Source: a virus. Taken from it: 64,000 nucleotides of DNA. A model generated the notes under the pieces. That model ran no database searches. It had not been told where the DNA came from and saw nothing but the letters and a program-made list of their open reading frames with translations. The translations under genes were made by a program, and so were the position numbers. This document shows positions 1 to 64,000 of the stretch, one piece after another (positions within the stretch are counted from its first letter, which is position 1; the number at the start of each line of letters is the position of its first letter). The DNA is taken from the IMG/VR virus record IMGVR_UViG_3300045988_151351, positions 128,001 to 192,000 of that record; one strand, 5' to 3'.

Positions 1-583
1 ATTTATTATTCATTTCCTTAAAATCTTCTAAGAATTTTTCATCATCTATTGGATTAGGCATTCTCTTTTTATCTTCTTCGCCATGGACAGCTCTATAAAG
101 TAGACAAACTCCTGCATATTCATCACCCATATTAATAGTCCCAGTAGTACTAAACTCTAATTTACCAATACCACTTAAGTGAGTATCATTTAACATACTA
201 TCTAATTCTGCGGCAATACGATATGGTCTTAACTAATAATCTTTTAATCGCCATTGATCATAATGACAAATAATATCAAATTCAATAGTATTATCTCTAA
301 ACTAAGGATTGGTGGGATTAGTAATAAAATTATCAAATTTAATAACAAGATAATTTAAAACACTATTATCAACTTTTAGCTTAGGAACTATTCTTATATT
401 CTTTTTAAATAATTCATACATTTGGTCATCTGTTAAGTTAGGCTTTTCCATAGCATCTGGAGTTGTATAATATAATAATCGTTTTAAACGTTCATTATCA
501 CATATTCTATCAACTATAATACCCATATCTTTTTCAATAGATAAAAAACTTGACTTTGGTATTTTTACTCCATCAATTTTCAT
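1..583 (-). CDS. hypothetical virion-module protein (N-terminal part; 3' end lies beyond the window). In-frame TAG codons at about 299 and 239 are read through.
   Basis: ORF 302..583 continues in the same frame through two TAGs to the window edge. RBS AGGAGATAAAGG sits upstream of the ATG at 583. Confidence 0.5.
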
Positions 584-598
584 ACACCTTTATCTCCT

Positions 599-1663
599 TT
601 AAAACAACGATTCAACTATAATAGTTTTTTTATAATTACCATAAGTTAAATCAAATTGTCCGCTAAATCCTGCATCCCAATATATTGTAATTTCACGAGG
701 GTCAAAATCATCTATTTTATATTTAACAGGAAAGCGTTTATCTATATTCCATTCTCCAGCTTCCCATCCGGCAAAATTATATTTATATTCTTTTTTAGGA
801 TGAATAAAAGTTTCTCCCTAAATTTCATATAAATCAGATTTTTCATTTGGATCTATGGGTTTAGTAATTAATGCTCCAACGATACCATTTTCTACATCAT
901 CTTCAATTTCATTAGCATAATATTCTGTAGCATTAACTTCTAATATTCCCGGCATACTAATAGAATCTATCGCTTCAACTCGCCAACATATTTTATCAGC
1001 GCCTTCTATATATGGAGAAAGATAAAATTTACTATAACGTTTAAAATATTTCAAAGTTTCTTCTGTCTTAGGCATTAATATATTTAAACTAAAATTGGGC
1101 TTATCTACGCTAGTGTTGTGCTTTTGGAAAAAATCAATTTTAGTTTCAACAGGACCACGAATAGCCGCGTAAGTACTTTGCTCATTACCTTCTTCATCTT
1201 GCCAATTAATTTCAAAAGAACATTTACGTATATCTCCTCTAAAATATGCAAGTTCAGTTAAATCTTGTAAATAAATAAGCCAATAAGTATGAGTGCCACG
1301 CCACTCAAATACATCCCCTGGTTTAAAATTATATTCATATCCAACAGAAAGAATCTTGTCATCATAATCTTGCTTTAATTTATTAGGATTTATTAAAGCA
1401 CGTATAGGTTTTTTTAATGTTGCTTTTGGTTTTATAATCTCAGCAGCCTAATATGAATTCCATACTGCCTAATCTAAACTTCTGCGCTTAGACATTATCA
1501 TACGTTCTTGCTGGAGATTACCGCCCATCTAACGCAATCTTGCCGCAGTATCATTCACGCCTTCAACAGAGTTACCTTCATACGGACGTTTATCATATGT
1601 ACCTAATCGTCCCTGTATCAATCTAAATGGATGCTAATTACTATAATCATATCCTGATGCCAT
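599..1663 (-). CDS. hypothetical structural protein, about 354 aa, with at least 5 in-frame TAG codons
   Basis: Hand translation from the ATG at 1663 runs in one frame through ORF 818..1075 to a TAA at 599-601. Every break in the ORF track is a TAG. Confidence 0.55.
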
Positions 1664-1865
1664 GATTTATTTCCTATAATAAATTAATAGCTTCAAAAAC
1701 AGTTTTACGATAGAAATTAAATTCTGTCTCCTGATTATCTAAGCCTTCAAGTTTTCCTAAAAGCTATAAGAAAAGGGGTTCAGTACTAAAAATTACACTG
1801 AACCCCACGATTTCATTTATGACAGTTTCTAGCTATTTTTGCCAATCTTCATCATGTTCACGCAT
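1647..1865 (-). CDS. small hypothetical protein, about 72 aa, with TAG codons
   Basis: ATG at 1865, TGA at 1647-1649. Contains the perfect hairpin at 1776-1808. Confidence 0.3.
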
Positions 1866-1932
1866 TGGAATTAATTTCCATAATTGGTTGGTTAAGCGTA
1901 AACAATTTTTTTCAATACTCTCTTTTGGAATA

Positions 1933-2514
1933 TTAATACCATAACTTGTATTCATCAGGTTTAAACATATCCCATGTAGATTCATATTCGCCTTTATCAT
2001 TTAAACGTCTACGTTTATAAAGACGTTGTAGATGATGAGACTATCTTTGACAATCAGATAATAAACTTAATAGTTTAGACAAATGATTTGCCTATGAAGT
2101 AAATTTAAAATCTGAACCACTATATTTCATTCGAGTATTTTCAATAGAAGTGACTTGACGTTGTACCCAACCGCACATCATCAAAATAGCTAAAATATTA
2201 ATTTCTTCTTCAGTTAAATCACATCCAAAAGTAGAACGATCTACTAGGACTTGAGGTTTTTCGCCCGGTTCTGGAATAGTTCCCCATAAAGTACCTACAA
2301 TAAAATCATTTGAGGTTGTACTGTCTTCATCAACAGTATCAACTTGAATTGTATAATCATATAGATTTTTACGCGGAAATTCAAATCCCGGTATAGCATC
2401 TATAATCAAATTCTATAAATCTTTTAAAGTATCCTGTGGCGTTAATTCCAGATACATATCATCAGTAACTTTTCCTAGAAAGCGATTATATACAGTAGAG
2501 AATAGTGTTCCCAT
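1933..2514 (-). CDS. hypothetical protein, about 193 aa, with 2 read-through TAG codons
   Basis: ATG at 2514 with RBS GGGAGCG. In frame through ORF 2092..2409 and on to a TAA at 1933-1935. Confidence 0.5.
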
Positions 2515-2534
2515 TTAATCGCTCCCTTCTTTTA

Positions 2535-3128
2535 TTACTTAGAAGTTTCCGCGGTTTTATTAATTACTTTATAGTTATTGCCTGTAGTGCGGCGGCCTTG
2601 AGGAGCTCCTTCCTGAACAACTCTTCTCTTATTAGGACTTACATCCTCTAAGATACTAGAAGGTTCATCGCTCTCTTTACTAGCTTTATCATTGGCAATA
2701 GCTTTATCTACATCAAATCCAGTCTTTTTCAAAAGTGCTTCACGCTTTTTGAAATCTGTAATAGGAAGAGATACAGAAAGACTCTTAATTAAATCAATAA
2801 CTCCAATTGGAGCAAAATCAAGAGCATCCAAGAAAGCATCAAGTGAACCATTTAAGATTAAATCGCGGACTTGAGCTTCTGACATATTATATTCAGGCTC
2901 TCTGTGAATATTTAAATCCTGAGTAACTTCTTCTTCCATAATCTGTAAAAAATTAGCAATTAACTCACGGCCACCGGGCTGATAAGTTAACTTCTCTAAC
3001 TCACTAAAAGGAATTCTTTTAGTTTCACCAGGGGCAAATGTTCTACGCAAATTACTTTCTGGAATTGAATAGACAACAACACTAGAACTTCTATTCTTAA
3101 CATTATACATATCAGTTTGATTAATCAT
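2535..3128 (-). CDS. hypothetical head-associated protein, 197 aa
   Basis: Intact ORF directly downstream of the MCP terminator. No TAG. Confidence 0.5.
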   Translation of the reverse strand: MINQTDMYNVKNRSSSVVVYSIPESNLRRTFAPGETKRIPFSELEKLTYQPGGRELIANFLQIMEEEVTQDLNIHREPEYNMSEAQVRDLILNGSLDAFLDALDFAPIGVIDLIKSLSVSLPITDFKKREALLKKTGFDVDKAIANDKASKESDEPSSILEDVSPNKRRVVQEGAPQGRRTTGNNYKVINKTAETSK

Positions 3129-3166
3129 TTTTTTTATCTCCTTTATCTCTTAAAAAAAATAATGGG

Positions 3167-3200
3167 GAGAGGGAGCTATTTCCCTCTCCCCATTAGGTAA
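3167..3200 (-). terminator. rho-independent terminator after the major capsid gene
   Basis: Minus-strand read gives GGGGAGAGGGA-loop-TCCCTCTCCCC followed by a T8 run. Confidence 0.8.
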
Positions 3201-3220
3201 ATTTATATATTAATTATAAA

Positions 3221-4327
3221 TTAGATTGTACCATCTAATCTACCATCATAGGTAACGACCTTACCAGTAACACCATCATAATTCCAAGTAGCCATCTGAC
3301 CAACAAGTGAAGTATCACAGTAAGCGCAAATGTTGTTAGCAAGCATGCAAACAACGCCGACTTTCTTATAAACCTGAATTTCACGAGAACGGTCTTTATT
3401 GGGGAATTCATCAACAATAGTGCCACCCTCAAAAGCGATCTTAACAGGTTTACCATCAGCACCGGTAGGAATAACCCAAGCATAACCAGGATCAATTACC
3501 TTACGGCTATTGGTTTCATCCTCAAAGCCCTGCTCAAGAATAATAACCTTTGTGCCCTTATAAGTAGCAAGACGGCCAGTATTCCAAAGCTCAGTCTTCA
3601 TAGCCTCAGTGTATCTCCAAGCTTCCTGTGGAATCATCTTTACAGCAAACTCATAAGTGCAGTAAATAGTAGGAGTACCATAAGCAGAAGCAATGGTAAT
3701 TAACTTATCCATAGCAGCCTCATCAAAACCAGCAACAGCAACGCGGTTGGCAGGTGGTAACTGATTGATAGAAGAAACAAGAGCACGAGCAACTTCTTTG
3801 TAAATAAGTTCATCCATGCCTTCCATAATGATCTTAGTCATTTCAGCGAAATCAACACGACCATCAAGGAATTCTTCGAAACCGATCTGAGCGGCTCCGC
3901 CGATAGCAGATGTACGAACTTCGAAGCATTCGTTCTCAGCAGGTCCAAGCTTAAATACTTCATAAATACCAGCAAGACCGACACGAGTTACGAACTGCTT
4001 TGCACGAGCACGAGTCTGTAATGGACGACGGAAAATTGGCTTATCGCCCTGAGCAAAGGTCTTAACTTCAGCAAACTGATCATATTGCTGAATAACTTTC
4101 TTTGGAAGAACTTCATCAAGAGTTTCTTCAATCATAGAGAAAATCTGATTCTTATTATCACGATAAAGTGAATAAGTACCAGCTAATTCATTCATTTCTG
4201 CGCGAAGAGTGTCATTCAAAGCCTCATAACTTAGATTCTGACCGCCAAAACTATAAGCAGTAGGAGCAGAAGGATCAGCTTTAGCAACAGTCTTCATTAA
4301 AGCGACTAAATTTTTTCTATCTAACAT
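3221..4327 (-). CDS. major capsid protein (HK97-fold-like), 368 aa
   Basis: Size, position after the scaffold gene, higher-GC codon usage, strong terminator and TAG-free ORF. The sequence composition is typical of phage capsid-family proteins. Confidence 0.7.
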   Translation of the reverse strand: MLDRKNLVALMKTVAKADPSAPTAYSFGGQNLSYEALNDTLRAEMNELAGTYSLYRDNKNQIFSMIEETLDEVLPKKVIQQYDQFAEVKTFAQGDKPIFRRPLQTRARAKQFVTRVGLAGIYEVFKLGPAENECFEVRTSAIGGAAQIGFEEFLDGRVDFAEMTKIIMEGMDELIYKEVARALVSSINQLPPANRVAVAGFDEAAMDKLITIASAYGTPTIYCTYEFAVKMIPQEAWRYTEAMKTELWNTGRLATYKGTKVIILEQGFEDETNSRKVIDPGYAWVIPTGADGKPVKIAFEGGTIVDEFPNKDRSREIQVYKKVGVVCMLANNICAYCDTSLVGQMATWNYDGVTGKVVTYDGRLDGTI

Positions 4328-4344
4328 TGTTCTTCTCTCCTTTC

Positions 4345-5256
4345 TTACTTAATACGCATAATCTTAGCGCCTTTTTGTCCATCAGGCATGGTATAAAGCT
4401 TAACAACCTGCCAACTCATAGTAGCGTCGCCAGTCTTACTTAAAATACCAGTAGCATCAGGAGAAAGGATATCGCCAATCTCTAAGGTTTCTTCATTAAT
4501 CATATTGGTAGTATAAATATCACCAACATTAGTCTTGAAAACACGAGGAACCATAGCAGTACCTGGATTCATGCGCTTTTCACGATAAATACCTAACTTA
4601 TGATATGGATCATTGGTCCAATTCATTTCATAGATATCGCGAACATTAGTAGTAACATCATCAAAAGTACGAACAAAGTCAATAGTTACTTTACCATCAA
4701 CAAGAGTATATTCAGTACCATTATAAGTAAATTTATTATCAGTAACGTCATAATCCTGACCATCAATAGTAACAGTCTTACCATCACGATTGATATCAAC
4801 ATTCATCTTCCAAGTGTAAGAACTCTTACCATTAGCATCAACGCCATTGAGCCACTTGGTCTGATATTCCTGCTCAGGATGTTCCCAATCTAATGGGCTA
4901 TATACACGAGCCTGATAATCATCCTTTAACATTGCGAATTCGCAATCCCACTGCTTTGTACCATCAAGATGGTTACGATATAACTTAATTTCATTATATA
5001 CTAACATCCACTCGCCAGCGCCAGTGAAATTAACTTCGCCAATGCCATTGCCATTAGCAGCATAATCATACTTTACATATTGACCGTTTTCAAGAATCTC
5101 AATCTCTGGGTTAGCAGGCAACTGAGCATAAATTTGAGCGGTTCTCTGTGCTGACAGGTGATTAGGTTCGACCTGACCGTAACCAAACTCAACATACTTA
5201 GCCTGAGACTTGTGATACTTTGGGTCCATATTTCGAGTCCAAAAGTCTTTAAACAT
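4345..5256 (-). CDS. hypothetical capsid-associated protein, 303 aa; possibly decoration or head fibre
   Basis: Intact TAG-free ORF between the scaffold and MCP genes. Confidence 0.4.
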   Translation of the reverse strand: MFKDFWTRNMDPKYHKSQAKYVEFGYGQVEPNHLSAQRTAQIYAQLPANPEIEILENGQYVKYDYAANGNGIGEVNFTGAGEWMLVYNEIKLYRNHLDGTKQWDCEFAMLKDDYQARVYSPLDWEHPEQEYQTKWLNGVDANGKSSYTWKMNVDINRDGKTVTIDGQDYDVTDNKFTYNGTEYTLVDGKVTIDFVRTFDDVTTNVRDIYEMNWTNDPYHKLGIYREKRMNPGTAMVPRVFKTNVGDIYTTNMINEETLEIGDILSPDATGILSKTGDATMSWQVVKLYTMPDGQKGAKIMRIK

Positions 5257-5279
5257 TTAGTATGTCCTCCTTATTAAAT

Positions 5280-6905
5280 TTATCTAGCGTTTTCATATTT
5301 TAACGCAGCTTTTACCCAAGCCGGAATAGATTCATCATCATCTTCACCATTATTTAAATTATAAGTAGTAGGCTTGGTTTCTTTATTTTCGTCAAGGTCG
5401 AAACTTACCTTGTTGCGAACGCAAATAACAGAAAGCTTTGCTTCAATATCATCAACAGAATACTTATCAATATTATCAATGACATCTTTCTTATCATCAT
5501 CAGATAACATATAGAATTGAGCAATCATAGCTTCCTTATCTTTCTTCTCAGAAGCAAGTTTGAACTTTCTTAAAGGTTCAATTTCTTCTATTAAAGAATT
5601 CTTTTCTGTTTCTAAAGCGGCATATTTAGATTTTAATTCTTCATATTCAGTTTTTAGTTCTTGATATTCAGTAACATCTTCTAATGAATATTTTTTCTTC
5701 TTTTTCTTATCTTCATCATCTTTGTTACCATCATCGTCAGAGTTATTACCCTTACCATCAAGATCATCTTTTTTACCGATTGGCTTTTTATCTTTGCCAT
5801 CTTCTGAATTATCAGAATTATTATCTTTGCCCTCTGATTTATTATCAGAATTAGACTTATTATCTTTATTATTTTTGTCCTCTTCTTCTGCCTTTTTTTT
5901 AGAAGCATATTCAGTTTCATAAGTCTTTACTGCCTCTAAAGAAAATTGAGGTTCAGCGGCAGGAATATAAGACTCAGTTACTTCAATTAAAGCATCAGCA
6001 GGAACAAAACCATCGGTTTCATTTAAAGAGAAATTTAAACGATAATACTTATTATCAGCACGATTCTGTAAGACAGCAAACTTCTGAGAATCCTCTTCAC
6101 ATACACCTTCGATAGCATATACTGAACTATAAGCATTGTCAGCATCAGGATATTTCTCTAAAATGTAATTCCATAAAGAGTTCCATAAGTTATCGCCAAT
6201 TTCAACAGCATATCTTGAAAACACTTTGGTTCCTCCTTCTTTAATTAATTCTTTTAAATCATTCATCATGGAGAATAGCTTTTGCTTAAAATCTTCATCG
6301 AATGTAAGACTAAATTTTGTGATTTGAGAGCCTTCAAAACAAGGTTCACATTCTTCTCCCAAAATACAAAGCTTAGAGATTATTGCCTCATTTATAATAA
6401 AAAACTTTGGCTTACCATTATCATCTTTTGTCCATGTTGCATTTAAAGTTTTTTCATCTAATTCCATGGATTGATTATTACCTTGGTCTATAATGCGCTG
6501 GCACTCAGGATACTAGCCAGTCCAAATATAACCCTCAGTCATTAGATATTCATGCTCTACGCCATCATCATTAAATTTCTAGAACCACGCACGCGCACCT
6601 AAATCAACAAAACCATAAGGCTTAGTTGTATCTTTGATTTTAAATTGGCCATTTGAAATATCAATTACACGATTATGCTCTTCAAAATCTCCAATAGCAT
6701 CATTGTAATAACCAACAATTGGGCTGCCTGGTAAGGAATTAGCCATCTAACGCGCAACTTCTTTGGTAATAATACTACCATTGCGGTTAGGCGTATCTCC
6801 GACATAGCACACTTTAATCTAACACTTAGAAATTAAAGGATTAACAGGAGTAATATTTATAAACTCACAAGGTGTTTCTAATTTAATACTTGTATGTTTC
6901 ATCAT
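5280..6905 (-). CDS. prohead maturation/scaffold fusion protein, about 541 aa; its N-terminal third is only joined in frame by reading through two TAG codons
   Basis: The ATG at 6905 (RBS AAGGAGG) is in frame with ORF 5280..6467. The C-terminal half is low-complexity K/D/E/N-rich with coiled-coil character, typical of scaffold proteins. Confidence 0.55.
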
Positions 6906-6912
6906 GTCCTCC

Positions 6913-8598
6913 TTAACTCATTGATTCTTTATTCTAAATAGTTTTACTACTCTTTTCATCATCGGCTTTCTCAGGTCGTCCGGCCGTACCAGAACCGCTT
7001 GATGTTTTAGCCGTTGTTGTAGTAATATTTGTTTTCTATGTTCCTGAATTATTTTGAGTTTCAGGTTTATTTCCTGAACCTTTTAAGCCCAAAATATCTT
7101 CACTACCCATAGTAGAACTCATAAGAGGAGGTATCATAACTTCACTCAAATGTAGTACATCATTCTCAAAATGAGCAGCATTTAGAATGAAACTCTAAGA
7201 ATGGCCTAAAGCAATTTGAGGAAGCATTTTAGAGTATCCTAACTACACGTGTTCTTTATATAATTTTGCTAAATTCTAATAATTATATTGTGTAGTTTCA
7301 AGCATATAAAATTTAAAATTATATTTACGATTATTACTATTACGCATAGCAGTAATTCTATTAAAGAAAATATTATATTGTAATAAAAGATTGCGCAAAT
7401 ATGATTCATCATTTAATACTGATTTTTCTAATGCCATATTACCATCAGTATTAAACAAATTCTATGAAATACCTAAAGAATTATAAACAGTACGTTCTAC
7501 TTTAGATAAGTCATCAGTAGTTGTTGTAGTATTCTTATCTGCTAAATCAATAGTATCAACATCAGTAAATGTGGTTAAAACATCAACACCAATACATCTA
7601 CGCAACATCTCTACAGCATTATGGTGAATATCTAATGCTTCATCAGAGTCAAAAATTAAATCCCCATTTTTATCCATAGGAAGTTTTTGAACAATAATTT
7701 TTAACAACTTCTACATTTGCTTTTTACGGTCTAGTTCTTGTGCAGCATCTAAATCCATAATAGCAGGAATAGAACTTACAAATAATGGCATATCATCATT
7801 ATTTAAATTAAACTTTACACAATACTGTGGATCTAACATATACCAACATCCAATAGTAGAATCTCTGCCTAATACATTTTCTTCTGATTTTAATTTACCT
7901 TGCTTATATAACATATAACCTTTGGCAAATTCATCAGGGAATAATTTCAATACTTTCATACGATAATTAATATCGTGGAAAGTATCAAAGAACTTCATAT
8001 TAAATTCAATAACAGGCATATTATCTACGCTGTATCGAGAACGGCAGAAGTTAACTGGTAAATCTTGTAAAATTAAATGGTCATTAGAAGGAACTATATA
8101 TCCATAATAACAACCTTCTTTAATTACTTTTAAAGATATATCTCCACAAATTTTCTTAATATAACTACTATCTAAATAATTAAGAGTCTTTGAAAAATCT
8201 TTTAATATCTTTTCCTCTTTGACTGTATCATCTAGAATCTCTGGCGCGACATACCAATCATATCTATATAAAAAAGCAAAATAATTACAAGTGCGCTCAT
8301 ATATACCATTTATGCTATAAAATAAATTAGATATACGACGCAGTTCCGGTAAATCATGATCAGCTATTGCTTTATAAATATCTGCTTTACAAAAGCCTTT
8401 TTGACCCGGAATATTTATTTTTTGATAATAATCTAAATCTAAAATAACATCATTTAGATTTCTATTACCAACCTTAACTTTTTTATATTCATTAGCAATC
8501 GCTGTTCTATATTCTCGATAAGAATCAGTCATATCAAATCCTTTATTATGAATTTCTTCAGCACGGACTTGATTTAGGGTTTGAGTTTGATTATCCAA
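6913..8598 (-). CDS. portal protein (putative), about 561 aa; three ORF-track fragments joined by TAG read-through, plus a further extension
   Basis: ORFs 7711..8598, 7462..7707 and 7276..7458 are in one frame and separated only by TAG. TTG start with RBS GGAGGTGG. Sits between TerL and the scaffold gene. Confidence 0.55.
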
Positions 8599-8610
8599 AA
8601 TTCCACCTCC

Positions 8611-10713
8611 TTAATAACCTGCTAGTTTCATTATATAATCATAAGAAATAAGGTTTTCATCAGTGTATGGAATTTCTATTAATTTAAAATCGTGCAAAGC
8701 ACAAAAACGTCTCTTTTGATTATCATTATATTGCTATTGGTATAAACCGCGTTTACCACCAAATTTAGAACTTGCTTCATAATGTTGCTTACCCTAATAC
8801 TCAATAATAAAATCAATTTTACCATCATCATCAAATATAACGAAATCAAATCTCAAAGGACGTCCATTTGGACTTCTTAAATCTGGAAATATATATTCCA
8901 TTTTAAAAGGAAGTCCAGCCTCTTCTAAGATTTCTTCTATTTTTATTTCTCCTCTAGAAGCACGCATAAACTTCCCTCCTTAATTCATAAAGCACCAATC
9001 AGATGCTTTAAATTTCTTACGTTTTTTCTTTTTATCTTCTTCGAGTTTTAAATAATATAATCCATATTCAAAAGCTGAAAATTTATCCTTTCGGATACCA
9101 CGATTTGCCTACTTCAGGATAATATTTACTCCTTCAGTTTCTTCACGCAAATTCATCATTTCTTCTTTTAATATGGAAGTTAAAGTAAATGGTTTTAAAT
9201 ATTCTGCCCTCTATTCAGGTTTCATGGATTGACCAACTTTAGTTGCCATTAATTTATTTTTAGCAATACGTTCATCAATAAGGAATTTTACTTTTCCAGA
9301 AGATAACTATGAACGCGCAATAGCATGTGCTTCAGTATTAATTGGCGCATTTGCTTTCAAAATATACATAGCATCTAGTTCAGTAACAGAAGTCTTATAC
9401 TTTTTGTAGTATCCTTCTTCGTCATTAGAAACACCGAAATCAGGATAAGTTTCATTAGTATCAGGATCAGTCTAAGATTTAACCATATAGTCAATTAAAC
9501 CAATACCCATACCATTACCATCTATTACAATCTGACGAGCATTATATTTATAATATAATTTCTTTAATTTGATAGCCTAATCTTCAAAATGTTCATCTGA
9601 TAAAGTATAAATATTAACAAGGCTCTTTGTAGCACCACCTTGAGATTGTGGAGTTACTTTAAATACACAAATAACAGAATCACAACCTTTACGTCCAATA
9701 TCAGCCGCTAAAACATAAAAAGCTAATTTAGAAGAACGACCACTTGCTTCATATTCAGGCTAATTTAAAATGCGGTTTCTATCAAAAATTTCCGCATTGA
9801 AAAATGCGTCTTCAACAGTACCAGACCATTTACTTTCATATTCACGATCAAAAGAACTTTCATTGAAAGTACCATCTTGTTTTAAATCTTGAATAAATGA
9901 TTTAGATTGTAAGCCAATTAATACAGGAATACGCCAAGTACCACCCATTATAATTGATTGCTCAGGTTTAATAATTTCCCAGACAAGCAACTGGATTAGC
10001 TTATCATAAGGGAATGTATTTTTATATCCAGCAGTAGTAATATAAATCTAAGATTTATTAAGAGTTTCTTCATCATGTGTTGTGCCATCCATACACATAC
10101 GAGAAATGTTCATCGTAGGAATAATAACCTAAGATAAAATATCTCCATCAACACCAACGCATTCCTCAATAAGGCCGCCATGACGACGTTTACCACGAGA
10201 AGATTCTCTAGCAGCGATATTATCAAAATAAGAACCATTCTTAAATACATATTTAACATAGTCCTTACCTTCAAGGGTTTGACCACGCCGCCAATCAATT
10301 TCTTTATTAAATGCTGGAATCAATGTACAAATTTCTTGTACTTTTTCTTTAACAATACCTGCGGCCTGTTCCTTACCACCAGAAGTAATAAATAATTTAC
10401 AACGAGGATAAAGAATAGCTCGGCACATAAGTACCATCATAGATAAAAATGATTTAGAATACGCACGAGGAAATACTGCATAGATATATTTATGCCGCAT
10501 TGCCGCACGCAAAAAGATTCTCTAATAAAAGAATAAATGAAAGTGTTGGGGACCGCCATCTGGTCCCGCCATGAAATCAATAAATAAATCAGGATATTCT
10601 CTCCAGAAGGCAATATACTTACGTGCTTCTGGAATAATACCTCTTAATCGCTCTTCTGAAAGACCGACTTTGCGGCGAGAGGCACTTAAATCTAGTAAGT
10701 CTTTAAGTGCCAT
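8611..10713 (-). CDS. terL: terminase large subunit, about 700 aa, with multiple read-through TAG codons
   Basis: Deviant Walker A PRAYSKS(F) in fragment 10129..10512, with a nuclease-like C-terminal half. Fragments 10522..10713, 10129..10512 and 9760..9990 share one frame, separated by TAG. Confidence 0.7.
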
Positions 10714-11888
10714 TAGACTTCTTCGCCTTTCGCCATATTTTCATAAGTTATTTCATCTAAGTCACTTTCATCTTCTAAGAACTAATTATGTTCTATAAAA
10801 TCTTCATCTTTTAATACTTCTTCATCTAAATTATCTATATCTTCAATGTCTTCATCTTCTTCACGGTTTTCCTAATCAACCATATTTTTAACGGCAGCTT
10901 CAATAAGATTACCAAGATTCATTTCTTCAGTGACTAATGTATGAGTATAATTCTTTAAATCATTTAAAGTTTCATCAACTTTATCCATAGGACCTTCAGT
11001 ATAATAACGAGGAATAAATCCTTCACGTTCACACATTTCAACTAATTCACTAATAGAATCAAATTCTCCAGAAGACTCAGATTTATTTTGGGCAGCAGTA
11101 AATTTACCAGATTTCATTAAACTATCATAAACTTTGCTCATCTTTTGGAATCCTTCGATATCACCAATATCAATCAGCTAATTCGCTTTCAAAGATGTCT
11201 TACATATTAATTTTAATGTATCTTTGTGACCTGCGCCTTGAATATCATATGAAGCCATCATCTCTTCATATAACTATTCTAATTTAACCCATTCTTCAGG
11301 TTTATAAGTTTTGCCCCATTTTAATCTTAGATATGTGCGGTCTTCTTCAGTTAAGTCTAAATCTTCTTCTGGACCGTTTTGCTAAGCAAAATAATCTTCT
11401 TGCGGAACTATGGTAGTATCTTCATATACAGGTTCCTCAAGGGGCTTATCAGGCATTGTAAATACTCTGCCTTTTTCTTTTGCTTCCATAATCTGAACTG
11501 CGTCATAACCTTGACGTTTCATAGTTTGTTCTAATTTAGCATCTTCTAATTCTTGAAGTCGTTCAGTATCTTTCCAACGAGTATCTTTATATTGTTTTAA
11601 TTTCATTTTAGAAAGATAACGTCCTAAAATAGTAGTTCCTGTTACTTCACTTGGATTAGTGGCATATTTCATCATAAGACTTTGCCATTCTTTAGGAACA
11701 TAAGGAACATCAGCTTCTTGTAAAATCCAAAGATAAGTATCTGGGTTCCAGTTATCAACGTGCATTGTAATACATTTTTTACATTGATTTAATTTACCGG
11801 TAGGATACTTTTCTAAATTATTACTGCCATAAAATTCAGAAGCATTCATTGTACGATTACATTTCTCGCAATAATAAGTTTCTGCCAT
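10713..11888 (-). CDS. zinc-ribbon protein with acidic C-terminus, about 391 aa; candidate terminase small subunit. Built from ORFs 11382..11888 and 10872..11141 joined through 4 TAG codons.
   Basis: N-terminal CEKC..CKKC motif and acidic DE-rich tail. TAATG overlap with the terL start. Confidence 0.4.
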
Positions 11889-11932
11889 AAAATTTCTCCT
11901 TTCATTAGATTATTAGTAATTCATAGAAAGGA

Positions 11933-12997
11933 TTATGATTTTTTGGCCTTAGAATTTCGACAACATTTACAAATGCTATAAAATCCATCTTTACTTGTTT
12001 TATTTTTACTAAAATATTTATTATGAGCTAATTTTATTTCACCGCATCTACTACAACGTTTATAATGTCCTTTTTCAACATTTAAATAATACCAACTTAA
12101 ATATTCATCTTCCGCAGTAGATGCAATTAATTTTGGAATTTTGTTTCTCCATAGACTAGAAATATACTCAAGACTATGTTTAATACCAAATTCCATTTGG
12201 ATTTTCTCTTGAATGTCAATATTTTGTAATCCATCAATTTTATATTCAACTATTCTATCATATAATGGATAGTCTTTCAAAGCTTTGTCACATAATTTAT
12301 CAAAATCTTCCATTAAATACCATAAATCTTTTTCATACTCGCCTTGACTATCTTGTTTTAATCGAGAATAGTTACATAAAATAGCAGAACAAACGACAGG
12401 ATCTAATAAACTTACTCCTTCTGGAATTGGATAAACATATCCATCTTCATCATCTAACATTTTTACTTCTCCATCTAAAGGAGTGAAACATCTTGAGCGA
12501 GTTAATTTATTAGGAATAATTGGTTTGCGGTAAGCATTTTTAATAACATACTAATCTTTCCGCATTTCAATTAGTGCTTTTTTAATTACAAAAGCATCTT
12601 TACCTTCTGTCACTTTCAATTTGGCTTCCCAAGCTGAAATGGCTTCTTTTAACTATTTTAAATAAGGTATTTCTTCAACATCTTTTTTTGTAATTGTAAC
12701 TTTTGGCTAAAATATTGTATTTTTATTTTCAGTAATTAAATTATAAATTCCATCTTCGCCATTTTCTAGTTGAGAGACAAGACCTTCAAAAGAAGTTTCT
12801 CTTTTATTAACTGTAGCCATACGATTTTCAGTTAATAATTTTTTTTCCTTTTTCTCTTGTTTCTCCATACAAAGAACTAAATAGTCAGCCAAGACTTCTA
12901 AATATTTTTCACTTGGTTCAGGATTCTCAGCAAGAATCTTTTTGACTAATTCATTTCTCTCTTCTGGAGTTTGTAAAGAATAATCTAACTTTATCAT
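11933..12997 (-). CDS. HNH-motif protein, about 354 aa; packaging-associated HNH endonuclease candidate
   Basis: C-terminal CSRCGEIKLAHNKYF...CKCC motif (CxxC..HN..CxCC). ORFs 12707..12997 and 11933..12460 are joined in frame through 3 TAG codons. Confidence 0.5.
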
Positions 12998-12999
12998 TT

Positions 13000-13190
13000 T
13001 TTACCTCCAGTCTATATAAATATTATATCGCAAATTTTCTCTTCTGTCAAAGAAAATTTTTAATCTTTTAAATAAAAGATTAAAAATTTTTTTAGATAAA
13101 TTAATAGAAATTGCCCATTTACAGAAATTTGACAATTTTAAAAAAATTTATTATAATATTTATAGAATAAGAAGATAGGAGGATTATATG
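13000..13190. promoter_or_regulatory. divergent AT-rich switch region between the minus-strand virion block and the plus-strand genes. Contains TTGACAATTTTAAAAAAATTTATTATAAT.
   Basis: TTGACA-N17-TATAAT reading rightward at about 13128-13165. No ORFs. Confidence 0.5.
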
Positions 13191-13556
13191 GAAGTATTAA
13201 GTATTATAAATATTATTTTTTTAATAATTATGGTAATTATTGAAGGATTAAAGTATGTTGTATTTATTTCTTTTAATACTTCTAATAATACCACATTAAG
13301 TCAAACAGAAACAGTATTAGGTAAAGTTATAAATAAATATCCTTGTACTGTTGGATTAAGTATTGTATTCAATGCTGATTTTGATGGTATAATTACAGAT
13401 TTTTCAAAATATGAAGATTATAATTTAATTGTATTCACAAGTTATAAGCCAGAAGATCCTCCTGAAGATTTAGCAGATATTAAAATGCTAACGCTTATTC
13501 CAAATTGTATAGTTTATGAATACGAAGGAGGATATTTTGATTGGGAGGAATTATAA
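13188..13556 (+). CDS. hypothetical membrane protein, 122 aa
   Basis: N-terminal hydrophobic helix. RBS AGGAGGATTAT. Confidence 0.5.
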   Translation: MEVLSIINIIFLIIMVIIEGLKYVVFISFNTSNNTTLSQTETVLGKVINKYPCTVGLSIVFNADFDGIITDFSKYEDYNLIVFTSYKPEDPPEDLADIKMLTLIPNCIVYEYEGGYFDWEEL

Positions 13557-13774
13557 TAGTTTTATTATGGGGAGTAATTTCTACCCTTGAATTTATAGAA
13601 TATGCTCCTTTTATTAAAGAAATAGAATCAAATAGTGATAAATTTATTGCTTTATTAATATTTTTAATTGGTGGTCCATTTTTTGCTATCACTAATGTTT
13701 TTAATTATATTTTAGATATATTAATGCCTGAAGGATGGAATGATGAAGATGACAGTGACAAATTCAATAAATAA
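13541..13774 (+). CDS. holin-like small membrane protein, 77 aa, two TM segments and an acidic C-terminus
   Basis: Two hydrophobic segments and a DEDDSD tail. Lies upstream of a cell-wall hydrolase gene. Confidence 0.45.
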   Translation: MGGIIIVLLWGVISTLEFIEYAPFIKEIESNSDKFIALLIFLIGGPFFAITNVFNYILDILMPEGWNDEDDSDKFNK

Positions 13775-14195
13775 AGTTAAAGAATATAACCAGAAAAATT
13801 GGATAGATCCTCTAACAAGAATTGCCCAAGCGCTCTCTCCACGTAGCACAGTATGTTTTTGTACAGACTACCGCAACAATAAATATCTCGCGCCACTTCT
13901 CAATGTACTGTTGGCGCATGACATTACCGTTCATCTGTGTAATAAGCATACTCCAGATATTTTTGATATGATCTCTGAATCAACTTTGACCATCGTTGAT
14001 TTCCCAGAAGGTGAGCATATCATTAATTGTTATCCTTTCACTCTTGGAGGATGGGCGACAAATAATCGCGGCATTCTTGATATTGGCAATAACTGTTTTA
14101 ATACAGAATTGCGCAAAGTATATCGGCCAATTTATAAAAAGCGCGAAAATGCTTATAAAGATATTTTAAATGCGCTAGAGGCAAGATGGGTATGA
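13740..14195 (+). CDS. hypothetical protein, 151 aa
   Basis: Intact ORF. Confidence 0.4.
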   Translation: MMKMTVTNSINKVKEYNQKNWIDPLTRIAQALSPRSTVCFCTDYRNNKYLAPLLNVLLAHDITVHLCNKHTPDIFDMISESTLTIVDFPEGEHIINCYPFTLGGWATNNRGILDIGNNCFNTELRKVYRPIYKKRENAYKDILNALEARWV

Positions 14196-14590
14196 TGATT
14201 ACTGATTTTGAATGGAAAGTAAGTCTTTGGGAACGCGAATTTACTTTATATGAAAGTAAGAAATTAAATTTAGAAAATCCATTTTAGATTTAGACTACTT
14301 TTACTCCCATTGAACGTGAAGACGGTACTACTAATTATACTTTTGATGGCACTTAGAAGCGCAAACATTTTACTGATGAAGATAAACAAAAATGGTGTCG
14401 TTTAAAAAATGAATATGTAATTGTGCGAGTGGCGCAAGAATATGGCTTTGAAAAGGCATGGAATTATTGTAATAATTGTAGTAATCCTACAGAATTATAG
14501 ACTTTCCTTTTAATGAAGTGTAAACCTTGCTTTTTTGATGGGCAATGTATGCTAGAATGTAAATTTTATGATAAAGGATGTAAAGAAAAA
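14192..14590 (+). CDS. hypothetical Cys-containing protein, about 132 aa, with 4 in-frame TAG codons
   Basis: Hand translation from the ATG at 14192 reads through four TAGs to a TGA overlapping the next ATG (ATGA). Confidence 0.45.
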
Positions 14591-15168
14591 TGAAAAAATT
14601 TATTATTATTTGTTTAGCTTTGTGCTTAATTTTATCTTTGTGCGGATTTACTTATGTCGGCAAAGATGTAGATGATGTTAAGGATAAAGCCCATCAAATT
14701 GCTGAATTGGCTCGTTCTATTGGACTTCCAGAAGATGATCCTATTATTGTAAGAGCGCAAGAAATTTATGATGACGTAACTGAAGTGCGGCATGCAGTTC
14801 CCTATACAGACGCGGAATTGAAGATGTTAGCTAATGTTGTTCATTATGAAAGTAAAGGCTGTCCTGATTGGCATCAACAAGTAGTTGCTCGAATTGTTAT
14901 TAATAGAATGTTAGATAAAGATTTTCCAGATACTATTGAAGGCGTAATTACTCAACCGGGCGCTTATTTGGAATGGTATGCGCGTGCGAATCCTGCTGAT
15001 ATTGAAGATAGATGTTATGAAAATGCGCGATTAGCTTTAGAAGGATATGTTGATATTCCTTTGAATGTAGTATATCAGGCTCAATTTACACAAGGTAGCG
15101 GTATTTGGAAAAGCAGTTATGTAAATACTGGTTGGTGGGAAAGTACTACTTATTTTTGTTATAAGTAA
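14590..15168 (+). CDS. secreted lipoprotein cell-wall hydrolase of the SleB/Hydrolase_2 family; endolysin candidate
   Basis: Signal peptide with an LSLCG lipobox-like cysteine. Conserved block ANVVHYESKGCPDWHQQVVARIVINRM typical of SleB-like hydrolases. Confidence 0.6.
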   Translation: MKKFIIICLALCLILSLCGFTYVGKDVDDVKDKAHQIAELARSIGLPEDDPIIVRAQEIYDDVTEVRHAVPYTDAELKMLANVVHYESKGCPDWHQQVVARIVINRMLDKDFPDTIEGVITQPGAYLEWYARANPADIEDRCYENARLALEGYVDIPLNVVYQAQFTQGSGIWKSSYVNTGWWESTTYFCYK

Positions 15169-15178
15169 ATATTTTATA

Positions 15179-15262
15179 TTTCCGTGATTTGAAATCGAAA
15201 AATGTTTTTCCGTGATTTGAAATCGAAAAATGTTTTTCCGTGATTTGAAATCAAAAAATGTT
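15179..15262. repeat. 3 tandem copies of the 28-bp unit TCCGTGATTTGAAATCGAAAAATGTTTT, each with an internal GATTTnAAATC inverted repeat
   Basis: Direct reading. The third copy has one substitution. Confidence 0.85.
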
Positions 15263-15540
15263 TTGGAGAGAGTTTTGTCCAGCACATACTCAAAAATTAA
15301 AAATAAAAAAATTTTTTCCCATAATACACCCCGGGGTATTTCTAGCTGATTCTGTCCTGAGAAAATATTAGCAGTCTGTTGTCTTGATTTTCACAGAGCA
15401 AGCACAGCTTCATTTATACACCCCCGTCAAATAAAGCACAAAGAGTTTCCCTTACACCTTTAACCTTTCATTATCAATACAAACTCATGCCCCGCTTTGT
15501 GCTAATCAGTTAATCTATCTATCCAGAAGGAGAATGATAA

Positions 15541-15808
15541 TGTTGTCAATAATGCCAATGAATGTATCACGCAAGATTGATACATTAGGTCGAGTAGTTA
15601 TTCCAAAAGGAATCAGAGATACATACAAATTAAATATTGGGGATGAAGTTTATTTCTCTATTCTTAATAATGATGGATAGCAGTATGTGGGCATCAGTAA
15701 AACTAACGAAGACTTAGTGAAATACAAGATAGCAATGTAGGTGCTGCTCGACCTAGATCTTGATGTACCAGAAGAATTAGCAGAGAAAGTTGAGAATATA
15801 ATTGAATA
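15541..15808 (+). CDS. AbrB/MazE-family (SpoVT/AbrB swapped-hairpin) DNA-binding protein, about 88 aa, with 2 TAG codons
   Basis: N-terminus RKIDTLGRVVIPKGIRD is the canonical AbrB-N motif. Frame continues through TAGs to a TAA. Confidence 0.55.
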
Positions 15809-15939
15809 AGCAACTCTCACAATCTCAAGCTACTCAAAGACTGCGAGCACGTGCGCAAGCACGCAATAAGTATAATAATCTATACACATAATGAATAGCA
15901 CATAATAAATAGCACATAATAAATAACACATAATCATCA

Positions 15940-16100
15940 CATCAATAGGCTGCTCGGCGCGCTGGCGGGTGTGGCGCGCCGAGTTTGCGTATTATACAAA
16001 TGTCACAAAAATCTTCTGTGCTTTTTGTACAAAATTATCCCTTGACAGATTTCCCACAATGTGCTATACTATAGATACAGTAAAGGAAAGAGGTATTCAC
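15940..16100 (+). promoter_or_regulatory. composite regulatory element E1: GC-rich hairpin (CTCGGCGCGC...GCGCGCCGAG), A/T tract, then promoter TTGACAGATTTCCCACAATGTGCTATACT
   Basis: First of 7 similar elements spaced about 2 kb apart. Confidence 0.5.
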
Positions 16101-16101
16101 C

Positions 16102-16410
16102 ATGGAAGAAATCAGACGCCGCATGAACATCTTCAGCGCTATCAGCGCAGTCATTGTTGTCCTGCTCATTATCTTGCTCTGCCAGTATATTAAGGCACAC
16201 CCAGCTCAGAATGTCAATAACATCTATGCGAGAAGTGCAACCGTTTGTGAAGTCAATGGCAATGTCCAATTCTACACAGATGACGCGGGCAATGAATGGA
16301 GTACTACAGACGAAAATGTGTCCGTTGGTGACAAGGTTCTTCTGGTAATGAATACCATGGGAACATCACCCATCTGTGACGATGAAATCATCGAGGTTAG
16401 AGCACGCTAA
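16102..16410 (+). CDS. early small membrane protein, 102 aa
   Basis: Own promoter and RBS. N-terminal TM helix. Confidence 0.5.
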   Translation: MEEIRRRMNIFSAISAVIVVLLIILLCQYIKAHPAQNVNNIYARSATVCEVNGNVQFYTDDAGNEWSTTDENVSVGDKVLLVMNTMGTSPICDDEIIEVRAR

Positions 16411-16524
16411 GCAAAGCGTGCTCTTTCTGCATCTGTTAGTCTCCGCACACGATAGTGAGTTCCCGGAACTTCACCAAGCTAAAGTAGTAAAGAAAAATTC
16501 TGTGAAATATTTGCGCAAAAAGGC

Positions 16525-16553
16525 TTGACAAAGCGTTCCCGAAATGCTATAAT
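16525..16553 (+). promoter_or_regulatory. early-class promoter TTGACAAAG-N-TGCTATAAT (representative of about 30)
   Basis: Perfect -35 and extended -10, followed by the conserved leader ACAGATACAAGGTAAGGAAATGAGG. Confidence 0.6.
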
Positions 16554-16588
16554 ACAGATACAAGGTAAGGAAATGAGGTATTACACAA

Positions 16589-16788
16589 TGACTACTATCC
16601 AGGTGCTGTACTCGATTATTATTTGGAGCTTTTCTCTTTTTCTCTGTGCTACGCTTGTAATTAACATGAGAGAGTTTATCAAGACTTCTATCAGTTGGAA
16701 ATACGATTGGCCTGTTATTGTTCTTTGGGTATGCGAGTTGGCCCTGACTGTTATTCTTATCTTAGTCCCATTTATTTTCTTTATGTGA
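16589..16788 (+). CDS. early small membrane protein, about 66 aa, 2 TM
   Basis: ATG after RBS; hydrophobic. Confidence 0.45.
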
Positions 16789-16884
16789 TAGGGAATAACC
16801 CTTATCACATTAAGAAAGATAGTTCTTGACAACTATCACATTCTGTGCTATAATACAGATACAAAGTAAAGAGAGGTAATAATC

Positions 16885-17022
16885 ATGTTTGAGTTTGGTA
16901 TCCTGAACATTAACACTCAGGAAGAAAGAATTATCTTTGGATACAATGGAATTGACGCTTTCCGCAGATACAATCTTGATGCGGCTAAATGGAAAGTTCT
17001 GTATTCTGAATACGTTGATTAA
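16885..17022 (+). CDS. early micro-protein, 45 aa
   Basis: Promoter at 16826-16854 and conserved RBS. Confidence 0.35.
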   Translation: MFEFGILNINTQEERIIFGYNGIDAFRRYNLDAAKWKVLYSEYVD

Positions 17023-17039
17023 GAAAGGGATAAATAAAA

Positions 17040-17201
17040 TGGTTGGTTTGATGAAATACGAATGCGGTCTGAAATTCACTGGTTGTGTCTTTGAGGACAA
17101 AGAAACAGCTGAAAAATTTATTTATGATAATGGACTAAATCCCGAAGCTTATGAGCTTATTCCCGTCGCAGGTTATTTTAAAAATGGTGAAATAAAATAA
17201 A
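17040..17201 (+). CDS. early micro-protein, 53 aa
   Basis: RBS GAAAGGGATAAATAAAATG. Confidence 0.35.
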
Positions 17202-17269
17202 ATTAGGGCTTGACAAACCGCAATCTTCATGCTATAATTAAGACACAAAGAACAAAGGAGATAACAACA

Positions 17270-17464
17270 ATGACTGACAACTACAACACTTACTACAACA
17301 AGCTTATGGGCATGAAGAAAGCGGACATTATCCGCGAAGGTCAGACTTGGGATATTTGGGCGAACTGCCAGAGCACCGCCGCTTGGCTGATGAAACAGTC
17401 TAAGACTTGGCTGGCTGGTGTCCTTGCTGGTCGGCTGTGCCGCTTGGAAAATCGGGGCTACTAA
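17270..17464 (+). CDS. early small protein, 64 aa
   Basis: Promoter at 17208-17240. Followed by a terminator. Confidence 0.45.
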   Translation: MTDNYNTYYNKLMGMKKADIIREGQTWDIWANCQSTAAWLMKQSKTWLAGVLAGRLCRLENRGY

Positions 17465-17480
17465 ACCCCCGATTTTCCGT
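17441..17480 (+). terminator. rho-independent terminator (AAATCGGGG-loop-CCCCGATTTT)
   Basis: Hairpin plus T-run. Confidence 0.6.
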
Positions 17481-17571
17481 TGCGGCTTTGGACTTCTGAA
17501 ATAAACACTTGACAGCCAGCCATTCATGTGCTATAATAAAGGCACAAAGTTAAGAAGTGAGGTAAAATAAA

Positions 17572-17766
17572 ATGCTGTTCATCATCTCTGCTGTTTACTA
17601 CAATTATAGACCTGACGACAATAACCGCTATCGTTGCGAGACTACAGTTGTAGGTCAAGACAATGCCTATGAACTGGGACAGAAATTTATGGACGCTGAT
17701 AATGTTCTTTCAGTGGATATTATTGACGCTATGACTGGTGAGGTGATTGAAAGCTGGACAGAGTAA
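17572..17766 (+). CDS. early small protein, 64 aa
   Basis: Promoter at 17508-17545; ORF; terminator. Confidence 0.45.
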   Translation: MLFIISAVYYNYRPDDNNRYRCETTVVGQDNAYELGQKFMDADNVLSVDIIDAMTGEVIESWTE

Positions 17767-17776
17767 TAAAATACCA

Positions 17777-17815
17777 ATTCAGCGGAATGAACAAATTCCG
17801 CTGAATTTTTTTATT
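17777..17815 (+). terminator. rho-independent terminator (CAGCGGAATgaacaaATTCCGCTG + T-run)
   Basis: Hairpin plus T7. Confidence 0.75.
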
Positions 17816-17849
17816 TATTTTGTCTATTGACAAATCCAATAGAATGTGA

Positions 17850-18044
17850 TAAAATGGGCGCGCCGGCCACAATCGCCACTGGCCGGCATTTTATTATAAC
17901 ATACCGCCAGCCAATTTGTCAAGGGGAAAATCGCACAAATATTACACAAAAAATTCTCCCGAAATTTGTGCGTTTTGCCAATAGACAAACAGAATAGCAT
18001 AGTGTATAATAAAGATACAAAGTTAAGGAACGAGGTAATTCACA
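17850..18044 (+). promoter_or_regulatory. composite regulatory element E2: GC hairpin GCCGGCC..GGCCGGC, conserved box CATTTTATTATAACATACCGCCAGCCAATTTGTCAAGGGG, then promoter TAGACA-N16-TGTATAAT
   Basis: Conserved with E3 and E7. Confidence 0.5.
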
Positions 18045-18212
18045 ATGACTATGAACGCACTTGCTGAGAAATTGTCCGCATGGCTCGACCGCTATGGCTG
18101 GGATGATGAAAGCCTGAATAATTTTGCCAACATCCATGCGACTTCCTACGAAGAATACAATGCGATTTGGGAAGTTTTGGAAGAACTGAAAAAAATGCGT
18201 GATGGGGATTGA
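18045..18212 (+). CDS. early micro-protein, 55 aa
   Basis: Conserved RBS. Confidence 0.4.
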   Translation: MTMNALAEKLSAWLDRYGWDDESLNNFANIHATSYEEYNAIWEVLEELKKMRDGD

Positions 18213-18269
18213 CAAAGTCCCCATTCCATGCTATAATAAATATACAAATTAAGAAAGGAATTGAATACA

Positions 18270-18488
18270 ATGGATTTCAAGAAAATGAGCGCAGGTGCAG
18301 CATTCGGCAAAATTCTTTACACAGTTGGCAAGTGGTTCGCAACTGCCGCTTTGATCTGGTGGGGCTGGAACATTTTTGCCTGGCACTTTGATCTGCCGCA
18401 GTTCGAGTACATGGAAATCTTTGCCATGCGTATGGCTCTGACCTGTATCATGAAAATTTTCTGGCAGAGAACTGACAAAGGGGATTGA
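18270..18488 (+). CDS. early small membrane protein, about 72 aa
   Basis: Promoter at 18210-18245. Trp-rich TM. Confidence 0.45.
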   Translation: MDFKKMSAGAAFGKILYTVGKWFATAALIWWGWNIFAWHFDLPQFEYMEIFAMRMALTCIMKIFWQRTDKGD

Positions 18489-18545
18489 CAAACAATCCCC
18501 CATGTGCTATAATAAATTCAGAAATTAAGAAAGGAATTGATAATA

Positions 18546-19007
18546 ATGAAAGCAACAGGAATTATCCGCAGAATTGATGAATTGGGGCGCGTAGTTATCC
18601 CCAAGGAAATCCGCCGCACTATCCGAATCCGCGAAGGTGACCCGCTGGAGATTTTCGTTGAAGGTGGCGCAGTCATTTTCAAGAAATACCAGACAATGGG
18701 AAATCTTGAAACTCAGTGTAATGTGCTTTGTGACACATTCCAAAAAATGTCCAGTGCGTGCGCAGTCTTTGATACTGATGGTGAATTGTTCGCGTCAAAT
18801 TCACAGTTCCGCTTTGCCTTTGCCGCCAACATGCCCAAGTTGCCGAAAGATTTAATTGGTTGCCGTGAAATTCTTGAACGCAATCACATGATTTTCATGC
18901 CAATTATCGCTGATGGGGAAATACTGGGAACTCTGGCAGTTGAAACCGATAACCGCGAAATGGTTCAATTTGCGGCAAGAAATTTGGCTGAACAGTCGAA
19001 AAATTAA
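18546..19007 (+). CDS. SpoVT/AbrB-family regulator, about 153 aa: AbrB-N domain plus a C-terminal GAF-like domain
   Basis: RRIDELGRVVIPKEIRRTIRIREGD is the AbrB-N signature. Length and architecture resemble SpoVT. Own promoter at 18484-18520. Confidence 0.6.
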   Translation: MKATGIIRRIDELGRVVIPKEIRRTIRIREGDPLEIFVEGGAVIFKKYQTMGNLETQCNVLCDTFQKMSSACAVFDTDGELFASNSQFRFAFAANMPKLPKDLIGCREILERNHMIFMPIIADGEILGTLAVETDNREMVQFAARNLAEQSKN

Positions 19008-19069
19008 GTCTTGACAAACCAGCCGGTCTATGATACAATAATGATACAAAAGAAAGCGAGGTACTTACA

Positions 19070-19228
19070 ATGAAAATGGTTATCTTCACTCTGGTAATTG
19101 CTATCCTTGTCATTGACTGGCTGGTTGCTATTTTGGAATTTGCTACCGGTCACAAGAAAAGCATTGTTGATGTTATCATCCGTTCATTCCTTCTTTTTGC
19201 CGTGCCTTTTATCGTCCAGTGGTTCTAA
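19070..19228 (+). CDS. early micro-membrane protein, 52 aa
   Basis: Promoter at 19010-19045; hydrophobic. Confidence 0.4.
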   Translation: MKMVIFTLVIAILVIDWLVAILEFATGHKKSIVDVIIRSFLLFAVPFIVQWF

Positions 19229-19374
19229 CTACTGGGCGATAAAATTCACTATTGACAAAATAATAAAAATGTGATATAATAATTATACAATAAAAAAAGG
19301 AATTGATAACATGAATTTTCTATTCAATTTGCCTATTGACATTTTTGATTGCGTATGCTATAATTAAATGATAA

Positions 19375-19568
19375 GAAAATTGCAGCCGCCCGCCGACGTT
19401 TGCCAGCCCCGGTATTTCCATTATAACACCGGCCAGCCATTTTGTCAAGCGAAAAATTGAACAAAAATGAAAAAATATTTGATCCCGAATTTGTGTATTC
19501 TACCAATAGACAAAAAGAAAAACAGGGTGTATAATAAGGGTACAAAGTTAAGGAATGAGGTACTTGAA
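19375..19568 (+). promoter_or_regulatory. composite regulatory element E3 (GC-rich segment, box CCATTATAACACCGGCCAGCCATTTTGTCAAGCG, promoter TAGACA..TGTATAAT)
   Basis: Conserved with E2 and E7. Confidence 0.5.
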
Positions 19569-19748
19569 ATGAGTAAGCGTGAAATGGTCCGCATGATTAA
19601 CGACCGCACTGGTGAAATCGTTGACAAGTTTTTTGATGATTCCGCCGATGCTGATGATCTTGAATTTCTTCTGGACATGATGCAAGTCCATTATCAGCGG
19701 TGGAGCGATGGCGAAATTCTTTATGAAGAAAATGATACAAGGGCTTGA
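19569..19748 (+). CDS. early acidic micro-protein, 59 aa
   Basis: RBS AAGGAATGAGG. Confidence 0.4.
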   Translation: MSKREMVRMINDRTGEIVDKFFDDSADADDLEFLLDMMQVHYQRWSDGEILYEENDTRA

Positions 19749-19806
19749 CAAACAAGCCCCCTATGTGATATAATCAATACAGAAATTAAGGAATGAGGTA
19801 ACTACA

Positions 19807-20019
19807 ATGAAGAACTTCACTATTGACGCTTACATCAAACAGCAGTTGATTTTTGCTGAGACTATGCCTACCGATGCCGAACTGTTCGAGCACAACGCTC
19901 TTGGCGCTATCGAGTGGGATGCTTATGTAAATGGCACTAACCCCGAACTTGAGCGCCGTTGGACTGAAAACTACAAACCCGCCTTTGAAAAGATTATTCG
20001 GGGGGTTTTCCATGGATGA
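19807..20019 (+). CDS. early small protein, 70 aa
   Basis: Promoter at 19745-19780. Confidence 0.45.
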   Translation: MKNFTIDAYIKQQLIFAETMPTDAELFEHNALGAIEWDAYVNGTNPELERRWTENYKPAFEKIIRGVFHG

Positions 20020-20212
20020 TCTGAAAAAAGGGACTTGTAAGGATTTTACAGCGTGGGACTTAAACTGTCCCCGCTATGTAAAACCTGACAACAAACTGAG
20101 AAAAAAATTCGTGCGGAAATATCGCAGAAATTCAAAACTGGCTCTTGACAAACAGGTAAAAACGTGCTATAATCAAGATACAAAAACGGAAAGGAATGAA
20201 AACAATGATTAA
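20014..20212 (+). CDS. basic K/R-rich micro-protein, about 66 aa; its coding sequence overlaps the next promoter
   Basis: ATGGATGA overlap with the preceding stop. Confidence 0.25.
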
Positions 20213-20675
20213 AGAAATCGTATTCGACATGGACGGAACTATCGCTGACCTGTATGGCGTTGAGAACTGGCTGGAAATGCTGAGAACATCCGACCCGACC
20301 CCGTATGAAATCGCAGAACCCCTGATTGACATGGCAGAACTTGCCAATCTGCTTTCCCAGTGTCGTGTTATCGGGATTGAAATTTCCGTGGTAACTTGGC
20401 TGAGCAAGGTTTCCACTCCCGACTATGATAAAGCGGTGAGAAAAGCGAAAAAAGAATGGCTGAACAACCATGATTTTCCTTTTGACCATTTCCACGGAGT
20501 CAAGTATGGAACACCGAAACATCAGGTAGTCAAGCAGGAACTTCCAAAAGATGGAACAGCACTGATTTTCGATGATGACGCGCGAGTGCGGAACGCTTGG
20601 ACGCTTGGCGAAGCAATCGACCCCACAAAAGAAAATATCATTGAAATCCTGCGGAATATTTTGGAAGCGCGCTAA
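20205..20675 (+). CDS. HAD-superfamily 5'(3')-deoxyribonucleotidase-like hydrolase, about 156 aa
   Basis: Motif I FDMDGTIADL (DxDGT). Size and layout match the phage NT5C-type nucleotidase family. Confidence 0.55.
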   Translation: MIKEIVFDMDGTIADLYGVENWLEMLRTSDPTPYEIAEPLIDMAELANLLSQCRVIGIEISVVTWLSKVSTPDYDKAVRKAKKEWLNNHDFPFDHFHGVKYGTPKHQVVKQELPKDGTALIFDDDARVRNAWTLGEAIDPTKENIIEILRNILEAR

Positions 20676-20788
20676 GCGCTTCCAAAGAAAGGAAATAATA
20701 AAATGAATGACGAACAGCTTGACATTTTGCTTGAAGAAGCAACAGACATTAAAATTTTGATTGCCTTGGGCTGAAAGGATGGGTAAAA

Positions 20789-21079
20789 ATGGAAACAAAG
20801 TTTATTTGGGTAGTTAATTTTGGCGATAATGATTTTGATGATTTGAATTGCGCATTTGACAATTTCAAAACTGCAAAAGAAGCAGTACAGACAATTTTTG
20901 GCAAGGTTTCCGCAGTAAACCCTGCTTGGCAGAATTTTAAGCTGGAAGATGAAGACACTGAAAATGAATGGGCAGTCTATGCATTTGACTATGTTGATGA
21001 AGACGCCCACCTTTTGGTAAATCCTCACATTGACATTGTCGTAGCTCCAATACCTTACAATTCTCTTCCTATTGATTGA
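20789..21079 (+). CDS. early small protein, 96 aa
   Basis: Intact ORF followed by a terminator. Confidence 0.45.
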   Translation: METKFIWVVNFGDNDFDDLNCAFDNFKTAKEAVQTIFGKVSAVNPAWQNFKLEDEDTENEWAVYAFDYVDEDAHLLVNPHIDIVVAPIPYNSLPID

Positions 21080-21120
21080 AAATTTTGGGAATCCAGATTT
21101 TGGATTCCCAATTTTTTTTC
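21079..21120 (+). terminator. rho-independent terminator (GGGAATCCAGATTTTGGATTCCC + T8)
   Basis: Perfect hairpin plus T-run. Confidence 0.8.
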
Positions 21121-21139
21121 GATTCATTTTTTGGAAATA

Positions 21140-21595
21140 GTTGTAAAATGACAGCCGCGCGGTCACGATTGTGTGGCCGCGCCATTTTGTCAAGAGGGAA
21201 TACTCACTAATTTTTTGAGCGGATTTTTGTGCATCTTGCCAATAGACAGAAATCCTGAAATGTGGTATACTCTATAATGTCAAGGGGAGAGAATGAAAAA
21301 AACTTTATCTCCCTCGTGGGAGATTAGGTGTCAGTCAGTCCCACCCACTCGAAAAAAAATGTAAAAAACCCCTTGACAAACCCCACGGAATGTGGTACAA
21401 TAAAGACGTCAAGAGGGAACAGCGATTAAAAAGTGCTTGGTATCATTAGCCGGGCTACACAACTTCCGCGGTTCGTGTGTAAAAAAAATAAAATTCCCTC
21501 TTGACAAACAGCTCCTGATGTGTTATAATCAATACAGAAATTAAGGATAGGGGAAACGATGGTAAGCCCCATCCAAAAGAAAGGAATTACCAAAA
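21140..21595 (+). promoter_or_regulatory. composite element E4 plus a cluster of three tandem promoters, each followed by a short hairpin transcript whose 3' arm overlaps the next -35
   Basis: Promoters at about 21247-21275, 21372-21400 and 21483-21512. Hairpins GTCAAGGGGAG../..CCCCTTGAC and CAAGAGGGAA../..TTCCCTCTTG. Confidence 0.5.
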
Positions 21596-22252
21596 ATGCC
21601 CAAAAATATCTACTGTACGCTGGACACTGAGACAGTCGGTGGCAGTTCTAACCCGACCGGAATGTATAACGCGGGTGCTGTCATTCACGACAAGGATGGT
21701 AACATTTTGGCAACAACTTCCATCCTTATCATGGAACATTATGACAGCATCAACAAAGACGATTATGCTAAGAAGCATTTTCCGATCTATGAAGCTCGTT
21801 TGACAAGTGGCACAATTTCCGCGGTAGCTACCGAAGCCGAAGCTGTATCCATCGTGCGCAACCTCTGTCGGTTCTATGGTGTAAAGTATGTTATGGCATA
21901 CAATAGCTGTTTCGATTTCATTAAGACACCTTTTGCCGCGCTTCTAGATGAATTTGAGTTTATCGACCTTTATTTGATGGCTTTACAGACCATCACGCAC
22001 CAGAAAGGCTTTGACAAATTCTGCCATGAAAATAATTTCGTTGCGCGAAGTGGCAGGTCTTGCGCGACGGGTGTTGAAGCGGTCTATGCCTACATCACCA
22101 GAAACCCCGACTTTGAAGAAGAACACACCGCACTTTCTGACGCACTGAATGAAATGGCAATTTTTGTTAAGTGCTATTCGCTCCATAAGCGCTTTACCAA
22201 AAACTGCCACCAGTGGAATTGCCACGAAAATAAAATGTTCCCCAAGTGGTAA
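21596..22252 (+). CDS. DEDDh 3'-5' exonuclease (DnaQ/RNase T-like), 218 aa
   Basis: Exo I CTLDTETVG, Exo II YNSCFDF and Exo III HTALSDALNEMAIF motifs. Confidence 0.6.
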   Translation: MPKNIYCTLDTETVGGSSNPTGMYNAGAVIHDKDGNILATTSILIMEHYDSINKDDYAKKHFPIYEARLTSGTISAVATEAEAVSIVRNLCRFYGVKYVMAYNSCFDFIKTPFAALLDEFEFIDLYLMALQTITHQKGFDKFCHENNFVARSGRSCATGVEAVYAYITRNPDFEEEHTALSDALNEMAIFVKCYSLHKRFTKNCHQWNCHENKMFPKW

Positions 22253-22320
22253 AAACCACTTGACAAACCCAATCAAATGTGATATAATCAATACAGAAAT
22301 TAAGAAAGGAATTGAATACC

Positions 22321-22824
22321 ATGACTAGAATTAACTTTACCGATGCCGCTAACCTCGCCGAAGCTGTTTGCCGCGTGAAGGAACTCTTTGGCACTAACCC
22401 CTTTACTTCCAAGGAATACAACACTAACCGCCCCAAGGGTATGGCACTGCTCAGCACTCTTGAAAATCATCACATTGTCACCATCGTCAAGACTGAGACT
22501 TTTGAAAAAGAAGTTAATTCTTGCTATGGCGCGGAATACGTTCTGAATGCTAACAATGAAAGTATCATGAAGCTGGACGATTTCAAGGCTCTGCCGCAGT
22601 CTGTTCAGGAAATGATTACCAAGGCGGCAGGTGGGATCCACATCGAACACCGCGACGTGGAAACAATTACCTGTAAGCGGTATTATTACCAGTTCAATCC
22701 GGAAGCCTATGAAAAGTATCTGAGCAACCGCGTGACTGAGTGGAAAATTGCCCTCTGTAAGAAACAGGAAAAGCTGGAACAGCTTTCCAAGGAAATCGCG
22801 GCTCTGAAAAAAATTGTCGGCTGA
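22321..22824 (+). CDS. early protein with C-terminal coiled coil, about 167 aa
   Basis: Promoter at 22258-22295. Confidence 0.45.
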   Translation: MTRINFTDAANLAEAVCRVKELFGTNPFTSKEYNTNRPKGMALLSTLENHHIVTIVKTETFEKEVNSCYGAEYVLNANNESIMKLDDFKALPQSVQEMITKAAGGIHIEHRDVETITCKRYYYQFNPEAYEKYLSNRVTEWKIALCKKQEKLEQLSKEIAALKKIVG

Positions 22825-22834
22825 GAAAATTAGT

Positions 22835-23008
22835 GCTTGACAATCGCCGCAAAGTGTGATACAATGTAAGTGTTCCAAGGGGAGATGAACTTCTCCCCAA
22901 GGACACGAAAAAAAATTCAAATTAGGTATTGACAAGTCGAAAGATTTGTGATACAATATATTCATCAAGTGAAGGACACACTTAAAAAACCAGAAAGGAA
23001 TTGATACT
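22835..23008 (+). promoter_or_regulatory. tandem promoter pair with an intervening perfect hairpin CCAAGGGGAGATGAACTTCTCCCCAAGG, and a leader shared with the paralogous cassette at 27960-28059
   Basis: TTGACAATCG..TGTGATACAAT and TTGACAAGTCG..TGTGATACAAT. Leader GTGAAGGACACACTTAAAAAACCAGAAAGGAATTGATACTATG is identical at both cassettes. Confidence 0.55.
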
Positions 23009-23371
23009 ATGGCTACTAAGATGACTAAGAAGGATTGCTTCACCGCTCTGCTCCAGATGGACGAAGTCCAGTCCAACCAGACTCTCGTGGATTTCATCAA
23101 CCACGAACTCGAACTGCTGGCGAAGAAGAACAGCGCCGAAAAGAAGCCGACCGCGACCCAGCTCGCCAATGATGGCTTCAAGTCCGCGATTCTCGCTCAC
23201 ATGAGCATGACCCCTGACCAGCTTTTTACCATCACGGAACTGATTAAGTCTGTGCCGGAGATTGCCGACCTGACCAACCAGCGTGTCAGCGCGATTGTCG
23301 GTCAGATGGTAAAGGCTGGAAGCCTTGTCCGTGTTGACGACAAGAGAAAGGCTTTCTTCAAGGTGGCGTGA
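23009..23371 (+). CDS. family-X protein, 120 aa; paralog of 28060..28440 and 44401..44808
   Basis: Shared blocks include HELELL.KKN....KKPTATQ.ANDGFK and LFTITELIK.VPEIADLTNQRVSAIV.QMV..G.L.RV. Confidence 0.5.
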   Translation: MATKMTKKDCFTALLQMDEVQSNQTLVDFINHELELLAKKNSAEKKPTATQLANDGFKSAILAHMSMTPDQLFTITELIKSVPEIADLTNQRVSAIVGQMVKAGSLVRVDDKRKAFFKVA

Positions 23372-23414
23372 CCGGATGGGGGCTTTTGCCCCCACTTCCG
23401 AAAGGAGGTAAAAA

Positions 23415-23774
23415 ATGACAGTCGAAGAACTCGCCCAGCGGTTGAACATTTCAGTCGATGAAGCGCGACAAGTCCAAGAGGATGACAAACGCATTGACCA
23501 CGGTGAAAAGTTATTTGAATTGCCGCCGGAGCTTGAAGCAGGAGCGAAAAAAGCAAGACAGACCGGAACGCGCAAGGTCACAGAGGTTAAACGAGAGCGC
23601 AAACCCGACGAGGACAAGCGCGAACTCATCCAGTATTTGGAAGGCAAGCTCGAAGATGCCCACCATTACGACATGGATTTGGATAACATTACCATTACCA
23701 ATCCAGAGCGAGAAATGGAATTTACTTACAATGGAAAAAAGTACCGGCTGACGTTGGCTTGCCCCAGAAAATGA
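23415..23774 (+). CDS. family-Y protein, 119 aa; paralog of 28493..28897
   Basis: Shared D.GEK..F.L.PE.E...KK....GTRKV and C-terminal Y.LTL...RK. Confidence 0.45.
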   Translation: MTVEELAQRLNISVDEARQVQEDDKRIDHGEKLFELPPELEAGAKKARQTGTRKVTEVKRERKPDEDKRELIQYLEGKLEDAHHYDMDLDNITITNPEREMEFTYNGKKYRLTLACPRK

Positions 23775-23780
23775 CAAAAG

Positions 23781-23818
23781 TTCCTCCCAGAAAATGGGAG
23801 GAACTTTTTTACCCAAAT
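23781..23818 (+). terminator. rho-independent terminator (TTCCTCCCAGAAAATGGGAGGAA + T-run)
   Basis: Hairpin plus T6. Confidence 0.75.
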
Positions 23819-23824
23819 TATTTG

Positions 23825-23991
23825 GAAATAGATGGAAATTCGGCCGCGCGACCACAATCCAGTGGGCGCGTCATTTTTGTCAAGAATAACATTCAACAAA
23901 TTTTCTGCACATTTTTTGTGTATTCTGACTGTTGACTTTTCTCCCGAAAAGCTTTATACTATTGGTACAAGGCTAAGGGAGGAAACACCTA
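23825..23991 (+). promoter_or_regulatory. composite regulatory element E5 (GC hairpin, TTTTTGTCAAGAAT box, promoter TTGACTTTTCTCCCGAAAAGCTTTATACT)
   Basis: Same architecture as E1 to E7. Confidence 0.45.
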
Positions 23992-24165
23992 ATGAATATT
24001 GAAGTAAATACCGAGCATCTAACTGAGTGCATTGAAAGTTGGGTCGAGACATTTGATGATTGTGCTTGTTGTCCTCTGATGTTCGACTGCCAAGAGGATG
24101 AAGATATCCGAGGCATTGACTGTATTGAATGCAGTGAAAAAATTATTGATTGGTTAAAGGCTTGA
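23992..24165 (+). CDS. Cys-rich micro-protein, 57 aa (CACC..C..C..C)
   Basis: RBS GGGAGGAAAC. Confidence 0.4.
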   Translation: MNIEVNTEHLTECIESWVETFDDCACCPLMFDCQEDEDIRGIDCIECSEKIIDWLKA

Positions 24166-24219
24166 CAAGATAACCCTATTGTGATACAATAGGATTATCA
24201 AAAGAAAGGAATTGATACA

Positions 24220-24354
24220 ATGGATTTAGCTATTATTATTTTAGGTGCTCTCTATCTCTGCGGGGTTAAAGTTGGCACAGCACTTGCAATCTGTGCTATT
24301 ATTGAAGGTCTTTTCATTATTATCAGTGCAATTATCAGAAAATTAAATGAATAA
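24220..24354 (+). CDS. micro-membrane protein, 44 aa
   Basis: Promoter at 24160-24197; hydrophobic. Confidence 0.4.
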   Translation: MDLAIIILGALYLCGVKVGTALAICAIIEGLFIIISAIIRKLNE

Positions 24355-24416
24355 GGGCTTGACAAACAAGCCCTATTGTGCTATAATTGATTTATCAAAG
24401 GAAAGGAATTGATACC

Positions 24417-24749
24417 ATGAATAAAAAAAATAATGAGAATTTAAAAAGAGTATTAAATCTCTTGGACGACCTTATTTCTGATGAAGTAGAAGAACGAACC
24501 GCAGAACTTGAAAAGGAAGTTTCTCATTTTAAATGTTCAAGTGCCCGATATAGGGATATAATTAAATTCCTTGTTAGAGAATCTAAACTTGATATTCCTG
24601 CTAAAACTGCCGAAGCCTTGGAAGAATTTAAGAATGCAAAAGAGTGTGATAGTAGAAATGGTTATTCTACTTATACAAGCTATACCAATCGAAAAGGTTA
24701 TGTTTATGAACAATATGAAATGATTAAAAAAATTTGTAATAGGGCTTGA
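24417..24749 (+). CDS. early small protein, about 110 aa
   Basis: Promoter at 24358-24395. Confidence 0.45.
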   Translation: MNKKNNENLKRVLNLLDDLISDEVEERTAELEKEVSHFKCSSARYRDIIKFLVRESKLDIPAKTAEALEEFKNAKECDSRNGYSTYTSYTNRKGYVYEQYEMIKKICNRA

Positions 24750-24802
24750 CAAACAAGCCCTATTGTGCTATAATAAAGACACAAAGAGAGGAGATGTAAT
24801 AA

Positions 24803-25009
24803 ATGAAACACAATAAATGGTTTGTGGCTTGTCTTGGTTGTCTGATGGTTAGCGTAGTTCTCGGCGGTTTGGGAATGATGTTGGGCGTTCTTGCCTGTGT
24901 GGCTTGTGCGGGCGGATGTTTCGTTAAGTGGCTTTTCGAAGAAGATAAATACCAGCGCGCAGAACACCAAAAATATTTGGAAAGTTTGAAAAAAGGGCTT
25001 GACAAATAA
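24803..25009 (+). CDS. small membrane protein, 68 aa
   Basis: Promoter at 24746-24783. Confidence 0.45.
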   Translation: MKHNKWFVACLGCLMVSVVLGGLGMMLGVLACVACAGGCFVKWLFEEDKYQRAEHQKYLESLKKGLDK

Positions 25010-25059
25010 CTACTTTGATGTTATAATAAAGATACAATAAAGGAAAGGAATTGATACCA

Positions 25060-25239
25060 TGAAACATTTCCATTGTCCGGTAAATGGTTGGGATTGCCCC
25101 TATTTCAAAAATGAAACGATAATCAATGGTCAGAAAGAAACCTGCATTTGTAGTCTGGAAAATCCGATGGATGACTGCGATGATTTTTACAGCATGTGGG
25201 GTGATTGCGAACCTGATGATTATACAGATGATAATTAAG
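25060..25239 (+). CDS. Cys-rich acidic micro-protein, 59 aa
   Basis: Promoter at 24996-25033. Confidence 0.4.
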
Positions 25240-25271
25240 GGGAAATTTCCCCTAGGAAAGGAATTGATACC

Positions 25272-25559
25272 ATGTTAGATAAAAATACGGAAGAAATGCT
25301 GAAAGGCATGACGGACAGTGAAATCGCTACATTGATTGGTCTTGCTTATAGAGAAAAGCAAAACAGAGATGAAGCAAAAAAAACAAAATACATGAACGCA
25401 ATTAACAAGGCTATTCAGGATTATCTGGATAATGTTGGAGATTTAACATTCCATGTTGAGTATGAAGATGAAGATGGTCAGGACGCGGAAACTGACATCA
25501 CCGTAGATAATACAAATCCGCCTGCTGGTGGTAATGGAGTTATTTATATTAAGGAGTGA
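25272..25559 (+). CDS. early small protein, 95 aa
   Basis: RBS only, no own promoter; co-transcribed. Confidence 0.45.
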   Translation: MLDKNTEEMLKGMTDSEIATLIGLAYREKQNRDEAKKTKYMNAINKAIQDYLDNVGDLTFHVEYEDEDGQDAETDITVDNTNPPAGGNGVIYIKE

Positions 25560-25636
25560 AAAAATAGCACAAGGGGCTTGACAAAGTAAGCCTCTTGTGC
25601 TATAATTGATTTATCAAAAGAAAGGAATTGATAAAA

Positions 25637-25876
25637 ATGACTCTCGGTATGATTAAAAATGTAATCGGCATTGTAAAAGGTTCGTTAATGTTTTATGATG
25701 GAAATGGTGTTGAAGTAATAAATGAAAATACCTGTGGTCGCTATCTCAAAGATCGCAAAGGCCGCATGACCTTGAATGGAGACCTTCTGGACACAAGTGA
25801 AGAATGGATGCTGGGATTACCTGTAACTGGTTTGAAAGCCAAAAATAATACCCTTATCATTTACGTTGATGGCTGA
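25637..25876 (+). CDS. early small protein, about 79 aa
   Basis: Promoter at 25576-25613. Followed by terminator 25877-25912. Confidence 0.45.
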   Translation: MTLGMIKNVIGIVKGSLMFYDGNGVEVINENTCGRYLKDRKGRMTLNGDLLDTSEEWMLGLPVTGLKAKNNTLIIYVDG

Positions 25877-25912
25877 AAATAAAATCCAGAGGGCTATGCT
25901 CTCTGGATTTTT
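25877..25912 (+). terminator. rho-independent terminator (AAATCCAGAG..CTCTGGATTTTTT)
   Basis: Hairpin plus T-run. Confidence 0.75.
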
Positions 25913-25914
25913 TA

Positions 25915-26088
25915 AAATCTATTAATTTTTCAGTCTCGCGCCCACGGTCCAAGCGCGAGGATTTTTAGATTTTAAACACATTACACAATTTTTTCGGGCA
26001 AAATTTGTGTAAAATAACAGTTGACATTTTTCCCGATACCTGTTATACTATAATTGTTCCAAGAGAGAACCAGTAAGGAGAATGAACA
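25915..26088 (+). promoter_or_regulatory. composite regulatory element E6 (hairpin CTCGCGC..GCGCGAG, promoter TTGACATTTTTCCCGATACCTGTTATACT)
   Basis: Same architecture. Confidence 0.45.
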
Positions 26089-26304
26089 ATGAAAAGATAT
26101 AGAATTACAGATGATGTTGTCGCTGATTTGTTGAACTTCTATTGCGAGGGTAAGCCTGCCGTTTGGAATTGGTTTTTTGGATGGCGCGGCGGACATTGGG
26201 ATACAAAAGGGAATCTAGTTTATTGCGATTACATTGTTTCTGATAAAATTCTGAATCAAGCAATCACATTAGCAAAAAGATTTTCCGATCGGCTTGACAA
26301 ATAA
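26089..26304 (+). CDS. early small protein, 71 aa
   Basis: RBS AAGGAGAATG. Confidence 0.45.
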   Translation: MKRYRITDDVVADLLNFYCEGKPAVWNWFFGWRGGHWDTKGNLVYCDYIVSDKILNQAITLAKRFSDRLDK

Positions 26305-26354
26305 ATAAAAATATGTTATAATAATTATACAAATTAAGAAAGGAATTGATAACA

Positions 26355-26540
26355 ATGACAATGTATAAACGGGAAGTAAAATATAAGTGGCTTTGGTGGA
26401 ATGGACGTGGTAGTTATGTTCTTTCTGATGAAACTGAATGGATGAGTGAAGAAGAAGCAAAAGAAAAGAACATCAAAACCTATGATACTGGTTTACAATG
26501 TTGTAGAGAATATGAAAGATTTATTCCGATAGAAAATTAA
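26355..26540 (+). CDS. early small protein, about 61 aa
   Basis: Promoter at 26293-26330. Confidence 0.4.
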   Translation: MTMYKREVKYKWLWWNGRGSYVLSDETEWMSEEEAKEKNIKTYDTGLQCCREYERFIPIEN

Positions 26541-26559
26541 AAAGAAAGGAATTGATACC

Positions 26560-26970
26560 ATGACTGAAATTAAGACCTATAAATGTGATTTCTGCGGGCA
26601 GGTGTTCGACGATGAAGCAGAGTGTATTCGTCATGAATGGAAATGCAGATATGAGGATCTGCGTAGAACAGAAAATTGCGAACCGCTGAAGCTGTTCGAC
26701 CTTGAAGACAAGGAAATTGAGGGATTTAATTATCCTAAATGTGATGAAATTGGTGCGATGGAAATTCATTCCTACGCTTGGGCACAATTCATCAATGATT
26801 ATTTTGATGAAATGGGTTATGAAGTTCCCATTAGAATCGTAGACGGAGAGGTTGAACGCTATGGTCTGTGGTATTATGACCCTGAATATCGCTATGGCGA
26901 GTGGCGATCTTATGAAGAAGTGCTTGAAGATATTCAGAAAATTGGAAAGAAATTTAATCAAGGGGCTTGA
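26560..26970 (+). CDS. early protein with an N-terminal C2H2/zinc-ribbon-like motif, 136 aa
   Basis: CDFCGQVFDDEAECIRHEWKC. Confidence 0.45.
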   Translation: MTEIKTYKCDFCGQVFDDEAECIRHEWKCRYEDLRRTENCEPLKLFDLEDKEIEGFNYPKCDEIGAMEIHSYAWAQFINDYFDEMGYEVPIRIVDGEVERYGLWYYDPEYRYGEWRSYEEVLEDIQKIGKKFNQGA

Positions 26971-27024
26971 CAAGCCCCTTGACCTGTGATATAATTGATT
27001 TATCAAAAGAAAGGAATTGATACA

Positions 27025-27300
27025 ATGAATAAACAGGTTATTTTCATGGACAACGAGGGAACTGTTCAGGCAGGCATCTGGAATCAGGACAGGGATGAAA
27101 TTATTTGCGGTTGTTGTGGCGCAACAATCGAATCGGGCGATTTTGTTCTGCTTCACATTTATGACGAATGGCTGAATATCACCGATGAAATCTGCGGAGA
27201 TGATGGAGATATTCTTCATGAGATTGAAGAAAAGGTTGACCGTCTGACCACTTCTGAAATTGAAGCTATTCTTGATGGAAAGAAGGAATTTAACGTATGA
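27025..27300 (+). CDS. early small protein, about 91 aa, with CGCCG..C..C
   Basis: Promoter at 26967-27005. Confidence 0.4.
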   Translation: MNKQVIFMDNEGTVQAGIWNQDRDEIICGCCGATIESGDFVLLHIYDEWLNITDEICGDDGDILHEIEEKVDRLTTSEIEAILDGKKEFNV

Positions 27301-27605
27301 AATTTCTTATTAAGGTTATCGCTAAGTGGTTCAAAGACAGAAATTGCGCGTTTGCTATTTATGGCGCGGATGGCTCATGCATTGAAAGTGCAAATACTGT
27401 ACCGGAAAAGAATTTTTTCCCACCGAAGACAAATCAAATACGGAAAAATGGTGATGATTGGTATTCATTTCCAATCAATGCCAACGGTGAATATTGCGGT
27501 TGTGTCTGCTGGCTTGAAGATACCAGCGAAGAAGCATGGATAGAATTTTACGATGTAATTAACATCTGCCAAATTCTGGAAACCGCGTGCGAAGTTGAGG
27601 AATAA
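27297..27605 (+). CDS. early small protein, 102 aa
   Basis: ATGA overlap with the preceding gene. Terminator at 27590-27625. Confidence 0.45.
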   Translation: MKFLIKVIAKWFKDRNCAFAIYGADGSCIESANTVPEKNFFPPKTNQIRKNGDDWYSFPINANGEYCGCVCWLEDTSEEAWIEFYDVINICQILETACEVEE

Positions 27606-27639
27606 ATTTCCTCAACTTTTTTCGCCTTTTTAATTGGGA

Positions 27640-28059
27640 ATTTTTGGGCGCGGCGCCCACGTATGTAAGGCGCCGAATTTCCATTATACCACCCCGCCAG
27701 CAATTTGTCAAGAGAAAAGTTATACAAAATAATCTTTTTATTTTATCCCGTTTTCGTCATTTTGCCAATAGACTTTTCAAGGGGTATCTGCTATAATACA
27801 TAATGTCAGGAGGGAATGGAGAGTTCCCAAGCGGTTAAAAAAACTTTTGGGAATTGAAAATTTCCTCTTGACAAAGCCCACACGATGTGGTATAATAAGG
27901 GTGTCAATGAGGGGCGGCTAAGTCCTGCAGGCTGAAAAAGATTTTAGAATTTTTGGGAAAAAATTCGCCAAACCTCTTGACAAGCCCCACAAAGTGTGGT
28001 ATAATCTAAATGTAATTAAGTGAAGGACACACTTAAAAAACCAGAAAGGAATTGATACT
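27640..28059 (+). promoter_or_regulatory. composite element E7 plus a triple tandem promoter-hairpin cluster, paralogous to 21140-21595 and 22835-23008
   Basis: Box CCATTATACCACCCCGCCAGCAATTTGTCAAGAG. Promoters at about 27775-27805, 27880-27910 and 27975-28005. Confidence 0.5.
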
Positions 28060-28440
28060 ATGGCTAAGACTACTTCCAAGCTGACCAAGCGCGACTACTT
28101 CAACATTCTCCGTGAAGCGTATCCGCAGACCGCGGACAACTATGACGCAGTTATCGGTTTCATCGACCATGAGCTGGAACTGCTTTCCAAGAAGAACGCG
28201 GCTGACAAGAAGCCGACTGCCACGCAGGTGGCGAACGACGGTTTCAAGACCTCGATTAAGGCGGTGATGTCCGCAGAACCGACCCGTCTGTTCACTATCA
28301 CGGAACTGATTAAGACTGTTCCGGAGATTGCCGACCTGACTAACCAGCGTGTTTCTGCTATCGTCCGGCAGATGGTAACTGATGGCACGCTCGACCGCGT
28401 TGAGGAAAAGCGGAAAGCCTATTTCCGCATTCACCAGTAA
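28060..28440 (+). CDS. family-X protein, 126 aa; paralog of 23009..23371
   Basis: See 23009. Confidence 0.5.
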   Translation: MAKTTSKLTKRDYFNILREAYPQTADNYDAVIGFIDHELELLSKKNAADKKPTATQVANDGFKTSIKAVMSAEPTRLFTITELIKTVPEIADLTNQRVSAIVRQMVTDGTLDRVEEKRKAYFRIHQ

Positions 28441-28492
28441 TTGCCAATCGGGGCGGAGCAATCCGCCCCACCCAGAAGAAAGGTGGAATTAA

Positions 28493-28897
28493 ATGGCATT
28501 AAAGGAAAAAGACAAGCAAGCGTGGATTGACAAAAATATGAAACTCATGGGCTGGACGCAGGAAGAAGCGGAAAGTGTGTGGGAAGCCGACCGCGCTATC
28601 GACAAAGGCGAACGTGTTGATTTTGACTTGTCACCAGAACAGGAAAAAGAAGCCAAAAAATATATGAACGCGGGAACGCGCAAAGTGCCGACAAATTACA
28701 AATTTGACCAGCGCAAGCGTAAAGAAAACCCGACCAAAGCCGGAATTATCGCAGAATTAGCAACTTTTTTGGCTGAAAACAGCGAAAATGCGTGCGAAAA
28801 CGTGGAAATTACAAACAAAGAGCGCATGATTGCGTTCAAAGTTGGTGAAAATTGCTACGAATTGACGCTCACGCAGAAAAGAAAGCCAAAAAGTTAA
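28493..28897 (+). CDS. family-Y protein, 134 aa; paralog of 23415..23774
   Basis: See 23415. Confidence 0.45.
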   Translation: MALKEKDKQAWIDKNMKLMGWTQEEAESVWEADRAIDKGERVDFDLSPEQEKEAKKYMNAGTRKVPTNYKFDQRKRKENPTKAGIIAELATFLAENSENACENVEITNKERMIAFKVGENCYELTLTQKRKPKS

Positions 28898-28928
28898 GAA
28901 AAAGGGCGAGAAATCGCCCTTTTTCTAA
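28898..28928 (+). terminator. rho-independent terminator (AAAAAGGGCGAGAAATCGCCCTTTTT)
   Basis: Hairpin plus T-run. Confidence 0.75.
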
Positions 28929-29035
28929 GCAAAAACTGCGGAAAAGTTAGGCTTGACAACGACTTTTTTGTATGGTATAATGTCTATACAGTTAAGGGAG
29001 CGGACAACCCAACCAACCGCAGAAAGGTAAAGCGT

Positions 29036-29683
29036 ATGTTTGAATATTTCTCCAAGGAAATCGACCAGATCGAAAGCGAAGATTTGCGAATGTTCGTTAA
29101 GTTCTATCTTGACGAAAAAGTTCCGTCCTATTTCTGGAAAATCGGCGCTTCAAGTTCTGGAAAATTTCATCCTGTTTTTTCTCAGGGTGAAGGCGGTCTA
29201 GTTCGTCATACCAAAGCCGTTTGTGCGTTCTGTGAAGAACTTTTGAGAATGTCTCAATGGGCTTACATGAAAGACGAATACAAAGACCTCGCGCGTGTCG
29301 CTTGTATTTGCCACGATACCGCAAAATACGGTTTAGCAGATTTTGACAAGGGAGAATATCCCAACCATGCCGCGAATGCCGCAAAATTGGTAGATTCTGC
29401 TTGGCGCGAATACTTTGATGAACCTGCTCCGTTTTTGCTCACGCAAGCCATTAAGTCCCACATGGGGCAATGGAGCACCGACCGCGAAGACAGACCTTTT
29501 ACAAATATTGACAGGCTTGTCCATCTTGCGGATTACATCGCTTCCAGAAACTTCATCGACATTCCTGAAATTACCAGCGACTACAATTCCACATTTTCTA
29601 ACGAAGATGACGCCGAACCGGAAGATATTGACAGCGATGAAGGCTTCGACCCTTACTCCGGCTGTTTCACCTATGACTGTTAA
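29036..29683 (+). CDS. HD-domain metal-dependent phosphohydrolase, 215 aa
   Basis: H..H...CHDTAKYG...HLADYIAS (HD motif). Promoter at 28953-28990. Confidence 0.55.
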   Translation: MFEYFSKEIDQIESEDLRMFVKFYLDEKVPSYFWKIGASSSGKFHPVFSQGEGGLVRHTKAVCAFCEELLRMSQWAYMKDEYKDLARVACICHDTAKYGLADFDKGEYPNHAANAAKLVDSAWREYFDEPAPFLLTQAIKSHMGQWSTDREDRPFTNIDRLVHLADYIASRNFIDIPEITSDYNSTFSNEDDAEPEDIDSDEGFDPYSGCFTYDC

Positions 29684-29715
29684 AAAAGAGGGCATTAGCC
29701 CTCTTTTTTTTGTTC
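29683..29715 (+). terminator. rho-independent terminator (AAAAAAGAGGGCATTAGCCCTCTTTTTTTT)
   Basis: Hairpin plus T8. Confidence 0.8.
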
Positions 29716-30086
29716 ATTTTGCCTATTGACAAATGCGGCCTGGGGTGGTATAATATCTATAGGGGATAGTTCATCGGGGCGCTGACATAGTCAAGCCCCG
29801 AATTCCCGATCTTTTATCCCATATGGAAAATTTTTGCTCAATCCAGCGGCCTCCATATGCGACCTGGTTCTCCCGAAAGTGATGCCCCCGCAGGGCGCCG
29901 ATCGGTACTATATCATATGCCCGGCATTTGACAATATTAAAAAAATTTGTTATAATATTAAAAAAAAGCATTTTTAAAGCGCGGCCCATTTAGATAATCC
30001 GCCCATTTGACATTTATAAAAAAAAATGATATAATATATTTAGAAAGTGAGAGATCACTTTACTATTAGATAAAGAGGTAACATAT
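29715..30086 (+). promoter_or_regulatory. multi-promoter region marking the transition between the two promoter families: TTGACAAATGCGGCCTGGGGTGGTATAAT, then two AT-rich TTGACA..TATAAT promoters
   Basis: Direct reading. GC-rich structured segment at 29760-29900. Confidence 0.4.
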
Positions 30087-30464
30087 ATGTTTACTAAGGA
30101 AGATATTATTGCTCGTCTTGCTAAGGGTGAGGACGCTCAGTCGATCGCAGATGAAATGGCTAAGACTCTGAATGAGGCAGTCCAGGAGACCAAGGATCAG
30201 GACAATAAGACTAATCTGCGCGCAGCTATTAATGAGAAGTCAACTGATCTTATGAATCTGCTGCTGGAGTATTTTGATGTCGATGAAACTTGTACTACCG
30301 ATGAAATGGCCAGCCTGACTGATCAGCTCCTTGATACTATTGAAGCCGTTGTGCCTCTGATTGAGGTCATTGAGAAGTATGATGATAAGAGTGCTTCTAC
30401 GCGCACAACTGCTAAGACTTCGGATAAGGTAATTTCGGACTTTTTGAAGGTATTCGTAGATTAA
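30087..30464 (+). CDS. acidic helical protein, 125 aa
   Basis: Intact ORF. Terminator at 30536-30575. Confidence 0.45.
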   Translation: MFTKEDIIARLAKGEDAQSIADEMAKTLNEAVQETKDQDNKTNLRAAINEKSTDLMNLLLEYFDVDETCTTDEMASLTDQLLDTIEAVVPLIEVIEKYDDKSASTRTTAKTSDKVISDFLKVFVD

Positions 30465-30535
30465 AACGGACACTTCTTCGGGTGGGACAATTTTCATCCT
30501 AAGAATTGGAAATCTGAATAGAAATCGAGATATTA

Positions 30536-30575
30536 AAGAGTGAAACGTTGAGTTTCACTCTTTTTTTTATTTTTA
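30536..30575 (+). terminator. rho-independent terminator (AAAGAGTGAAACGTTGAGTTTCACTCTTTTTTTT)
   Basis: Hairpin plus T8. Confidence 0.8.
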
Positions 30576-30629
30576 TTACGGTGACGATGAGGATGGATTG
30601 TTGAGATAGTTGTATAGGACCGATCGGCA

Positions 30630-30700
30630 CGACACTTCCACAATTTTCCACAATTTCCCACAATTTTCTATAGCTATCTACAATTTTCTACAATTCTTCA
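30630..30700. repeat. at least 6 iteron-like repeats of (C/T)CACAATTTTC
   Basis: TTCCACAATTTTCCACAATTTCCCACAATTTTCTATAGCTATCTACAATTTTCTACAATTCTTC. Confidence 0.7.
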
Positions 30701-30967
30701 TTATTTATTATAATTATTATAACCCACCATAATAATAACTTTTACCTTTATCTTTCTCCTACTAATCCAAATTACCTCAGACTTATAATCCAATAGAGAA
30801 GAAATTGCCGAATGCCCCTCTCAGCGCAATTAACTCTTATGAAAAATTTCTTAACAAAATCTTGACAAAAGAAAAAATTTATTATATAATATAATTACAA
30901 AGTGAGGAACAACCTCCATCCTTTCAATTTTATTCTTTCTACTACCTTACTTTGTATTACAATTAAA

Positions 30968-31003
30968 TAAAAAAAATAACCGCTATTTCAGCGGTTATTT
31001 TTT
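30968..31003. terminator. bidirectional terminator (A8-AACCGCTATTTCAGCGGTT-T10)
   Basis: Hairpin flanked by A-run and T-run. Confidence 0.75.
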
Positions 31004-31005
31004 TT

Positions 31006-31371
31006 TTATGCTAACAAATCATCAATACTCAAAGCACTATATTCTTTAATCATAGCTTCTGCGAGAGTATGCTTATCTTCCAACATACACTCATGCTTAT
31101 CATAAAGAACATCATCCATAGACTGCGGCACTACTGCGCCTTTCTTTTTAGGAGTATATCTATATTGACTTACCGACTTAATACCACCATCACGCTTGAT
31201 AGTACCAACTACAAAGCCCTTATAAACAAGTTTCATGCCATCATCATACATAATAAAGACCATATCATCACAATCTTTATAACTATAAGTAGAAAGAGCA
31301 TATACAGGCAACCCTTTATAAGTACCTACTCTTTCATTATTATCCTTTAAAGTTTCATAGCAAAATTCCAT
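31006..31371 (-). CDS. hypothetical protein, 121 aa
   Basis: Intact ORF on the minus strand. Confidence 0.45.
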   Translation of the reverse strand: MEFCYETLKDNNERVGTYKGLPVYALSTYSYKDCDDMVFIMYDDGMKLVYKGFVVGTIKRDGGIKSVSQYRYTPKKKGAVVPQSMDDVLYDKHECMLEDKHTLAEAMIKEYSALSIDDLLA

Positions 31372-31520
31372 TTCAATTTTCTCTAAGGGTCCCTTTAAAT
31401 TTTCATTTCATTTTTTTAAACGCTACTTAGACTCTGGGAGTATTACCCCTTATAAAATGAATATACCCTTACTCCTTATATATATTATAACATAATTATA
31501 AATATAAATCAAATACACTC

Positions 31521-31790
31521 TTATAACTCATCACCATATACTTCATGGTAATAATCATACATACTATACTTAGCTGTACTATATCCATCTAACCAAGCAT
31601 TAGGATTACCATCTGTATATATATTATATGTTTTCTAGCTTTCTTTACATAATGCGGTTGGATTTATATATCCAATTATTCTCTATCTATATGCTTTAAT
31701 ACCTTCATCATCATATGGATAAATACCTAAATCTAATCCTATACTCATTATTGTTGAATCACTTAATTTATTTTCATCTAATTGTATCAT
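31521..31790 (-). CDS. small hypothetical protein, about 89 aa, 2 TAG codons
   Basis: Hand translation. Coordinates approximate to within 2 nt. Confidence 0.3.
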
Positions 31791-31791
31791 T

Positions 31792-32058
31792 TTATTTCTC
31801 CTTTAATTTATCTGTTGAAAAATAATATTTATCTTCATCTATTATTTTCATATATCCACATTCAATTAAATTAATAATAGCATCATTCATAGATTTTCTA
31901 ACTGTTCTACTTTTTACTTTATAATCTATATTTAACCAATTAGCATATTCCTACGGATTTACTATCCATTCCTATTTATTATAAAAGCAACTTAAAAATA
32001 AATATAACTTTAATCCACAGTGCTTTAATTCATTTACTACTTTACCATCTATTGCCAT
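31792..32058 (-). CDS. small winged-helix-like DNA-binding protein, about 88 aa, 2 TAG codons
   Basis: Hand translation. Helix-turn-helix-like segment. Confidence 0.3.
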
Positions 32059-32189
32059 TATTATTCCTCCCTTAACTCCCTCGAAAAAAATCTTGTATAG
32101 GATTTAAATGGCCCGAAGGGACATTTAAAGCCTATACCATCCTTACTTATATTACTTATTACTTAGATAAACTATGATTTTTTACCTAA

Positions 32190-33300
32190 TTTAATACGAA
32201 GCAACTATGAAAAATTACCTAAAGTGGGTATGAAAAATTACCTAACTAAATCTTTATAATCAAAGCAAAATTTCGTCAATCGCTTCTTCTAACTTTTACC
32301 ATCAAAAAAGCTAACATAATCTATTAATTCAGAATTACATAAAAATGTTAAAGCATTATTAACAATTTCATAACCACGAGTATTATTCTCTACTTTAATA
32401 CCACTATGTTCCCCTAACTCTTTTAAAGTAAATTCATACTATGTTCCTCGTTCCAATGCCCATTTATATCTCTAACCAAGATATACATAAATCTTTATAA
32501 TATGCTCTTTACAATTATCATTTATATACTATAAAGTCTTTAATGGAATTAAAAAATATATATTCTCCATTTCAGGTAACATATATTTATCTTCTTCTTC
32601 AATAACATAACCCTACTCAATTAAATAACTTAAATGTGATTTATAAGTCTTGGGGCTTTTGATACCTAATGTCTTACATATCTAAGACTATGAAGGTAAT
32701 GATTTCTTTAATACAAAAGTTCTAAATAAATTATTATCTTTATCTATTACTTCATAAGTAGATAAAGTCTATAAATAAGCATATAACTCACCATTAATTT
32801 TTTTATCATTTAAAAAAGTAAGAACTTCCATAGTAGTATTCGCCGGAAAGCGCTTTTTATCTTCAGCCAATTTAATATTGCCTCCTTTCATACTTTATTT
32901 AAAATCTAAATAGGTAAAATTAACGATTTTTACCCAACTAAATAAAAATAGGAAACTATGAAAAATTACCTAATCAGCACTTCGGTTTCCCGATCAGTGG
33001 CTATGAAAAATTACCTAAAATTTTAAATAAAAAGAGGAACATATGAAAAATTACCTAAAAATTTTACCTAATTTATCCACTTTAAATAAAAATAGGAAAC
33101 TATGAAAAATTACCTAATTTGGTTTTAAACACTTATTTATGACCAACTAATAGAAATTTTTGACCAAAACAATAGAAATTTTTGGACAAAAATATAGAAA
33201 ATTTTGACCATTTATCAGAAAATTTTGACCATTTTCATTTAAAACGACCATTTTATATTTTTATTAGAAACTATGAAAAATTACCTAATTTAACTAAAAT
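32190..33300. repeat. dispersed repeat CTATGAAAAATTACCTAA (at least 8 copies) and AGAAAATTTTGACCA (4 copies)
   Basis: Copies at about 32206, 32229, 32952, 33000, 33042, 33097 and 33279. TTTTGACCA copies at 33150-33240. Confidence 0.75.
32238..32891 (-). CDS. HTH transcriptional regulator, about 217 aa, about 8 TAG codons
   Basis: RBS GGAGGCAATATT. Hand translation gives SQICKTLGIKSPKTYKSHLSYLIEQGYVI, an HTH-like segment. Confidence 0.4.
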
Positions 33301-33390
33301 ATAACTAATTAAAAATTTACCAATTTGATTTTTAATAAAAAATAATATATAATATTTATAGAAAATGAAAAAAGAAAGGTATTGATAAAA

Positions 33391-33723
33391 ATGAGTATTG
33401 AATATTCCGCAGTTATTACACGCGGCTACCGCCTCAATGCCGCAGACATGAAATCTCTTACCAAAGATCAAATTCTAGAACTCTATAATACAGAATTTCT
33501 TAAAGACTACAATTTGGATATCGCCGGTTGGGAACATGATGAAAATTGGTACGGTGTTCTTGGCATTACTCTAGATTACTGCGATCAAGATAGCTATCCC
33601 GCAGAAATTGATCCTTCACATTACACTGATGAAGACCTCTTTATCAAAGACCTTTTATCACGTTATTTTCCTAATAAGAAAGACGCTGAAATTCACACCT
33701 ATCTAGGCGTAAAAATCTCATAA
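33391..33723 (+). CDS. hypothetical protein, about 110 aa; first gene of the middle block
   Basis: AT-rich promoter at 33335 and RBS AAAGAAAGGTATTGATAAAAATG. Confidence 0.45.
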   Translation: MSIEYSAVITRGYRLNAADMKSLTKDQILELYNTEFLKDYNLDIAGWEHDENWYGVLGITLDYCDQDSYPAEIDPSHYTDEDLFIKDLLSRYFPNKKDAEIHTYLGVKIS

Positions 33724-33734
33724 GGAGAAACCGC

Positions 33735-34193
33735 ATGATTACAACTTGTCATCAATGCGCATATTCAAAAGATAAAACTGGCGCATATTCATTGTGCGTG
33801 CTCTTGGGCAAAAATGTTCAATTAGATTCTCCCAGTTGTGGTGAATTTTATCGTATTAAATATAATTGTACTTCATGCGGTAAACAGATTTATCATAAAG
33901 AAGTTTTATTCTATAATGATAAGCCTTTTTGTAAAGAATGCGCAGCCAAGTTTAGTAGTTGCGCGCACTGTAAATTTTCTGGCAATTGCGCCTTTGAAGA
34001 AGATCCAAATCCAATTCCAAAACTTATCCAACAGCAAGTGCGTATGCCACAAGGCATTGCCGTGAAAACAGTAATGAATCCGAAGCGTATTGAAATTACG
34101 TGCGCACGGAATTGTTCTTGTTTCGACAAAGAAAATAAAGAATGTAATAGAAATTATAAAGTATGTAGCGATTATAGCGAGAAGGAGTATTAA
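33735..34193 (+). CDS. Cys-rich multi-zinc-ribbon protein, 152 aa
   Basis: At least 6 CxxC pairs. Confidence 0.45.
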   Translation: MITTCHQCAYSKDKTGAYSLCVLLGKNVQLDSPSCGEFYRIKYNCTSCGKQIYHKEVLFYNDKPFCKECAAKFSSCAHCKFSGNCAFEEDPNPIPKLIQQQVRMPQGIAVKTVMNPKRIEITCARNCSCFDKENKECNRNYKVCSDYSEKEY

Positions 34194-34195
34194 AA

Positions 34196-34704
34196 TGTGG
34201 CTTTGGTTTGTTATTACTGGCATAATTATTATTCTCCTAGTAGGTAATACAATTTATTGGGAAGAAGGCATTGGTACTGTTATTTTAACTATCATTGGCG
34301 GAATAGTGATCGGCGCCCTTGTTTGCGGAATGCTCGCATTCCTTATCGGCGGCGTTATTAGTAATAATTCAGATATTATGATAGATACTATCGAATCTAA
34401 TAATGAAATCATCGCATTAGCAGATAATAATCAAACTTATTTGTATCGTTCTGCCGATAAAAATAATAATATTAGATACAATTATATGATTAAAACAGAG
34501 CGTGGTTATCTCACTCAGAGTGTCCTAGCAAATCGCGCCTATATTATCGAAACTGATGATAAAACACCAAGTGTAGAAACACATCAAATAACTTATAAAT
34601 CTAAATTCCTGCGTAAGCATTTTTTCAATGACAACGCTCCATATTATTATATTTATGTTCCAAAAGGCACAATTATAGGAGGATTTACAATTGACTTACA
34701 ATAA
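34196..34704 (+). CDS. membrane protein, about 169 aa
   Basis: Two N-terminal TM helices. Confidence 0.45.
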
Positions 34705-34814
34705 GACAGAATGGTGGCAGAGCCTTTTTGATCCTAATAAAGATTATTATTGTTAATCTTTTATAATATTATTATACATAAAAAAATCTATAAAATCAAT
34801 ATAAGGAGAATTAT

Positions 34815-35222
34815 ATGTTATTGCTTATTGGCGCAATTGTTCTTTGTATTATTTCATATTTTATTATGAAAGCTACTGAAGATAGGTATAAAGAACCAGC
34901 TCTTGTTTTAAATATCATTTTTACCGTTTTATTCATTCTTATGGTTATTTGTGTTATTGTTTGTCTAGTGGTAATTATCGGAAATCAGATTGCTGGTATT
35001 GCTACTGCTCAAGCTCTTGAAGTTCAACGTAATTCACTTGTCTATCAGTATAATAACCAGCTTTATCTTAATGATATTAATTATGGCGCAAATGAATTGT
35101 TTAATCAGATTACAGAATTTAATGAGCGTGTACGTGGTAAGCAAGCAATGGCAGAGAACCTTTGGACAAATTGGTTCGTTCCATCTTGTTGGAAAAATGT
35201 CGAATTGATTCCTTTTAATTAA
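34815..35222 (+). CDS. membrane protein, 135 aa
   Basis: Two TM helices. Confidence 0.45.
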   Translation: MLLLIGAIVLCIISYFIMKATEDRYKEPALVLNIIFTVLFILMVICVIVCLVVIIGNQIAGIATAQALEVQRNSLVYQYNNQLYLNDINYGANELFNQITEFNERVRGKQAMAENLWTNWFVPSCWKNVELIPFN

Positions 35223-35449
35223 CTATTAAAGGTCTTTTGGTTATTACCAAAAGACCTTTATTGATTTTTTATAAAAAATATATTATAATATTTATATAAA
35301 ATAAAGAAAATAATAAAGAAGGTACGATTTATGAAGAAAACTATTTTTTTGAGTGATTATGAAATGTTTACGAACTTTATTATGAATAATTTTCTTGAAA
35401 CTCTCCGAGGTGAGGGTATTCTTATTGATCTGGGTTAAGGAGAATTAAG

Positions 35450-35686
35450 ATGTTTTATAGATATAAAGTTAAGTTTTATGATGAAGTAAATCATAAAGAT
35501 GATTCCCAATGTGGAATCGTTCATAGTGAAGAGGATAGCGGCACGGGTTATCAAGATGCTATTATGAAAGTGTGGCGTCATTACGATAATATTAATGAGA
35601 TCACTCTCGCGGAGCTGTCTGATAATTCGTGTCTTATTGTTGATAGTGACGCCTTGCGAGAAATTGAAGATAATGTAAACTGGTGA
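35450..35686 (+). CDS. hypothetical protein, 78 aa
   Basis: RBS AAGGAGAATTAAG. Confidence 0.4.
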   Translation: MFYRYKVKFYDEVNHKDDSQCGIVHSEEDSGTGYQDAIMKVWRHYDNINEITLAELSDNSCLIVDSDALREIEDNVNW

Positions 35687-35705
35687 AAGGGGCACTTGGG
35701 CAAAA

Positions 35706-35912
35706 ATGTTTAATCGTATTAAGAATTGGCTGAAAAATCCGTCTATCTGTATATATGAAGTCGGTGTTCGCTTTAAGGACGAAAATCTTAATTTGTCTGA
35801 ATATTTTTTGACCCATAAAAGTGCGGAAAAGTATGTAGAAAAGTGGAACAATGAGAACAAAGATAAGGAGTTTAGTCTTTTCCTTGGAGGAGTTCCACTT
35901 TATCTCTGGTAA
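35706..35912 (+). CDS. hypothetical protein, 68 aa
   Basis: Intact ORF. Confidence 0.35.
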   Translation: MFNRIKNWLKNPSICIYEVGVRFKDENLNLSEYFLTHKSAEKYVEKWNNENKDKEFSLFLGGVPLYLW

Positions 35913-35933
35913 ATAATTAAAAGGAGGTATAAT

Positions 35934-36665
35934 ATGGTTCCCGGTCTTTATAATTGTTTTGATAATTGGGGCAAAAAGGGCGCTGTATGGCTGATGGGCG
36001 ATACGCATTTTGGTGATCGCGATATTAAATCTGGCTTTACAAAGCGTCCAACAGATGAAGAATTAATTACAAACATTAATAACAAAGTTGGTAAGCATGA
36101 TACTTTTATTCTGCTTGGCGATGTAGGTGATATTTCTTGTGTGCGCAAGCTCAAAGGATATAAGATTCTTATTCTTGGAAACCATGATACTGGTCGGTCT
36201 AACTATGAGCGCAAGATTGTAACTGAAAAATTCGATAAGGAAAAGTATCAGAAGGATGAAGCACTCCTTGAAATGAAACGGCTTTATCCTCATTGTAAGT
36301 ACGAAGTTGATGAAAGTCATGGCTTTCAGTCACCTTTTGAGTATTGGACTGTAAGCGCAGATAACTGTCTTTTTGATGAAGTATATGAAGGCGTTCTTAC
36401 TATTGGACCAAAGCTTATTCTATCTCATGAACCGCTTGAAGGTATAGAATGGGCATTAAATATCCATGGACACGATCATTCTGGAGGCGGATTTAAAGAC
36501 AAATATCATAAAAACTGCTGTGCTGATGTAATTGGTTATACCCCTATCCATCTCACTCAGCTTATTAAGAGTGGTCCTCTCGCGCAGATTCCTTCTGTCC
36601 ATCGTATTACTATTGATAAGGCAACCAAAAGAGCAAAAGCACGAAAGAAGGGTAAAAAAAAGTAA
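35934..36665 (+). CDS. calcineurin-like metallophosphoesterase, 243 aa
   Basis: GDTHFG, GDVGD, GNHD and GHDH motifs. Confidence 0.6.
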   Translation: MVPGLYNCFDNWGKKGAVWLMGDTHFGDRDIKSGFTKRPTDEELITNINNKVGKHDTFILLGDVGDISCVRKLKGYKILILGNHDTGRSNYERKIVTEKFDKEKYQKDEALLEMKRLYPHCKYEVDESHGFQSPFEYWTVSADNCLFDEVYEGVLTIGPKLILSHEPLEGIEWALNIHGHDHSGGGFKDKYHKNCCADVIGYTPIHLTQLIKSGPLAQIPSVHRITIDKATKRAKARKKGKKK

Positions 36666-36947
36666 TGAATATTTCTGAGTATCTTGATATATGTAGCGAT
36701 TTGCGACATTAGATTGCGGATTATGATAATAAAATTCTTGAACTCTTAGAGACAAGAATTAATTTATCTAAAAATTTAATTAAAATTAAATTATCTCAAA
36801 ACCAAAATGCTTATGATCCAATAGTAGAAGATAAAAAGATAGAAACATTGTGTGCGCAAACCGCGTACCCTGACTTGGTTAAAATTATTTGGCCCCTCAT
36901 TATGTTATATTGCCGCGCTTCAGAAGGTCTTAATGAAAATTAAGACC
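36666..36947 (+). CDS. AroQ-type chorismate-mutase-like protein, about 93 aa, 1 TAG codon
   Basis: EYLDICSDLR-x-IADYDNKILELLETRINLSKNLIKIK matches the AroQ helix-1 pattern (R..IDxxDxxLLxLLxxR). Confidence 0.35.
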
Positions 36948-37006
36948 TTCTTTGATTTTTTATAAAAAATATAATATAATATAAATAGAAAGTGAGGGAA
37001 TGATAA

Positions 37007-37270
37007 ATGTTAGTAAAGATACAGCTATCTGAGGAAGAATATATTTATTTAAATCTGGCACAAACTATTATAGTGCATTTTTCAAAGGAAGATTTTACGA
37101 TTTATATTCGTTCAGCATACTCTACTGCTACATATCATTTTGAAAATGAGATTTTTTATTCAGATGCGCAAGACCTTATTGATGAATATACCCTTCATCC
37201 TTTGGAAAAAAATGATACTGAGAAGTATAGACTTGATGTAAATACTGGGATTTGGTACGGGGAGGATTAA
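37007..37270 (+). CDS. hypothetical protein, 87 aa
   Basis: Promoter at 36950. Confidence 0.4.
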   Translation: MLVKIQLSEEEYIYLNLAQTIIVHFSKEDFTIYIRSAYSTATYHFENEIFYSDAQDLIDEYTLHPLEKNDTEKYRLDVNTGIWYGED

Positions 37271-37271
37271 T

Positions 37272-37550
37272 ATGACAGTTGGTATTCTTGAAATTGATGA
37301 TAATTATGGCGATATGTGTAATCGGCAGGTGTTTACCAATGTTTCATGGGAAGATTTGATGGAACTTGCTTGCGATTATATTAATGAAGAAATCGAAGAA
37401 TCTATTATGTATTCTCAGCAATTAGAATATGAAGGCGATATCTTCCCCTACGATTGGTGGTATGGAATGACTAAGAATGAAATGTTTGTTTATCTTAGTG
37501 CGCGATGCTTTCTTGATGTTTATGAAGCTATTGAATTTAATCAGGATTAA
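37272..37550 (+). CDS. hypothetical acidic protein, 92 aa
   Basis: Intact ORF. Confidence 0.4.
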   Translation: MTVGILEIDDNYGDMCNRQVFTNVSWEDLMELACDYINEEIEESIMYSQQLEYEGDIFPYDWWYGMTKNEMFVYLSARCFLDVYEAIEFNQD

Positions 37551-37562
37551 GGAGAAAATAAA

Positions 37563-38234
37563 ATGAAAAAGATTATAGCGGTAATTTTTACGATTGTTCT
37601 TCTTCTCAATCTTTGTGCGTGTGCCGATGTTAGCACCATTACTATGGATGCTTCAAGCTCAGAGACCGGTGATGCAGTAAAAATTTCTTACGTCGCTGAT
37701 TTTTATGATAATTATGGCGATCAATGGCTGAGTGTTGAAGGCAATAGTTTTAATATCTCTCCTAATAAGGTTAAGGAATACGCTTATGATAGTGATGGCA
37801 GTTGGATTTCTAGCTGGACCACTTCTTCTGTAATGTCTATTGATATTGATGGTAATAAGATTGAGTCGTGCGGTTCAACTGTTTTGTTCTATGATACTCG
37901 ACTTGAAAAAATTGATATTGATATTCCGCAGAATGTTGATTTAACTACTGAGAATAGTTATAGCGTTACTACTCCGAGTGATCTGCGCGCTAGTGATTAT
38001 TGGAGTTTAAATTGGTGGTTTATTACTAAAAATCAAAGTAATACTACTGTGCGCTCTCGTATGGTTATTATTCAGTCGCAGAATGGCGATCCGATTTGTA
38101 TGTTCAATGGCGATAATGTTTCTTGGGAAGTTTCTCGTAATTTGCCGAAGACCACTGAAATTATGATTGATGGTATGCCGGTTTATGTCCATCGCGCAAA
38201 TTTCGCCATTGTTGATTTGAGCGTTTTTAATTAA
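37563..38234 (+). CDS. lipoprotein, 223 aa
   Basis: Signal peptide with LNLCAC lipobox. Confidence 0.5.
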   Translation: MKKIIAVIFTIVLLLNLCACADVSTITMDASSSETGDAVKISYVADFYDNYGDQWLSVEGNSFNISPNKVKEYAYDSDGSWISSWTTSSVMSIDIDGNKIESCGSTVLFYDTRLEKIDIDIPQNVDLTTENSYSVTTPSDLRASDYWSLNWWFITKNQSNTTVRSRMVIIQSQNGDPICMFNGDNVSWEVSRNLPKTTEIMIDGMPVYVHRANFAIVDLSVFN

Positions 38235-38337
38235 TATATATAAAAATCAAAGCTATTCAAAAGAATAGCTTTGATTTTTTATAAAAAATATATTATAATA
38301 TTATTATAAAAGATAAGAAATGAAAGGAATTGATATT

Positions 38338-39048
38338 ATGCCGGTTGCTAAGAGTTTTCAGTCTTATACTCAGGTTGGTGACATTTTCATGTCAGGTGGT
38401 AAACAGTATGTAAATATGAAGAATCCTTCGACTGGCACAATTCGTAAGTGCCGCTGGTATAGCGATACTGAGTATGCGCGGTATTATCCAGAAGTCAAAG
38501 TAATTAAGGCAGGCAAGACTCAGAAAGAAGTTCTTGGTTTTGAAAAGGGCTATATTACTATCTTCAAGGGTAATTGTTACGAGGACCGCGAATGGTTTAA
38601 GCAGTCTTCTGCTCGCTATACTCGTTTGTGGGGTTGGTATTTCATTTCTACTGAAGAACTGCCTGCGGATTTGCCGACTGATGTGACTCCTATCCAGTTA
38701 AAGTGGGAAGATGTTGGCGGCGAAGATGGTAAGTTGTTCTCTGATGCCAAGGTAAAGGCATTTGTTGATACTCTACTTTATGATGAAGATCCGAGTGAAT
38801 ATGTTGGTGAAATTGGTCAGCGTATTGAACTTACTGTTACTGTCGTAAAGACTTATGACGTTGATGGACAGTTCGGTGTAGCTACGATGCATACTTTCAA
38901 AGATGAAAATGATAACATTTTCCTTTGGACAACTGCTTCCAAGAAATGGGAAGTAGGTACTGTTCATCATATTCGTGGTACAGTTAAAGATCATAAAATG
39001 TTTAGAAATTGTAAGGAAACTATTCTCTCAAGATGTATGGAGATTTAA
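38338..39048 (+). CDS. hypothetical protein, about 236 aa
   Basis: Promoter at 38270 and RBS GAAAGGAATTGATATTATG. Confidence 0.45.
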   Translation: MPVAKSFQSYTQVGDIFMSGGKQYVNMKNPSTGTIRKCRWYSDTEYARYYPEVKVIKAGKTQKEVLGFEKGYITIFKGNCYEDREWFKQSSARYTRLWGWYFISTEELPADLPTDVTPIQLKWEDVGGEDGKLFSDAKVKAFVDTLLYDEDPSEYVGEIGQRIELTVTVVKTYDVDGQFGVATMHTFKDENDNIFLWTTASKKWEVGTVHHIRGTVKDHKMFRNCKETILSRCMEI

Positions 39049-39049
39049 T

Positions 39050-39385
39050 ATGGGAAAAGTAAAAGAATATTACACTGACGAAGATATGTTGGAAGCTCTT
39101 GGCGTAATTCGACACAAGAAAAATATCTATACTATTATGCAAGATATTTTTAAAGAATATGAAGTAACCAGCATGGAGAATAATTCTCATTATGAGACTC
39201 ACAGATGCCGTAATGGAGCGATTTCTGACCTTATGAAAACGCTGAATAGTTATGGGTATAAATATGGGGTTGATTTTACATGGTATCCTAATTTTTGGAA
39301 TAGTTATGTATTTGCTTGGACTGAAAATAAGGCTATTTTCATTACTGTGATTGAGGAAGGATGGAAGGAAAATGTCAAAGCGTAA
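39050..39385 (+). CDS. hypothetical protein, about 111 aa
   Basis: ATG at 39050. Confidence 0.35.
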   Translation: MGKVKEYYTDEDMLEALGVIRHKKNIYTIMQDIFKEYEVTSMENNSHYETHRCRNGAISDLMKTLNSYGYKYGVDFTWYPNFWNSYVFAWTENKAIFITVIEEGWKENVKA

Positions 39386-39797
39386 AAATTATTTTTGTGA
39401 TTGTATTCGGAATAAGGATAAAACTTATTGGGAAGGATCTCATAGTTCCAAGAGTAAGCAGAATCTGAAGCGGAAAATTGTAAAGGTAATTAAAGATCTA
39501 AATGACAGCGTTCTTCGTGACAATCTGTGGCGTGGGCGTTTTTATGTAACCTGCGATTCGATTCAATATACTAATTATAGTGATGGTAGTGGCACTTATG
39601 GTTGGGTTTATCTAACTTTTTGTGATTTGGCTACTGGACAGGTTTCTCAGGTTATGTTTAATGATTTTGATTTTACTATGTTCAATGGCTATAAAGTATG
39701 GGAAAGATTGAATTCTTTTGTTGTAGATGATTGCGATGTTTGGCGCAATAAAGATATCAATGTCTATGCCGATAAGACCGTGTATCGTACCATTTAA
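39372..39797 (+). CDS. hypothetical protein, about 141 aa
   Basis: ATG at 39372. Confidence 0.35.
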   Translation: MSKRKNYFCDCIRNKDKTYWEGSHSSKSKQNLKRKIVKVIKDLNDSVLRDNLWRGRFYVTCDSIQYTNYSDGSGTYGWVYLTFCDLATGQVSQVMFNDFDFTMFNGYKVWERLNSFVVDDCDVWRNKDINVYADKTVYRTI

Positions 39798-39808
39798 GGA
39801 GAATTAAT

Positions 39809-40267
39809 ATGCTTATTGTATTTTTTGTAATTTGCCTCGTTTGTATTAGTTTGGGTATTATCCTCTGGTTTAAGAAGCCTTATTCTGATGCCGGTCCTAC
39901 AGTGTTTGCCATTTCACTTATTGTGCTTGTTGTTGTAATAATTTGTTGTCTTTTTAATGTAAATAAAATTGTTAAAGCTAATACACTTGAGCAAAAAATT
40001 ACTGTATATCAGGAAGAAATGACTAATATTGAAAATAGTATTAATCCTGTTGTTCAAAATTATTTAGACCATGAAAAAGAGACTTATACTGCGCTGACTC
40101 CTGATAATGCTGTTATTTTTGCTTCTATTTATCCTGAATTGTCTAGTAATGAAATTGTTCAGAAGCAACTAAATATTTATAATGAGTATTTAATTTCAAT
40201 TAAAAATCTAAAATTGGAAATCGCTGAAATCTCTACCGCGAAATGGTGGTTGTATTTTGGGCAATAA
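39809..40267 (+). CDS. membrane protein, 152 aa
   Basis: N-terminal TM helices. Confidence 0.45.
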   Translation: MLIVFFVICLVCISLGIILWFKKPYSDAGPTVFAISLIVLVVVIICCLFNVNKIVKANTLEQKITVYQEEMTNIENSINPVVQNYLDHEKETYTALTPDNAVIFASIYPELSSNEIVQKQLNIYNEYLISIKNLKLEIAEISTAKWWLYFGQ

Positions 40268-40565
40268 ATTTGGGAAATTAATTAGTCATCTTGTAGATGC
40301 TTTTGTGCTCGCAGTTATGATTGCTGTTATTGTAGTTTTGATATTGCGATAAGGAGGTTAATTATGGATTGTGATCCTGCGGTTCTTGGACTTCTTGCCT
40401 GTATTTGTATTATGGGGATTGCTTTCGCTTTAGATTATTGGCACCGAGTGAAATAATAAAAGGGAGGAGATAATCCTCCCTTTTTTGATTTTATAAAAAA
40501 TAAATGATATAATATATATGTAAGATAAAGAAAGAGATAAATGAAATAAAGGAGAGTGCGTAGAT

Positions 40566-40796
40566 ATGGAATATTGCTATTTTACTTACACAGTTGGTAT
40601 CCGTCATGGTGATGAAGTCGAATATTTTTATGGTATTACGACTGGCGAAGATTATAGCGATGCTATGGGCAATGTTTATGAGGAATATTGCACTAAGGAT
40701 ATTACACAGATTATCATTGAAGATTTTGATAATCGCGCTTGCCTTGAAATGACTAAGAGCGCTTTGGAAGATTTTAAGAACGCAGTTAATTTTTAA
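40566..40796 (+). CDS. hypothetical acidic protein, 76 aa
   Basis: Promoter at 40485. Confidence 0.4.
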   Translation: MEYCYFTYTVGIRHGDEVEYFYGITTGEDYSDAMGNVYEEYCTKDITQIIIEDFDNRACLEMTKSALEDFKNAVNF

Positions 40797-40806
40797 GGAG
40801 GGTAAT

Positions 40807-41031
40807 ATGTATCACCATAGCAATCATTGCGCATTTGATTTATGGAGTCCAGTAGTTGATGATTGCGCTGTAGAAAATAGAGCATTTTCTGCTTACGCAT
40901 TTCATACTTCTGAGATTGAAAATATTATTGATAAAATTTGCGCGGGTGAGACTGAAATTACAGTTTCGAGTTTCTTGTCGCAAAGCGACCTTGATTATAT
41001 TAAAAGCGAGGTTGAACGAAGAATGAATTAG
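40807..41031 (+). CDS. hypothetical protein, 74 aa
   Basis: Intact ORF. Confidence 0.4.
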   Translation: MYHHSNHCAFDLWSPVVDDCAVENRAFSAYAFHTSEIENIIDKICAGETEITVSSFLSQSDLDYIKSEVERRMN

Positions 41032-41042
41032 GAGTTAGATAA

Positions 41043-42194
41043 ATGATTATTACTACTAATCAAATGAAGCGCATTTTTGATGAATTTAACGATCAAGTAA
41101 GTGCTAAATGTTATCAGAAAATGCCGCGAGATGATTGGCGCAAAATTAAAACTGCTATTGAAGATGGCAGAATGTTTATTCTTAATATTCATGATAGAGC
41201 ATATCTTACTTTTGCTGAGGATTATAATGAGCCTCGTACAATGATTTCTTTTGAACGCCATGATAGTTCATTTGGCGATTTTCTGTATGATTTGTTCTGG
41301 GATGATGATAAACTAGAGATGATTTATTGTACTAATGATTATCTCGATAAAGCACTTTGTACTTCTACTTCTAGCACTACAAGTACTACTGTTACTGTTG
41401 GTAGTACTAGCTCAGCAACAACTATTCAGGTAGGAGATTATAATATTAGTTCTGGGAAAGCTATTGATGGTTATGCTATCACTACTGGTACTATTTCTCT
41501 AACTGATAATATTGAAGATACAGCACGAAAAGTTTTTAATGAAGAATGGAATAAAAGAAAGGAAAATGATAAAATGAAGTTTGGTAATTTTGATTTTGGT
41601 CCTTGCGCGAATGATAATGTGAGAATGTCTATGTATGGTATCGCTATTAAAAATGTTGCCGGCACTTATGTGTCTTATGATGCGGCGAGTGGCGAAATTA
41701 TCGACGTTGATGTGTTCAACTTTGATGGCGGTAAGTATATGTTTAAGCTGCCGGTCGCTATTAAGGATGTTAAGGTTGGCGATGTTATTATCCATAATAG
41801 AACTCCGATGTTTGTAGTTGGTTTTGCTGAGAACACTGGCGATCTGATCGCAGTTGATATCCGTGCTGGCGAAAAGAAGACTATTATGCCGATGCGTAAT
41901 ATGTTCCATTTCGATTTTGTTACAAAGATTGTTTCTTTGTTCGATATGAATGGTGTGACTCAGCCGTCTTCTGATATGCCTTTTGGTAATATGCTGCCGC
42001 TGATGATGATGAGCGATGATAACAAGGATATGGATATGAAGGATATTCTTATGATGTCTATGCTGGCAAATGGCGGCAATATGAGCAATATGAATCCTAT
42101 GCTGTTGTATTTTCTTGCTTTTGATGAAGCGGACGGCACTTCGATGAAGGATAAGCTCCTTCCGATGATGCTGCTTAGTAATCAGCAGAAGTAA
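41043..42194 (+). CDS. hypothetical protein, 383 aa, with an S/T-rich linker and a Met-rich C-terminus
   Basis: TSTSSTTSTTVTVGSTSSATT linker. C-terminal 90 aa contain more than 20 Met. Confidence 0.45.
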   Translation: MIITTNQMKRIFDEFNDQVSAKCYQKMPRDDWRKIKTAIEDGRMFILNIHDRAYLTFAEDYNEPRTMISFERHDSSFGDFLYDLFWDDDKLEMIYCTNDYLDKALCTSTSSTTSTTVTVGSTSSATTIQVGDYNISSGKAIDGYAITTGTISLTDNIEDTARKVFNEEWNKRKENDKMKFGNFDFGPCANDNVRMSMYGIAIKNVAGTYVSYDAASGEIIDVDVFNFDGGKYMFKLPVAIKDVKVGDVIIHNRTPMFVVGFAENTGDLIAVDIRAGEKKTIMPMRNMFHFDFVTKIVSLFDMNGVTQPSSDMPFGNMLPLMMMSDDNKDMDMKDILMMSMLANGGNMSNMNPMLLYFLAFDEADGTSMKDKLLPMMLLSNQQK

Positions 42195-42323
42195 GTTAAT
42201 ATATAGAACCCCTTTCAAAAGATTCCCCTCTTTGTTTGGCCGCAGAGAGGGGAATTGATTTTTATATAAAAATTTGATATAATATATATAGAAGATAAAA
42301 GAAAGTGAGAGTTGGTATTCTAA

Positions 42324-43952
42324 ATGGCTTTGTGCAATTATTTAAGTAATGAAGATAAATCAATATTTTGTAATTGGATCAATATGTATGGCGGCATGAG
42401 TGACAATAAAGATCCTGATCTTGATGTAGAAAATGTCGATCATATTTTGCGGTTTTGGGATAAGGAGAAAGTAACTCTTTGGAAGATGCTTGGTGAAAAA
42501 TTTACTATTTCCAAAGATGTAACTTTTAAACGTTCTGAGCGCCAGTCTAGATCTGATTTTGAAGATTGTCTTGGTTATTGGCGGGGTGGCTATAAGTTTA
42601 TTCGTGAATATCAAGACTTTACTGCTGATAAAAAAAATCTTGAGACGCCAGAAAGTTATCATGATCCTCTTTATAAAGTAAATCGGTTTGAAGACATTAT
42701 GGCTTTGAGAGAGCTAACTACTTTTGAAAGCCTTCATAATAATATTTATACGGGTGATACTTTTACTATTACTCGTAGTGATGATGGACAAACAATGTTA
42801 GTCAATAAAGGTGCCAAAATCAGTAAATTACTTGGTAAGTTGGCAAAATTCTTTGAGCTGTCAGAAGTAAAATATGAAGAATTTAGAATTGCTCATTCTC
42901 AATTTTTAAATCAAGATACTATTAAAGGTACACTTTGTTTGTCAATTCATCCAATGGATTATGTGACCATGAGCGATAATGATTGCGATTGGGATAGTTG
43001 TATGAGTTGGCGTAATGAAGGCGATTATCGTATTGGCACTGTTGAAATGATGAACTCTCCTTGCGTCCTTGTTGCTTATCTTCGTGCGAAAGAAGATATG
43101 GAATTTGGCTGGGGTGAGAAGCTTTCACATTGGAATAATAAGAAATGGCGTCAACTTTATATTATCACCAAAGATTTGATTAGCGATATTCGTCAGTATC
43201 CTTGGCATAATGATGAATTGAATGGTCTTTGTATGAAATGGATTAGAGATCTTGCGGCTACTAATCTTGGTTGGCAATATAGTAATCTTTGTACTTATTA
43301 TAATAATTTCCGCGATGCTGATTATAATAATTTTTGTTTGGAATTGAGTGATAAGCCTTATTCAATTAACGTCTATTGTGATAAGATGTATAATGATGTT
43401 TATTCCAAAAATCAAAAATGTTTTATTGGCATCGAAGCACCGCACGAAATTGACATTGATTATTCCGGTTATAGCGAATGTATGAATTGTGGCGAAGAGA
43501 TTGGTGACATTAGTGATACTTGTATGTTACTTTGTGATAATTGCTCTAATGCTATAAGATGTAGCTGTTGTGGCGACATTATTCATAATGATGATTACTA
43601 TTGGATGGACGATGATACTTGTCTCTGTTATGACTGTTATACTGAAAAAGCAGGTACGTGTGAAGACTGTGGCGAAGCTTTTTATAATGAGGATTTGAAT
43701 GAAATTCGTCTTTATAAAGATAATAAATTAACTTGGCGTTCTGGTTATCTTTGTTACAATTGTAAGAGCGATTATGAAGAAGCTGGATTAATTATTAGTG
43801 ATCCTATCCAATCATCTTTCGGAGTCCATTATCGAGTAGATTTCGAAACTTTGATGGAATCGGATAGCGAAGCTGCTGATAGACTACGTGATATTTTTTC
43901 TATTAATAGTGAAGAAGGTCGGCAATGGTTCCTTGATAGTTTGAAAGATTAG
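42324..43952 (+). CDS. large multi-zinc-ribbon protein, 542 aa; paralog of 46807..48255
   Basis: Shared HP.D...S.N...W.SC core and NKKWR block. C-terminal CxxC repeats. Confidence 0.5.
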   Translation: MALCNYLSNEDKSIFCNWINMYGGMSDNKDPDLDVENVDHILRFWDKEKVTLWKMLGEKFTISKDVTFKRSERQSRSDFEDCLGYWRGGYKFIREYQDFTADKKNLETPESYHDPLYKVNRFEDIMALRELTTFESLHNNIYTGDTFTITRSDDGQTMLVNKGAKISKLLGKLAKFFELSEVKYEEFRIAHSQFLNQDTIKGTLCLSIHPMDYVTMSDNDCDWDSCMSWRNEGDYRIGTVEMMNSPCVLVAYLRAKEDMEFGWGEKLSHWNNKKWRQLYIITKDLISDIRQYPWHNDELNGLCMKWIRDLAATNLGWQYSNLCTYYNNFRDADYNNFCLELSDKPYSINVYCDKMYNDVYSKNQKCFIGIEAPHEIDIDYSGYSECMNCGEEIGDISDTCMLLCDNCSNAIRCSCCGDIIHNDDYYWMDDDTCLCYDCYTEKAGTCEDCGEAFYNEDLNEIRLYKDNKLTWRSGYLCYNCKSDYEEAGLIISDPIQSSFGVHYRVDFETLMESDSEAADRLRDIFSINSEEGRQWFLDSLKD

Positions 43953-44400
43953 TCTTAGTCTTAGGCGCGTAGACCTACTTTAGTATATAGAACATCTGAT
44001 TATTAGCAAGAAGCAAAAATAACTAATCCTCTAGAAGATATGTTATGGGATAGTTTAAATAAAGCTTTAGAAGAAGTTATTGAATCTTATAAAGCAATAG
44101 GGATTACTCCCCAACAATTAAAAGATGGATTAGTAACTATTCCAGAAGAAGAAATGACTGAAAAAGCAGAAGATGCTTTAAAGGAATATTATGAACAATT
44201 TGTTGATTTCAGAAAAGTTATTTGATTTTTAATAAAAAATAAGATATAATATATATGTAAGATAAAGAAAGGGTAAGAGAAATAAAGAAAAAACTTTTAC
44301 CCCGACTTTAAATCTTAATTGATTTTTAACAAAAAATAAGATATAATAAATATACAAAGAATAAATAAACTTTAAAAATGAAAGGTTAAAGGTGTTAATT

Positions 44401-44808
44401 ATGGAAAAGATTACGAAGCGCGAAATGTACGAAGCAATTGCTGAGGCTATGAAGACTGGCGAATGCCGTTATGATCCGGCTGAGGTTATTTCGTTCTGTG
44501 AGAATGAAATTGACCTGCTTGATAAGAAGGCGGCAAAGGCTAAGGAGCGTGCTGCGGCGAAGGCTGCTGAGGGTGATATTCTGACTGCGCTGGTTCGTGC
44601 GGCTCTGACTACTGATGAGTTTAAGTCTATTGCTGATGTGACTGCGATGGTTGCTGAAGAGGAGCCGGATGTTACTGCGGCGAAGGTTTCTTATCGTCTG
44701 TCTTCTCTGGTTAAGGCTGGCGAAGCTGAGAAGTCTGAAATTACGATTCCTGCGACTGAGACTTCTAAGAAGAGAACCGTTAATGGCTATCGTCGAATTA
44801 ATGGCTAA
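44401..44808 (+). CDS. family-X paralog (third copy), about 135 aa
   Basis: Shares ITKREMYEAI / MTKKDCFTAL, E(I/L)DLLDKK and VKAGE blocks with 23009 and 28060. Confidence 0.4.
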   Translation: MEKITKREMYEAIAEAMKTGECRYDPAEVISFCENEIDLLDKKAAKAKERAAAKAAEGDILTALVRAALTTDEFKSIADVTAMVAEEEPDVTAAKVSYRLSSLVKAGEAEKSEITIPATETSKKRTVNGYRRING

Positions 44809-44974
44809 TATAGCGCATTAAGGACTGGGAAATTTCCCAGTCCTTTTTTTATAAGGTCTGCTCCGGCCGGCGATGGACGCATCACTCGTAAAACCAAAAA
44901 TAAAAGATTGCTTACTAATTTTTATTGACATTTGTGAAAAAATAAGTTATAATATATATAAGGAGTGATATAAT

Positions 44975-45778
44975 ATGAAATATTCCGTATCAATTCGGTA
45001 GTCTGCGGCAAATAAGCGCGTAGCTGATGAAATTATGCTTGATTATAAAGATATTAAAGGCTTATATAATATTATTGATGATTTTTATAATAAAGAGTAT
45101 GTAATTCGTATCCCAAAGAATACTTCATAGATTGATTGGGACGAATTAAAGATGTTCTCTGAAAAAGTAAAACTCACTCTTGCTATTGAAAATATATTTA
45201 TGGCAAGTGATTGTAATTCACGTTCAATTAATTATTATTGGGCTTATCCAATTACTACATGGTATGAATTAAATGGATTAGTTGATTTAGGTGTAAAACA
45301 ATTATTTTTAGGTGTTCCGCTAACTTTTCAACTTCCAGAAGTGAAGAAGATAGGATTGCCGATTCGAGTAATTGCTAATGTATGCTATGATGGCTTTATT
45401 CCTCGTAAAGATGGAATTCGTGGATTTTATATTCGTCCAGAAGATGTGAAAGCTTATAGCGCATATGTGGATACTATTCAATTTGATACCGATAGTTTAG
45501 AGAAAGAGGCAACTTTATTAGGGATTTATAAAGCAGAATTATGGCCTGGTAATTTAAATCTATTATTGACTAATTTGAAATATAATGTTGATAATCGTGG
45601 CATTCCTGATGAATTTGCGCCGATGCGTATTAAATGTAAGCAAAGATGCCAAAGTGGAAGCGCTTGTAGTTTTTGTGAAACTGCGCTAAAGTTTAGCCGA
45701 GAAGTAGATAAGAATAAAGATTACTGGACTAAAGGTGTTGGTTTTACGCAACCAGAGAGCATTATTGACAATAATTAA
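44975..45778 (+). CDS. hypothetical protein, about 267 aa; N-terminal extension joined through 2 TAG codons
   Basis: ATG at 44975 is in frame with ORF 45152..45778. Promoter at 44925. Confidence 0.35.
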
Positions 45779-45829
45779 AAAATATGATATAATATAATTA
45801 CAAAATAGAATATAAGGAGAAATTTTTAA

Positions 45830-46852
45830 TTGCGTGGGTTGAAAGCAAAAGAATATGAGACATTAGAGCAGCTATTTAAAATGAAACAGGGCAGCTTGCT
45901 TAAAACTATGTCTTATTTTCTTCAGAGTAAATACAAAACAGTAAAAACTACTGCGGATTATATTTATGCCATCGGTGATATTCCGATCGCTCTTGTAGCC
46001 CATATGGATACAGTTTTTCCTAAACCTGTTTCTGAGTTATATTATGATACAAGAAAAAATGTTATGTGGAGTCCGCAGGGTCTTGGAGCTGATGATCGAG
46101 CAGGCATATATGCGATTATTCAGATATTATGTTCTACAAATTTGCGTCCACATATCATTTTTACTACTGATGAAGAACGAGGCGGCATTGGAGCATCTGT
46201 ATTAGCTCAAGAGAATTGCCCATTTCCGCAGCTAAAGTATATGATTGAATTGGATAGACAAGGAAAAAATGATTGTGTATTCTATTCATGTGATAATGAT
46301 GATTTTGTAGCATATATTGAATCTTTTGGATTTATTGAAGATTTTGGTAGTTTTTCTGATATTAGTATTTTAGGACCAGCTTGGCAAGTGTGTAGCACAA
46401 ATTTATCAGTTGGTTATGAAAATGAACACACATATATTGAAACTCTAAATATTAGTGCTCTATTAAATACTATTGAAAAAGTCAAAAAGATGCTTCAAGA
46501 AGAATCTATCCCAGATTTTAAATATATTGAATTTAGTTTATCTACTAAAAGATGGTTCCAAGATTTATACAGCAGTAATGGAGCCGCAGGCGATAATGAT
46601 TTTTATGTTCATTGTAAGAAATGTAAGGGATTATTTTCTGGTTATGAGGTCTTTCCTGTGAAGGGATTAGATGGTAAGACTTGTTTTTATTGCCCTGATT
46701 GTATAGTAGAAAATATTGAATGGTGTGATAATTGTGGAGAACCATTTGAAATTGATCCAAATAATCCTAAGAAAATTTGTAATGATTGCGCAGGAGGCCT
46801 ACTTGAATGTCATTCGACATCAAAGAAATTAAAAAACAATTTGATGAAGTAA
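45830..46852 (+). CDS. M42/M28-like metallopeptidase fused to C-terminal zinc ribbons, 340 aa
   Basis: VAHMDTV, GADDRAG and TTDEERGGIGA motifs. C-terminal CKKC..CPDC..CDNC..CNDC. Confidence 0.45.
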   Translation: MRGLKAKEYETLEQLFKMKQGSLLKTMSYFLQSKYKTVKTTADYIYAIGDIPIALVAHMDTVFPKPVSELYYDTRKNVMWSPQGLGADDRAGIYAIIQILCSTNLRPHIIFTTDEERGGIGASVLAQENCPFPQLKYMIELDRQGKNDCVFYSCDNDDFVAYIESFGFIEDFGSFSDISILGPAWQVCSTNLSVGYENEHTYIETLNISALLNTIEKVKKMLQEESIPDFKYIEFSLSTKRWFQDLYSSNGAAGDNDFYVHCKKCKGLFSGYEVFPVKGLDGKTCFYCPDCIVENIEWCDNCGEPFEIDPNNPKKICNDCAGGLLECHSTSKKLKNNLMK

Positions 46853-48255
46853 TTCGTTATTCACAAGGAATTGAAAATCCTAAAACAGAAGAATTATTTA
46901 ATAGATTTTTAGACGCTAAAAGAGATTTTATTGAATTATTTGGTGGTAATCTAATCTATGAGTATCCATATGTATTACATTTAAAGCTTGATAAAAAAGA
47001 AAAACAAAAGAATTTAAATAATTTTTTGGATACAATTGATTGCTTATATAGCAATTATGATTTAATTGATTTTATTGAAACTAATAGAGATGGATTTTTT
47101 ACTAATCAAGTTATTGAAGAATATAAATTACCTGATGGTAAAATTATTCCAGTAGGCATGAAACTAGTTAAAGCATTTAAGTATTTTATTTCTGATAAAG
47201 ACTTATTGAATGATATTCAAAATAGCGCAAGTCGTGTTATCCAAGAGGATAAGATTGAAGGTAAGCTATGTATATCAGTTCATCCACTTGATTTTTTAAG
47301 TTCAAGTGAAAATACTTATAATTGGCGGTCTTGTCATGCACTTGACGGTGAATATCGCGCAGGAAATCTTTCATATATGGTTGATAAATCAACTGTAATT
47401 TGTTATTTAAAAGGTGCTGATGGGGTAAGATTACCTAATTTTCCTGAAGATGTGCTTTGGAATTCTAAAAAATGGAGAGTATTAATTTTCTTTGAAAAGA
47501 ATTGGAGAGCAATTTTTGCGGGTCGGCAGTATCCTCTTTCTACTTTAAGCGCTTTAGAGACTATTTCTATGTGTTTAAATAATATGGGAGTAGAGTTCCA
47601 TAGATGGGAAGATAGTAATATTACTGGTTATACTGATAAAATTTCTGGTAAGCAATATCCTTTAGATACTGATTATATTGCAATTGGTGGGAAGATTTAT
47701 CCAATTAAAGATAAAGTAGCAGATGCTAAAAATTCTTTACAATTTGATGATTTAATAAATTCTTCATGCTATCGACCTTATATGGCGGTTCGTGCAAGAG
47801 GATTTTATGCTAGTGATGCTGATGAATGGCATTGGGATATTGGCGGAGAAATTAATTGTTTAAATTGTGGTAAATCATTAATTGAGCATAGTGATTTTAT
47901 GCGATGTGATAGTTGTGAATTAGCATATGGTGATAGTGAAAATGATATTTTTGGATATTGTGACTGTTGTGGTCGCAGAATATTATTAGATGAAGCTTAT
48001 TATGTTGATTCAGACGAAATAGTTTGTAGTGATTGCTTTAAAAATGAATGTATGACTTGTGATAGATGCGGTAATGGATATTATCGTAGTTCTATGAAAT
48101 ATAATGAGGAATACCATAAGTATTTATGTCCTTGGTGTTCAGAAGATATGGAACGAGGAGAACCATTTGATTTAAAGCAATTAGTTTTTGATGAATGTAA
48201 TAAATTAGAGAAGAAAATAATGGAGGATAATAATGGCGAAGGGACAAATTGCTAA
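46807..48255 (+). CDS. large multi-zinc-ribbon protein, 482 aa; paralog of 42324..43952
   Basis: See 42324. Confidence 0.5.
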   Translation: MSFDIKEIKKQFDEVIRYSQGIENPKTEELFNRFLDAKRDFIELFGGNLIYEYPYVLHLKLDKKEKQKNLNNFLDTIDCLYSNYDLIDFIETNRDGFFTNQVIEEYKLPDGKIIPVGMKLVKAFKYFISDKDLLNDIQNSASRVIQEDKIEGKLCISVHPLDFLSSSENTYNWRSCHALDGEYRAGNLSYMVDKSTVICYLKGADGVRLPNFPEDVLWNSKKWRVLIFFEKNWRAIFAGRQYPLSTLSALETISMCLNNMGVEFHRWEDSNITGYTDKISGKQYPLDTDYIAIGGKIYPIKDKVADAKNSLQFDDLINSSCYRPYMAVRARGFYASDADEWHWDIGGEINCLNCGKSLIEHSDFMRCDSCELAYGDSENDIFGYCDCCGRRILLDEAYYVDSDEIVCSDCFKNECMTCDRCGNGYYRSSMKYNEEYHKYLCPWCSEDMERGEPFDLKQLVFDECNKLEKKIMEDNNGEGTNC

Positions 48256-48529
48256 GACTCAAGTAGCAGATAGAATTGCGAAAGCATTTGGTAATGATTG
48301 GATTGGAGAGTATGATAAGAAATACTATGTTTGGGCTACCGAGAATGGAGAGCGCTTACAGATCGCTATTTCTATGACTTGTCCTAAGAATCCAGTTGGT
48401 GATGTATCTACTGTTGGTTCTAATGCAATGAATTTTGAAGATTCTGCTCCAGTAGTTCAAGAGAAGAAAGAAATTACTGAAGATGAGAAAAAACATATTG
48501 CGGATTTGATGGCCAAACTTGGTCTATAA
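48233..48529 (+). CDS. hypothetical protein, 98 aa
   Basis: ATGG overlap with the preceding gene. Confidence 0.4.
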   Translation: MAKGQIAKTQVADRIAKAFGNDWIGEYDKKYYVWATENGERLQIAISMTCPKNPVGDVSTVGSNAMNFEDSAPVVQEKKEITEDEKKHIADLMAKLGL

Positions 48530-48610
48530 GATTATTTTTGATTTTATAAAAAATAAATGATATAATATATATGTAAGATAAAGAAAGAAAGACTTTTACA
48601 GCAATAGTCA

Positions 48611-48683
48611 TCCAAAGTGGGGTAGAGGATAGCCTATCAGAGTAAAATTCTGAAGACCGCGGTTCGAATCCGCGCTTCGGAAA
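48611..48683 (+). tRNA. tRNA-like gene with a canonical cloverleaf but anticodon loop GTAAAAT (apparent anticodon AAA); isotype uncertain
   Basis: Acceptor TCCAAAG/CTTCGGA with 1 mismatch. D stem GGGT/GCCT. Anticodon stem TCAGA/TCTGA. T arm CGCGG-TTCGAAT-CCGCG. Confidence 0.35.
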
Positions 48684-48708
48684 AATGATTTATAAGTCTT
48701 GATTTTAT

Positions 48709-48779
48709 AGGGGTGTCGGTTAATGGTAAACCACCGGTCTCCAAAACCGGGACTCTCCGTTCGAGTCGGAGCGCCCCTG
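48709..48779 (+). tRNA. tRNA-Trp(CCA)
   Basis: Acceptor AGGGGTG/CGCCCCT. Anticodon stem CCGGT/ACCGG, loop CTCCAAA. T arm CTCCG-TTCGAGT-CGGAG. Confidence 0.6.
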
Positions 48780-48897
48780 CGGGAATTTGTCACAATACCT
48801 TCACGTGGTGTTCCTGTTTTTACTAAAGTTGTGGCAAGTTTGTTAAATTTACCTGCCAAAATTTTCATATATTACTGAGAAAGGTAGGTAAATTTTA

Positions 48898-49542
48898 ATG
48901 AATGGATTTATTTATAAAATTACAAATGATATAAATGATAAAGTATATATAGGAAAAACTTTATCATCTATTGAGAATAGATTCAAAGAACATAAGTAGG
49001 AAAGCCAAAGAGAGTCAGAACAAATTCGACCTTTATATCGAGCAATGAATAAATATGGAAATGAGCATTTTCATATTGAAGAAGTTGAAGAATGTCCTTT
49101 AGAAATTTTATCAGAAAGAGAAAAATATTGGATAAAATATTTTTCTTCTTATGAAAATGGCTATAATGCTACAATGGGTGGCGATGGTAAATAGTTATAT
49201 GATTATGATGAAATTGTAAAAGGTTTTTTATCAGGAAAATTAATGTATGAATTAGCAAATGAATTTGAATGCTGTCAAGATACTATCCGCGCAGCTTTAA
49301 GTTTAGCTAATATAGATTCTACTATTAATGCTAATAAAAAATTAAAAAAAGGAATTATAGCGAAAGATTTAAATGGAAATGTAGTAAAGATTTTTGATTC
49401 TCGGATAGAGGCTGTTAAATGGTTACAAGATAATAACTATGTTGCTAAATCTGTCGTAAAAGATAATGTTATAGCCGCAATAGGTCGAGTAGCTAATGGA
49501 AAACGTAAAAGTGCTTATAATTTGATTTGGGAAAATTTTTAA
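48898..49542 (+). CDS. GIY-YIG homing endonuclease (I-TevI-like), about 214 aa, 2 TAG codons
   Basis: GFIYKITNDINDKVYIGKT...RFKEHK is the GIY-YIG motif. EREKYWIKYF block. ORF 49243..49542 is in frame downstream of TAGs. Confidence 0.6.
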
Positions 49543-49995
49543 TATTTGCCAGTCAAAAAGAAATTTTTTGATTTTATAAAAAATAAATGATATAATATAT
49601 ATGTAAGATAAAGAAAGACAATTACAGCAATTTTAATTTTTTCAAATTGATTGGTAATCCGTGTGTTGTTGGTTCGAGTCCAACTCGTGCGTATTAATTT
49701 ACAAACGATAGCTCAAATGGCAGAGCAACGTAATTAAAAAAGTTGTCTTGTTTTATTTAGTTAAAAAATCTTTTTGATTTTTTATAAAAAATATGATATA
49801 ATATTTATATCAAATGAAAGAAAAAAATAAATAGTTTGGTAGTACCCAGAAAATGAGAGCTGAGCCTTGGGAGATGAGTCAAAGGAACAAAAGACTTTAT
49901 GAAGCGGACAGCCTCGCCAAACAAACCTTGCTTTCCCAAGCAGGTATATACTTACCTGTGACTCGCAGGACTAAATATTGGGAAGAGTATCTTAT

Positions 49996-50070
49996 GGGAG
50001 ACTAGCCTAGTGGTTCAGGCAGCGGACTGTTAATCCGCCAAGCAAGGTTCAATTCCTTGGTTTCCCGCCA
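49996..50070 (+). tRNA. tRNA-Asn(GTT)
   Basis: Acceptor GGGAGAC/GTTTCCC. Anticodon stem GCGGA/TCCGC, loop CTGTTAA. Encoded CCA. Confidence 0.6.
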
Positions 50071-50322
50071 TTATTGGTCTTATACATGGGGTTTCCGATT
50101 TGAACTAAATAGCTAATTACTATTCTTGTGGCAATAGACCAATTAAAAATAAACTGAGGCAAAGGGAAATCGGGTTTAATGTATAGCTATAAAGAAATTT
50201 TATAGTTAGCTATGATGAACTTCATAGTAAAATCCTCTCATAATCAAGTTAATTGGGAGAGGGGTAGTGCGGGAACGGGGAGAAGCGCGCTATAAAAGGT
50301 GAAATACTTCTTTCCACCATAT

Positions 50323-50398
50323 GCCGGTGTAGCCGAATGGCATAGGCGAATGATTTAGGATCATTAATCTGAAGGTTCGAGTCCTTTCACCGGTACCA
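50323..50398 (+). tRNA. 76-nt type-I tRNA with anticodon TAG (reads CUA/CUG); isotype uncertain
   Basis: Acceptor GCCGGTG/CACCGGT. Anticodon stem AATGA/TCATT, loop TTTAGGA. T arm GAAGG-TTCGAGT-CCTTT. A73 and CCA. Confidence 0.45.
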
Positions 50399-50464
50399 TA
50401 AGCCGATATCTTTGTACTATCCGGTGGTTGGCAACTCCATCGTTATGTAAATAAGTTGCTAATA

Positions 50465-50536
50465 TGCCTTATGGTGTAATGGAAACACGCCGCCCAGTAG
50501 AGGGCGGAGTCTTTGGTTCGAATCCAAATGAGGTAA
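50465..50536 (+). tRNA. tRNA-like gene with an 8-nt anticodon loop CAGTAGAG
   Basis: D stem GTGT/ACAC. Anticodon stem CCGCC/GGCGG. T arm TTTGG-TTCGAAT-CCAAA. Confidence 0.3.
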
Positions 50537-50874
50537 TGGTGATTAGAAAAGGGAATGATAATCGCCCATAAAGTAATATAGGATTATCATTATAGATTAT
50601 ATTTATTAAAAATGGCGGCTAAATCTTATATTAGTTACTTGAAAAATATGTGATGCTGCGAGACCTATCAAGTTAGTCTATAAATCACTTGAAGCTATCT
50701 TTTACGCTTACTCTTTTGATTGTTTGGACTGCTTTACGCAAAAGGAAAAATGGAAAAGAGGGTAAGGCTTAACCATAAAGCCAGCTTTTTTGTGAATGAC
50801 TTTTTAAGAGGGGATATAAAAGTTATTTAAGGTGATACTGCCTTGGCGGGTCCGGAACCGCCGAAATGTGATAT

Positions 50875-50958
50875 GCTCTGGTGGCGGAATGGCAGACGCG
50901 ATCGGCTCAAACCCGATTGTCGAAAGACGTGTGGGTTCAAGTCCCACTCTGAGCACCA
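50875..50958 (+). tRNA. tRNA-Leu(CAA), long variable arm
   Basis: Anticodon stem ATCGG/CCGAT, loop CTCAAAC. Variable arm TGTCGAAAGACGTG. T arm GTGGG-TTCAAGT-CCCAC. CCA. Confidence 0.6.
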
Positions 50959-51318
50959 AAAGGATTTAGCATATTAAATTCTTTTTGACATTTTTAAAAA
51001 AATATGATATAATATTTTTACAAAGTTAAGAAAGGAATTTAAAAAAGATGTTCAATGACTTTGATACTCAAATCCAATCCGATGAATTTGAATGGCAGTT
51101 CCTTGAATGGTGTAGACTAATGGAGGAGGAATATGGAAATGAATACCAAGAAGAAAATTGATAGACGCATCTTTAAGAAAAGTCCTGATGAACTTCAAGA
51201 ATATATGATGTTTAAACGACGCGGTTCTCGAACTCCTGCAAAAAAGGGTAAGGGAATGAAATATGAACGCGCACAAGAAAAAGAAAAGTCAAGAAATTTG
51301 GTTTCTGATAATTAATTT

Positions 51319-51394
51319 GGCCCCATCTACTAATTGGCTAGGTGGTAACCCTCTCAAGGTTAAGATGGCGGTTCGAATCCGTCTGGGGTCACCA
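51319..51394 (+). tRNA. tRNA-Glu(CTC)
   Basis: Acceptor GGCCCCA/TGGGGTC. Anticodon stem TAACC/GGTTA, loop CTCTCAA. Confidence 0.45.
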
Positions 51395-51463
51395 ATGCCT
51401 TTTACACCACCAAAAAGGCTGAGGTCCCGTGGGAGCCTCCCGCCAAAAGTCCCACATTTTTAA

Positions 51464-51540
51464 CGGCGCATAGACAAATAGGTATAGTCACTACCCTTTC
51501 AAGGTAGAATGTAGGGGTTCGACCCCCCTTGCGCTGACCA
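51464..51540 (+). tRNA. tRNA-Glu(TTC)
   Basis: Anticodon stem CTACC/GGTAG, loop CTTTCAA. T arm AGGGG-TTCGACC-CCCCT. Confidence 0.5.
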
Positions 51541-51543
51541 TAT

Positions 51544-51619
51544 GGTGCTGTAGTTCAGTTGGAAGAATGCCAGCCTGTCACGCTGGAGGTCGTGGGGTCA
51601 GGACCCATCAGCATCGCCA
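51544..51619 (+). tRNA. tRNA-Asp(GTC)
   Basis: Acceptor GGTGCTG/CAGCATC. Anticodon stem CCAGC/GCTGG, loop CTGTCAC. Confidence 0.55.
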
Positions 51620-51726
51620 TTCGCTTTTTCCTATGTAAGCGATTTTGAAGCATAGAACTTGATGGAGCGTTCTATTAGTCTGATGCCTGCATTAGATTAA
51701 GTTTTATAACCATCACAATTAAATAT

Positions 51727-51803
51727 GCCTGTGGAGCTTATGAGGAACAAGCGCTAGACTCATACCCTAGAGATATTTGGTTCGAATCCAAAGGCAGGCA
51801 CCA
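51727..51803 (+). tRNA. tRNA with anticodon CAT; candidate Ile2 or second Met
   Basis: D stem GCTT/AAGC. Anticodon stem CTAGA/CCTAG (4/5), loop CTCATAC. T arm TTTGG-TTCGAAT-CCAAA. Confidence 0.4.
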
Positions 51804-51804
51804 T

Positions 51805-51878
51805 TGCGGTGGTCTTCTAACGGTAGGATACTGGGCTCATAACCCGGAGACGCGGTTCGATTCCGCCGACCGCAACCA
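51805..51878 (+). tRNA. tRNA-Met(CAT)
   Basis: Anticodon stem CTGGG/CCCGG, loop CTCATAA. T arm CGCGG-TTCGATT-CCGCC. Confidence 0.5.
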
Positions 51879-52227
51879 GTTCAATTTATTTGAACAGTCT
51901 CCAATTTTTCATTTGATTGTCTTATTTTGTTCATAAAATGTAATATGTAAGCCCTTAGATGTTGTGCGTTTCTTCTAAGGTATCATAGTATTAGACGTAT
52001 TCAGCAAATATTCTTTAAGAATAATTTTCGTGATTTGGTTTCACATTTTAATTGCAAATTAAAACGAATAGGTTCGAGTCCTATATATTATCTTTTTACG
52101 TCTAGTGATTTTAATAAGTCGGTTAAGTACATTTAAATAGTTTCTATAATTGATTAAAAGACACAAACAGCCATTAAATATTTCTAATGATATTTGAAAG
52201 TAATTGTGTCTTGTTTTTTATTCCTAT

Positions 52228-52304
52228 GGGCAGATAGCTTATGAGGTCTGAGCACTGGTCTGAAAAACCAGAGGGTGAAGGGTCGGTACCTTCTCTGCCC
52301 ACCA
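52228..52304 (+). tRNA. tRNA-Phe(GAA) with a non-canonical T-loop GTCGGTA
   Basis: Acceptor GGGCAGA/TCTGCCC is perfect. D stem GCTT/GAGC. Anticodon stem CTGGT/ACCAG, loop CTGAAAA. Confidence 0.5.
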
Positions 52305-52572
52305 TTGAAGAACAGCACGAGAGGATCCATATAGGAATAATGATGTTGTATGGCTGCTGGGATTCCTTTGAAAGAATAAGGACTACTCTTTTCTATATAT
52401 TTGGATATATAGGAACAAAAAACTATTCAATAGAGAGAGTTTTTTACATCTAGTTTGTTTTATGTTTTTCTTTAACTTCCTGTTTTGTATCCTTTCGATG
52501 GGTGGTCATGTTTTGTTTTCTCTCCTCTTTCTGTAAAGCAAATCGTTTTTTTACTCTCTATTTTTCATATAT

Positions 52573-52664
52573 GCGGAGGTCGCATAGAGGCCGAGTGCGG
52601 GGGATTGCTAATCCCTTGACCGGGGCAACCCGGTCCGAGAGTTCGAATCTCTCCCTCCGCGCCA
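52573..52664 (+). tRNA. tRNA-Ser(GCT), long variable arm
   Basis: Acceptor GCGGAGG/CCTCCGC. Anticodon loop TTGCTAA. T arm GAGAG-TTCGAAT-CTCTC. Confidence 0.6.
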
Positions 52665-52841
52665 TTAGACTTGATAACTGCAAAAATCTACTACTAATAA
52701 TATTTTCAAATAATAGATAGATGAAATATTATGAAAATCTAAAGTAAGTAATTGGACAAACTTTGTATTTCAATAAGGAAAGTGATTTATTTACTTTTCT
52801 AATATTTATTTTCTAGTCCTGCGAGTCTAGTAATTGAATAT

Positions 52842-52932
52842 GCTGGGGTGCGCAAGCGGTCATAAGCGCCTAGTCTTGAAAACTTGTGTGAGCTAATTAC
52901 TCCCGTGGGTTCGAATCCCACCCCCAGCGCCA
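52842..52932 (+). tRNA. tRNA-Ser(TGA), long variable arm
   Basis: Acceptor GCTGGGG/CCCCAGC. Anticodon loop CTTGAAA. T arm CGTGG-TTCGAAT-CCCAC. Confidence 0.5.
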
Positions 52933-52957
52933 ACAAAAAGAAAGGATAATATAAATT

Positions 52958-54076
52958 ATGAATGTTGTTAATGCTGGTAGCCGATTTCAAATTTATGGTG
53001 AAGATGTAAAAACGTATAAGCGTCTTCCAACTATGTCTTTTGAAGTTAGCTTTAATAAAATGACTGGCTTTTTCTTGGTTTCTCGGCCTGATTTGTCAAT
53101 TAATGAAGAAAAGATTTACGGTAATCATGAAGCAAAAGTAAATAAAGTAATTAAATCTTACAAGTGTTCAACTCGTAATTTTGGTATTATTTTAAGCGGT
53201 CAAAAGGGTATTGGCAAGTCTCTATTTGCTCGCGTCCTTGCGGCAAAAGCTATCGAAAATGGATTTCCGGTAATCATTGTTAATGAATATATTCCGGGCA
53301 TTGCTAATTTTCTTAGCTCTATTGAGCAAGAAGTCGTAGTCATTTTTGACGAATTTGAAAAGACTTTTGGTGAAGTTGAGCATAGTGATCCGCAGGAAGA
53401 AATGCTTTCTTTGTTTGATGGACTTGATAATGGCAAGAAACTTTTTGTTATTACTTGTAATGAAACCCGTAAATTAAATGAGTATCTTCTTAATCGCCCC
53501 GGTCGTTTTCATTATCATTTTATGATTAATTATCCAACAGAAAATGAAATTAGAGAATATCTCAAAGATAAGTTGTCACCGGATTATTATGAGGTAATTA
53601 ATTCTATTGTTAATTTTTCTCGTACAATTAACATGACTTATGATTATCTGCGTGCTATTGTTTTTGAAATTAATCAGGGTTATAGCCTTGAGGAAACTTT
53701 AAATGATCTTAATATCACTCAGAGCAGTTCTGTTACTTTCAATATGACAGTTACTCTCACTTCTGGTAAAGTATATACAACTTATGGTCGTCATATTGAT
53801 TTGGCTGAGACTTCTTATGAATGGTATGACGCATATGATACCAAGAGTGATAATAGATTACGGTTTGCGATTATTCCTAGCAAAATCACTTTTAGAGATG
53901 GACAGCTTTATATCAAGGGTGAAAATACTAAGATTTATGTTGATCCTGACGATTATTGGCAGATTGAAGACGAAGATGAGCGCAAGGCTGTAATTAAAAA
54001 GGCTGAGTCTCAGAGCATTAAAGAAGTTACTTTCCAGAAAAATACTCCTGATTTTACAACGAAGTATCTTGTTTGA
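52958..54076 (+). CDS. AAA+ ATPase, 372 aa
   Basis: Walker A GQKGIGKS, Walker B VVVIFDEFE, sensor NRPGRF. Confidence 0.6.
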   Translation: MNVVNAGSRFQIYGEDVKTYKRLPTMSFEVSFNKMTGFFLVSRPDLSINEEKIYGNHEAKVNKVIKSYKCSTRNFGIILSGQKGIGKSLFARVLAAKAIENGFPVIIVNEYIPGIANFLSSIEQEVVVIFDEFEKTFGEVEHSDPQEEMLSLFDGLDNGKKLFVITCNETRKLNEYLLNRPGRFHYHFMINYPTENEIREYLKDKLSPDYYEVINSIVNFSRTINMTYDYLRAIVFEINQGYSLEETLNDLNITQSSSVTFNMTVTLTSGKVYTTYGRHIDLAETSYEWYDAYDTKSDNRLRFAIIPSKITFRDGQLYIKGENTKIYVDPDDYWQIEDEDERKAVIKKAESQSIKEVTFQKNTPDFTTKYLV

Positions 54077-54142
54077 TTTTATAAAAAATTTATGATATAA
54101 TATATATGTAAGGTTGAGAGATAAATAATCTCTCCCTTATAT

Positions 54143-54228
54143 GCCGGTGTGGTGGAATGGTAGACACAAGGGACTTAAAATCCCTCGGTGGCAGCACTGT
54201 GCGGGTTCGAGTCCCGCCACCGGCACCA
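54143..54228 (+). tRNA. tRNA-Leu(TAA), long variable arm
   Basis: Acceptor GCCGGTG/CACCGGC. Anticodon stem AGGGA/TCCCT, loop CTTAAAA. CCA. Confidence 0.6.
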
Positions 54229-54260
54229 CGTAGATATTAATCTACGAAGTTAGGCTTAAC

Positions 54261-54626
54261 TTGAAAATATTTTATGAATCCAGTAGAAAAGAAAGTTTCT
54301 ACTGGATAAAAGCATTAGGAGGCTTTAAAATGAAATTTTATTCAGAACTGACAAAGAATTTTTATGAAAGTGAAGATGCCTGTAAGCAGGCTGAAAGTAA
54401 GTTCAATAAAGAGCTTGCTGAGAAGGAAGCTAAGGAGAAGGCTTTGAAGGCTGAACGTAAGCAGCGCGCCGAAGAGGTTAATGATGCATACAAGGCTATT
54501 AAAGAAGCTGAAAAGCATTATTGCGAACTCCGCGATCAATTTATAAAGGATTATGGTAGTTTCCATATGACATTTACTGATACTGGTAGTTTCTTCTTTG
54601 ATCCTTTCAGATTTACTATTCTGTAA
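54261..54626 (+). CDS. coiled-coil protein, 121 aa
   Basis: K/E-rich heptads. Confidence 0.4.
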   Translation: MKIFYESSRKESFYWIKALGGFKMKFYSELTKNFYESEDACKQAESKFNKELAEKEAKEKALKAERKQRAEEVNDAYKAIKEAEKHYCELRDQFIKDYGSFHMTFTDTGSFFFDPFRFTIL

Positions 54627-54789
54627 TGAATGTGCCGTTTCCTGTTTATCCGATCTTTTAGACGGGAAACGGCATTTTCCTCATATTTGGGTCTTTAGCT
54701 CAGTTGGCAGAGCACCTGATTCTTAATCAGGGTGTCCGGGGTTCAAGCCCCCGAAGGCCCACCAAATTTAGTTAGGAGTAAAAATTATT

Positions 54790-55668
54790 ATGGAGTATAC
54801 TGGATATTTTGTCAAATTTAATAATTTTGCTGCGCACCCCTCTGGAACAGGTCGTTTACATATTGATGTTTTAAGTAAATATTCTCAAGTACTTTGGGGA
54901 CAATGGCGAAATGGTATAAATCTTTTGAATGAAAAAATTCGTAAAGAAATGAATGATGTTGCACCTTTTAAGTTTTATGCTTTAGATAAATCTGTAGCTT
55001 TATTAAAAATGAATGTGACTCGAGTACTTACTCGTGAAGAAGTTATTGCAGAAAAGTTAGAATATCTTATTCCAGATTATTATAATATTGATACACCATG
55101 TTCAGCATATTATCTTATTGATAAAATTGAAATTCTACCCGTTGAATCTGCACTTAAAATAATTAATATCAATACTAAGAAGTCAATCTATGATTCAGCT
55201 CAAGTGAATAGTACGACTCCTTGGAGAGTATGTGAAATTGATAATGATTTAGGAATAGAAAATATTGTTATTCCTAGTGTAACAACTAAATCTGTTAAAT
55301 TTAATCCGCCTGTCTCTTCTGAAAATATATCTAATATTATTTCTCATAAGTCTAAAAATGAAACCTATTGTATTTATCAATATTATTCTAAAACTATGAA
55401 GAAAAGTTATATTGGCTTAACTAATGATATTAATAGGCGTAAAAAAGAACATGAAAGTCCTAGCAATTGGACGCGAGAAAAGAAAAAATATCTTTATACA
55501 GCAATGCAACTTATGGGATTAGATGATTTTGAATTCCATATTCTGCATGATAATTTGTCTGAGGAAGATGCTCATTACTGGGAAGCAAAAGAAATTGAAA
55601 ATCATCATTCTTATTTCCCGGACGGATTCAATGAAAGAAATGAATCCCGATTCTTAAAAAATATTTGA
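54790..55668 (+). CDS. protein with a C-terminal GIY-YIG nuclease domain, 292 aa
   Basis: YCIYQYYSKTMKKSYIGLTNDINRRKKEHES is the GIY-YIG motif. Confidence 0.5.
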   Translation: MEYTGYFVKFNNFAAHPSGTGRLHIDVLSKYSQVLWGQWRNGINLLNEKIRKEMNDVAPFKFYALDKSVALLKMNVTRVLTREEVIAEKLEYLIPDYYNIDTPCSAYYLIDKIEILPVESALKIININTKKSIYDSAQVNSTTPWRVCEIDNDLGIENIVIPSVTTKSVKFNPPVSSENISNIISHKSKNETYCIYQYYSKTMKKSYIGLTNDINRRKKEHESPSNWTREKKKYLYTAMQLMGLDDFEFHILHDNLSEEDAHYWEAKEIENHHSYFPDGFNERNESRFLKNI

Positions 55669-55735
55669 TTTTTTAAAAAATTTATGATATAATATATATG
55701 TAAGGTTGAGAGATAAATAATCTCTCTCTTATATG

Positions 55736-56020
55736 CCGGATTAAACAATAGTAGCTAACGATAGTTGAATAGACGGGTCGGGGCTAACATAGAAAGGTTA
55801 GCAGGTAGTGCGGCGGTAGGTAACAAATCCGCAAGTCGAAATGAGTCGGGAAAACCGAATGATACGGCTTAGATGTTTTCCTCATTTGAGGTTTGGATGG
55901 AGATTTTAGGCGAAGGATAACAACCTTTGACTGCCATCTTGTAAAGCGACCATGAAACCGGGTCATAGCTACCATGCTATTGTTTATTTTTAATGTGCGG
56001 GTTTAAGTCCCACCACTAGT
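55736..56020 (+). ncRNA. structured non-coding RNA candidate, about 285 nt, expressed from a duplicate of the tRNA-Leu(TAA) promoter and leader
   Basis: Promoter and leader at 55660-55745 are near-identical to 54075-54152. First 10 nt TATATGCCGG are shared with the tRNA. No ORF. Ends with a T-arm-like GCGGGTTTAAGTCCCAC. Confidence 0.35.
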
Positions 56021-56039
56021 ATTAAATCTATCCCTTTAG

Positions 56040-56116
56040 CTTAGTGGAATAAAGCGCGTGGCTACGAACCACGAGACCGGGAGTTCGAGTCTCTCAAGGG
56101 ATGCCATGTGGCTGTA
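56040..56116 (+). tRNA. tRNA-Arg(ACG)
   Basis: Acceptor ATCCCTT/AAGGGAT. D stem GCTT/AAGC. Anticodon stem CGTGG/CCACG, loop CTACGAA. Confidence 0.55.
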
Positions 56117-56117
56117 G

Positions 56118-56193
56118 TTCAGTTGGTAGAACGTCTGATTGTGGCTCAGAAGGTCGTGGATTCAATTTCCACCAGTCACCCCATATGCTCTCG
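56118..56193 (+). tRNA. tRNA-His(GTG)
   Basis: Acceptor GTGGCTG/CAGTCAC. Anticodon stem TCTGA/TCAGA, loop TTGTGGC. Confidence 0.55.
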
Positions 56194-56196
56194 TAG

Positions 56197-56335
56197 CTCA
56201 ATCGGTAAGAGCCGGCGACTTATCCAAGATTAGTTTAAATGGTAAAATAGTCTATGCGCAAGAAAGATGTAAGTTCAAATCTAACATCTTGGGCCAAATC
56301 GCCAGATGTGGGTTCAAGTCCCGACGGGAGCACCA
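56197..56335 (+). tRNA. 139-nt tRNA with an insertion of about 79 nt in the anticodon loop; the insertion is itself tRNA-like
   Basis: Outer acceptor GCTCTCG/CGGGAGC, D stem GCTC/GAGC, anticodon stem GGCGA...TCGCC. The insert is bounded by CCAAGAT/ATCTTGG (7/7 bp) with D-arm GTTT-AAATGGTA-AAA and T-arm GTAAG-TTCAAAT-CTAAC. Confidence 0.4.
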
Positions 56336-56703
56336 TTAACCAACAAGCCTATGGCGACAACTCTAAGCTCAAACCGTTGGTTTTCTGAACAAACGAATAA
56401 AAACCTTTCGTTCTAAGACCTAAAGTACGAAGCAGGGTGACAACCTCCAGAAATGGGACTTAGTTTTGGGTTAAAGTTGAGCGTTTATTATAAATTGATC
56501 TCGTCAATTAATTTTTAATAAATGCGATTTTTTATGCAAAAGTAGTCAAGAGGTTTAAGACCCCAATCTGCAAAACTGTGTGACTCTTTGGGCGTGGGTT
56601 CGAATCCCGATGGGAGCACCATAAGGCATAAACAGCAAATAATTAAATATTTTGCCATTTTCTTTTAAGCGAATGACGCACCATTTTATTATGCCTAGTA
56701 TAT

Positions 56704-56780
56704 ACTTCATTAGCTCAATGGACGAGAGCATCTGATTTCTAATCAGAGGGTTTGAGGTTCGAGTCCTCAATGAAGTGCCA
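56704..56780 (+). tRNA. tRNA-Arg(TCT)
   Basis: Acceptor ACTTCAT/ATGAAGT. D stem GCTC/GAGC. Anticodon stem TCTGA/TCAGA, loop TTTCTAA. Confidence 0.55.
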
Positions 56781-56795
56781 ATGTGAGGATTATAA

Positions 56796-57146
56796 ATGAA
56801 AATTGAATTTAAACAAAGTCAAGCTGATTATTTTAATTATGTAATTCAAAAATATGGCGGTAGTTGGGAATTATCTGAAGGAGTTATTATTCTTCAAAAT
56901 GAAGATGACTATTTCCGAATTGAACATAATAATGTTACAACTGGAAAATTATATACTGCTTGGCATAAAAATCATTTTCATAATAAAAATGATTTTCATA
57001 AACAATTATCATTACATAATTTAAGAAAATTGTTTTTTAGATGTGCTACTCATAAAATGCGTTGTAAAGAAAAAAGATGTTATAAGCGTTCAGATTATAT
57101 TCAAGATATGGAAGATTATAGAAATTTTCAGAAAGCTTTAAAATGA
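56796..57146 (+). CDS. hypothetical protein, 116 aa, in the tRNA island
   Basis: Intact ORF with RBS. Confidence 0.4.
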   Translation: MKIEFKQSQADYFNYVIQKYGGSWELSEGVIILQNEDDYFRIEHNNVTTGKLYTAWHKNHFHNKNDFHKQLSLHNLRKLFFRCATHKMRCKEKRCYKRSDYIQDMEDYRNFQKALK

Positions 57147-57199
57147 TAAATTGATTTTATAAAAAATTTATGATATAATATTTATACAAGATAAAGAAA

Positions 57200-57325
57200 G
57201 ACAGTATCAGCAATTAATGATATTTGCTTTGGGAGCCGGAAATTATAGGTTCGAATCCTATATCCCTGACCAATTTCGGGGATTAGTTTAAATGGATAAA
57301 ACGCCGTTAAAAATCTGTCTTGTGT
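57200..57325 (+). ncRNA. candidate circularly permuted or split tRNA: a 3' half (T-arm TATAGG-TTCGAAT-CCTATA, acceptor ATCCCTG, ACCA) directly followed by a 5' half (acceptor CGGGGAT, TA, D-arm GTTT-AAATGGAT-AAAC)
   Basis: The two acceptor strands pair 7/7 with one G-U. Anticodon-stem halves CCGTT and GCCGG pair 4/5. Confidence 0.3.
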
Positions 57326-57327
57326 AT

Positions 57328-57404
57328 GGAGATGTAGTTCAGTTGGTTAGAATATTCGACTGATAATCGAAAGGTCAGTGGTTCAAATCCACTCATCTCT
57401 ACCA
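57328..57404 (+). tRNA. tRNA-Ile(GAT)
   Basis: Acceptor GGAGATG/CATCTCT. Anticodon stem TTCGA/TCGAA, loop CTGATAA. Confidence 0.55.
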
Positions 57405-57430
57405 TTATTCCAACAGAAAGGAATTTTAAG

Positions 57431-57670
57431 ATGAAACTTACAAACATTTCTCAGGTCGAAGATTTTATCGCCGCGGTTAATCGCGCACATAGTAATGTAT
57501 GGCTTGTAAGTCCGCAGGGTGATAGATATAATATGAAATCTGCGCTTTCTCAGTATATTGCTCTTGGAGCTTTGCTTGGTCAGCATGGTGATGAACTTGA
57601 GCTTTTCTGTGATAGTAAGCAGGATGAAGGATTGTTTATTGAATTTTTCGTTAAGCATCCTGAAGTCTAA
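57431..57670 (+). CDS. small hypothetical protein, 79 aa
   Basis: RBS AAAGGAATTTTAAGATG. Confidence 0.4.
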   Translation: MKLTNISQVEDFIAAVNRAHSNVWLVSPQGDRYNMKSALSQYIALGALLGQHGDELELFCDSKQDEGLFIEFFVKHPEV

Positions 57671-57708
57671 TTTAACATTTAAACTATTTTAATTAAAATA
57701 GTTTATAT

Positions 57709-57785
57709 CCGGGTGTAGTTCAGTTTGGTAGAACGCTTGATTTGGGATCAAGAGGCCGTGAGTTCAAGTCTCGCCACTCGGACCA
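57709..57785 (+). tRNA. tRNA-Pro(TGG)
   Basis: Acceptor CCGGGTG/CACTCGG. Anticodon stem CTTGA/TCAAG, loop TTTGGGA. Confidence 0.55.
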
Positions 57786-58080
57786 TCAGGGTTCTGTTAA
57801 AAATATATAATTGAAAAGGATTGATCTCCCTGAGTAGATTTGTATTTGAATGAAAAAATGAGGTCTAGATGACACAGATAACCTCCCCTGAACCATCCCT
57901 TTTCCTAATATGTGGTCTGGGTTAAACAATTAGGCACTGCTCGTATTCATATTACCTATGCGGTATATGGATTCCTCGTATTTAAGACTCTGTAACAGCA
58001 AATGATTTAACATAATAACTGTTTAATTCTCTTTTAAAGAATTTTTTGTAATTTTGTTTTTAAGAGTCTTGTTTAATTAT

Positions 58081-58155
58081 ACTGGTGTCGCCAAGTGGGA
58101 AGGCACAGGACTTTGACTCCTGTATTCGTTGGTTCAAATCCAACCACCAGTGCCA
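58081..58155 (+). tRNA. tRNA-Gln(TTG)
   Basis: Acceptor ACTGGTG/CACCAGT. Anticodon stem CAGGA/TCCTG, loop CTTTGAC. Confidence 0.55.
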
Positions 58156-58239
58156 TTGTGCCAGAAGAACAAATGATCCGATGGGCAAATAAAATATTTA
58201 TTCGGGATGTGTGGTTCAACTACCTAAAGTTATTTATAT

Positions 58240-58325
58240 GGGAGAGTGGCAGAGTGGTCAATTGCGGCGGACTGTAAATCCGTTGCCTTCGGGCTTCGTT
58301 GGTTCAAATCCAACCTCTCCCACCA
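58240..58325 (+). tRNA. tRNA-Tyr(GTA), long variable arm
   Basis: Acceptor GGGAGAG/CTCTCCC. Anticodon loop CTGTAAA. Confidence 0.55.
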
Positions 58326-58415
58326 ATTAAAAGATTAATTACGAGAAAAATAAGTAAAAATTTATTTGATTTTTATAAAAATAAATGATATAATATTTAT
58401 AGAAAATAAAGATAT

Positions 58416-58492
58416 GCGAGATTAGCGCAGCTGGTTAGCGCATCTGCCTTACAAGCAGGAGGTCACTGGTTCGAGTCCAGTATTTCGCACCA
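58416..58492 (+). tRNA. tRNA-Val(TAC)
   Basis: Acceptor GCGAGAT/ATTTCGC. Anticodon stem TCTGC/GCAGG, loop CTTACAA. Confidence 0.55.
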
Positions 58493-58539
58493 CATGGTGG
58501 TTATTCATTCATTCCTTTCTTTTAGTTAAAAACATAGAC

Positions 58540-58650
58540 GCATACAGCAAAAACACAAATTTTGTGTATTATCGGTTCAAGTCCGATTCCGCCGTCCTTT
58601 GGCAGATAGTTTAATGGTTAAACAACAAAAAAAAAATGCGTCTTGGTGAT
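58540..58650 (+). ncRNA. second candidate permuted or split tRNA: T-arm ATCGG-TTCAAGT-CCGAT plus acceptor TCCGCCG, then 5' acceptor TGGCAGA, TA, D-arm GTTT-AATGGTTA-AAAC, then ACAAA pairing the upstream TTTGT
   Basis: Acceptor pairing 6/7. D stem perfect. Anticodon-stem halves ACAAA/TTTGT complementary. Confidence 0.3.
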
Positions 58651-58652
58651 AT

Positions 58653-58727
58653 TGAGGGGTAGCATAGCGGCAAATGCGCCGGTCTCTAAAACCGGATAAG
58701 TGGGGTCGGCACCCACCCCCTCCGCCA
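58653..58727 (+). tRNA. amber suppressor tRNA-Sup(CTA), 75 nt, canonical cloverleaf, with glutamine-like identity
   Basis: D stem GCAT/ATGC. Anticodon stem CCGGT/ACCGG, loop CTCTAAA (U33, C34 U35 A36, A37). T arm GTGGG-GTCGGCA-CCCAC. Acceptor (T)GAGGGG/CCCCTCC with unpaired 1:72, G73 and CCA. Confidence 0.7.
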
Positions 58728-59470
58728 TAAGTAAAGCAATATGTTCAAAGCATTGATAAGACTTTACTTCGATAGGACGTAGGATTAGAAGTGTCCAGCG
58801 TTTAAAGATTGATTTGCGATCGCGAGGTAAATCTTTGGTCAAAAGACACACTATCGGGGTTTGAAGATAAACCTTAAAATCTTCGCCATATGTTGAACTC
58901 TTTAATAGTGACATAATATAACCTTTGGGATATATTTATTTCACATCAACAGTGTATTTTATTCCTAATAGAGTATAAGAATAACGTTCCAATACGAAAC
59001 ATTGGTGAATAATAGGATATAATTTAATTAATGAAGATGTTTGGATCATATGTTTGTTAAAGTAATCATCGGTGAAATGGCAGTAAGATTTCCTATTTAA
59101 ATCTAACCAAACTGAATACTAAAATCGAACCGAGAAAAGACTCTGTGAAATAAATATTGTAAATTCTGATGGATAGCTTAATGCTTGATAGGAATGGGTT
59201 GGACAGCATAACGCAACATATGTGTTAGCGGTTATGGAGTAAGAATTTACAATATTTAAAGTAATAGAGTCTTTTTGTTTTATATAGAAAGTACGGCAAA
59301 GCTGCTCCGGCCGGTGTCAATCGCACATATCGTAAAACCAAATAAAAATAAGCCCTTAGAAATTTTTGTTACAATTTCTAAAGGCTTATTTTTTTAGGCC
59401 AGAAAAAGACCTATTATCTCATTTATTTTTTAAAAAAATATAGGAAAATATTATTAAAGGGGGCTAAACA

Positions 59471-59740
59471 ATGTATGGCTTAACGCATAATAATAATAAA
59501 GCTGTATATGGAATTAAGCGCTTTATATTAGATAAAGAAGAAGATACTAAAACTTTACCTACTCGCGGCTTAACTCCCGGTAGTACAGCTTTTGTTATTG
59601 AAACCTCTAATACATATATGCTTAATAATTTGTATGTATGGAAGAAAGTAAAAGCTAATAGCTCAAGCAGTGGTGGTACTGATCCAGCACCCGGTCCAAG
59701 TGATAATACTTATATTTGGGACGGTGGAGATATTGGTTAA
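59471..59740 (+). CDS. hypothetical virion protein, 89 aa
   Basis: RBS GGGGGCTAAACAATG. Confidence 0.4.
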   Translation: MYGLTHNNNKAVYGIKRFILDKEEDTKTLPTRGLTPGSTAFVIETSNTYMLNNLYVWKKVKANSSSSGGTDPAPGPSDNTYIWDGGDIG

Positions 59741-59769
59741 GGAGAGTGTTTTAATTGGCTGATGTTTAT

Positions 59770-60993
59770 ATGAATTCAAAATTCTATTTCAAGCGTGGTA
59801 AAGCCGCGTCTTGGACGAAATAGAATATATTATTAGGTCCTGGCGAGCCTGGTTTTGAATTAGACACTGGTAAATTAAAAGTTGGCAATGGTGTTGATAA
59901 ATGGAATGATTTACCTTATATAGTAAATAAAGATACATTACCTGATGAAATTGTTTATTATATTGGTAAGCAAGATACTCTTCCAGAAGAAGGAACAGAT
60001 GGTAGCATTTGTATTGTTGGTGAAGATATTTATATTCGCGCCAATGATAAATGGACGAAATTAAATACTACTGCTAAAGGTGAAATTGAAGTTATTAAAA
60101 TTAAAGGTAATAATGATGGTAGTTTAGAAATTGATGGTAAAAAGTATGATACTATCCAAGAGGCACTAAAAAATGTAACAAATGCCGAAGTCGCACTACC
60201 AACTGAATTAACAGAAAATCTTACCATTTCCGCAGGTCAAACTATTACTTTAGATTTAAATGGTACTAATACTGTTACTGATTAGGTCAATCCTCTTCAA
60301 ATTGCTTATAACGGTTCTCTTATTATACAGGGAGATGGCACTGTTGAATGTAATAAGAATGGCGCAGCAAGTATAGAGAATAATGGCACCTTAAAAATTC
60401 TTAATGGTGTCATCTCTCGATCTATTGACGAAAAAGGTAATGGATACTATGTAGTAGTTAATCATGGATATACAACTATTGATGGAGGAATTTTCACATC
60501 TCCCGGTGGTATGTCGAGTTTAATTGAAAATGGTTATTATAATTATAATTCCAATCTTGCTTCTACTGGATATGTTGAAGGACAAAATGTTCAAAGTCCA
60601 AAATTAACTATTAATAATGGATTATTTATAAATGATTATACTACAATTAAAAATGATGATAATGGTGAAACATTTATAAATAACGGTCAATTTTATGGTA
60701 TGATTTACCACGTTGGACGTACTCTTGATATTAAAGATGGATATTTTAATGCTAGTGATGGCTATGAAAATATTCAAGTAAAGAAATTAAGTCAAAATTT
60801 AAATTGCGCTGATTGTTATATTAGTGGCGGCACTTTTGAGACTAATGGTTCTGTTAATATTACAGGGGCAGGTAATCCAACAATTATTATTACTGGTGGA
60901 AAATTTAATAAAAAAGTTCCTGATAAATATATCGGGAAAGGTTATACTTAGACCTTAATTGATGGTTATTATACTATAACTAAGGAGGGATAA
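59770..60993 (+). CDS. tail fibre or receptor-binding protein, about 407 aa, 3 TAG codons
   Basis: N-terminal FKRGKAASWT.N..LG.GEPGFELDTGKLKVGNGVDKWNDLPY motif is a conserved tail-fibre N-terminal block. Frame continues through TAGs into ORF 60511..60951. Confidence 0.55.
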
Positions 60994-60995
60994 TA

Positions 60996-61364
60996 TTGGC
61001 TTTTAATGTTGTTTATGCTGATAAAAATAAAATTAAAAGTAGTATTACACAAAATATTATTCCTAAAGAAAGTTTAATCTTAACTGCTTAGGATGATAAG
61101 CAATCAGAATCATACTATTATGATGATGAAGGTAATTTAAAATTTATTACCAAAAAAACTACTTTTAATTCTAAAATTGAAGCAAGAACTTGGATTGCTA
61201 GATACGGCAATTATCAAGGAGAAATAATTTCAATTTATTAGAATAATTCTTACGTTCCGTTTTTAGTAAATAATAATAATGAGTTAGTTCCTCTTCAAAC
61301 TGGAGAAGAAGAAACTGCTGATTTTAATATTATTGATGGCGGAGCGGCCAATACTAATTATTAA
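60996..61364 (+). CDS. hypothetical tail-associated protein, about 122 aa, 2 TAG codons, TTG start
   Basis: Hand translation. Confidence 0.3.
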
Positions 61365-61381
61365 TTAGGAGGAAACAATTT

Positions 61382-62602
61382 ATGGCTGAAAAGACATTAA
61401 AAACTCGTATTTTATTACGCAATGACAGTGCCGCAAATTGGGAAGCCAATAAAACAACTGTCCTGAAAAAAGGCGAAATTGGCATTGAAATTGATACTAA
61501 TAAAATGAAAATTGGTGATGGTGTAACTGCTTATGGTAACTTAAAGTACTTTGGCGGTGAAGCTGCACTTAATTTTGAAGTATTTCCAAAAGGCGAAACA
61601 ACTGATATTGAAGCGATTAACGCGGCTGTTGGTGATACTGAGATTCACAATGGTGATACTGCTATTGTAAAACGTGATATTGCTGGTGGTAAATCTTCCT
61701 ATACCGCATATGTTTATGATGGCGAATGGAAGGCTATGGATGGCAATTATCGTGCTGATAATGTTTATTTTGATGAAGATCTAATTTATACTGCTAATAT
61801 TGGCGTAAAGACTGTTCCTAGTTCTGGTTCTGGTACTATTGATGCTGCTGGTAAGAATGTTGAAGAAGTTCTTAAATCTATTCTCGCCGCTGAAAAGAAT
61901 CCTAGTAATACAAAACCTTCTGTTTCTTTTAGTACTCAAAGTGGTTTTGGTACTTTCGAGATTGGTACTAAGAAGAATTTGACTTATACTGCTGCTCTAT
62001 CTGCTGGTAGTTATACCTACGGTCCTGCTACAGGTATTACTGCTCAGTCTTGGGAAGTTAGTTGTACTGGTGTTGAAGGTTCTAAGGATACTGCTACTGG
62101 CACTTTTGAAAACGTAATTGCTGAATCTACGGCTAAGAAGATTACTGCCAAGGCTAACTATAATGAAGGTGCTATTCCTAAGACTAATCTTGGTAATCCT
62201 TATCCTAATGCTAAAATCGCAGCAGGGAGTGCTTCTAAAGATTCTAATTCTTTGATTGGTGTTCGTCATATGTTCTATGGTGTTCTTAAATCTGATGCCG
62301 TTCTTGACAGTAGTGTTATTCGTAGATTAAATCATGAAGCTGCTGATAAAAAGACTATCACTACTTTTGGAGCAGGTGCTGGAGCAGTTAAAGTTGTCAT
62401 TGCTTGTCCTGCTGGATATAATGTAACTAAGGTTCTTATGCCTAGTGCTATGAATGCTGATGCTACTGCTAACTTTGTAAAACAAGCTGGCACTGTTAAT
62501 GTTGAAGGTGCTGAGGGCTACACCGCAGTTCCTTATACTATTTGGATGTATAAACCAGCTTCAATTGATGCCAGCGAAACTTATGCTGTCACAATTGGTT
62601 AA
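61382..62602 (+). CDS. tail fibre protein, 406 aa, TAG-free, with the same N-terminal motif
   Basis: TRILLRNDSAANWEANKTTVLKKGEIGIEIDTNKMKIGDGVTAYGNLKY. Confidence 0.6.
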   Translation: MAEKTLKTRILLRNDSAANWEANKTTVLKKGEIGIEIDTNKMKIGDGVTAYGNLKYFGGEAALNFEVFPKGETTDIEAINAAVGDTEIHNGDTAIVKRDIAGGKSSYTAYVYDGEWKAMDGNYRADNVYFDEDLIYTANIGVKTVPSSGSGTIDAAGKNVEEVLKSILAAEKNPSNTKPSVSFSTQSGFGTFEIGTKKNLTYTAALSAGSYTYGPATGITAQSWEVSCTGVEGSKDTATGTFENVIAESTAKKITAKANYNEGAIPKTNLGNPYPNAKIAAGSASKDSNSLIGVRHMFYGVLKSDAVLDSSVIRRLNHEAADKKTITTFGAGAGAVKVVIACPAGYNVTKVLMPSAMNADATANFVKQAGTVNVEGAEGYTAVPYTIWMYKPASIDASETYAVTIG

Positions 62603-62626
62603 TTTATAAAGGAGGAATAAAATAAT

Positions 62627-64000
62627 ATGGCTACTATTTATGATAAGAATGCCGCTTATATGGCTCTTCCTATGAATATCAAGCGTGGTAATCCAATCCC
62701 ACTTGATACTACTGCTGTATGGGATAATAAAGCTGAATTAGAAGCATATGCTAAGTCTGGTGCCACTTCTTATGTCGGTCAAATTTTAACATTATTCGCT
62801 GATGGTGTTGCTGAAGCTTATTTAATTAGTAATGAAGCAGGCGATCTTGTTAAATTAGCTCAAACTTCTGGCACTGGTGATGTTAGTACTGATATTGCTA
62901 ATTTAAATAAGAAAATTAATTCTCTCGTAACTGAAATTGGTAAAGCTTCTACTGAGACTGAAAGTGCTAGTGGTTTATATGCTTTAATTGAAGCTGCCAA
63001 AAAGCAAGCAGATAAGGGTGTTGCTGATGCTAAAGCTGCTGATGATAAAGCTCAAAGCGCTCAAAATGATCTTGATGCTCTTGAAGCTGTTGTTGGTGCT
63101 GACGATACTGCTGGACTTCGTAAGCGCATTAAAGCTAATGAAGACGCTATCGGTGTTTTAAATGGTACTGGCGAGGGTTCTGTTGATAAAGCGGTTAAAG
63201 ACGCCATTGATGATTTTGCTAACAAAGTCACTGACGATGGTACTATTAATACTTTTAAAGAATTAGTTGATTGGGTTGCAGAACATCCTGAAGTCGCGCA
63301 AGGTTTAACTACTGAAATTAATGCTTTAAAGACGATTCTTGCAGGATTTGGTACTGCTGAAGGCGAAACCGCTACTGTTAAAAAATATGTAGATGATGCG
63401 GTTGCTGCTCTTAAGATCGGTGATTATGCTAAAGCTGCTGATCTAACGGCTCTTGCTGAACGTGTTAGCACTCTTGAAGGAAAACCAGCAGCTTCTATTA
63501 CTCAAGAATAGATTGATGCTTGGACCGCAAAGCAAGATGCTGGCGATTTTGTTGAAAAGTCTGCTTATAATACTAAAGTAAAAGCTTTGGAGGAAGCAGA
63601 TGCAGCTAATGCAACTGCTATTGCTGGTGTAAAAACAACTGCTGAAGCTGCTGTAAAAGCTAATGATGCCATTACTGCCGGAACTGCGACTAAGATTACT
63701 TATGATGCTAAAGGTCTTGTTACCAGAGGTGAATCTCTTACTGTTGATGACCTTCCTGAGCTTCCTCAAAGTAAGATTGCAGGATTGGGTGATGCTTTAA
63801 ACGCTAAGCAAGATAACCTTGTATTTGATGGAAATTACTCTGCAAGTAATAAAGTCGCAACTGTTGCTACTGTTAATACTGCAAGAGATAATTTAATTCA
63901 TACTCTTGGCGGCGATGATGGCGTTACTGATATTGATACTGAAAATAGTGATACTATCCATGGCGCTAAAATATATGCTAAAGCTCGTGCTGATGCCGCT
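62627..64000 (+). CDS. tail fibre protein, Ala-rich coiled-coil shaft; continues beyond the window; at least 1 TAG codon at about 63512
   Basis: ORF 62627..63511 continues in frame through a TAG to the window end. Confidence 0.5.

Follow-up and report, generated by a model that had tools for sequence, protein, structure and literature searches.

A tRNA island and its stem-closed tRNA-mimicking elements in a gut phage predicted to read TAG as glutamine

What purpose does a 10-kb array of tRNA genes, with two GIY-YIG genes and an AAA+ ATPase among them, serve in a phage? We analyzed this locus in a 64-kb window, part of a ~200-kb contig, from a large phage of the human gut whose host is predicted to belong to Bacillota, probably Clostridia; coordinates are those of the window, and features lie on its plus strand unless stated otherwise. 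We consider it likely (probability about 0.8) that the island is a tRNA and non-coding-RNA super-operon of a code-15 gut phage, including the elements and insertions described below.

tRNA genes and promoters of the island

ARAGORN called 25 tRNA genes, which all lie on the plus strand within 48611-58727; it found none elsewhere in the 64-kb window. Rfam RF00005 at its gathering score likewise gave 25 matches in this stretch, including two missed by ARAGORN (51806-51874 and 56187-56332), and in E-value mode added matches at 50465-50536 and 52021-52092. Combined, the two callers yield 25–27 tRNA-like genes, all plus-strand and within 48611-58727. A sequence-only reading had proposed a 10-kb island with at least 21 such genes, and the automated count confirms it, with about 23 genes canonical by our tally, including a CUA suppressor. 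These have Rfam scores of 39–75 bits and, except for tRNA-Trp (48709), an encoded CCA.

All canonical genes but one were found by both programs. The first part of the island holds tRNA-Trp(CCA) (48709-48780; 56.4 bits), Asn(GUU) (49996-50070; 59.7 bits), Leu(UAG) (50323-50398; 62.7 bits), which lacks a long variable arm and has an acceptor stem identical to that of tRNA-Leu(UAA), Leu(CAA) (50875-50958), Glu(CUC) (51319-51394), Glu(UUC) (51464-51540), Asp(GUC) (51544-51619) and Met(CAU) (51727-51803), the last with a low score of 39 bits and two mismatched pairs. A second CAU tRNA (51806-51877), seen by Rfam only (47.9 bits), has three G-C pairs adjoining its anticodon loop, an initiator-like feature. 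Phe(GAA) (52228-52304), Ser(GCU) (52573-52664) and Ser(UGA) (52842-52932), which ends 26 nt upstream of the ATPase start codon, precede the ATPase gene. Beyond it lie Leu(UAA) (54143-54228), Lys(CUU) (54689-54764; 66.9 bits), which sits in a window-specific insert, Arg(ACG) (56030-56106), His(GUG) (56108-56183), Arg(UCU) (56704-56780), Ile(GAU) (57328-57404; 75.2 bits), Pro(UGG) (57709-57785), Gln(UUG) (58081-58155), Tyr(GUA) (58240-58325), Val(UAC) (58416-58492) and, as the final island gene, the amber suppressor tRNA(CUA) (58653-58727; 45.6 bits). The isotypes parsed earlier, Sup(CUA) among them, were recovered; Lys(CUU) and Leu(UAG) had been overlooked. No canonical tRNA for Ala, Gly, Thr or Cys appears among the ARAGORN and Rfam calls, so that the island offers no match for the GC-rich codon boxes of Ala and Gly; GC3 is 0.20–0.26.

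The remaining four genes are anomalous. 'Phe AAA' (48611) and 'Cys GCA' (52021) are the cargo of stem-closed elements. The anticodon loop of the tRNA at 50465-50536 (ARAGORN; Rfam 47.8 bits) is 8 nt long (CAGUAGAG), and the gene lacks CCA. The fourth, at 56187-56335, is an interrupted tRNA-Trp(CCA) (Rfam 41.4 bits over 146 nt), in which a 73-nt insert separates nucleotides 33 and 34. The insert, too, resembles a tRNA, its acceptor stem having 7 bp (CCAAGAT/ATCTTGG); none of the related loci contains a counterpart.

The reiterated promoters that had been proposed over the island proved to be eight copies of a single near-consensus, sigma-70-type promoter with an extended -10. Its motif, TTGAYWTT...TGATATAAT, occurs 19 times in the window (0 expected), always on the plus strand, from 29928 to 58394, and eight of the 19 copies lie in the island. 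Copy 1 (48538-48566) reads TTGATT-17-TATAAT with a TG extended -10, and copy 4 (50985-51013), TTGACA-17-TATAAT, agrees with the consensus at 12 of 12 positions; copies 2 (49568-49596), 3 (49774-49802), 7 (57151-57179) and 8 (58366-58394) match the motif. Copy 5 with its leader (54073-54145), running into tRNA-Leu(UAA), forms the first unit of a direct repeat of 77 nt, and copy 6 with the duplicated leader (55665-55739) still carries the first 5 nt of tRNA-Leu (GCCGG). Immediately upstream of the island lies a mostly TAG-free gene block driven by the same promoter; downstream, a 20-bp hairpin with T/A runs on both sides (59345-59392), resembling a bidirectional terminator, separates the island from late genes.

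TAG recoding and the suppressor tRNA

With TAG read as sense, the minus strand from 1 to 13000 resolves into 11 tiled genes (599-12997), a late structural and packaging block with MCP-like, portal, TerL and sigma-factor-like genes among others. It contains 38 in-frame TAGs in 3935 codons (9.7 per 1000), every gene ends in TAA, and PHROG matches (portal, terminase and other families) run end to end across the late-gene TAGs. In a wider late set, 40 TAGs stand against 130 CAA/CAG codons; a curated early set has no TAG, and the majority of genes in the early, promoter-driven block lack it altogether. This early/late division is not absolute, since TAG occurs in some promoter-driven early genes (two in 44975-45778, four in the tail of 42324-44225). 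Gene stops are TAA nearly throughout, the remainder being TGA.

The TAGs at positions 64, 379 and 469 of TerL and at position 446 of the portal gene correspond to Gln in three aligned homologues, one of them from the standard-code Enterococcus phage EF1, and Gln is the residue most often aligned to TAG overall. The suppressor tRNA, present once in the window, shows Gln-type features (U1 with a 1:72 mismatch, G73 and U35) that are common to relatives. TAG is therefore predicted, from these alignments and tRNA features, to specify Gln in this phage (genetic code 15). The same decoding is needed for the first GIY-YIG homing endonuclease (48898-49542; 214 aa), whose reading frame stays whole only when both of its in-frame TAG codons (residues 34 and 99) are sense; its phrog_7168 alignment (1.8e-25, residues 3–201) spans both.

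A tRNA island of a code-15 phage is of an already known kind. The phage is distantly related to phAss-1 (portal identity 40%), for whose group TAG=Gln, 28–36 tRNAs and Sup-CTA tRNAs have been reported (Babkin 2023; PMC10607447), and a comparison of island content across IMG/VR relatives recovered 52 loci with up to 39 co-oriented tRNAs, about 30 of them with Sup(CTA).

As late genes need the suppressor to read TAG, the island has a concrete and necessary function; the earlier reading had listed Sup(CUA) and overlooked the recoding of the genome. Together with the TAG-rich late and TAG-poor early genes, the suppressor points to an island that is transcribed early and acts as the decoding kit of a code-15 phage. 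The sequence suggests the following course of expression, charging and processing. The repeated promoters would allow early transcription by host RNA polymerase, and RNase P of the host, along with host enzymes that process 3' ends, would cut the tRNAs out of polycistronic precursors. A host enzyme would attach Gln to the suppressor, which would then accumulate and render late mRNAs and the first GIY-YIG gene translatable. The general explanations offered for tRNA arrays, codon compensation and shielding against tRNA-targeting defences, are plausible (PMC10264068, PMC11464382), the GC3 values and the missing Ala and Gly tRNAs giving indirect hints only. The remaining tRNAs would strengthen the reading of a very AT-rich set of codons and may substitute for host tRNAs destroyed by defence nucleases.

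Insertions and the AAA+ ATPase

The island is mosaic, as had been suggested from its endonuclease genes. A 75%-identical relative (L062), whose flanks show 70–79% nucleotide identity, lacks three blocks, namely the first GIY-YIG gene, a 1.8-kb block with the second GIY-YIG gene, tRNA-Lys and a RAGATH-33 RNA, and ORF116 (56796-57146; 116 aa), for which no relatives were detectable. The absence of both GIY-YIG genes from L062 confirms the mosaicism; homologues of the first occur in only 14 related loci, at variable positions, and of the second in none of those searched. Both GIY-YIG genes are real, with the provisos that the first requires TAG as sense and that in the second (54790-55668; 292 aa) the GIY-YIG domain is confined to residues 193–281, behind an unrelated N-terminal domain with only a weak PUA-like match. 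The RAGATH-33 RNA (RF03102; 55754-55866; 137.9 bits vs a gathering score of 120.4) is driven by the duplicated tRNA promoter, copy 6. The GIY-YIG genes, tRNA-Lys(CUU), RAGATH-33 and ORF116 are lineage-specific insertions. A 101-aa, Lys/Glu-rich coiled-coil ORF (54321-54626) also lies within the window-specific insert; a small basic ORF of 60 aa (51133-51315) is kept in 18 related loci and a 79-aa ORF (57431-57670) in four as well as L062.

The ATPase (52958-54076; 372 aa; Pfam AAA 6.7e-12, phrog_2376 3.7e-103), noted before but left unexplained, belongs to the classical, protein-remodelling AAA clade and contains no TAG codons. It lies inside tRNA arrays at 46 of 53 related loci. As 62 of 80 homologue loci in bacterial genomes lack tRNAs, a role as a tRNA factor was rejected; a tRNA-related function for the enzyme is improbable. 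We see in the ATPase a conserved phage gene that became surrounded by accreting tRNA genes, which explains its presence in part.

Stem-CAGCAA elements

Eight elements in the island share a covarying closing stem, AGAC…GUCU, adjoining CAGCAA; the helix has the form AGAC-N3-5/N3-5-GUCU and the adjacent CAGCAA is single-stranded. Their cargo is a permuted tRNA mimic with a loop-closed acceptor stem, an acceptor-less mimic or a bare anticodon stem-loop. S1 (48590-48699; stem AGACTT/AAGTCT) encloses 'Phe(AAA)' (48611-48682), which lacks CCA, and is 83% identical to its L062 ortholog. S3 (51993-52103; stem AGACGTA/TACGTCT) encloses the 26%-GC 'Cys(GCA)' (52021-52092); in L062 compensated changes affect its stem and T-arm, and the 'anticodon' GCA becomes GTT. 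Three elements are permuted mimics: S2 (49616-49748), in which T-arm, loop-closed acceptor stem and D-arm follow one another in this order and a Thr-like loop TTGGTAA is present, scores 35.9 bits against Rfam YrlA, below the gathering score of 69; S6 (57199-57320) has a Pro-like loop TTTGGGA and CCA in the acceptor-closing loop, and its T-arm, acceptor stem and D-arm have each changed with compensation in L062; S8 (58536-58643) runs from the closing stem through a hairpin, T-arm and closed acceptor stem to the D-arm, and ends 9 nt upstream of the suppressor tRNA. Nine of the 20 pairs of S8 show compensatory change, a value reached in none of 500 shuffles. S4 (52159-52211) is a short hairpin form (z-score -6.0), S5 (56624-56696; stem AGGCATAA/TTATGCCT; 92% identity in L062) contains CTTTTAA, starts 3 nt past a ...CCA end and finishes 7 nt ahead of tRNA-Arg, and S7 (57985-58069) carries a bare anticodon stem-loop mimic of tRNA-Lys(UUU), aattctCTTTTAAagaatt.

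Across 1.0 Mb of relatives, we counted 251 copies of the 5' motif on the tRNA strand vs 13 on the other, and an exact 7-nt complement follows downstream in 106 of the 251 cases, vs 1 and 3 in two controls. Among roughly 200 cases, the element ends 5–14 nt upstream of a tRNA in 88 and begins 0–9 nt downstream of one in 62. We favor the idea, drawn from these sequence patterns, that the elements may serve as structured punctuation when precursors are processed: as tRNA-like handles, recognized by RNase P or a different endonuclease, they would mark the ends of neighboring tRNAs. About half lack a T-loop, which weakens a purely RNase P-based model. The main rival holds that the elements are nuclease decoys; it accommodates the change of anticodon-like loops between orthologs, which fits punctuation equally well. 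Those same differences disfavor a decoding role.

No matching Rfam family was found for the elements, and this family of small tRNA-mimicking RNAs is apparently undescribed. The island carries the suppressor tRNA required by the late genes (capsid, portal, terminase and tail), and what is new is the stem-CAGCAA element family inside an otherwise known kind of island.

tRNA gene content and predicted amber decoding

ARAGORN identified 25 tRNA genes in the window, all of them on the plus strand and all within the island (48611-58727), with none elsewhere in the 64 kb. The Rfam tRNA model (RF00005), at its gathering score of 29 bits, likewise gave 25 matches in the island, including two that ARAGORN did not report, a second CAU tRNA (51806-51874) and a match of 146 nt (56187-56332). 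A looser Rfam scan added two more (50465-50536 and 52021-52092), so that RF00005 matched 27 times in total (48611-58724; 37.8-75.2 bits), 25 of these matches being found independently by ARAGORN. Twenty-three of the genes are canonical in their ARAGORN structures and score 39-75 bits with Rfam. Their anticodon loops span 7 nt and include U33, their acceptor stems are intact, and a 3′ CCA is either encoded or could be added, the features by which we recognized a functional gene; the CCA is encoded in 22 of the 23, tRNA-Trp (48709) being the exception. The isotypes represented are Trp, Asn, Leu (UAG, CAA and UAA), Glu (CUC and UUC), Asp, Met, the second CAU tRNA, whose anticodon stem is initiator-like, Phe, Ser (GCU and UGA), Lys (CUU), Arg (ACG and UCU), His, Ile, Pro, Gln, Tyr, Val and Sup(CUA), and neither ARAGORN nor Rfam detected a canonical tRNA for Ala, Gly, Thr or Cys in the window. 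An island of at least 21 tRNA-like genes, as proposed in the sequence-only reading, is thus borne out by both programs; the automated recount did not yield far fewer genes, and most of them are not pseudogenes. The isotypes listed in that reading were right as far as they went, Lys(CUU) and Leu(UAG) having been left out.

The non-suppressor tRNAs of the island can decode ~61-66% of the phage codons and fit the AT-rich coding style of the phage (GC3 0.20-0.26). Codon compensation and evasion of host defences have both been proposed as roles for phage tRNAs (PMC10264068, PMC11464382, PMC11555353). The only tRNA-Lys of the island carries the anticodon CUU (54689-54764), yet AAA is the more frequent Lys codon in the late genes (303 vs 143), and a Lys-UUU anticodon stem-loop occurs in the window solely as a bare hairpin mimic (57985-58069). 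In L062, the closest relative, a tRNA with the anticodon UUA (8693-8765), which would read the ochre codon UAA, occupies roughly the same array position as the low-scoring tRNA-Met(CAU) at 51727 of the window, to which it shows no blastn similarity.

Four tRNA-like sequences, at 48611, 50465, 52021 and 56187, do not combine the features of a functional gene. The "Phe(AAA)" at 48611 has an odd loop and lacks CCA, and the "Cys(GCA)" at 52021 has a GC content of 26% and also lacks CCA; both are the cargo of stem-CAGCAA elements, structured RNAs that are described below. The sequence at 50465-50536 (Rfam 47.8 bits) has an anticodon loop of 8 nt (CAGUAGAG) and no CCA, and could be a frameshift-type or non-decoding tRNA; the isotype of its counterpart in L062 (7622-7696) is unassignable as well. 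The fourth sequence is a tRNA-Trp(CCA) (56187-56335) with a 73-nt insert between nucleotides 33 and 34. The insert itself has a tRNA-like fold: CCAAGAT and ATCTTGG form an acceptor stem of 7 bp, the D-arm is GTTTAAATGGTAAAAT and the T-loop TTCAAAT. A CCAA repeat lies at each border of the insert. It is too small for a group I intron, the interrupted gene has no counterpart in the related loci, and the gene may be a pseudogene or contain an unusual intron. A search of all loci for further interrupted tRNAs in the intron mode of ARAGORN returned mostly artefacts, namely class II variable arms and fused neighbours, and was not used.

A repeated promoter, TTGAYWTT-(A-rich)-TGATATAAT, occurs 19 times in the window with 0 copies expected. 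Every copy is on the plus strand (29928-58394), and eight are within the island, in agreement with the reiterated promoters that had been noticed from the sequence alone. A generic sigma-70 scan was overall not above chance; the eight island promoters are exactly its top plus-strand matches with a TG extended -10. Farther upstream, the block at 16000-30000 is GC-richer (0.40-0.455 vs ~0.32 elsewhere) and compositionally distinct from the other phage DNA. It contains many short plus-strand genes, each with a near-consensus TTGACA-17-TGnTAnAAT promoter, and the scarcity of stop triplets gives rise to spurious long ORFs on both of its strands. The 15 kb at 15-30 kb, where no long ORFs arose under any single stop reassignment, had been suspected of being non-coding or recoded in another way; this idea was dropped in view of the short plus-strand genes, the consensus promoters and the GC-richer composition. 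An intergenic tandem repeat with a 28-nt unit (TTTCCGTGATTTGAAATCGAAAAATGTT; 3.1 copies, 98% identity) is located at 15179-15264.

When TAG was read as a sense codon, the minus strand of positions 1-13000 resolved into 11 tightly tiled genes, whose recoded translations matched PHROG families over their full length, spanning the TAGs. The portal protein (2.1e-73) contains seven TAGs, the pieces of the terminase large subunit (TerL) contain nine and the others three to five; a sigma-factor-like protein is also among the matches. In alignments with comparators that include the standard-code Enterococcus phage EF1, TAG positions 64, 379 and 469 of TerL and 446 of the portal protein correspond to Gln in all three homologues, and Gln is the most frequent residue opposite the TAGs overall. 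TerL and portal were substituted for a tally over a tail-like ORF and the first of two GIY-YIG genes of the island (GIY-YIG #1, 48898-49542), in which the TAGs fall at variable, uninformative positions. The late minus-strand block (599-12997) has 38 TAGs per 3935 codons, and most genes of the promoter-driven early plus-strand block have none; in a wider late gene set, 40 TAGs stand beside 130 CAA/CAG codons, and a curated early set contains no TAG. Genes end with TAA nearly throughout and with TGA otherwise, TAG being avoided as a stop. The early gene at 42324-43952 does end with TAG, and the arrangement TAG TCT TAG TCT TAG places two more within four codons; a fourth in-frame TAG lies further on in 43953-44225, followed by TGA ~90 codons later. 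These codons either act as a guard of tandem stops against the suppressor or specify a C-terminal extension that depends on suppression.

The suppressor tRNA (58653-58727, plus strand, anticodon CUA), which is the last gene of the island, has U1 opposite C72 and carries G73. In ~20 related loci, the suppressors likewise combine U1, mismatched at 1:72, with G73 and the stem GGU-CUCUAAA-ACC. Escherichia coli GlnRS identity depends on a weak 1:72 pair, G73 and U35, and by this standard we take the 1:72 mismatch, G73 and U35 of the suppressor to be Gln-type features. This agrees with the TAG-to-Gln alignments. As judged from the gene sequences, it is well supported that the island supplies an amber suppressor and a decoding set for a phage in which TAG means Gln. 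The eight strong promoters would be fired early by the host RNA polymerase, host enzymes would cut the polycistronic precursors into tRNAs, the suppressor would accumulate, and late mRNAs containing TAG would then become translatable. GIY-YIG #1 has two in-frame TAGs; because homology runs through both of them, this gene would be under the same translational control as the late genes, and even a resident putative homing endonuclease would need TAG suppression. The island is therefore a compact example of how a recoded phage may arrange its code switch, with strong host-type promoters, a near-complete decoding set and an amber suppressor in one early block and the TAG-laden late genes outside it. 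It also corrects annotation practice, as the portal, terminase and one GIY-YIG gene appear as pseudogenes under translation table 11.

The DNA originates from a human-gut metagenome (201-kb contig), and its nearest named relative is phAss-1 (portal 40% identity). The suppressor and decoding function of the island matches a published phage group, that of phAss-1 (proposed Phassvirus, and the wider "Caudoviricetes code 15 clade"), gut phages with TAG read as Gln, 28-36 tRNAs, Sup-CTA tRNAs and probably Clostridia hosts (Babkin et al. 2023, PMC10607447). Common to both are the human gut, a genome of ~135 kb or more, a probable Clostridia host, TAG-to-Gln reassignment in virion and packaging genes, a single co-oriented tRNA region (28-36 genes in the phAss-1 group) that includes tRNA-Sup(CTA), the absence of a phage aminoacyl-tRNA synthetase, and homologous portal and TerL proteins (40-44% identity). 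However, the relationship is distant, with nucleotide similarity limited to single tRNAs; the 28-kb tRNA region of phAss-1 lacks both an AAA+ ATPase gene and stem-CAGCAA elements, and phAss-1 has three suppressors compared with the one seen here. In recoded phages such as crAss-like, Lak, Jade, Agate and other phages, a suppressor tRNA is thought to gate late translation (PMC10607447). The present phage resembles recoded phages generally in that reassigned stops cluster in the late structural genes, the early genes can be read with the standard code and the suppressor is phage-encoded, but it belongs to a different lineage, one whose portal and terminase have SPbeta/EF1-like relatives among phages of Bacillota.

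Mosaicism and the AAA+ ATPase

The island had been suspected of being mosaic, and comparison with L062 (ATPase 75% identical; flanks with 70-79% nucleotide identity) confirmed this. Four blocks of the window are absent from L062: 48781-49614 with GIY-YIG #1; 54229-56029 with ORF101, tRNA-Lys(CUU), the second GIY-YIG gene (GIY-YIG #2, 54790-55668), a second copy of a promoter and leader, and a RAGATH-33 RNA; 56140-56622, including the interrupted tRNA-Trp; and 56783-57150 with ORF116. L062 in turn has an extra ORF of 243 aa. The second of these blocks, an insert of 1.8 kb, is bordered by a 77-nt direct repeat that comprises the promoter and leader of tRNA-Leu, including the first 5 nt of the tRNA. 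The second copy of this promoter and leader now lies upstream of RAGATH-33 (RF03102; 55754-55866), which covers model positions 1-113 of 113 at 137.9 bits (gathering score 120.4), and the duplicated tRNA-Leu promoter drives it. This orphan structured RNA adjoins a homing-endonuclease-type gene, as the name RAGATH implies, and the insert that contains it is lineage-specific; the literature searched contained no mention of RAGATH-33.

Of the two GIY-YIG endonucleases predicted by the sequence-only reading, both have the domain. GIY-YIG #1 matches phrog_7168 (1.8e-25) and phrog_5123 (1.8e-18), and GIY-YIG #2 matches PF01541 (7.9e-7, above the cut-off) and TIGR01453 (6.6e-8, below its cut-off). 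They are sporadic among the relatives, GIY-YIG #1 having relatives at varying positions in 14 of ~57 loci and GIY-YIG #2 in none. The C-terminal half of GIY-YIG #1 has no Pfam domain; the alignment with a homing-endonuclease PHROG extends over residues 3-201. The extra domain of GIY-YIG #2 is N-terminal and non-homologous, and its only match, a weak PUA-like one (E=0.0012), does not reach the cut-off; for this reason GIY-YIG #2 may not be a homing enzyme. Searches of PADLOC, NCBIfam and PDB sequences returned nothing significant for GIY-YIG #2, for ORF116 or for two paralogous proteins of 542 and 482 aa with Cys-rich C-termini, which are encoded directly upstream of the island (42324-43952 and 46807-48255). 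The Cys-rich paralogues also have no Pfam match and are kept in several related loci. In a nucleotide search of 50,697 phage records, the island gave single-tRNA matches only, and no close genome was found to be deposited there.

The AAA+ ATPase gene (52958-54076) was correctly noticed inside the island in the earlier reading and was left unexplained. Its product is a full-length member of phrog_2376 (3.7e-103; PF00004, 6.7e-12), with Walker A (GQKGIGKS) and Walker B (VVIFDEFE) motifs that are invariant across 46 homologues. The best Foldseek matches of its AlphaFold model (pLDDT 80.8) are FtsH, Bcs1, proteasomal Rpt and Cdc48/AFG2 (E ~1e-9), and the predicted AAA module is nearest to protein-remodelling machines of the classical clade. 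In 46 of 53 loci (52 IMG/VR relatives and the window), co-oriented tRNAs flank the gene on both sides, with a median of 34 nt from the end of the upstream tRNA to the ATPase start codon. Enterococcus phage phiSHEF13 carries a homologue (~40% identity) within its tRNA array, and Lactococcus phage 949 has one at the edge of its array. The homologues of Brochothrix phage A9 and Bacillus phages TsarBomba and WH1, in the Bacillota group of tRNA-cluster phages, have no tRNA neighbours, and no tRNA was found within 6 kb of 62 of the 80 homologue loci in bacterial genomes and MAGs. The notion that ATPase and tRNAs are functionally coupled is weakened by these tRNA-free loci, by the three Herelleviridae-type phages and by the unfoldase-like fold. 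As most homologue loci in bacterial genomes and MAGs are tRNA-free and the fold resembles that of protein unfoldases, the ATPase is probably not a tRNA factor; we conclude that it is a conserved phage gene with a protein-directed function, around which tRNA genes accumulated in tRNA-rich lineages. The puzzle of its location is thereby largely resolved as synteny without functional coupling, which removes the tempting but wrong inference that an ATPase in a tRNA array must be a tRNA factor. Relatives of the ATPase are found mainly in contigs binned with Oscillospiraceae, Lachnospiraceae, Ruminococcus and similar MAGs, and the 90%-identity cluster of the nearest one (98% identical) comprises 340 sequences in public runs.

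Like the island, the co-oriented tRNA arrays of Enterococcus Schiekvirus phiSHEF13 and Lactococcus phage 949 have small ORFs and homing endonucleases (GIY-YIG or HNH) scattered among the tRNA genes, and an annotated tRNA-Sup is present in phage 949. Unlike the phage studied here, both use the standard code and lack stem-CAGCAA elements. At its core, as a large phage tRNA array with homing endonucleases, the island is a known kind of feature. What rises above the ordinary is a conserved, strand-specific and covarying family of tRNA-mimic elements.

Stem-CAGCAA elements and other structured RNAs

The elements have the form 5′-(A)AGAC-N3-5-(N)-CAGCAA ... N3-5-GUCU-UG-3′, in which the variable N positions at one end are complementary to those at the other, and the closing stem encloses a tRNA-like "cargo". 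Eight of them, S1 to S8, are present in the island, at 48590-48699, 49616-49748, 51993-52103, 52159-52211, 56624-56696, 57199-57320, 57985-58069 and 58536-58643, respectively. Across the window and 53 related loci (1.0 Mb), the 5′ motif occurs in 251 copies on the tRNA strand vs 13 on the opposite strand. An exact 7-nt Watson-Crick complement follows 20-230 nt downstream in 106 of the 251 motifs, compared with one in a reversed-triplet control and three in an upstream control. The elements are positioned regularly with respect to the tRNA genes, the 3′ end lying 5-14 nt upstream of the next tRNA in 88 of ~200 cases and the 5′ end 0-9 nt downstream of the previous tRNA in 62 cases. In contigs of bacterial genomes, they occur only where there are tRNA arrays, and none were found in the phAss-1 and Herelleviridae loci. 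Rfam holds no family for them, and a scan of IMG/VR with a 14-base motif was uninformative, giving scattered, chance-like single matches on both strands. The literature searched, which was not exhaustive, contained no description of the family, and an earlier description is possible.

Three types of cargo can be distinguished: permuted tRNA mimics, in which a T-arm is followed by a loop-closed acceptor stem, often with CCA in the loop, and then by a D-arm; tRNA-like structures in normal order or without an acceptor stem; and bare hairpins that copy canonical anticodon stem-loops. The permuted order, with the 3′ half before the 5′ half and leader and trailer paired, is seen in S2, S6 and S8 and in at least 24 copies in relatives. 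Among the anticodon-loop hairpins, Lys-UUU (CTTTTAA) is the most frequent with 19 cases, followed by Tyr, Ile, Leu, Asn and Gly; in the window, Lys-UUU stem-loops are mimicked in S7 (57985-58069) and S5.

In ten orthologs of S8 (58536), 97.5% of cells are paired, a value that drops to 22-49% in slid controls. Nine of 20 pairs have changed on both sides, compared with 3.5±1.3 in shuffles, none of 500 of which reached nine. Moreover, a comparison of S6 (57199) with its L062 counterpart shows T-arm, acceptor stem and D-arm all rewritten yet complementary, at an overall identity of 68%. These alignments indicate that the element structure is kept by compensatory change. The anticodon-like loops, in turn, differ between the window and L062 (TGG to TAG in S6, GCA to GTT in S3), which argues against a role in decoding.

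Other structured RNAs accompany the tRNAs. Related arrays contain, on the tRNA strand, ROOL RNA (312.6 bits) and tmRNA genes (95-100 bits), at 13421-14012 of locus L014, 5569-5914 of L016 and 8853-9191 of L028. Four ORF-free spacers of the window (56386-56606, 57830-57932, 58771-58855 and 52390-52453) are conserved at the nucleotide level (76-84% identity) in distantly related loci, where protein identity is only ~50%; they have no Rfam match and probably represent additional small structured RNAs. Based on ROOL, tmRNA and the conserved spacers, we regard the tRNA arrays as hubs for structured RNAs in general. Downstream of the island, the 740 nt from the suppressor tRNA to the first late gene (58728-59470) contain no credible ORF. 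Their identity with L062 is 78.6%, the same as that of coding DNA, and a 20-bp bidirectional terminator-like hairpin (59345-59392) closes the stretch.

Possible roles of the elements

We suggest, with a probability of roughly 0.4, that the elements constitute an undescribed class of phage ncRNA, with eight members in the island and ~250 in related arrays, in which a recognition module displays interchangeable tRNA mimics. The module, consisting of the helix AGAC-N/N-GUCU and single-stranded CAGCAA, may be recognized by a protein or an RNase. Two roles would fit, RNase P-type punctuation that shapes neighbouring tRNA ends or decoys against antiphage nucleases. YrlA RNA with a 7-bp acceptor stem is a substrate of RNase P (Chen et al. 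2014, PMC4201824), and the permuted modules could therefore be cut by RNase P as well. Given this precedent and the positions of the elements relative to the tRNAs, we favour structured punctuation in precursor processing; the decoy role is its main rival, and true permuted tRNA genes are a long shot.

The decoy role is part of a broader proposal, rather unlikely in our view, that the island mainly serves to evade tRNA-targeting defences such as anticodon nucleases, PARIS, retron effectors and Schlafen-like RNases, the canonical tRNAs being nuclease-resistant replacements and the elements acting as decoys or inhibitors that titrate the nucleases. Cargo hairpins indeed copy canonical anticodon loops, foremost that of Lys-UUU (19 cases), and tRNA-Lys(UUU) is a classic target of anticodon nucleases (PMC2610378, PMC11464382). 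In addition, the island supplies only tRNA-Lys(CUU) despite the excess of AAA (303 vs 143), along with the Lys-UUU mimics S7 and S5; the mimics are not aminoacylatable as encoded because their acceptor stems are closed; and other phages have been shown to escape defences by means of their tRNAs (PMC10264068, PMC11555353). However, the proposal comes without any named nuclease, target or host, decoys would need neither a spacing of 5-14 nt to tRNA 5′ ends nor a shared closing helix and CAGCAA, and the suppressor tRNA and the TAG-recoded late genes, the one function that the sequences bear out, are left unaccounted for. Defence evasion is compatible with the best explanation of the island as a decoding island and does not exclude it.

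The resemblance to YrlA (RF02553) could also mean that the elements are Y-RNA-like scaffolds, in which the helix and CAGCAA bind a protein in the manner of the Ro60/Rsr module and the variable tRNA-like cargo recruits a second factor, e.g. a tRNA-modifying or tRNA-degrading enzyme. The modular design, a conserved stem with a variable domain, is the same: in YrlA, as in S2, S6 and S8, T-arm, loop-closed acceptor stem and D-arm follow each other in this order, and the two termini of the RNA pair into a stem that carries the tRNA-like domain (PMC4201824). YrlA RNAs have been reported in phages (PMC4201824), and S2 spans the whole YrlA model in the same domain order (49644-49753; 35.9 bits, E=1.4e-6 in a local scan). 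Yet this score, like that of 57237-57307 (24.8 bits), is below the gathering threshold of 69 bits, and the Ro-binding part is deleted in the alignment of S2 with the model. The elements lack a Ro60-binding module and the GNCGAA(N)G motif, having AGAC/GUCU and CAGCAA as their conserved module instead. Furthermore, no TROVE/Ro60 domain was found with Pfam, and no rsr gene was seen, among the 20 island and upstream ORFs scanned, and eight copies between the tRNA genes of one island are unlike the single YrlA/YrlB genes located by rsr. We thus consider a scaffold role improbable.

A more radical and very improbable idea is that the permuted modules are true permuted tRNA genes, like those of the red alga Cyanidioschyzon merolae reportedly described by Soma and colleagues in 2007 (cited in PMC4090602 and PMC3400036). 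Their transcripts would be circularized at the AGAC/GUCU leader/trailer helix and then cut at the acceptor end, by RNase P together with a 3′ nuclease, to yield functional tRNAs of missing isotypes, e.g. Thr and Gly. As in C. merolae, the 3′ half precedes the 5′ half, the acceptor ends are joined by a short linker, often after CCA, and leader and trailer pair near the anticodon arm. In many copies, CCA directly follows the 3′ strand of the acceptor stem; intact loop-like sequences include a Thr-like GGT or TGT in S2 and its L062 ortholog, Gly TCC at 17164 of L014 and Tyr GTA at 16220 of L016; and the island is devoid of canonical Thr, Gly, Ala and Cys tRNAs. The permuted tRNAs of C. merolae are eukaryotic, however, and their maturation requires a splicing endonuclease and a ligase as well as a bulge-helix-bulge motif. 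We identified none of the three; the 20 ORFs scanned with Pfam yielded no tRNA-splicing endonuclease or RNA ligase, and we know of no pathway that circularizes tRNAs in bacteria. S2 has an acceptor stem of 4 bp without CCA, S8 lacks an anticodon arm, S6 repeats an isotype that is already there as a normal gene (Pro UGG), and the loops are not conserved, changing identity between orthologs (TGG to TAG in S6, GCA to GTT in S3).

The least probable reading, that the island is largely a graveyard in which anomalous tRNAs and modules are decaying pseudogenes and recombination scars of homing-endonuclease traffic, would suit the interrupted tRNA-Trp with CCAA at both insert borders and no counterpart elsewhere, a tRNA 3′ fragment at 56560-56623, the duplicated promoter and leader and the plentiful indels between close relatives, but for the element family it is disfavoured by covariation, with compensatory helix changes at 68-80% nucleotide identity and across loci whose ATPases are ~50% identical, and it sits poorly with elements that are strand-specific (251 vs 13) and positioned relative to tRNA ends and with 23 tRNAs that score 39-75 bits and encode CCA in all but one.

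If the radical version were true, some elements would be permuted tRNA genes matured by circularization, the first outside eukaryotes and archaea. If confirmed, the stem-CAGCAA family would represent a new type of tRNA mimic in phage biology and would bear on why phages carry tRNA arrays, be it through a processing logic, defence evasion or decoys.

What the first reader, a model, noticed from the sequence alone, without database searches (positions are those of the whole stretch)
55660..56020. About 285-nt RNA sharing promoter, leader and first 10 nt with tRNA-Leu(TAA)
An 85-nt promoter and leader duplicate (54075-54152 versus 55660-55745) drives a non-coding, structured sequence. Its 3' end is T-arm-like and abuts tRNA-Arg.
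Basis: seen in the sequence. Interest (0 to 1): 0.5.

Follow-up and report, generated by a model that had tools for sequence, protein, structure and literature searches.

The report
Known phage RNA with borrowed tRNA promoter
The sequence is a real structured non-coding RNA gene of the already catalogued but functionally unknown phage family RAGATH-33, which here gained a copy of its neighbouring leucine tRNA's promoter when a 1.5-kb mobile cassette was inserted between them.

Summary
A 76-nt stretch is duplicated at 74/76 identity (54072-54147 and 55664-55739). It holds a TTGATT-17-TGaTATAAT promoter, a leader hairpin and the first 5 nt (not 10) of tRNA-Leu(TAA). The second copy sits in front of a non-coding structured RNA.

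The RNA is not new. Positions 55754-55866 match Rfam RAGATH-33 (RF03102) at 137.9 bits against a gathering score of 120.4. About 100 homologues from gut, viral and metagenome contigs show that the conserved RNA is about 241 nt (55744-55984), roughly twice the Rfam model. It has about ten helices; 98.4% of cells are paired and 35 of 50 pairs show compensatory changes.

The family lives in phage tRNA arrays. It starts either 2-5 nt after a tRNA 3' end or just behind its own sigma-70-type promoter.

A 98-99% identical relative (L055) has tRNA-Leu followed directly by the RNA. Window 54229-55739 is therefore a 1,511-bp insertion carrying a small ORF, tRNA-Lys, a GIY-YIG endonuclease gene and the promoter copy.

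The T-arm-like 3' end (55994-56024) is a decaying relic of the tRNA-Leu 3' end, not part of the RNA.

The biochemical function remains unknown. I rate this a new member of a known family, of moderate-low interest.

The parts
54072..54147 (+). Original copy of the 76-nt repeat: promoter (hexamers 54073-54101), leader with hairpin, and the first 5 nt (GCCGG) of tRNA-Leu
54143..54228 (+). tRNA-Leu(TAA), intron-less, CCA encoded. In relatives the RNA starts directly after its 3' end
54229..55739 (+). 1,511-bp insertion relative to L055, L056 and L087. It carries hairpins, a small ORF (about 54332-54626), tRNA-Lys(CTT), a GIY-YIG ORF and the second copy of the 76-nt repeat
   Evidence: BLAST flanks are 98.0% and 98.9% identical to L055, with the junction at 54228/55740. 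Also
54689..54764 (+). tRNA-Lys(CTT) inside the inserted cassette
54790..55668 (+). ORF of 292 aa with an N-terminal PUA-like region and a C-terminal GIY-YIG homing-endonuclease domain. Its TGA stop codon (55666-55668) lies inside the -35 hexamer of the duplicated promoter
55664..55739 (+). Second copy of the 76-nt repeat (74/76 identical): promoter hexamers 55665-55693, leader hairpin 55708-55726, GCCGG 55735-55739
55744..55984 (+). Full-length conserved RAGATH-33-family RNA (about 241 nt). Helices: P1 55744-53/55975-84; P2 55759-66/55772-80; P3 55783-88/55797-802; P4 55804-09/55968-73; P5 55813-16/55829-32; P6 55835-38/55865-68; P6a 55846-49/55855-58; P7 55880-91; P8 55895-900/55934-39; P8a 55911-16/55924-29; P9 55949-51/55961-63
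55754..55866 (+). Part of the RNA covered by the Rfam RAGATH-33 model (RF03102, positions 1-113 of 113)
   Evidence: 137.9 bits, gathering score 120.4, E = 5e-29
55994..56024 (+). Decaying relic of the tRNA-Leu 3' end (T-arm, 3' acceptor strand and former CCA). It matches 54198-54228 at 23/31, and all 8 differences are G/C-to-A/T transitions
56030..56183 (+). tRNA-Arg(ACG) 56030-56106 and tRNA-His(GTG) 56108-56183, downstream in the same presumed transcription unit

Best explanation
Window 55744-55984 is a gene for a stand-alone structured RNA of about 241 nt belonging to the Rfam family RAGATH-33. This family is a constant resident of the tRNA arrays of large, uncultured phages found mostly in gut metagenomes. 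The closest cultured relatives, judged from the neighbouring ATPase, are Herelleviridae-like phages of Firmicutes.

Shown:
- The family's conserved RNA is about twice as long as the Rfam model. A 10-bp terminal stem (P1) and a long-range helix (P4) close a multi-helix core.
- In relatives the gene starts either 2-5 nt after a tRNA 3' end, often with the next tRNA 8-11 nt downstream, or just behind its own sigma-70-type promoter.
- The nearest relatives have the order promoter, leader, tRNA-Leu(TAA), RNA, relic, tRNA-Arg.
- This window has a 1,511-bp insertion between tRNA-Leu and the RNA. The insertion ends with a second copy of the tRNA-Leu promoter, leader and GCCGG.

Inferred:
- The insertion is a homing-endonuclease cassette. 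The promoter copy keeps the RNA and the downstream tRNA-Arg and tRNA-His transcribed after they were cut off from the tRNA-Leu promoter.
- The RNA ends are made by the host's tRNA-processing nucleases. RNase P cutting at tRNA-Arg, followed by 3' trimming back to P1, would give the 3' end. In this phage the 5' end probably keeps, or loses to general nucleases, a leader of about 45 nt instead of being defined by tRNA-Leu 3' processing.
- The T-arm-like element is a pseudogene fragment with no role.

Biochemical role (my commitment, low confidence of about 0.3): a stable trans-acting RNA that uses the tRNA operon only as an expression and processing platform. It would act as a compact scaffold or decoy, alone or bound to protein, in phage takeover or counter-defence. 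I do not think it is a cis-regulator or a tRNA mimic.
For: Family identity:
- The Rfam hit lies above the gathering score.
- A full-length covariance model gives one hit in the window, at 55740-55994, with 281 bits.

Full length and structure:
- nhmmer gave 105 hits in the held sequence, 100 of them spanning essentially the whole profile.
- In the 76-sequence alignment, 98.4% of cells are paired and 35 of 50 pairs have changes on both sides. Slid controls reach at most 48% paired, and 0 of 500 shuffles reach the observed values.
- P7 and P8 recur with many different complementary arm sequences.

Context:
- 83 distinct contexts were sorted. 31 start within 5 nt of a called tRNA end, and 30 have a promoter-like site within 30 nt upstream.
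- Many of the remaining 22 follow a tRNA 3' end that ARAGORN misses.
- 76 of the 83 have a tRNA within 1.5 kb.

Insertion:
- L055 is 98.0% identical to window 52226-54228 and 98.9% identical to 55740-56183, and the two blocks abut in L055. L056 and L087 show the same arrangement.
- The ORF in the cassette carries a GIY-YIG domain.

Relic:
- Among clade members, mean identity is 71% for the 44 nt after the RNA. It is 93% for the RNA itself and 92% for the functional tRNA-Leu 3' half.
- The relic is truncated in L039, L099 and L043 and absent in L018 and L058.
- All 8 differences from tRNA-Leu are GC-to-AT transitions, in a genome of 35% GC.
- On its own the relic folds no better than shuffled sequence (z = -0.06).
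Against: - There is no expression data, so the transcript ends and the use of the duplicated promoter are inferred.
- The cassette's donor could not be found. The GIY-YIG ORF has no relative in viral contigs, and the cassette is absent from all held loci. The mechanism that produced the promoter copy is therefore unresolved.
- No protein family is conserved next to the RNA across clades. No paper held in the library names RAGATH-33. The functional statement is therefore an argument from context only.
- The leader hairpin followed by a U-rich stretch is flagged as terminator-like. It might attenuate transcription.
Confidence: 0.8

Rival explanations
1. A chimeric, tmRNA-like or tRNA-like RNA. 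The 5' GCCGG would pair with the 3' CUAGU next to the T-arm-like hairpin, forming an acceptor/T-arm module around the large insert. That module would then serve for RNase P processing or aminoacylation.
For: The topology (5' acceptor piece, large structured insert, T-arm, 3' acceptor piece) resembles tmRNA. GCCGG and CUAGU can form G-U, C-G, C/A, G-U and G-C (sequence).
Against: - ARAGORN and Rfam find no tmRNA or tRNA here, even at E <= 10.
- The CCA has become TTA, and the T-stem has a mismatch.
- The relic folds no better than shuffles.
- L055 has the identical relic without the 5' GCCGG partner. Other close relatives have lost the relic while keeping the RNA.
- About 100 homologues lack any tRNA-like module.
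Confidence: 0.04
2. A dead tRNA-Leu duplicate whose D, anticodon and variable arms were replaced by an inserted element. The whole of 55735-56024 would then be a pseudogene with no function.
For: Both ends derive from tRNA-Leu.
Against: The two ends have different histories. The middle is under strong purifying and compensatory selection in about 100 loci. A promoter is retained.
Confidence: 0.04
3. RAGATH-33 is, or rides on, a miniature non-autonomous cassette that inserts at the 3' end of tRNA genes and duplicates about 30 nt of the tRNA, as integrative elements do at attL/attR. This does not exclude the RNA also having a cellular function.
For: - The order tRNA-Leu, RNA, relic of the tRNA-Leu 3' end is found in the whole Leu(TAA) clade.
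- A second, younger example with an unrelated 260-nt insert lies in the same window. A complete tRNA 3' end at 56308-56336 is followed by the insert and then a 90% identical copy at 56594-56622. The site is empty in L055 and L087.
- In different clades the RNA abuts different tRNAs: Leu CAA, TAG and TAA, Val and Asn.
Against: - No integrase or other recombinase is linked to it.
- Most clades show no relic.
- Unequal recombination between the conserved T-arms or the repeated promoters of a tRNA array could give the same picture.
- Many copies have their own promoter and no tRNA next to them.
Confidence: 0.15
4. A cis-acting leader or processing element of the downstream tRNA operon, for example a platform that controls read-through or maturation of tRNA-Arg and tRNA-His.
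For: It lies between the promoter and the tRNAs here, and 33 of 83 contexts have a tRNA within 50 nt downstream.
Against: In many loci the next feature is another promoter, a protein gene or nothing close. The identity of the downstream tRNA varies (Thr, Gly, Arg, Asn). P1 closes the RNA as a self-contained domain with no alternative pairing into the flanks.
Confidence: 0.1
5. A known catalytic RNA that was missed: a group I intron, RNase P RNA or a self-cleaving ribozyme.
For: Junctions and loops are highly conserved. The original RAGATH series was collected around ribozyme-associated genes (own knowledge). Relatives carry an intron-like insert in the neighbouring tRNA-Leu.
Against: - No Rfam family other than RAGATH-33 matches at E <= 10 with permissive filters.
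- The RNA lies outside the tRNA, not within it.
- The intron-like insert in relatives is a separate sequence with an HNH ORF.
Confidence: 0.05

Closest known systems
RAGATH-33 RNA (Rfam RF03102; from the Weinberg et al. 2017 set of 224 candidate structured RNAs, PMC5737381)
   Same: The full 113-position model is matched at 137.9 bits, above the gathering score, and all three modelled hairpins are present. L016 from the same clade scores 139.4 bits.
   Different: - The Rfam model covers only the 5' 113 nt and shows about 45 of them as unpaired.
- Here the conserved unit is about 241 nt. Much of that 'unpaired' stretch forms P4 (pairing with the 3' end), P5 and P6. Five more helices lie 3' of the model.
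- The window copy has an unusual 45-nt tRNA-Leu leader.
Stable small RNAs in the phage T4 tRNA cluster (species 1 and 2, RNA C and D); own knowledge
   Same: These are non-tRNA stable RNAs encoded inside a phage tRNA gene cluster. They are co-transcribed with tRNAs and released by tRNA-processing enzymes, and their function is unknown.
   Different: No sequence or structural relationship was tested or is expected. RAGATH-33 is larger and more complex, and it often has its own promoter.
GOLLD and ROOL large RNAs (PMC5737381; PMC12286853)
   Same: These are phage- or prophage-associated structured RNAs that often sit next to tRNA genes and have no conserved protein partner nearby. The authors suggested co-transcription with tRNAs.
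   Different: They are much larger (about 600-800 nt). There was no Rfam match to them here. Nothing indicates that RAGATH-33 forms multimers.
tmRNA
   Same: Only the linear order in this one window is similar: a 5' acceptor fragment, a large insert, a T-arm and a 3' acceptor fragment.
   Different: There is no ARAGORN or Rfam hit, no CCA, no tag reading frame and no intact acceptor stem. The tRNA pieces are absent from the rest of the family.
attL/attR duplication of tRNA 3' ends by integrative elements (own knowledge)
   Same: An intact tRNA is followed by an insert and then a displaced partial copy of the tRNA 3' end.
   Different: The insert is only about 250 nt, with no recombinase gene. 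The duplication could equally come from unequal recombination within the array.

Membership tests
RAGATH-33 (RF03102) | Covariance-model score at or above the curated gathering score (120.4 bits) over the full model | tested here: met
   137.9 bits, model positions 1-113 of 113, E = 5e-29
RAGATH-33 (RF03102) | The three modelled hairpins (here P2, P3 and P6a), with conserved loops and linkers | tested here: met
   The alignment to the consensus shows no non-canonical pairs. In 73 distinct homologues these helices are 99.5-100% paired
RAGATH-33 (RF03102) | Phage or metagenomic genomic context | tested here: met
   Homologues come from IMG/VR viral contigs of 100-220 kb and from gut metagenomes. 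The window encodes phage proteins
tRNA | Cloverleaf recognised by ARAGORN or Rfam RF00005 | tested here: not met
   No tRNA call within 55735-56025, and none at E <= 10
tmRNA | tRNA-like domain with paired 5' and 3' ends and CCA, plus a tag-peptide reading frame | tested here: not met
   ARAGORN found no tmRNA, and Rfam tmRNA did not hit the locus. The CCA has mutated to TTA
Group I intron | Match to the Rfam Intron_gpI core | tested here: not met
   No hit at E <= 10
Group I intron | Interrupts a host gene whose exons join to give an intact product | tested here: not met
   In L055, L056, L087 and L018 the RNA lies after a complete tRNA-Leu with CCA
RNase P RNA | Match to any Rfam RNase P model (P4 core and conserved regions) | tested here: not met
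   No hit at E <= 10 with permissive filters on an 801-nt query
Integrative element at a tRNA gene | Direct repeat of the tRNA 3' end flanking the insert | tested here: met
   The relic at 55994-56024 matches 54198-54228 at 23/31. In relatives the complete tRNA directly precedes the RNA
Integrative element at a tRNA gene | Recombinase encoded by, or linked to, the element | tested here: not met
   The insert is a 241-nt non-coding RNA, and no protein family is conserved within 3.5 kb across clades

The most novel reading that the evidence does not exclude
RAGATH-33 may be much more than the 113-nt 'sRNA' in Rfam. On this reading it is a ten-helix RNA of about 241 nt with invariant loops and junctions, carried almost exclusively in the tRNA arrays of a broad group of large phages from gut and other metagenomes, and cut out by tRNA-processing enzymes. 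It would either act directly on tRNAs or the translation apparatus, as a ribozyme or a tRNA-binding scaffold, or be a miniature cassette that spreads by inserting at tRNA 3' ends. The second, unrelated example of tRNA, insert and relic at 56308-56622 would then point to a general insertion mechanism in phage tRNA arrays.
Probability: 0.15. Interest if true: 0.7.

Novelty: new member of a known kind. Interest (0 to 1): 0.3.

Why it matters
- The finding itself is an ordinary instance of a catalogued orphan RNA family, so it does not reveal a new kind of system.
- The follow-up gives the family usable boundaries (about 241 nt instead of 113), a covariation-supported secondary structure, and a consistent genomic setting inside phage tRNA arrays.
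- It also gives a testable maturation model in which the ends are set by tRNA processing or by the RNA's own promoter. These are the things needed to design Northern, RACE, probing, cryo-EM or pull-down experiments on an RNA whose function is still unknown.
- The window is also a clean natural example of how a homing-endonuclease cassette can split an operon while the downstream genes stay expressed through a duplicated promoter.
- It shows, too, how tRNA 3'-end relics can mislead sequence-only reading into seeing tRNA-like chimeras.

Tried and rejected
- **GenBank phages.** blastn of the locus found no match, so no annotated relative exists.
- **Literature.** No held paper contains 'RAGATH-33'. 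The Weinberg 2017 supplements are not held. The phage papers that mention RAGATH concern RAGATH-18.
- **Cassette donor.** I searched viral contigs for relatives of the GIY-YIG ORF and blasted the cassette against all 126 held loci. Only tRNA-Lys matched, so the origin of the promoter copy stays unresolved.
- **Conserved neighbouring protein.** ORFs within 3.5 kb of 100 loci were clustered. The largest cluster covers only 21 loci and is clade-specific.
- **Group I intron, tmRNA, RNase P, SRP, 6S and T-box.** None matched at E <= 10.
- **Intron-like insert in relatives.** The 738-nt insert in tRNA-Leu of L016 also gave no Intron_gpI hit, perhaps because it holds an HNH ORF.
- **Single-sequence folding of 55734-56022.** Uninformative (z = -1.2). 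Only comparative analysis revealed the structure.
- **Resemblance to the 16S rRNA 3' end.** It shares the short words GUAACAA, AAGUCG and GUAGCU. I dismissed it because, by my own estimate, that number of shared 6-7-mers is expected by chance for sequences of this length.
- **Possible pseudoknot.** An invariant G-run (GGGUC or GGGG) might pair with the GA-YYYY tract in the P8 internal loop. The data are consistent, but only one side varies, so I make no claim.
- **Formal pair counts for P7 and P8 on alignment A3.** These failed because that region is misaligned between clades. I replaced them with a per-sequence helix search.

Full report
**Observation.** The window carries a dense array of at least 26 tRNA genes between about 48.6 and 58.7 kb. 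tRNA-Leu(TAA) lies at 54143-54228. Aligning its upstream region with the finding shows that 54072-54147 and 55664-55739 are identical at 74 of 76 positions. Each copy has a TTGATT-17-TATAAT site with a TG extension (54073-54101 and 55665-55693). Each also has a leader that folds into a stable hairpin (-14.4 kcal/mol, z = -3.8).

The promoter part belongs to a family of at least eight similar promoters spread through the array. Only this pair remains about 97% identical through the leader, so it is a true duplication. Identity ends after GCCGG, which is five nucleotides of the tRNA, not ten. Downstream, 55994-56024 matches the T-arm, 3' acceptor strand and CCA of the same tRNA-Leu (54198-54228) at 23 of 31 positions. 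tRNA-Arg(ACG) starts at 56030.

**What the RNA is.** Rfam places 55754-55866 in RAGATH-33 (RF03102). The score is 137.9 bits against a gathering score of 120.4, with E = 5e-29 and the full model matched. A permissive scan of 55600-56400 at E <= 10 gave no group I intron, tmRNA, RNase P or tRNA match inside the locus. ARAGORN calls nothing there either.

Pattern scans of the viral, metagenome and genome collections, followed by nhmmer, recovered 105 hits in the held sequence. Of these, 100 span essentially the whole profile. They come mostly from viral contigs of 100-220 kb and from gut metagenomes.

These homologues show that the conserved unit is much longer than the Rfam model. It runs from a 5' strand at 55744-55753 to its partner at 55975-55984, about 241 nt. 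A covariance model of the full length (R1) gives a single hit in the window, 55740-55994, at 281 bits.

On the 76-sequence alignment (73 distinct rows), 98.4% of cells form standard pairs and 35 of 50 pairs show changes on both sides. Sliding the partners by 1-3 columns drops pairing to 28-48%, and no shuffle out of 500 reaches the observed values.

The helices are as follows:
- P1, the terminal stem of 10 bp, in which all ten pairs covary.
- P2, with a variable-length insert in its loop.
- P3.
- P4, a long-range helix (GGUAGU with GCUACC) that ties the Rfam 'unpaired' region to the 3' end.
- P5, with an invariant 12-nt loop.
- P6 and P6a.
- P7, a variable hairpin.
- P8, with 18 different arm pairs among 41 distinct segments; most are clean complementary variants of one helix.
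- P8a, with a 7-nt RUAACRA loop.
- P9, with a UGAAAC loop.

The minus-strand ORF of 63 aa is not conserved. This is a genuine, complex structured RNA.

**Genomic setting of the family.** I sorted 83 distinct contexts:
- 31 start within 5 nt of a tRNA 3' end called by ARAGORN. These are mainly tRNA-Leu with anticodon CAA, TAG or TAA, and also Val(TAC) and Asn(GTT).
- 30 have a sigma-70-type promoter (TTGACA-17-TATACT, or the TTGATT...TGATATAAT type seen in this window) ending within 30 nt of P1.
- Many of the remaining 22 follow a tRNA end that ARAGORN misses, for example an intron-containing tRNA-Leu.
- 27 have the next tRNA within 30 nt downstream, and 76 of 83 have a tRNA within 1.5 kb.

No protein family is conserved next to the RNA across clades. 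The only constant partner is the tRNA array. This fits an RNA that is transcribed with tRNAs, or on its own, and trimmed by tRNA-processing nucleases. That last step is inferred, not shown.

**Why this copy shares the tRNA-Leu promoter.** Locus L055 is 98.0% identical to window 52226-54228 and 98.9% identical to 55740-56183. In L055 these two blocks abut: the tRNA-Leu CCA is followed at once by UUAAACAAUAG, the start of the RNA. L056 and L087 show the same arrangement.

Window 54229-55739 is therefore a 1,511-bp insertion. It contains, in order:
- two hairpins;
- a small ORF with a ribosome-binding site;
- a terminator-like hairpin;
- tRNA-Lys(CTT) at 54689-54764;
- a 292-aa ORF with a GIY-YIG homing-endonuclease domain;
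- the second copy of the promoter, leader and GCCGG.

The endonuclease ORF ends with a TGA inside the -35 hexamer of that copy (sequence). This suggests the endonuclease gene once sat directly upstream of a tRNA-Leu unit of this type in a donor genome.

I infer that a homing-endonuclease cassette entered between tRNA-Leu and the RNA, bringing or creating a promoter copy. The second tRNA-Leu body was then lost or never transferred. I could not find the donor, so the exact path is open. The functional consequence is simple. The RNA, tRNA-Arg, tRNA-His and the following genes keep a promoter even though the cassette, with its own hairpins, now separates them from the original one.

**The T-arm-like end.** The same relic is identical in L055, which has a complete tRNA-Leu upstream. 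The 5' GCCGG and the 3' relic therefore did not arise together.

Within the tRNA-Leu(TAA) clade, the first 44 nt after the RNA average 71% identity. The RNA itself averages 93% and the functional tRNA-Leu 3' half 92%. The relic is truncated in L039, L099 and L043 and absent in L018 and L058.

All eight differences from the tRNA are G/C-to-A/T transitions, including CCA to TTA, in a genome of 35% GC. Alone, the relic folds no better than shuffled sequence. It is a decaying pseudogene fragment, left by an old event that placed the RNA behind tRNA-Leu with a duplication of the tRNA 3' end.

A second, younger case of the same architecture lies nearby. A complete tRNA 3' end at 56308-56336 is followed by an unrelated 260-nt non-coding insert and then a 90% identical copy of the T-arm, acceptor strand and CCA at 56594-56622. 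L055 and L087 lack this insert and the second copy. This keeps open a reading in which small cassettes insert at tRNA 3' ends. Unequal recombination between the many similar T-arms and promoters of the array would explain it as well.

**Function.** Nothing in the held literature names RAGATH-33. The 2017 paper in which I understand the family was described (own knowledge) notes that GOLLD and ROOL share the habit of sitting next to tRNAs in phages, possibly because of co-transcription. The phage T4 tRNA cluster likewise encodes stable non-tRNA RNAs of unknown function (own knowledge).

My committed view, at low confidence, is that RAGATH-33 is a stable trans-acting RNA that uses the tRNA operon as an expression and processing platform. 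It is closed by P1 as a self-contained domain. Its invariant loops include several GNRA-like ones. It has no fixed downstream gene. These points argue against a cis-regulator and for a compact scaffold, decoy or catalytic fold.

**Context of the phage.** The neighbouring ATPase is about 40-43% identical to proteins of Herelleviridae-like phages of Enterococcus, Brochothrix and Bacillus. Treating TAG as a sense codon restores long reading frames in window 1-20000, and an amber-suppressor-type tRNA(CTA) is present. This is probably a large, stop-codon-recoded Firmicutes phage from the gut.

**Verdict.** The tRNA-like ends are historical debris. The added value lies in the corrected length and structure of the family, its tRNA-array setting, and the insertion history that explains the duplicated promoter.

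Noticed in passing
window 56187-56332: A tRNA (Rfam 41.4 bits; probably tRNA-Ile UAU) has a 76-nt insert in its anticodon loop. The insert (56223-56297) resembles the tRNA-Gly(UCC) of related phages and ends in ...AUCUUGGGCCA, so a tRNA-like sequence is nested inside a tRNA. ARAGORN does not call the insert, and its minimum-energy fold is not a cloverleaf.
   Followed up: partly
window 56308-56622: A complete tRNA 3' end (56308-56336) is followed by a 260-nt non-coding insert (56337-56593) and then a 90% identical second copy of the T-arm, acceptor strand and CCA (56594-56622). The near-identical relatives L055 and L087 lack the insert, and it matches no other held locus. This is the same 'tRNA, insert, relic' layout as tRNA-Leu, RAGATH-33 and its relic.
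   Followed up: partly
window 56339-56382: A weak match to the abiF RNA motif (RF03085; 25.8 bits against a gathering score of 37, E about 0.02) lies directly after a tRNA. If real, it could be a phage-borne mimic of an abortive-infection antitoxin RNA.
   Followed up: no
L016 6411-7148 (minus strand); also L020, L024, L039, L094, L099: In these relatives tRNA-Leu(UAA) is split between U34 and A35, the classical site of the cyanobacterial tRNA-Leu group I intron. The intervening sequence of about 738 nt ends in G and encodes a 148-aa HNH endonuclease. Rfam Intron_gpI did not hit it. The window, L018 and L055 copies have no such insert.
   Followed up: partly
window 1-20000 and 58653-58727: Reading TAG as a sense codon raises stop-free coverage from 0.47 to 0.99 in 8001-12000 and lengthens several minus-strand ORFs. 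A tRNA with anticodon CTA is encoded at 58653-58727. The phage probably recodes TAG in part of its genome.
   Followed up: partly
window 48529-58423: At least eight copies of a near-identical strong promoter (TTGATTTTATAAAAAAT..ATGATATAATAT) punctuate the tRNA array. They split it into many short transcription units and offer homology for unequal recombination.
   Followed up: partly
window 50465-50536: ARAGORN reports a tRNA with a four-base anticodon (gtag). Related loci also show tRNAs with odd anticodon loops (gcag, aaaa, tttt, ggta). These could be frameshift-suppressor-like tRNAs or prediction artefacts.
   Followed up: no
window 51806-51874 and about 49620-49700: A tRNA at 51806-51874 is found by Rfam (47.9 bits) but not by ARAGORN. 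A T-arm-like repeat member at 49648-49681 is called by neither tool. The array holds more tRNA-like genes than either tool lists.
   Followed up: no
window 61382-62602: The ORF has an N-terminal Mtd_N domain (major tropism determinant, E = 6.5e-11) and matches to tail-fibre families. It may be the target protein of a diversity-generating retroelement. No reverse transcriptase was looked for.
   Followed up: no
window 54790-55668: The GIY-YIG endonuclease ORF has an N-terminal PUA-like region and no relative in the IMG/VR viral contigs. Its stop codon overlaps the -35 hexamer of the duplicated promoter.
   Followed up: partly

Follow-up and report, generated by a model that had tools for sequence, protein, structure and literature searches.

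A tRNA-like insert in the anticodon loop of a gut-phage tRNA-Ile(UAU) gene: a candidate tRNA-shaped intron

Introduction

The prevailing view is that the tRNA genes of bacteria and phages hold no introns other than self-splicing group I introns. Introns of this class lie in the anticodon loops of cyanobacterial tRNA-Leu(UAA) and tRNA-fMet, and reportedly also in those of tRNA-Asn and tRNA-Asp from Patescibacteria. In archaea and eukaryotes, tRNA introns depend on EndA/Sen endonucleases together with RtcB or Trl1; eukaryal tRNA-Ile(UAU) genes typically have an intron of this bulge-helix-bulge type, and we know of no tRNA splicing endonuclease in bacteria. Elements with the shape of a tRNA may also guide the processing of longer transcripts. 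In the mitochondrial 'tRNA punctuation' model such elements are said to be cut by RNase P and RNase Z, and the MALAT1 mascRNA is a tRNA-like processing signal. A further relevant system is the anticodon-loop repair of phage T4, in which the break made by PrrC is sealed by Pnkp and Rnl1.

The closest and sole precedent in the literature that we searched is provided by the 'enigmatic' introns in tRNA genes of the Lak megaphages, for which no mechanism was proposed (Devoto et al., 2019, Nat Microbiol; PMC6784885). These introns are identical across cohorts yet missing from some close genomes, and the authors noted that the intron of tRNA-Thr(TGT) 'may itself encode a tRNA' (PMC6784885). In our full-text searches we found neither a mechanism for the Lak introns nor any account of introns with a tRNA shape that would be processed by RNase P and RNase Z.

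Here, we describe an interrupted tRNA gene from another lineage of gut phages. It was found in a 64,000-nt stretch of viral DNA, below called the window. The insert in this gene resembles the Lak introns in its setting: both belong to gut phages with a recoded TAG, interrupt the anticodon loop of a tRNA gene beside the anticodon, and are polymorphic between close genomes. The Lak introns of tRNA-Thr, Phe, Gly, and Tyr (Table S6) all end with an acceptor-like helix and a T arm, and so does the window insert; compared by eye, the two have no sequence similarity past the T-loop consensus. The Lak introns are 79-141 nt long and start with a 5' hairpin leader of 25-30 nt, whereas the window insert abuts exon 1 directly. 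Because of the leader, the 5' junction of the Lak introns is not an RNase P site. The phages differ as well. The Lak phages have Prevotella hosts and genomes of about 540 kb, whereas the phages considered here are SPbeta-like, have genomes of about 200 kb, and carry inserts in tRNAs for Ile, Lys, Gln, and Thr.

Structure of the nested gene

The interrupted gene (56187..56335, plus strand, as are all its parts) is 149 nt long, including the terminal CCA, and is a complete tRNA-Ile(UAU) split between nucleotides 36 and 37 by a 73-nt unit. Its extent follows from the Rfam tRNA model, from ARAGORN with introns allowed, and from 17 other loci. The 5' exon (56187..56223, 37 nt), read directly and in agreement with uninterrupted tRNA-Ile(UAU) alleles, consists of the acceptor 5' strand GCTCTCG (56187-93), the D arm (56196-56212), the 5' strand GGCGA of the anticodon stem (56214-18), and loop nucleotides 32-36, CUUAU (56219-23), with the anticodon UAU at 56221-23. 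The 3' exon (56297..56335, 39 nt), defined by direct reading, the Rfam model, pairing, and the same alleles, starts with loop nucleotides 37-38, AA (56297-98). These are followed by the anticodon-stem strand TCGCC (56299-303) and the variable region AGAT, the T arm (56308-24), the acceptor 3' strand CGGGAGC (56325-31), the discriminator A (56332), and CCA (56333-35). The CCA end is also encoded in the tRNA-Arg (56030-56106) and tRNA-His (56108-56183) genes of the window.

The outer gene (56187-56332) scores 41.4 bits with the Rfam tRNA model (RF00005; gathering score 29), and the match includes a 76-nt insertion in the anticodon loop. This loop is 80 nt long in the gene and becomes CUUAUAA once 56224-56296 are removed. 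In its default mode ARAGORN makes no call at the nested gene. With introns allowed it reports 56187-56335 with a 73-nt intron, placed three bases to the left, and reads the product as tRNA-Trp(CCA). This reading is ruled out by A73 and by the alignment to uninterrupted tRNA-Ile(UAU), in which CUUAU adjoins AA.

The insert (56224..56296) runs exactly from position +1 to the encoded CCA of a tRNA-like fold. It is delimited by its own match to the tRNA model, by compensatory pairs, and by the alignment to uninterrupted alleles. Taken alone, it matches the Rfam tRNA model over 56224-56293 with 35.6 bits (E=1e-6). It has a perfect 7-bp acceptor stem formed by CCAAGAT (56224-30) and ATCTTGG (56286-92), a D arm (56233-48; D stem GTTT/AAAT), a T arm (GTAAG-TTCAAAT-CTAAC, 56269-85) with one A.A mismatch in the stem, the discriminator G (56293), and the encoded CCA (56294-96). 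The place of the anticodon arm is taken by a short GCAA-capped hairpin (56251-67) that has one A.A mismatch; the GCAA tetraloop lies within its GCGCAAG loop. The variable region has at most 1 nt. The insert has no anticodon stem with a 7-nt loop containing U33 and an anticodon, and therefore cannot be a decoding tRNA. It retains only those parts of a tRNA that are seen by end-processing enzymes, namely the acceptor stem, the T arm, the D-arm elbow, and NCCA, and has lost the portion used by the ribosome and the synthetases.

Most of what the original prediction had said about this locus stands: an anticodon loop interrupted by a tRNA-like insert, closed by a perfect 7-bp helix and equipped with its own D and T arms. 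The coordinates needed correction. The predicted end of the outer tRNA, 56335, is right, whereas the predicted start, 56197, falls within the D stem, the true start being 56187. The halves of the anticodon stem are 80 nt apart and not about 90, and the insert has 73 nt and not about 79. The G and CCA behind the inner helix had not been part of the prediction. Of the suggested 'nested tRNA pair', the tRNA shape of the inner unit is retained, and a second decoding tRNA is not.

The proposed comparison with tRNA and intron models gave a match to the tRNA model for both units, and neither the whole gene nor the insert alone had a match to Intron_gpI at E values up to 10. A group I intron is ruled out by this result and by the size of 73 nt. 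No other Rfam family matched the insert. The sequence prerequisites for RNase P and RNase Z are present: the 7-bp acceptor, a T arm with a UUCAAAU loop, NCCA, and U at position -1. Thermodynamic folding fails as support for the nested cloverleaf in the Ile insert. The tRNA-like fold has a predicted energy of -4.0 kcal/mol versus -13.7 kcal/mol for an alternative with two hairpins, which is thus about 10 kcal/mol more stable; RNAalifold favors the alternative as well, and the observed substitutions fit that fold too. For the Thr and Lys inserts described below, folding does recover a cloverleaf-like shape.

Uninterrupted alleles

Uninterrupted tRNA-Ile(UAU) genes with an identical anticodon arm were found in five viral contigs (L101, L106, L115, L116, and L117). 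Their D arm, anticodon arm, and variable region (...GAGCCGGCGACTTATAATCGCCAGATGTG...) are the same as in the window, and the window gene aligns to them with a single clean gap of 73 nt between CUUAU and AA. Only this register is compatible with the uninterrupted product, and the insert is therefore placed between nucleotides 36 and 37. The junction expected after removal of the insert is GGCGACUUAU joined to AAUCGCC or, in the longer form, GAGCCGGCGACUUAU joined to AAUCGCCAGAUGUGGGUUCAAGUCCCGACGGGAGC. Among the DNA examined, there were no exons of the window type without the interruption.

Restoration of the loop by deletion holds for any pure insertion and therefore, taken alone, is no evidence for splicing. 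The comparison with intron-less orthologs had been suggested as a check, and it came out in favor of the prediction. The reading as an 'intron-like element in a bacterial-virus tRNA' agrees with the comparative data, given the surrounding phage genes, the uninterrupted alleles with the same anticodon arm, and the CUUAUAA loop obtained by deletion.

Conservation and covariation

Exact-word scans of IMG/VR, ENA, and Logan metagenome assemblies and one MAG placed the nested gene in at least 18 independent assemblies (the window and 17 further loci), with 12 distinct sequences. The 17 further independent loci, together with the covariation observed among them, rule out chance and assembly artefact. 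The carriers are SPbeta-like, TAG-recoded human-gut phages of about 200 kb. The exons of their nested genes fall into two sets that differ strongly, type 1 (GCTCTCG...) and type 2 (GGGGTCG...), and the insert occurs in two variants, with the acceptor strands CCAAGAT and CTAAGAC. We take the E. coli-type identity set of tRNA-Ile to be A73, C4-G69, U12-A23, C29-G41, A37, and A38. By inspection, the window exons hold this whole set, and the type-2 exons of relatives have A73 and C29-G41 only.

In the alignment of 11 of the 12 distinct sequences, the nested cloverleaf pairing holds in 92.9% of the cells, versus 33-52% after a shift of the 3' partners by 1-3 columns. In nine pairs both partners changed. 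The outer and the inner acceptor stem account for three of these each, and the outer D stem, anticodon stem, and T stem for one each. These events stem from few independent lineages, and the outer covariation between the exon types may predate the insertion. The extra changes in the L155 variant are all wobble-compatible. Differences between type-1 exons are all in the D loop or T loop or keep pairing via G.U, so that the stems are unbroken; within either exon type, each difference is in a loop or is pairing-compatible, and no stem-breaking exon mutation occurs across the 12 distinct sequences. The sequence of the insert is more conserved than that of the exons, and its GCGCAAG loop is invariant. 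The compensatory substitutions indicate that the insert's own helix is under selection.

Inserts in other tRNA genes

Three other tRNA genes contain inserts of the same design. In tRNA-Lys(UUU) of four contigs (L004, L020, L124, and L155) the insert has 58 nt and the 3' end ACCA, and the empty allele is present in L001. In tRNA-Gln(UUG) of L125, which is closely related to the window, the insert has 66 nt and ends in GCCA. Its empty allele is the uninterrupted tRNA-Gln(UUG) of the window itself (58081..58155, plus strand), with the empty site between 58114 and 58115, that is, between nucleotides 35 and 36; the exons of the two genes are identical at 72 of 75 positions and differ by a clean 66-nt indel. 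In tRNA-Thr(UGU) of L116 the insert has 65 nt and the 3' end ACAA, and no empty allele was identified. After removal of the inserts, the loops are CUUUUAA (Lys), CUUUGAC (Gln), and CUUGUAA (Thr).

All three inserts keep the acceptor stem (7 bp), the D arm, and a T arm whose loop is UUCAAAU, and alone they score 33.0 (Lys), 38.6 (Gln), and 37.1 (Thr) bits with the Rfam tRNA model, all above the gathering score. Their anticodon arm is represented by 1-4 unaligned nucleotides versus 11-15 expected by the model; it is a 3-bp AAUA hairpin or is missing, as in the Lys insert. The acceptor stem of the Lys insert has two compensatory changes. The base at position -1 is U in three of the four insert families, and U at this position is the preference of RNase P. 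The four families are alike only in the generic features of the tRNA top half and are otherwise unlike. ARAGORN calls the Lys, Thr, and Gln cases Met, Pro, and Glu, respectively, and these assignments were ruled out in the same way as for Ile.

Further families were sought with ARAGORN, introns allowed, and by a structural scan of about 1.5 Mb of phage DNA. The scan returned nothing beyond the four families and a few ordinary tRNAs with chance flanking complementarity. No free-standing copy of an insert was found by the exact-word scans or in the same 1.5 Mb by the structural scan.

Genomic context and mobility

The phage nature of the window is evident from its portal and terminase genes and from homologs of the SPbeta Yon/Yom structural proteins. 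The genome has about 200 kb and comes from the human gut. Among cultured and GenBank phages, no terminase was found to be closer than about 62% (one human-faecal contig) to 52% (Enterococcus phages) identity, and the host is probably a Firmicute. TAG is a sense codon in the late genes, where it is aligned with CAG in a relative, and a tRNA with the anticodon CUA is encoded at 58653-58727 (plus strand).

The nested gene belongs to a tRNA array at 48.6-58.7 kb (plus strand, 25 ARAGORN calls). A strong sigma-70-type promoter at 55665..55693 (plus strand; TTGATT, 17-nt spacer, TG-TATAAT) probably drives RAGATH-33, tRNA-Arg, tRNA-His, and the nested tRNA. The same promoter consensus is found at no fewer than 17 sites in the window, and in the L004 group the nested gene has its own promoter. 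A candidate KEN/RNase L-type nuclease at 54261-54626 scored below the threshold; the match lies in a stretch that is rich in lysine and glutamate and probably forms a coiled coil, and it was treated as spurious.

Several observations point to mobility. For both Ile and Lys, the same insert is combined with two unrelated sets of exons, and the presence of inserts is polymorphic between related phages. Two GIY-YIG ORFs lie within the tRNA array of the window, and in L123 and L125 an HNH ORF adjoins the nested tRNA. In close relatives of the window phage, with flanks 90-99% identical, the nested gene is of type 2, is located about 400 nt farther downstream, and immediately follows an HNH endonuclease ORF. 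At the corresponding site the window has a tRNA 3'-end remnant (56593..56622, plus strand), which consists of a T arm, an acceptor strand, and CCA like those of the outer tRNA; it was detected by blastn against L128 and L132, and no tRNA model matched it. The nested gene of the window, in turn, is 96% identical to one in a more distant lineage. These alignments indicate that the nested cassette is exchanged between lineages. Because of the presence/absence polymorphism, the same insert in different exons, and the homing-endonuclease genes alongside, the data suggest that the inserts behave like mobile introns with homing-endonuclease traffic.

Proposed route of excision

The best explanation, to which we assign a probability of roughly 0.4, is that the insert is a mobile, protein-free, tRNA-shaped intron that would be excised by RNase P and RNase Z, with a ligase sealing the exons. 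We infer these two nucleases because the insert keeps what RNase P, RNase Z, and the CCA enzyme recognize. The facts that we count as informative are the ends corresponding to those of tRNA maturation, the helix that appears to be selected, the recurrence in four tRNAs, and the intact exons. The precursor would fold as a cloverleaf within a cloverleaf. At the 5' end of the insert, the host RNase P would cut after U36, so that the 5' exon ends in a 3'-OH. At the other end, RNase Z or a different 3'-end endonuclease would cut directly after the insert CCA, leaving a 5'-phosphate on A37. The exons, held by the outer acceptor and anticodon stems, would then form a tRNA whose anticodon loop has a single nick, and the 73-nt tRNA-like RNA would be set free. 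An ATP-dependent RNA ligase, of phage or host origin, would seal the nick and yield a tRNA-Ile(UAU) reading AUA; Rnl-type ligases act on nicks with 3'-OH and 5'-phosphate. As DNA, the insert would move between tRNA alleles by recombination, which the homing endonucleases of the array probably promote.

The predicted 3' cut has a biochemical parallel, as RNase Z, the Bacillus subtilis enzyme included, cuts CCA-containing precursors directly after CCA (PMC7479834). Cleavage after CCA was seen for 45 tRNAs with the Thermotoga maritima enzyme, and also with two archaeal enzymes and, less efficiently, with B. subtilis RNase Z (PMC7479834). Under Mg2+, the B. subtilis enzyme is strongly inhibited by CCA (PMC7479834), which weighs against the model, since the host is probably a Firmicute. 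The Thr insert, whose 3' end is CAA and not CCA, also counts against it. By our reading of Table S6, the Lak introns appear to end at the discriminator without CCA, whereas the window insert ends with CCA. This difference is expected, because the Lak tRNA genes lack CCA, and is consistent with the processing model.

The ligase is the weak point of the model. A scan of about 50 larger window ORFs and of 10 kb past each end of the window, out of a genome of about 200 kb, turned up no RNA ligase. The relative L142 encodes RtcB, and the flanking genes match window ORFs at 38-43 kb. An RNA ligase whose ligase domain is preceded by an OB-fold domain (PF21189) is encoded by L156 and L140, as well as by the related contig L167; both L156 and L140 have the promoter consensus of the window, and L140 also has genes of the window group. 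L151, which has the promoter consensus in common with the window, encodes a Thg1-like enzyme. In other large gut-phage contigs, RtcB is widespread beside an RNA ligase and a Thg1-like gene. In two homology searches, among the best 120 matches of each, the RtcB and RNA ligase of the relatives were linked to no contig with a nested tRNA.

Comparison with other introns and processing systems

Group I introns share with these inserts the location in the anticodon loop of bacterial-type tRNAs, mobility, polymorphism, and frequent association with homing endonucleases. They exceed 200 nt and have a P1-P9 ribozyme core, whereas the inserts described here have 58-73 nt, are tRNA-shaped, and gave no group I match. 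The archaeal and eukaryal introns are also short, protein-free, and located in the anticodon loop, in eukaryotes even in the same isoacceptor. Their canonical site is 37/38, whereas the inserts are at 36/37 or 35/36. They also have a bulge-helix-bulge motif, absent here, and the ends expected here are 3'-OH and 5'-phosphate. Both junctions of the window gene lie in one internal loop, which spans from the outer anticodon stem to the 7-bp inner helix and has 5 nt on the 5' side and 6 nt (GCCA and AA) on the 3' side. A bulge-helix-bulge intron is ruled out, as the junctions lack the pair of 3-nt bulges with a 4-bp helix between them, and no EndA/Sen splicing endonuclease was found among the phage ORFs scanned.

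In mitochondrial 'tRNA punctuation' and MALAT1 mascRNA, as in the proposed route, RNase P and RNase Z acting on a tRNA-shaped element in a longer transcript set the ends of the flanks. There the flanks are separate products, whereas here they would be two halves of one tRNA that need ligation. The last step would resemble T4 repair, where a phage RNA ligase seals a single break in the anticodon loop. T4, however, repairs the damage done by a host nuclease, whereas here an encoded insert would be removed, and a homolog of Rnl1 was not identified in the scanned part of this phage.

Alternative explanations

One alternative is a two-in-one precursor in which only the released 73-nt tRNA-like RNA matters, for instance, by serving a tRNA-binding enzyme or a defence nuclease as a decoy or cofactor, and the outer halves are a structured carrier that is discarded. 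RNase P is expected to cut any fold of this kind, and the ligase search in the window ORFs gave none. The compensatory changes that keep the inner acceptor stem and the stronger conservation of the inner sequence compared with the exons also agree with a functional inner RNA, and the GCAA tetraloop in the invariant loop suggests a specific contact. Yet one specific cellular target is unlikely for four families that are alike only in generic top-half features. Both kinds of scan found no insert standing free, whereas the inserts are always beside a tRNA anticodon, within exons that carry no stem-breaking changes. We regard this explanation as unlikely.

Selection on the inner helix bears also on a second alternative, a dead gene. 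Here, a selfish tRNA-like sequence would reside in accessory tRNA genes, would yield no functional tRNA-Ile, and would persist by destroying the targets of homing endonucleases. The presence/absence polymorphism would agree with this, and the tRNA may be dispensable, as AUA is a minor codon that makes up 11% of Ile codons. Such an insert perhaps arose by RNA-level insertion into a broken anticodon loop followed by copy-back by a reverse transcriptase. Its mature tRNA-like ends, from +1 to CCA, are as expected for a ligated-in RNA; large gut-phage contigs with RtcB about 60% identical to that of L142 encode a reverse transcriptase near RtcB; and the window contains Mtd-type targets of a diversity-generating retroelement (DGR). 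However, selfish DNA without a role at the RNA level needs no compensation in its acceptor helix. The unbroken exon stems in all 12 distinct sequences and the promoter kept in the L004 group likewise weigh against this alternative, and we consider a dead gene improbable.

A different chemistry of splicing seems quite improbable to us. In this scenario an endonuclease of the phage or host would cut both junctions to 2',3'-cyclic-phosphate and 5'-OH ends, and RtcB would join them, as in archaeal and animal tRNAs. The joining enzyme has candidates in the RtcB of L142, with its window-like neighborhood, and in the RtcB genes of large gut-phage contigs mentioned above. The window itself has no RtcB, though, and a candidate endonuclease was not found among the scanned ORFs, where the KEN-type match described above was the sole hint. 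Moreover, the junctions have no bulge-helix-bulge motif, and the boundaries fall exactly on the sites of RNase P and RNase Z, which implies the other end chemistry. Finally, it is very improbable that the unprocessed 149-nt RNA works as such, as a double-L-shaped regulator, decoy, or tmRNA-like platform: the two cloverleaves are conserved together and the center has a more stable alternative fold, but RNase P would normally cut a tRNA-like fold whose flanks lie free in an internal loop, so that intact survival is not expected, and the same design in four tRNAs with unrelated inserts does not suggest one composite function.

Implications

Under the preferred reading, that of a tRNA-shaped intron removed by tRNA end-processing enzymes, we tentatively propose a third kind of tRNA intron beside the group I and bulge-helix-bulge types: a mobile tRNA 'top half' that would be excised by RNase P and RNase Z and would require only a nick-sealing ligase. 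Compared with the known, unexplained Lak introns, the variant described here comes from another phage lineage and other tRNAs and is the minimal form, with an insert that is exactly one tRNA-like unit from +1 to CCA. This form suggests a testable mechanism. If true, the top-half reading would also account for the 'enigmatic' introns of the Lak megaphages.

Because tRNA finders miss nested genes, as ARAGORN does in its default mode, or assign them to Trp, Met, Pro, or Glu, the tRNA repertoires of phages are under-counted. If the proposed route is true, it would be a new splicing pathway made from housekeeping enzymes, and the inserts would form a new class of minimal mobile elements. It would also give a reason for the RNA ligases, RtcB, and Thg1-like repair enzymes found in large phages.

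Alternative folding and surroundings of the nested tRNA

The tRNA-like insert that splits the anticodon loop of the nested tRNA-Ile (56224-56296) can adopt a second structure, which the folding model places at approximately 10 kcal/mol more stable. In this alternative fold, the partner of ATCTT is not the 5' acceptor strand but the AAGAT that lies immediately 5' of the T stem. The substitutions observed in relatives fit both folds, which makes a conformational switch in the insert a possibility.

Upstream of the nested tRNA lies a full-length RAGATH-33 RNA (55754-55866; 137.9 bits, gathering score 120.4), which is immediately preceded by a small hairpin and a strong promoter and followed by tRNA-Arg, tRNA-His, and the nested tRNA itself. 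The close relatives also have this RNA, but the nested-tRNA loci of the L004 group lack it. A recurrent promoter of about 45 nt, TTGATTTT(A/T)TAAAAAAT..TGATATAATATATATG, occurs in near-identical copies at no fewer than 17 sites of the window, for example at 48534, 49562, 40478, 55655, 54068, 44215, and 33320. The copies are spread across the early region and the tRNA array, and a 31-mer taken from this promoter retrieves related phage contigs from IMG/VR.

Downstream, the region 56336-56622 contains approximately 260 nt that have no counterpart in the close relatives, followed by a 30-nt remnant of a tRNA 3' end (GTGGGTTCGAATCCCGATGGGAGCACCA). Within it, the segment 56538-56592 resembles a D arm and an over-long anticodon arm; it lacks the 5' acceptor strand and matches none of the tRNA models. 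The region is probably a recombination scar. Directly 3' of the nested tRNA, the segment 56339-56382 weakly matches the abiF RNA motif, with a score of 25.8 bits that falls short of the gathering score (37). This segment consists of a hairpin ACCAAC...GTTGGT followed by TTTTC, and thus may be just a simple terminator.

tRNA arrays and homing endonucleases

Three other tRNAs of the window are unusual (50465-50536, 48611-48682, and 51806-51874): one is called by ARAGORN with four bases in its anticodon (gtag), one is a tRNA-Phe whose anticodon is AAA, and one is detected by Rfam only (47.9 bits). Free-standing homing-endonuclease genes sit within the tRNA arrays of both the window and its close relatives. 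The window encodes two GIY-YIG ORFs (48898-49542 and 54790-55668), one of which shows a weak PUA-like match at its N terminus. In the close relatives L123 and L125, an HNH ORF (10101-10697 and 4850-5446, respectively) ends 3 nt before the nested tRNA-Ile.

Gene content of the window and related phages

Genes for RNA repair and NAD salvage make up a module in related large gut phages (L142, 228-1424; L156, 494-1765; L151, 6712-7629; L157, 10001-21206; and L167). Its components include RtcB, an OB-fold RNA ligase, a Thg1-like 3'-5' polymerase, and an RNase T-like exonuclease, together with NAMPT/NAPRTase, NAD synthase, a metallophosphatase, and major-vault-protein-like proteins. Another contig, L154, encodes a class-I release factor.

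Several paralogous tail-fibre-like proteins (window 59755-62602; contig L134, 8389-20000) possess the Mtd N-terminal domain, a hallmark of proteins targeted by diversity-generating retroelements. The window itself showed no reverse transcriptase, but other large gut-phage contigs (L157) have one close to RtcB.

In the interval 15000-33000, long ORFs are sparse under every stop-codon assignment tried, and short overlapping ORFs are numerous on both strands. It could be occupied by a large number of small early genes or by non-coding RNA.

TAG recoding

TAG is read through in the late and structural genes (1-13000, minus strand), where its treatment as a sense codon yields longer, tightly packed ORFs. 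The late genes contain 40 in-frame TAG codons, compared with six in the early genes. The tRNA array encodes a tRNA with anticodon CUA (58653-58727). In a relative, CAG aligns opposite TAG, which suggests glutamine as the meaning of the recoded codon.
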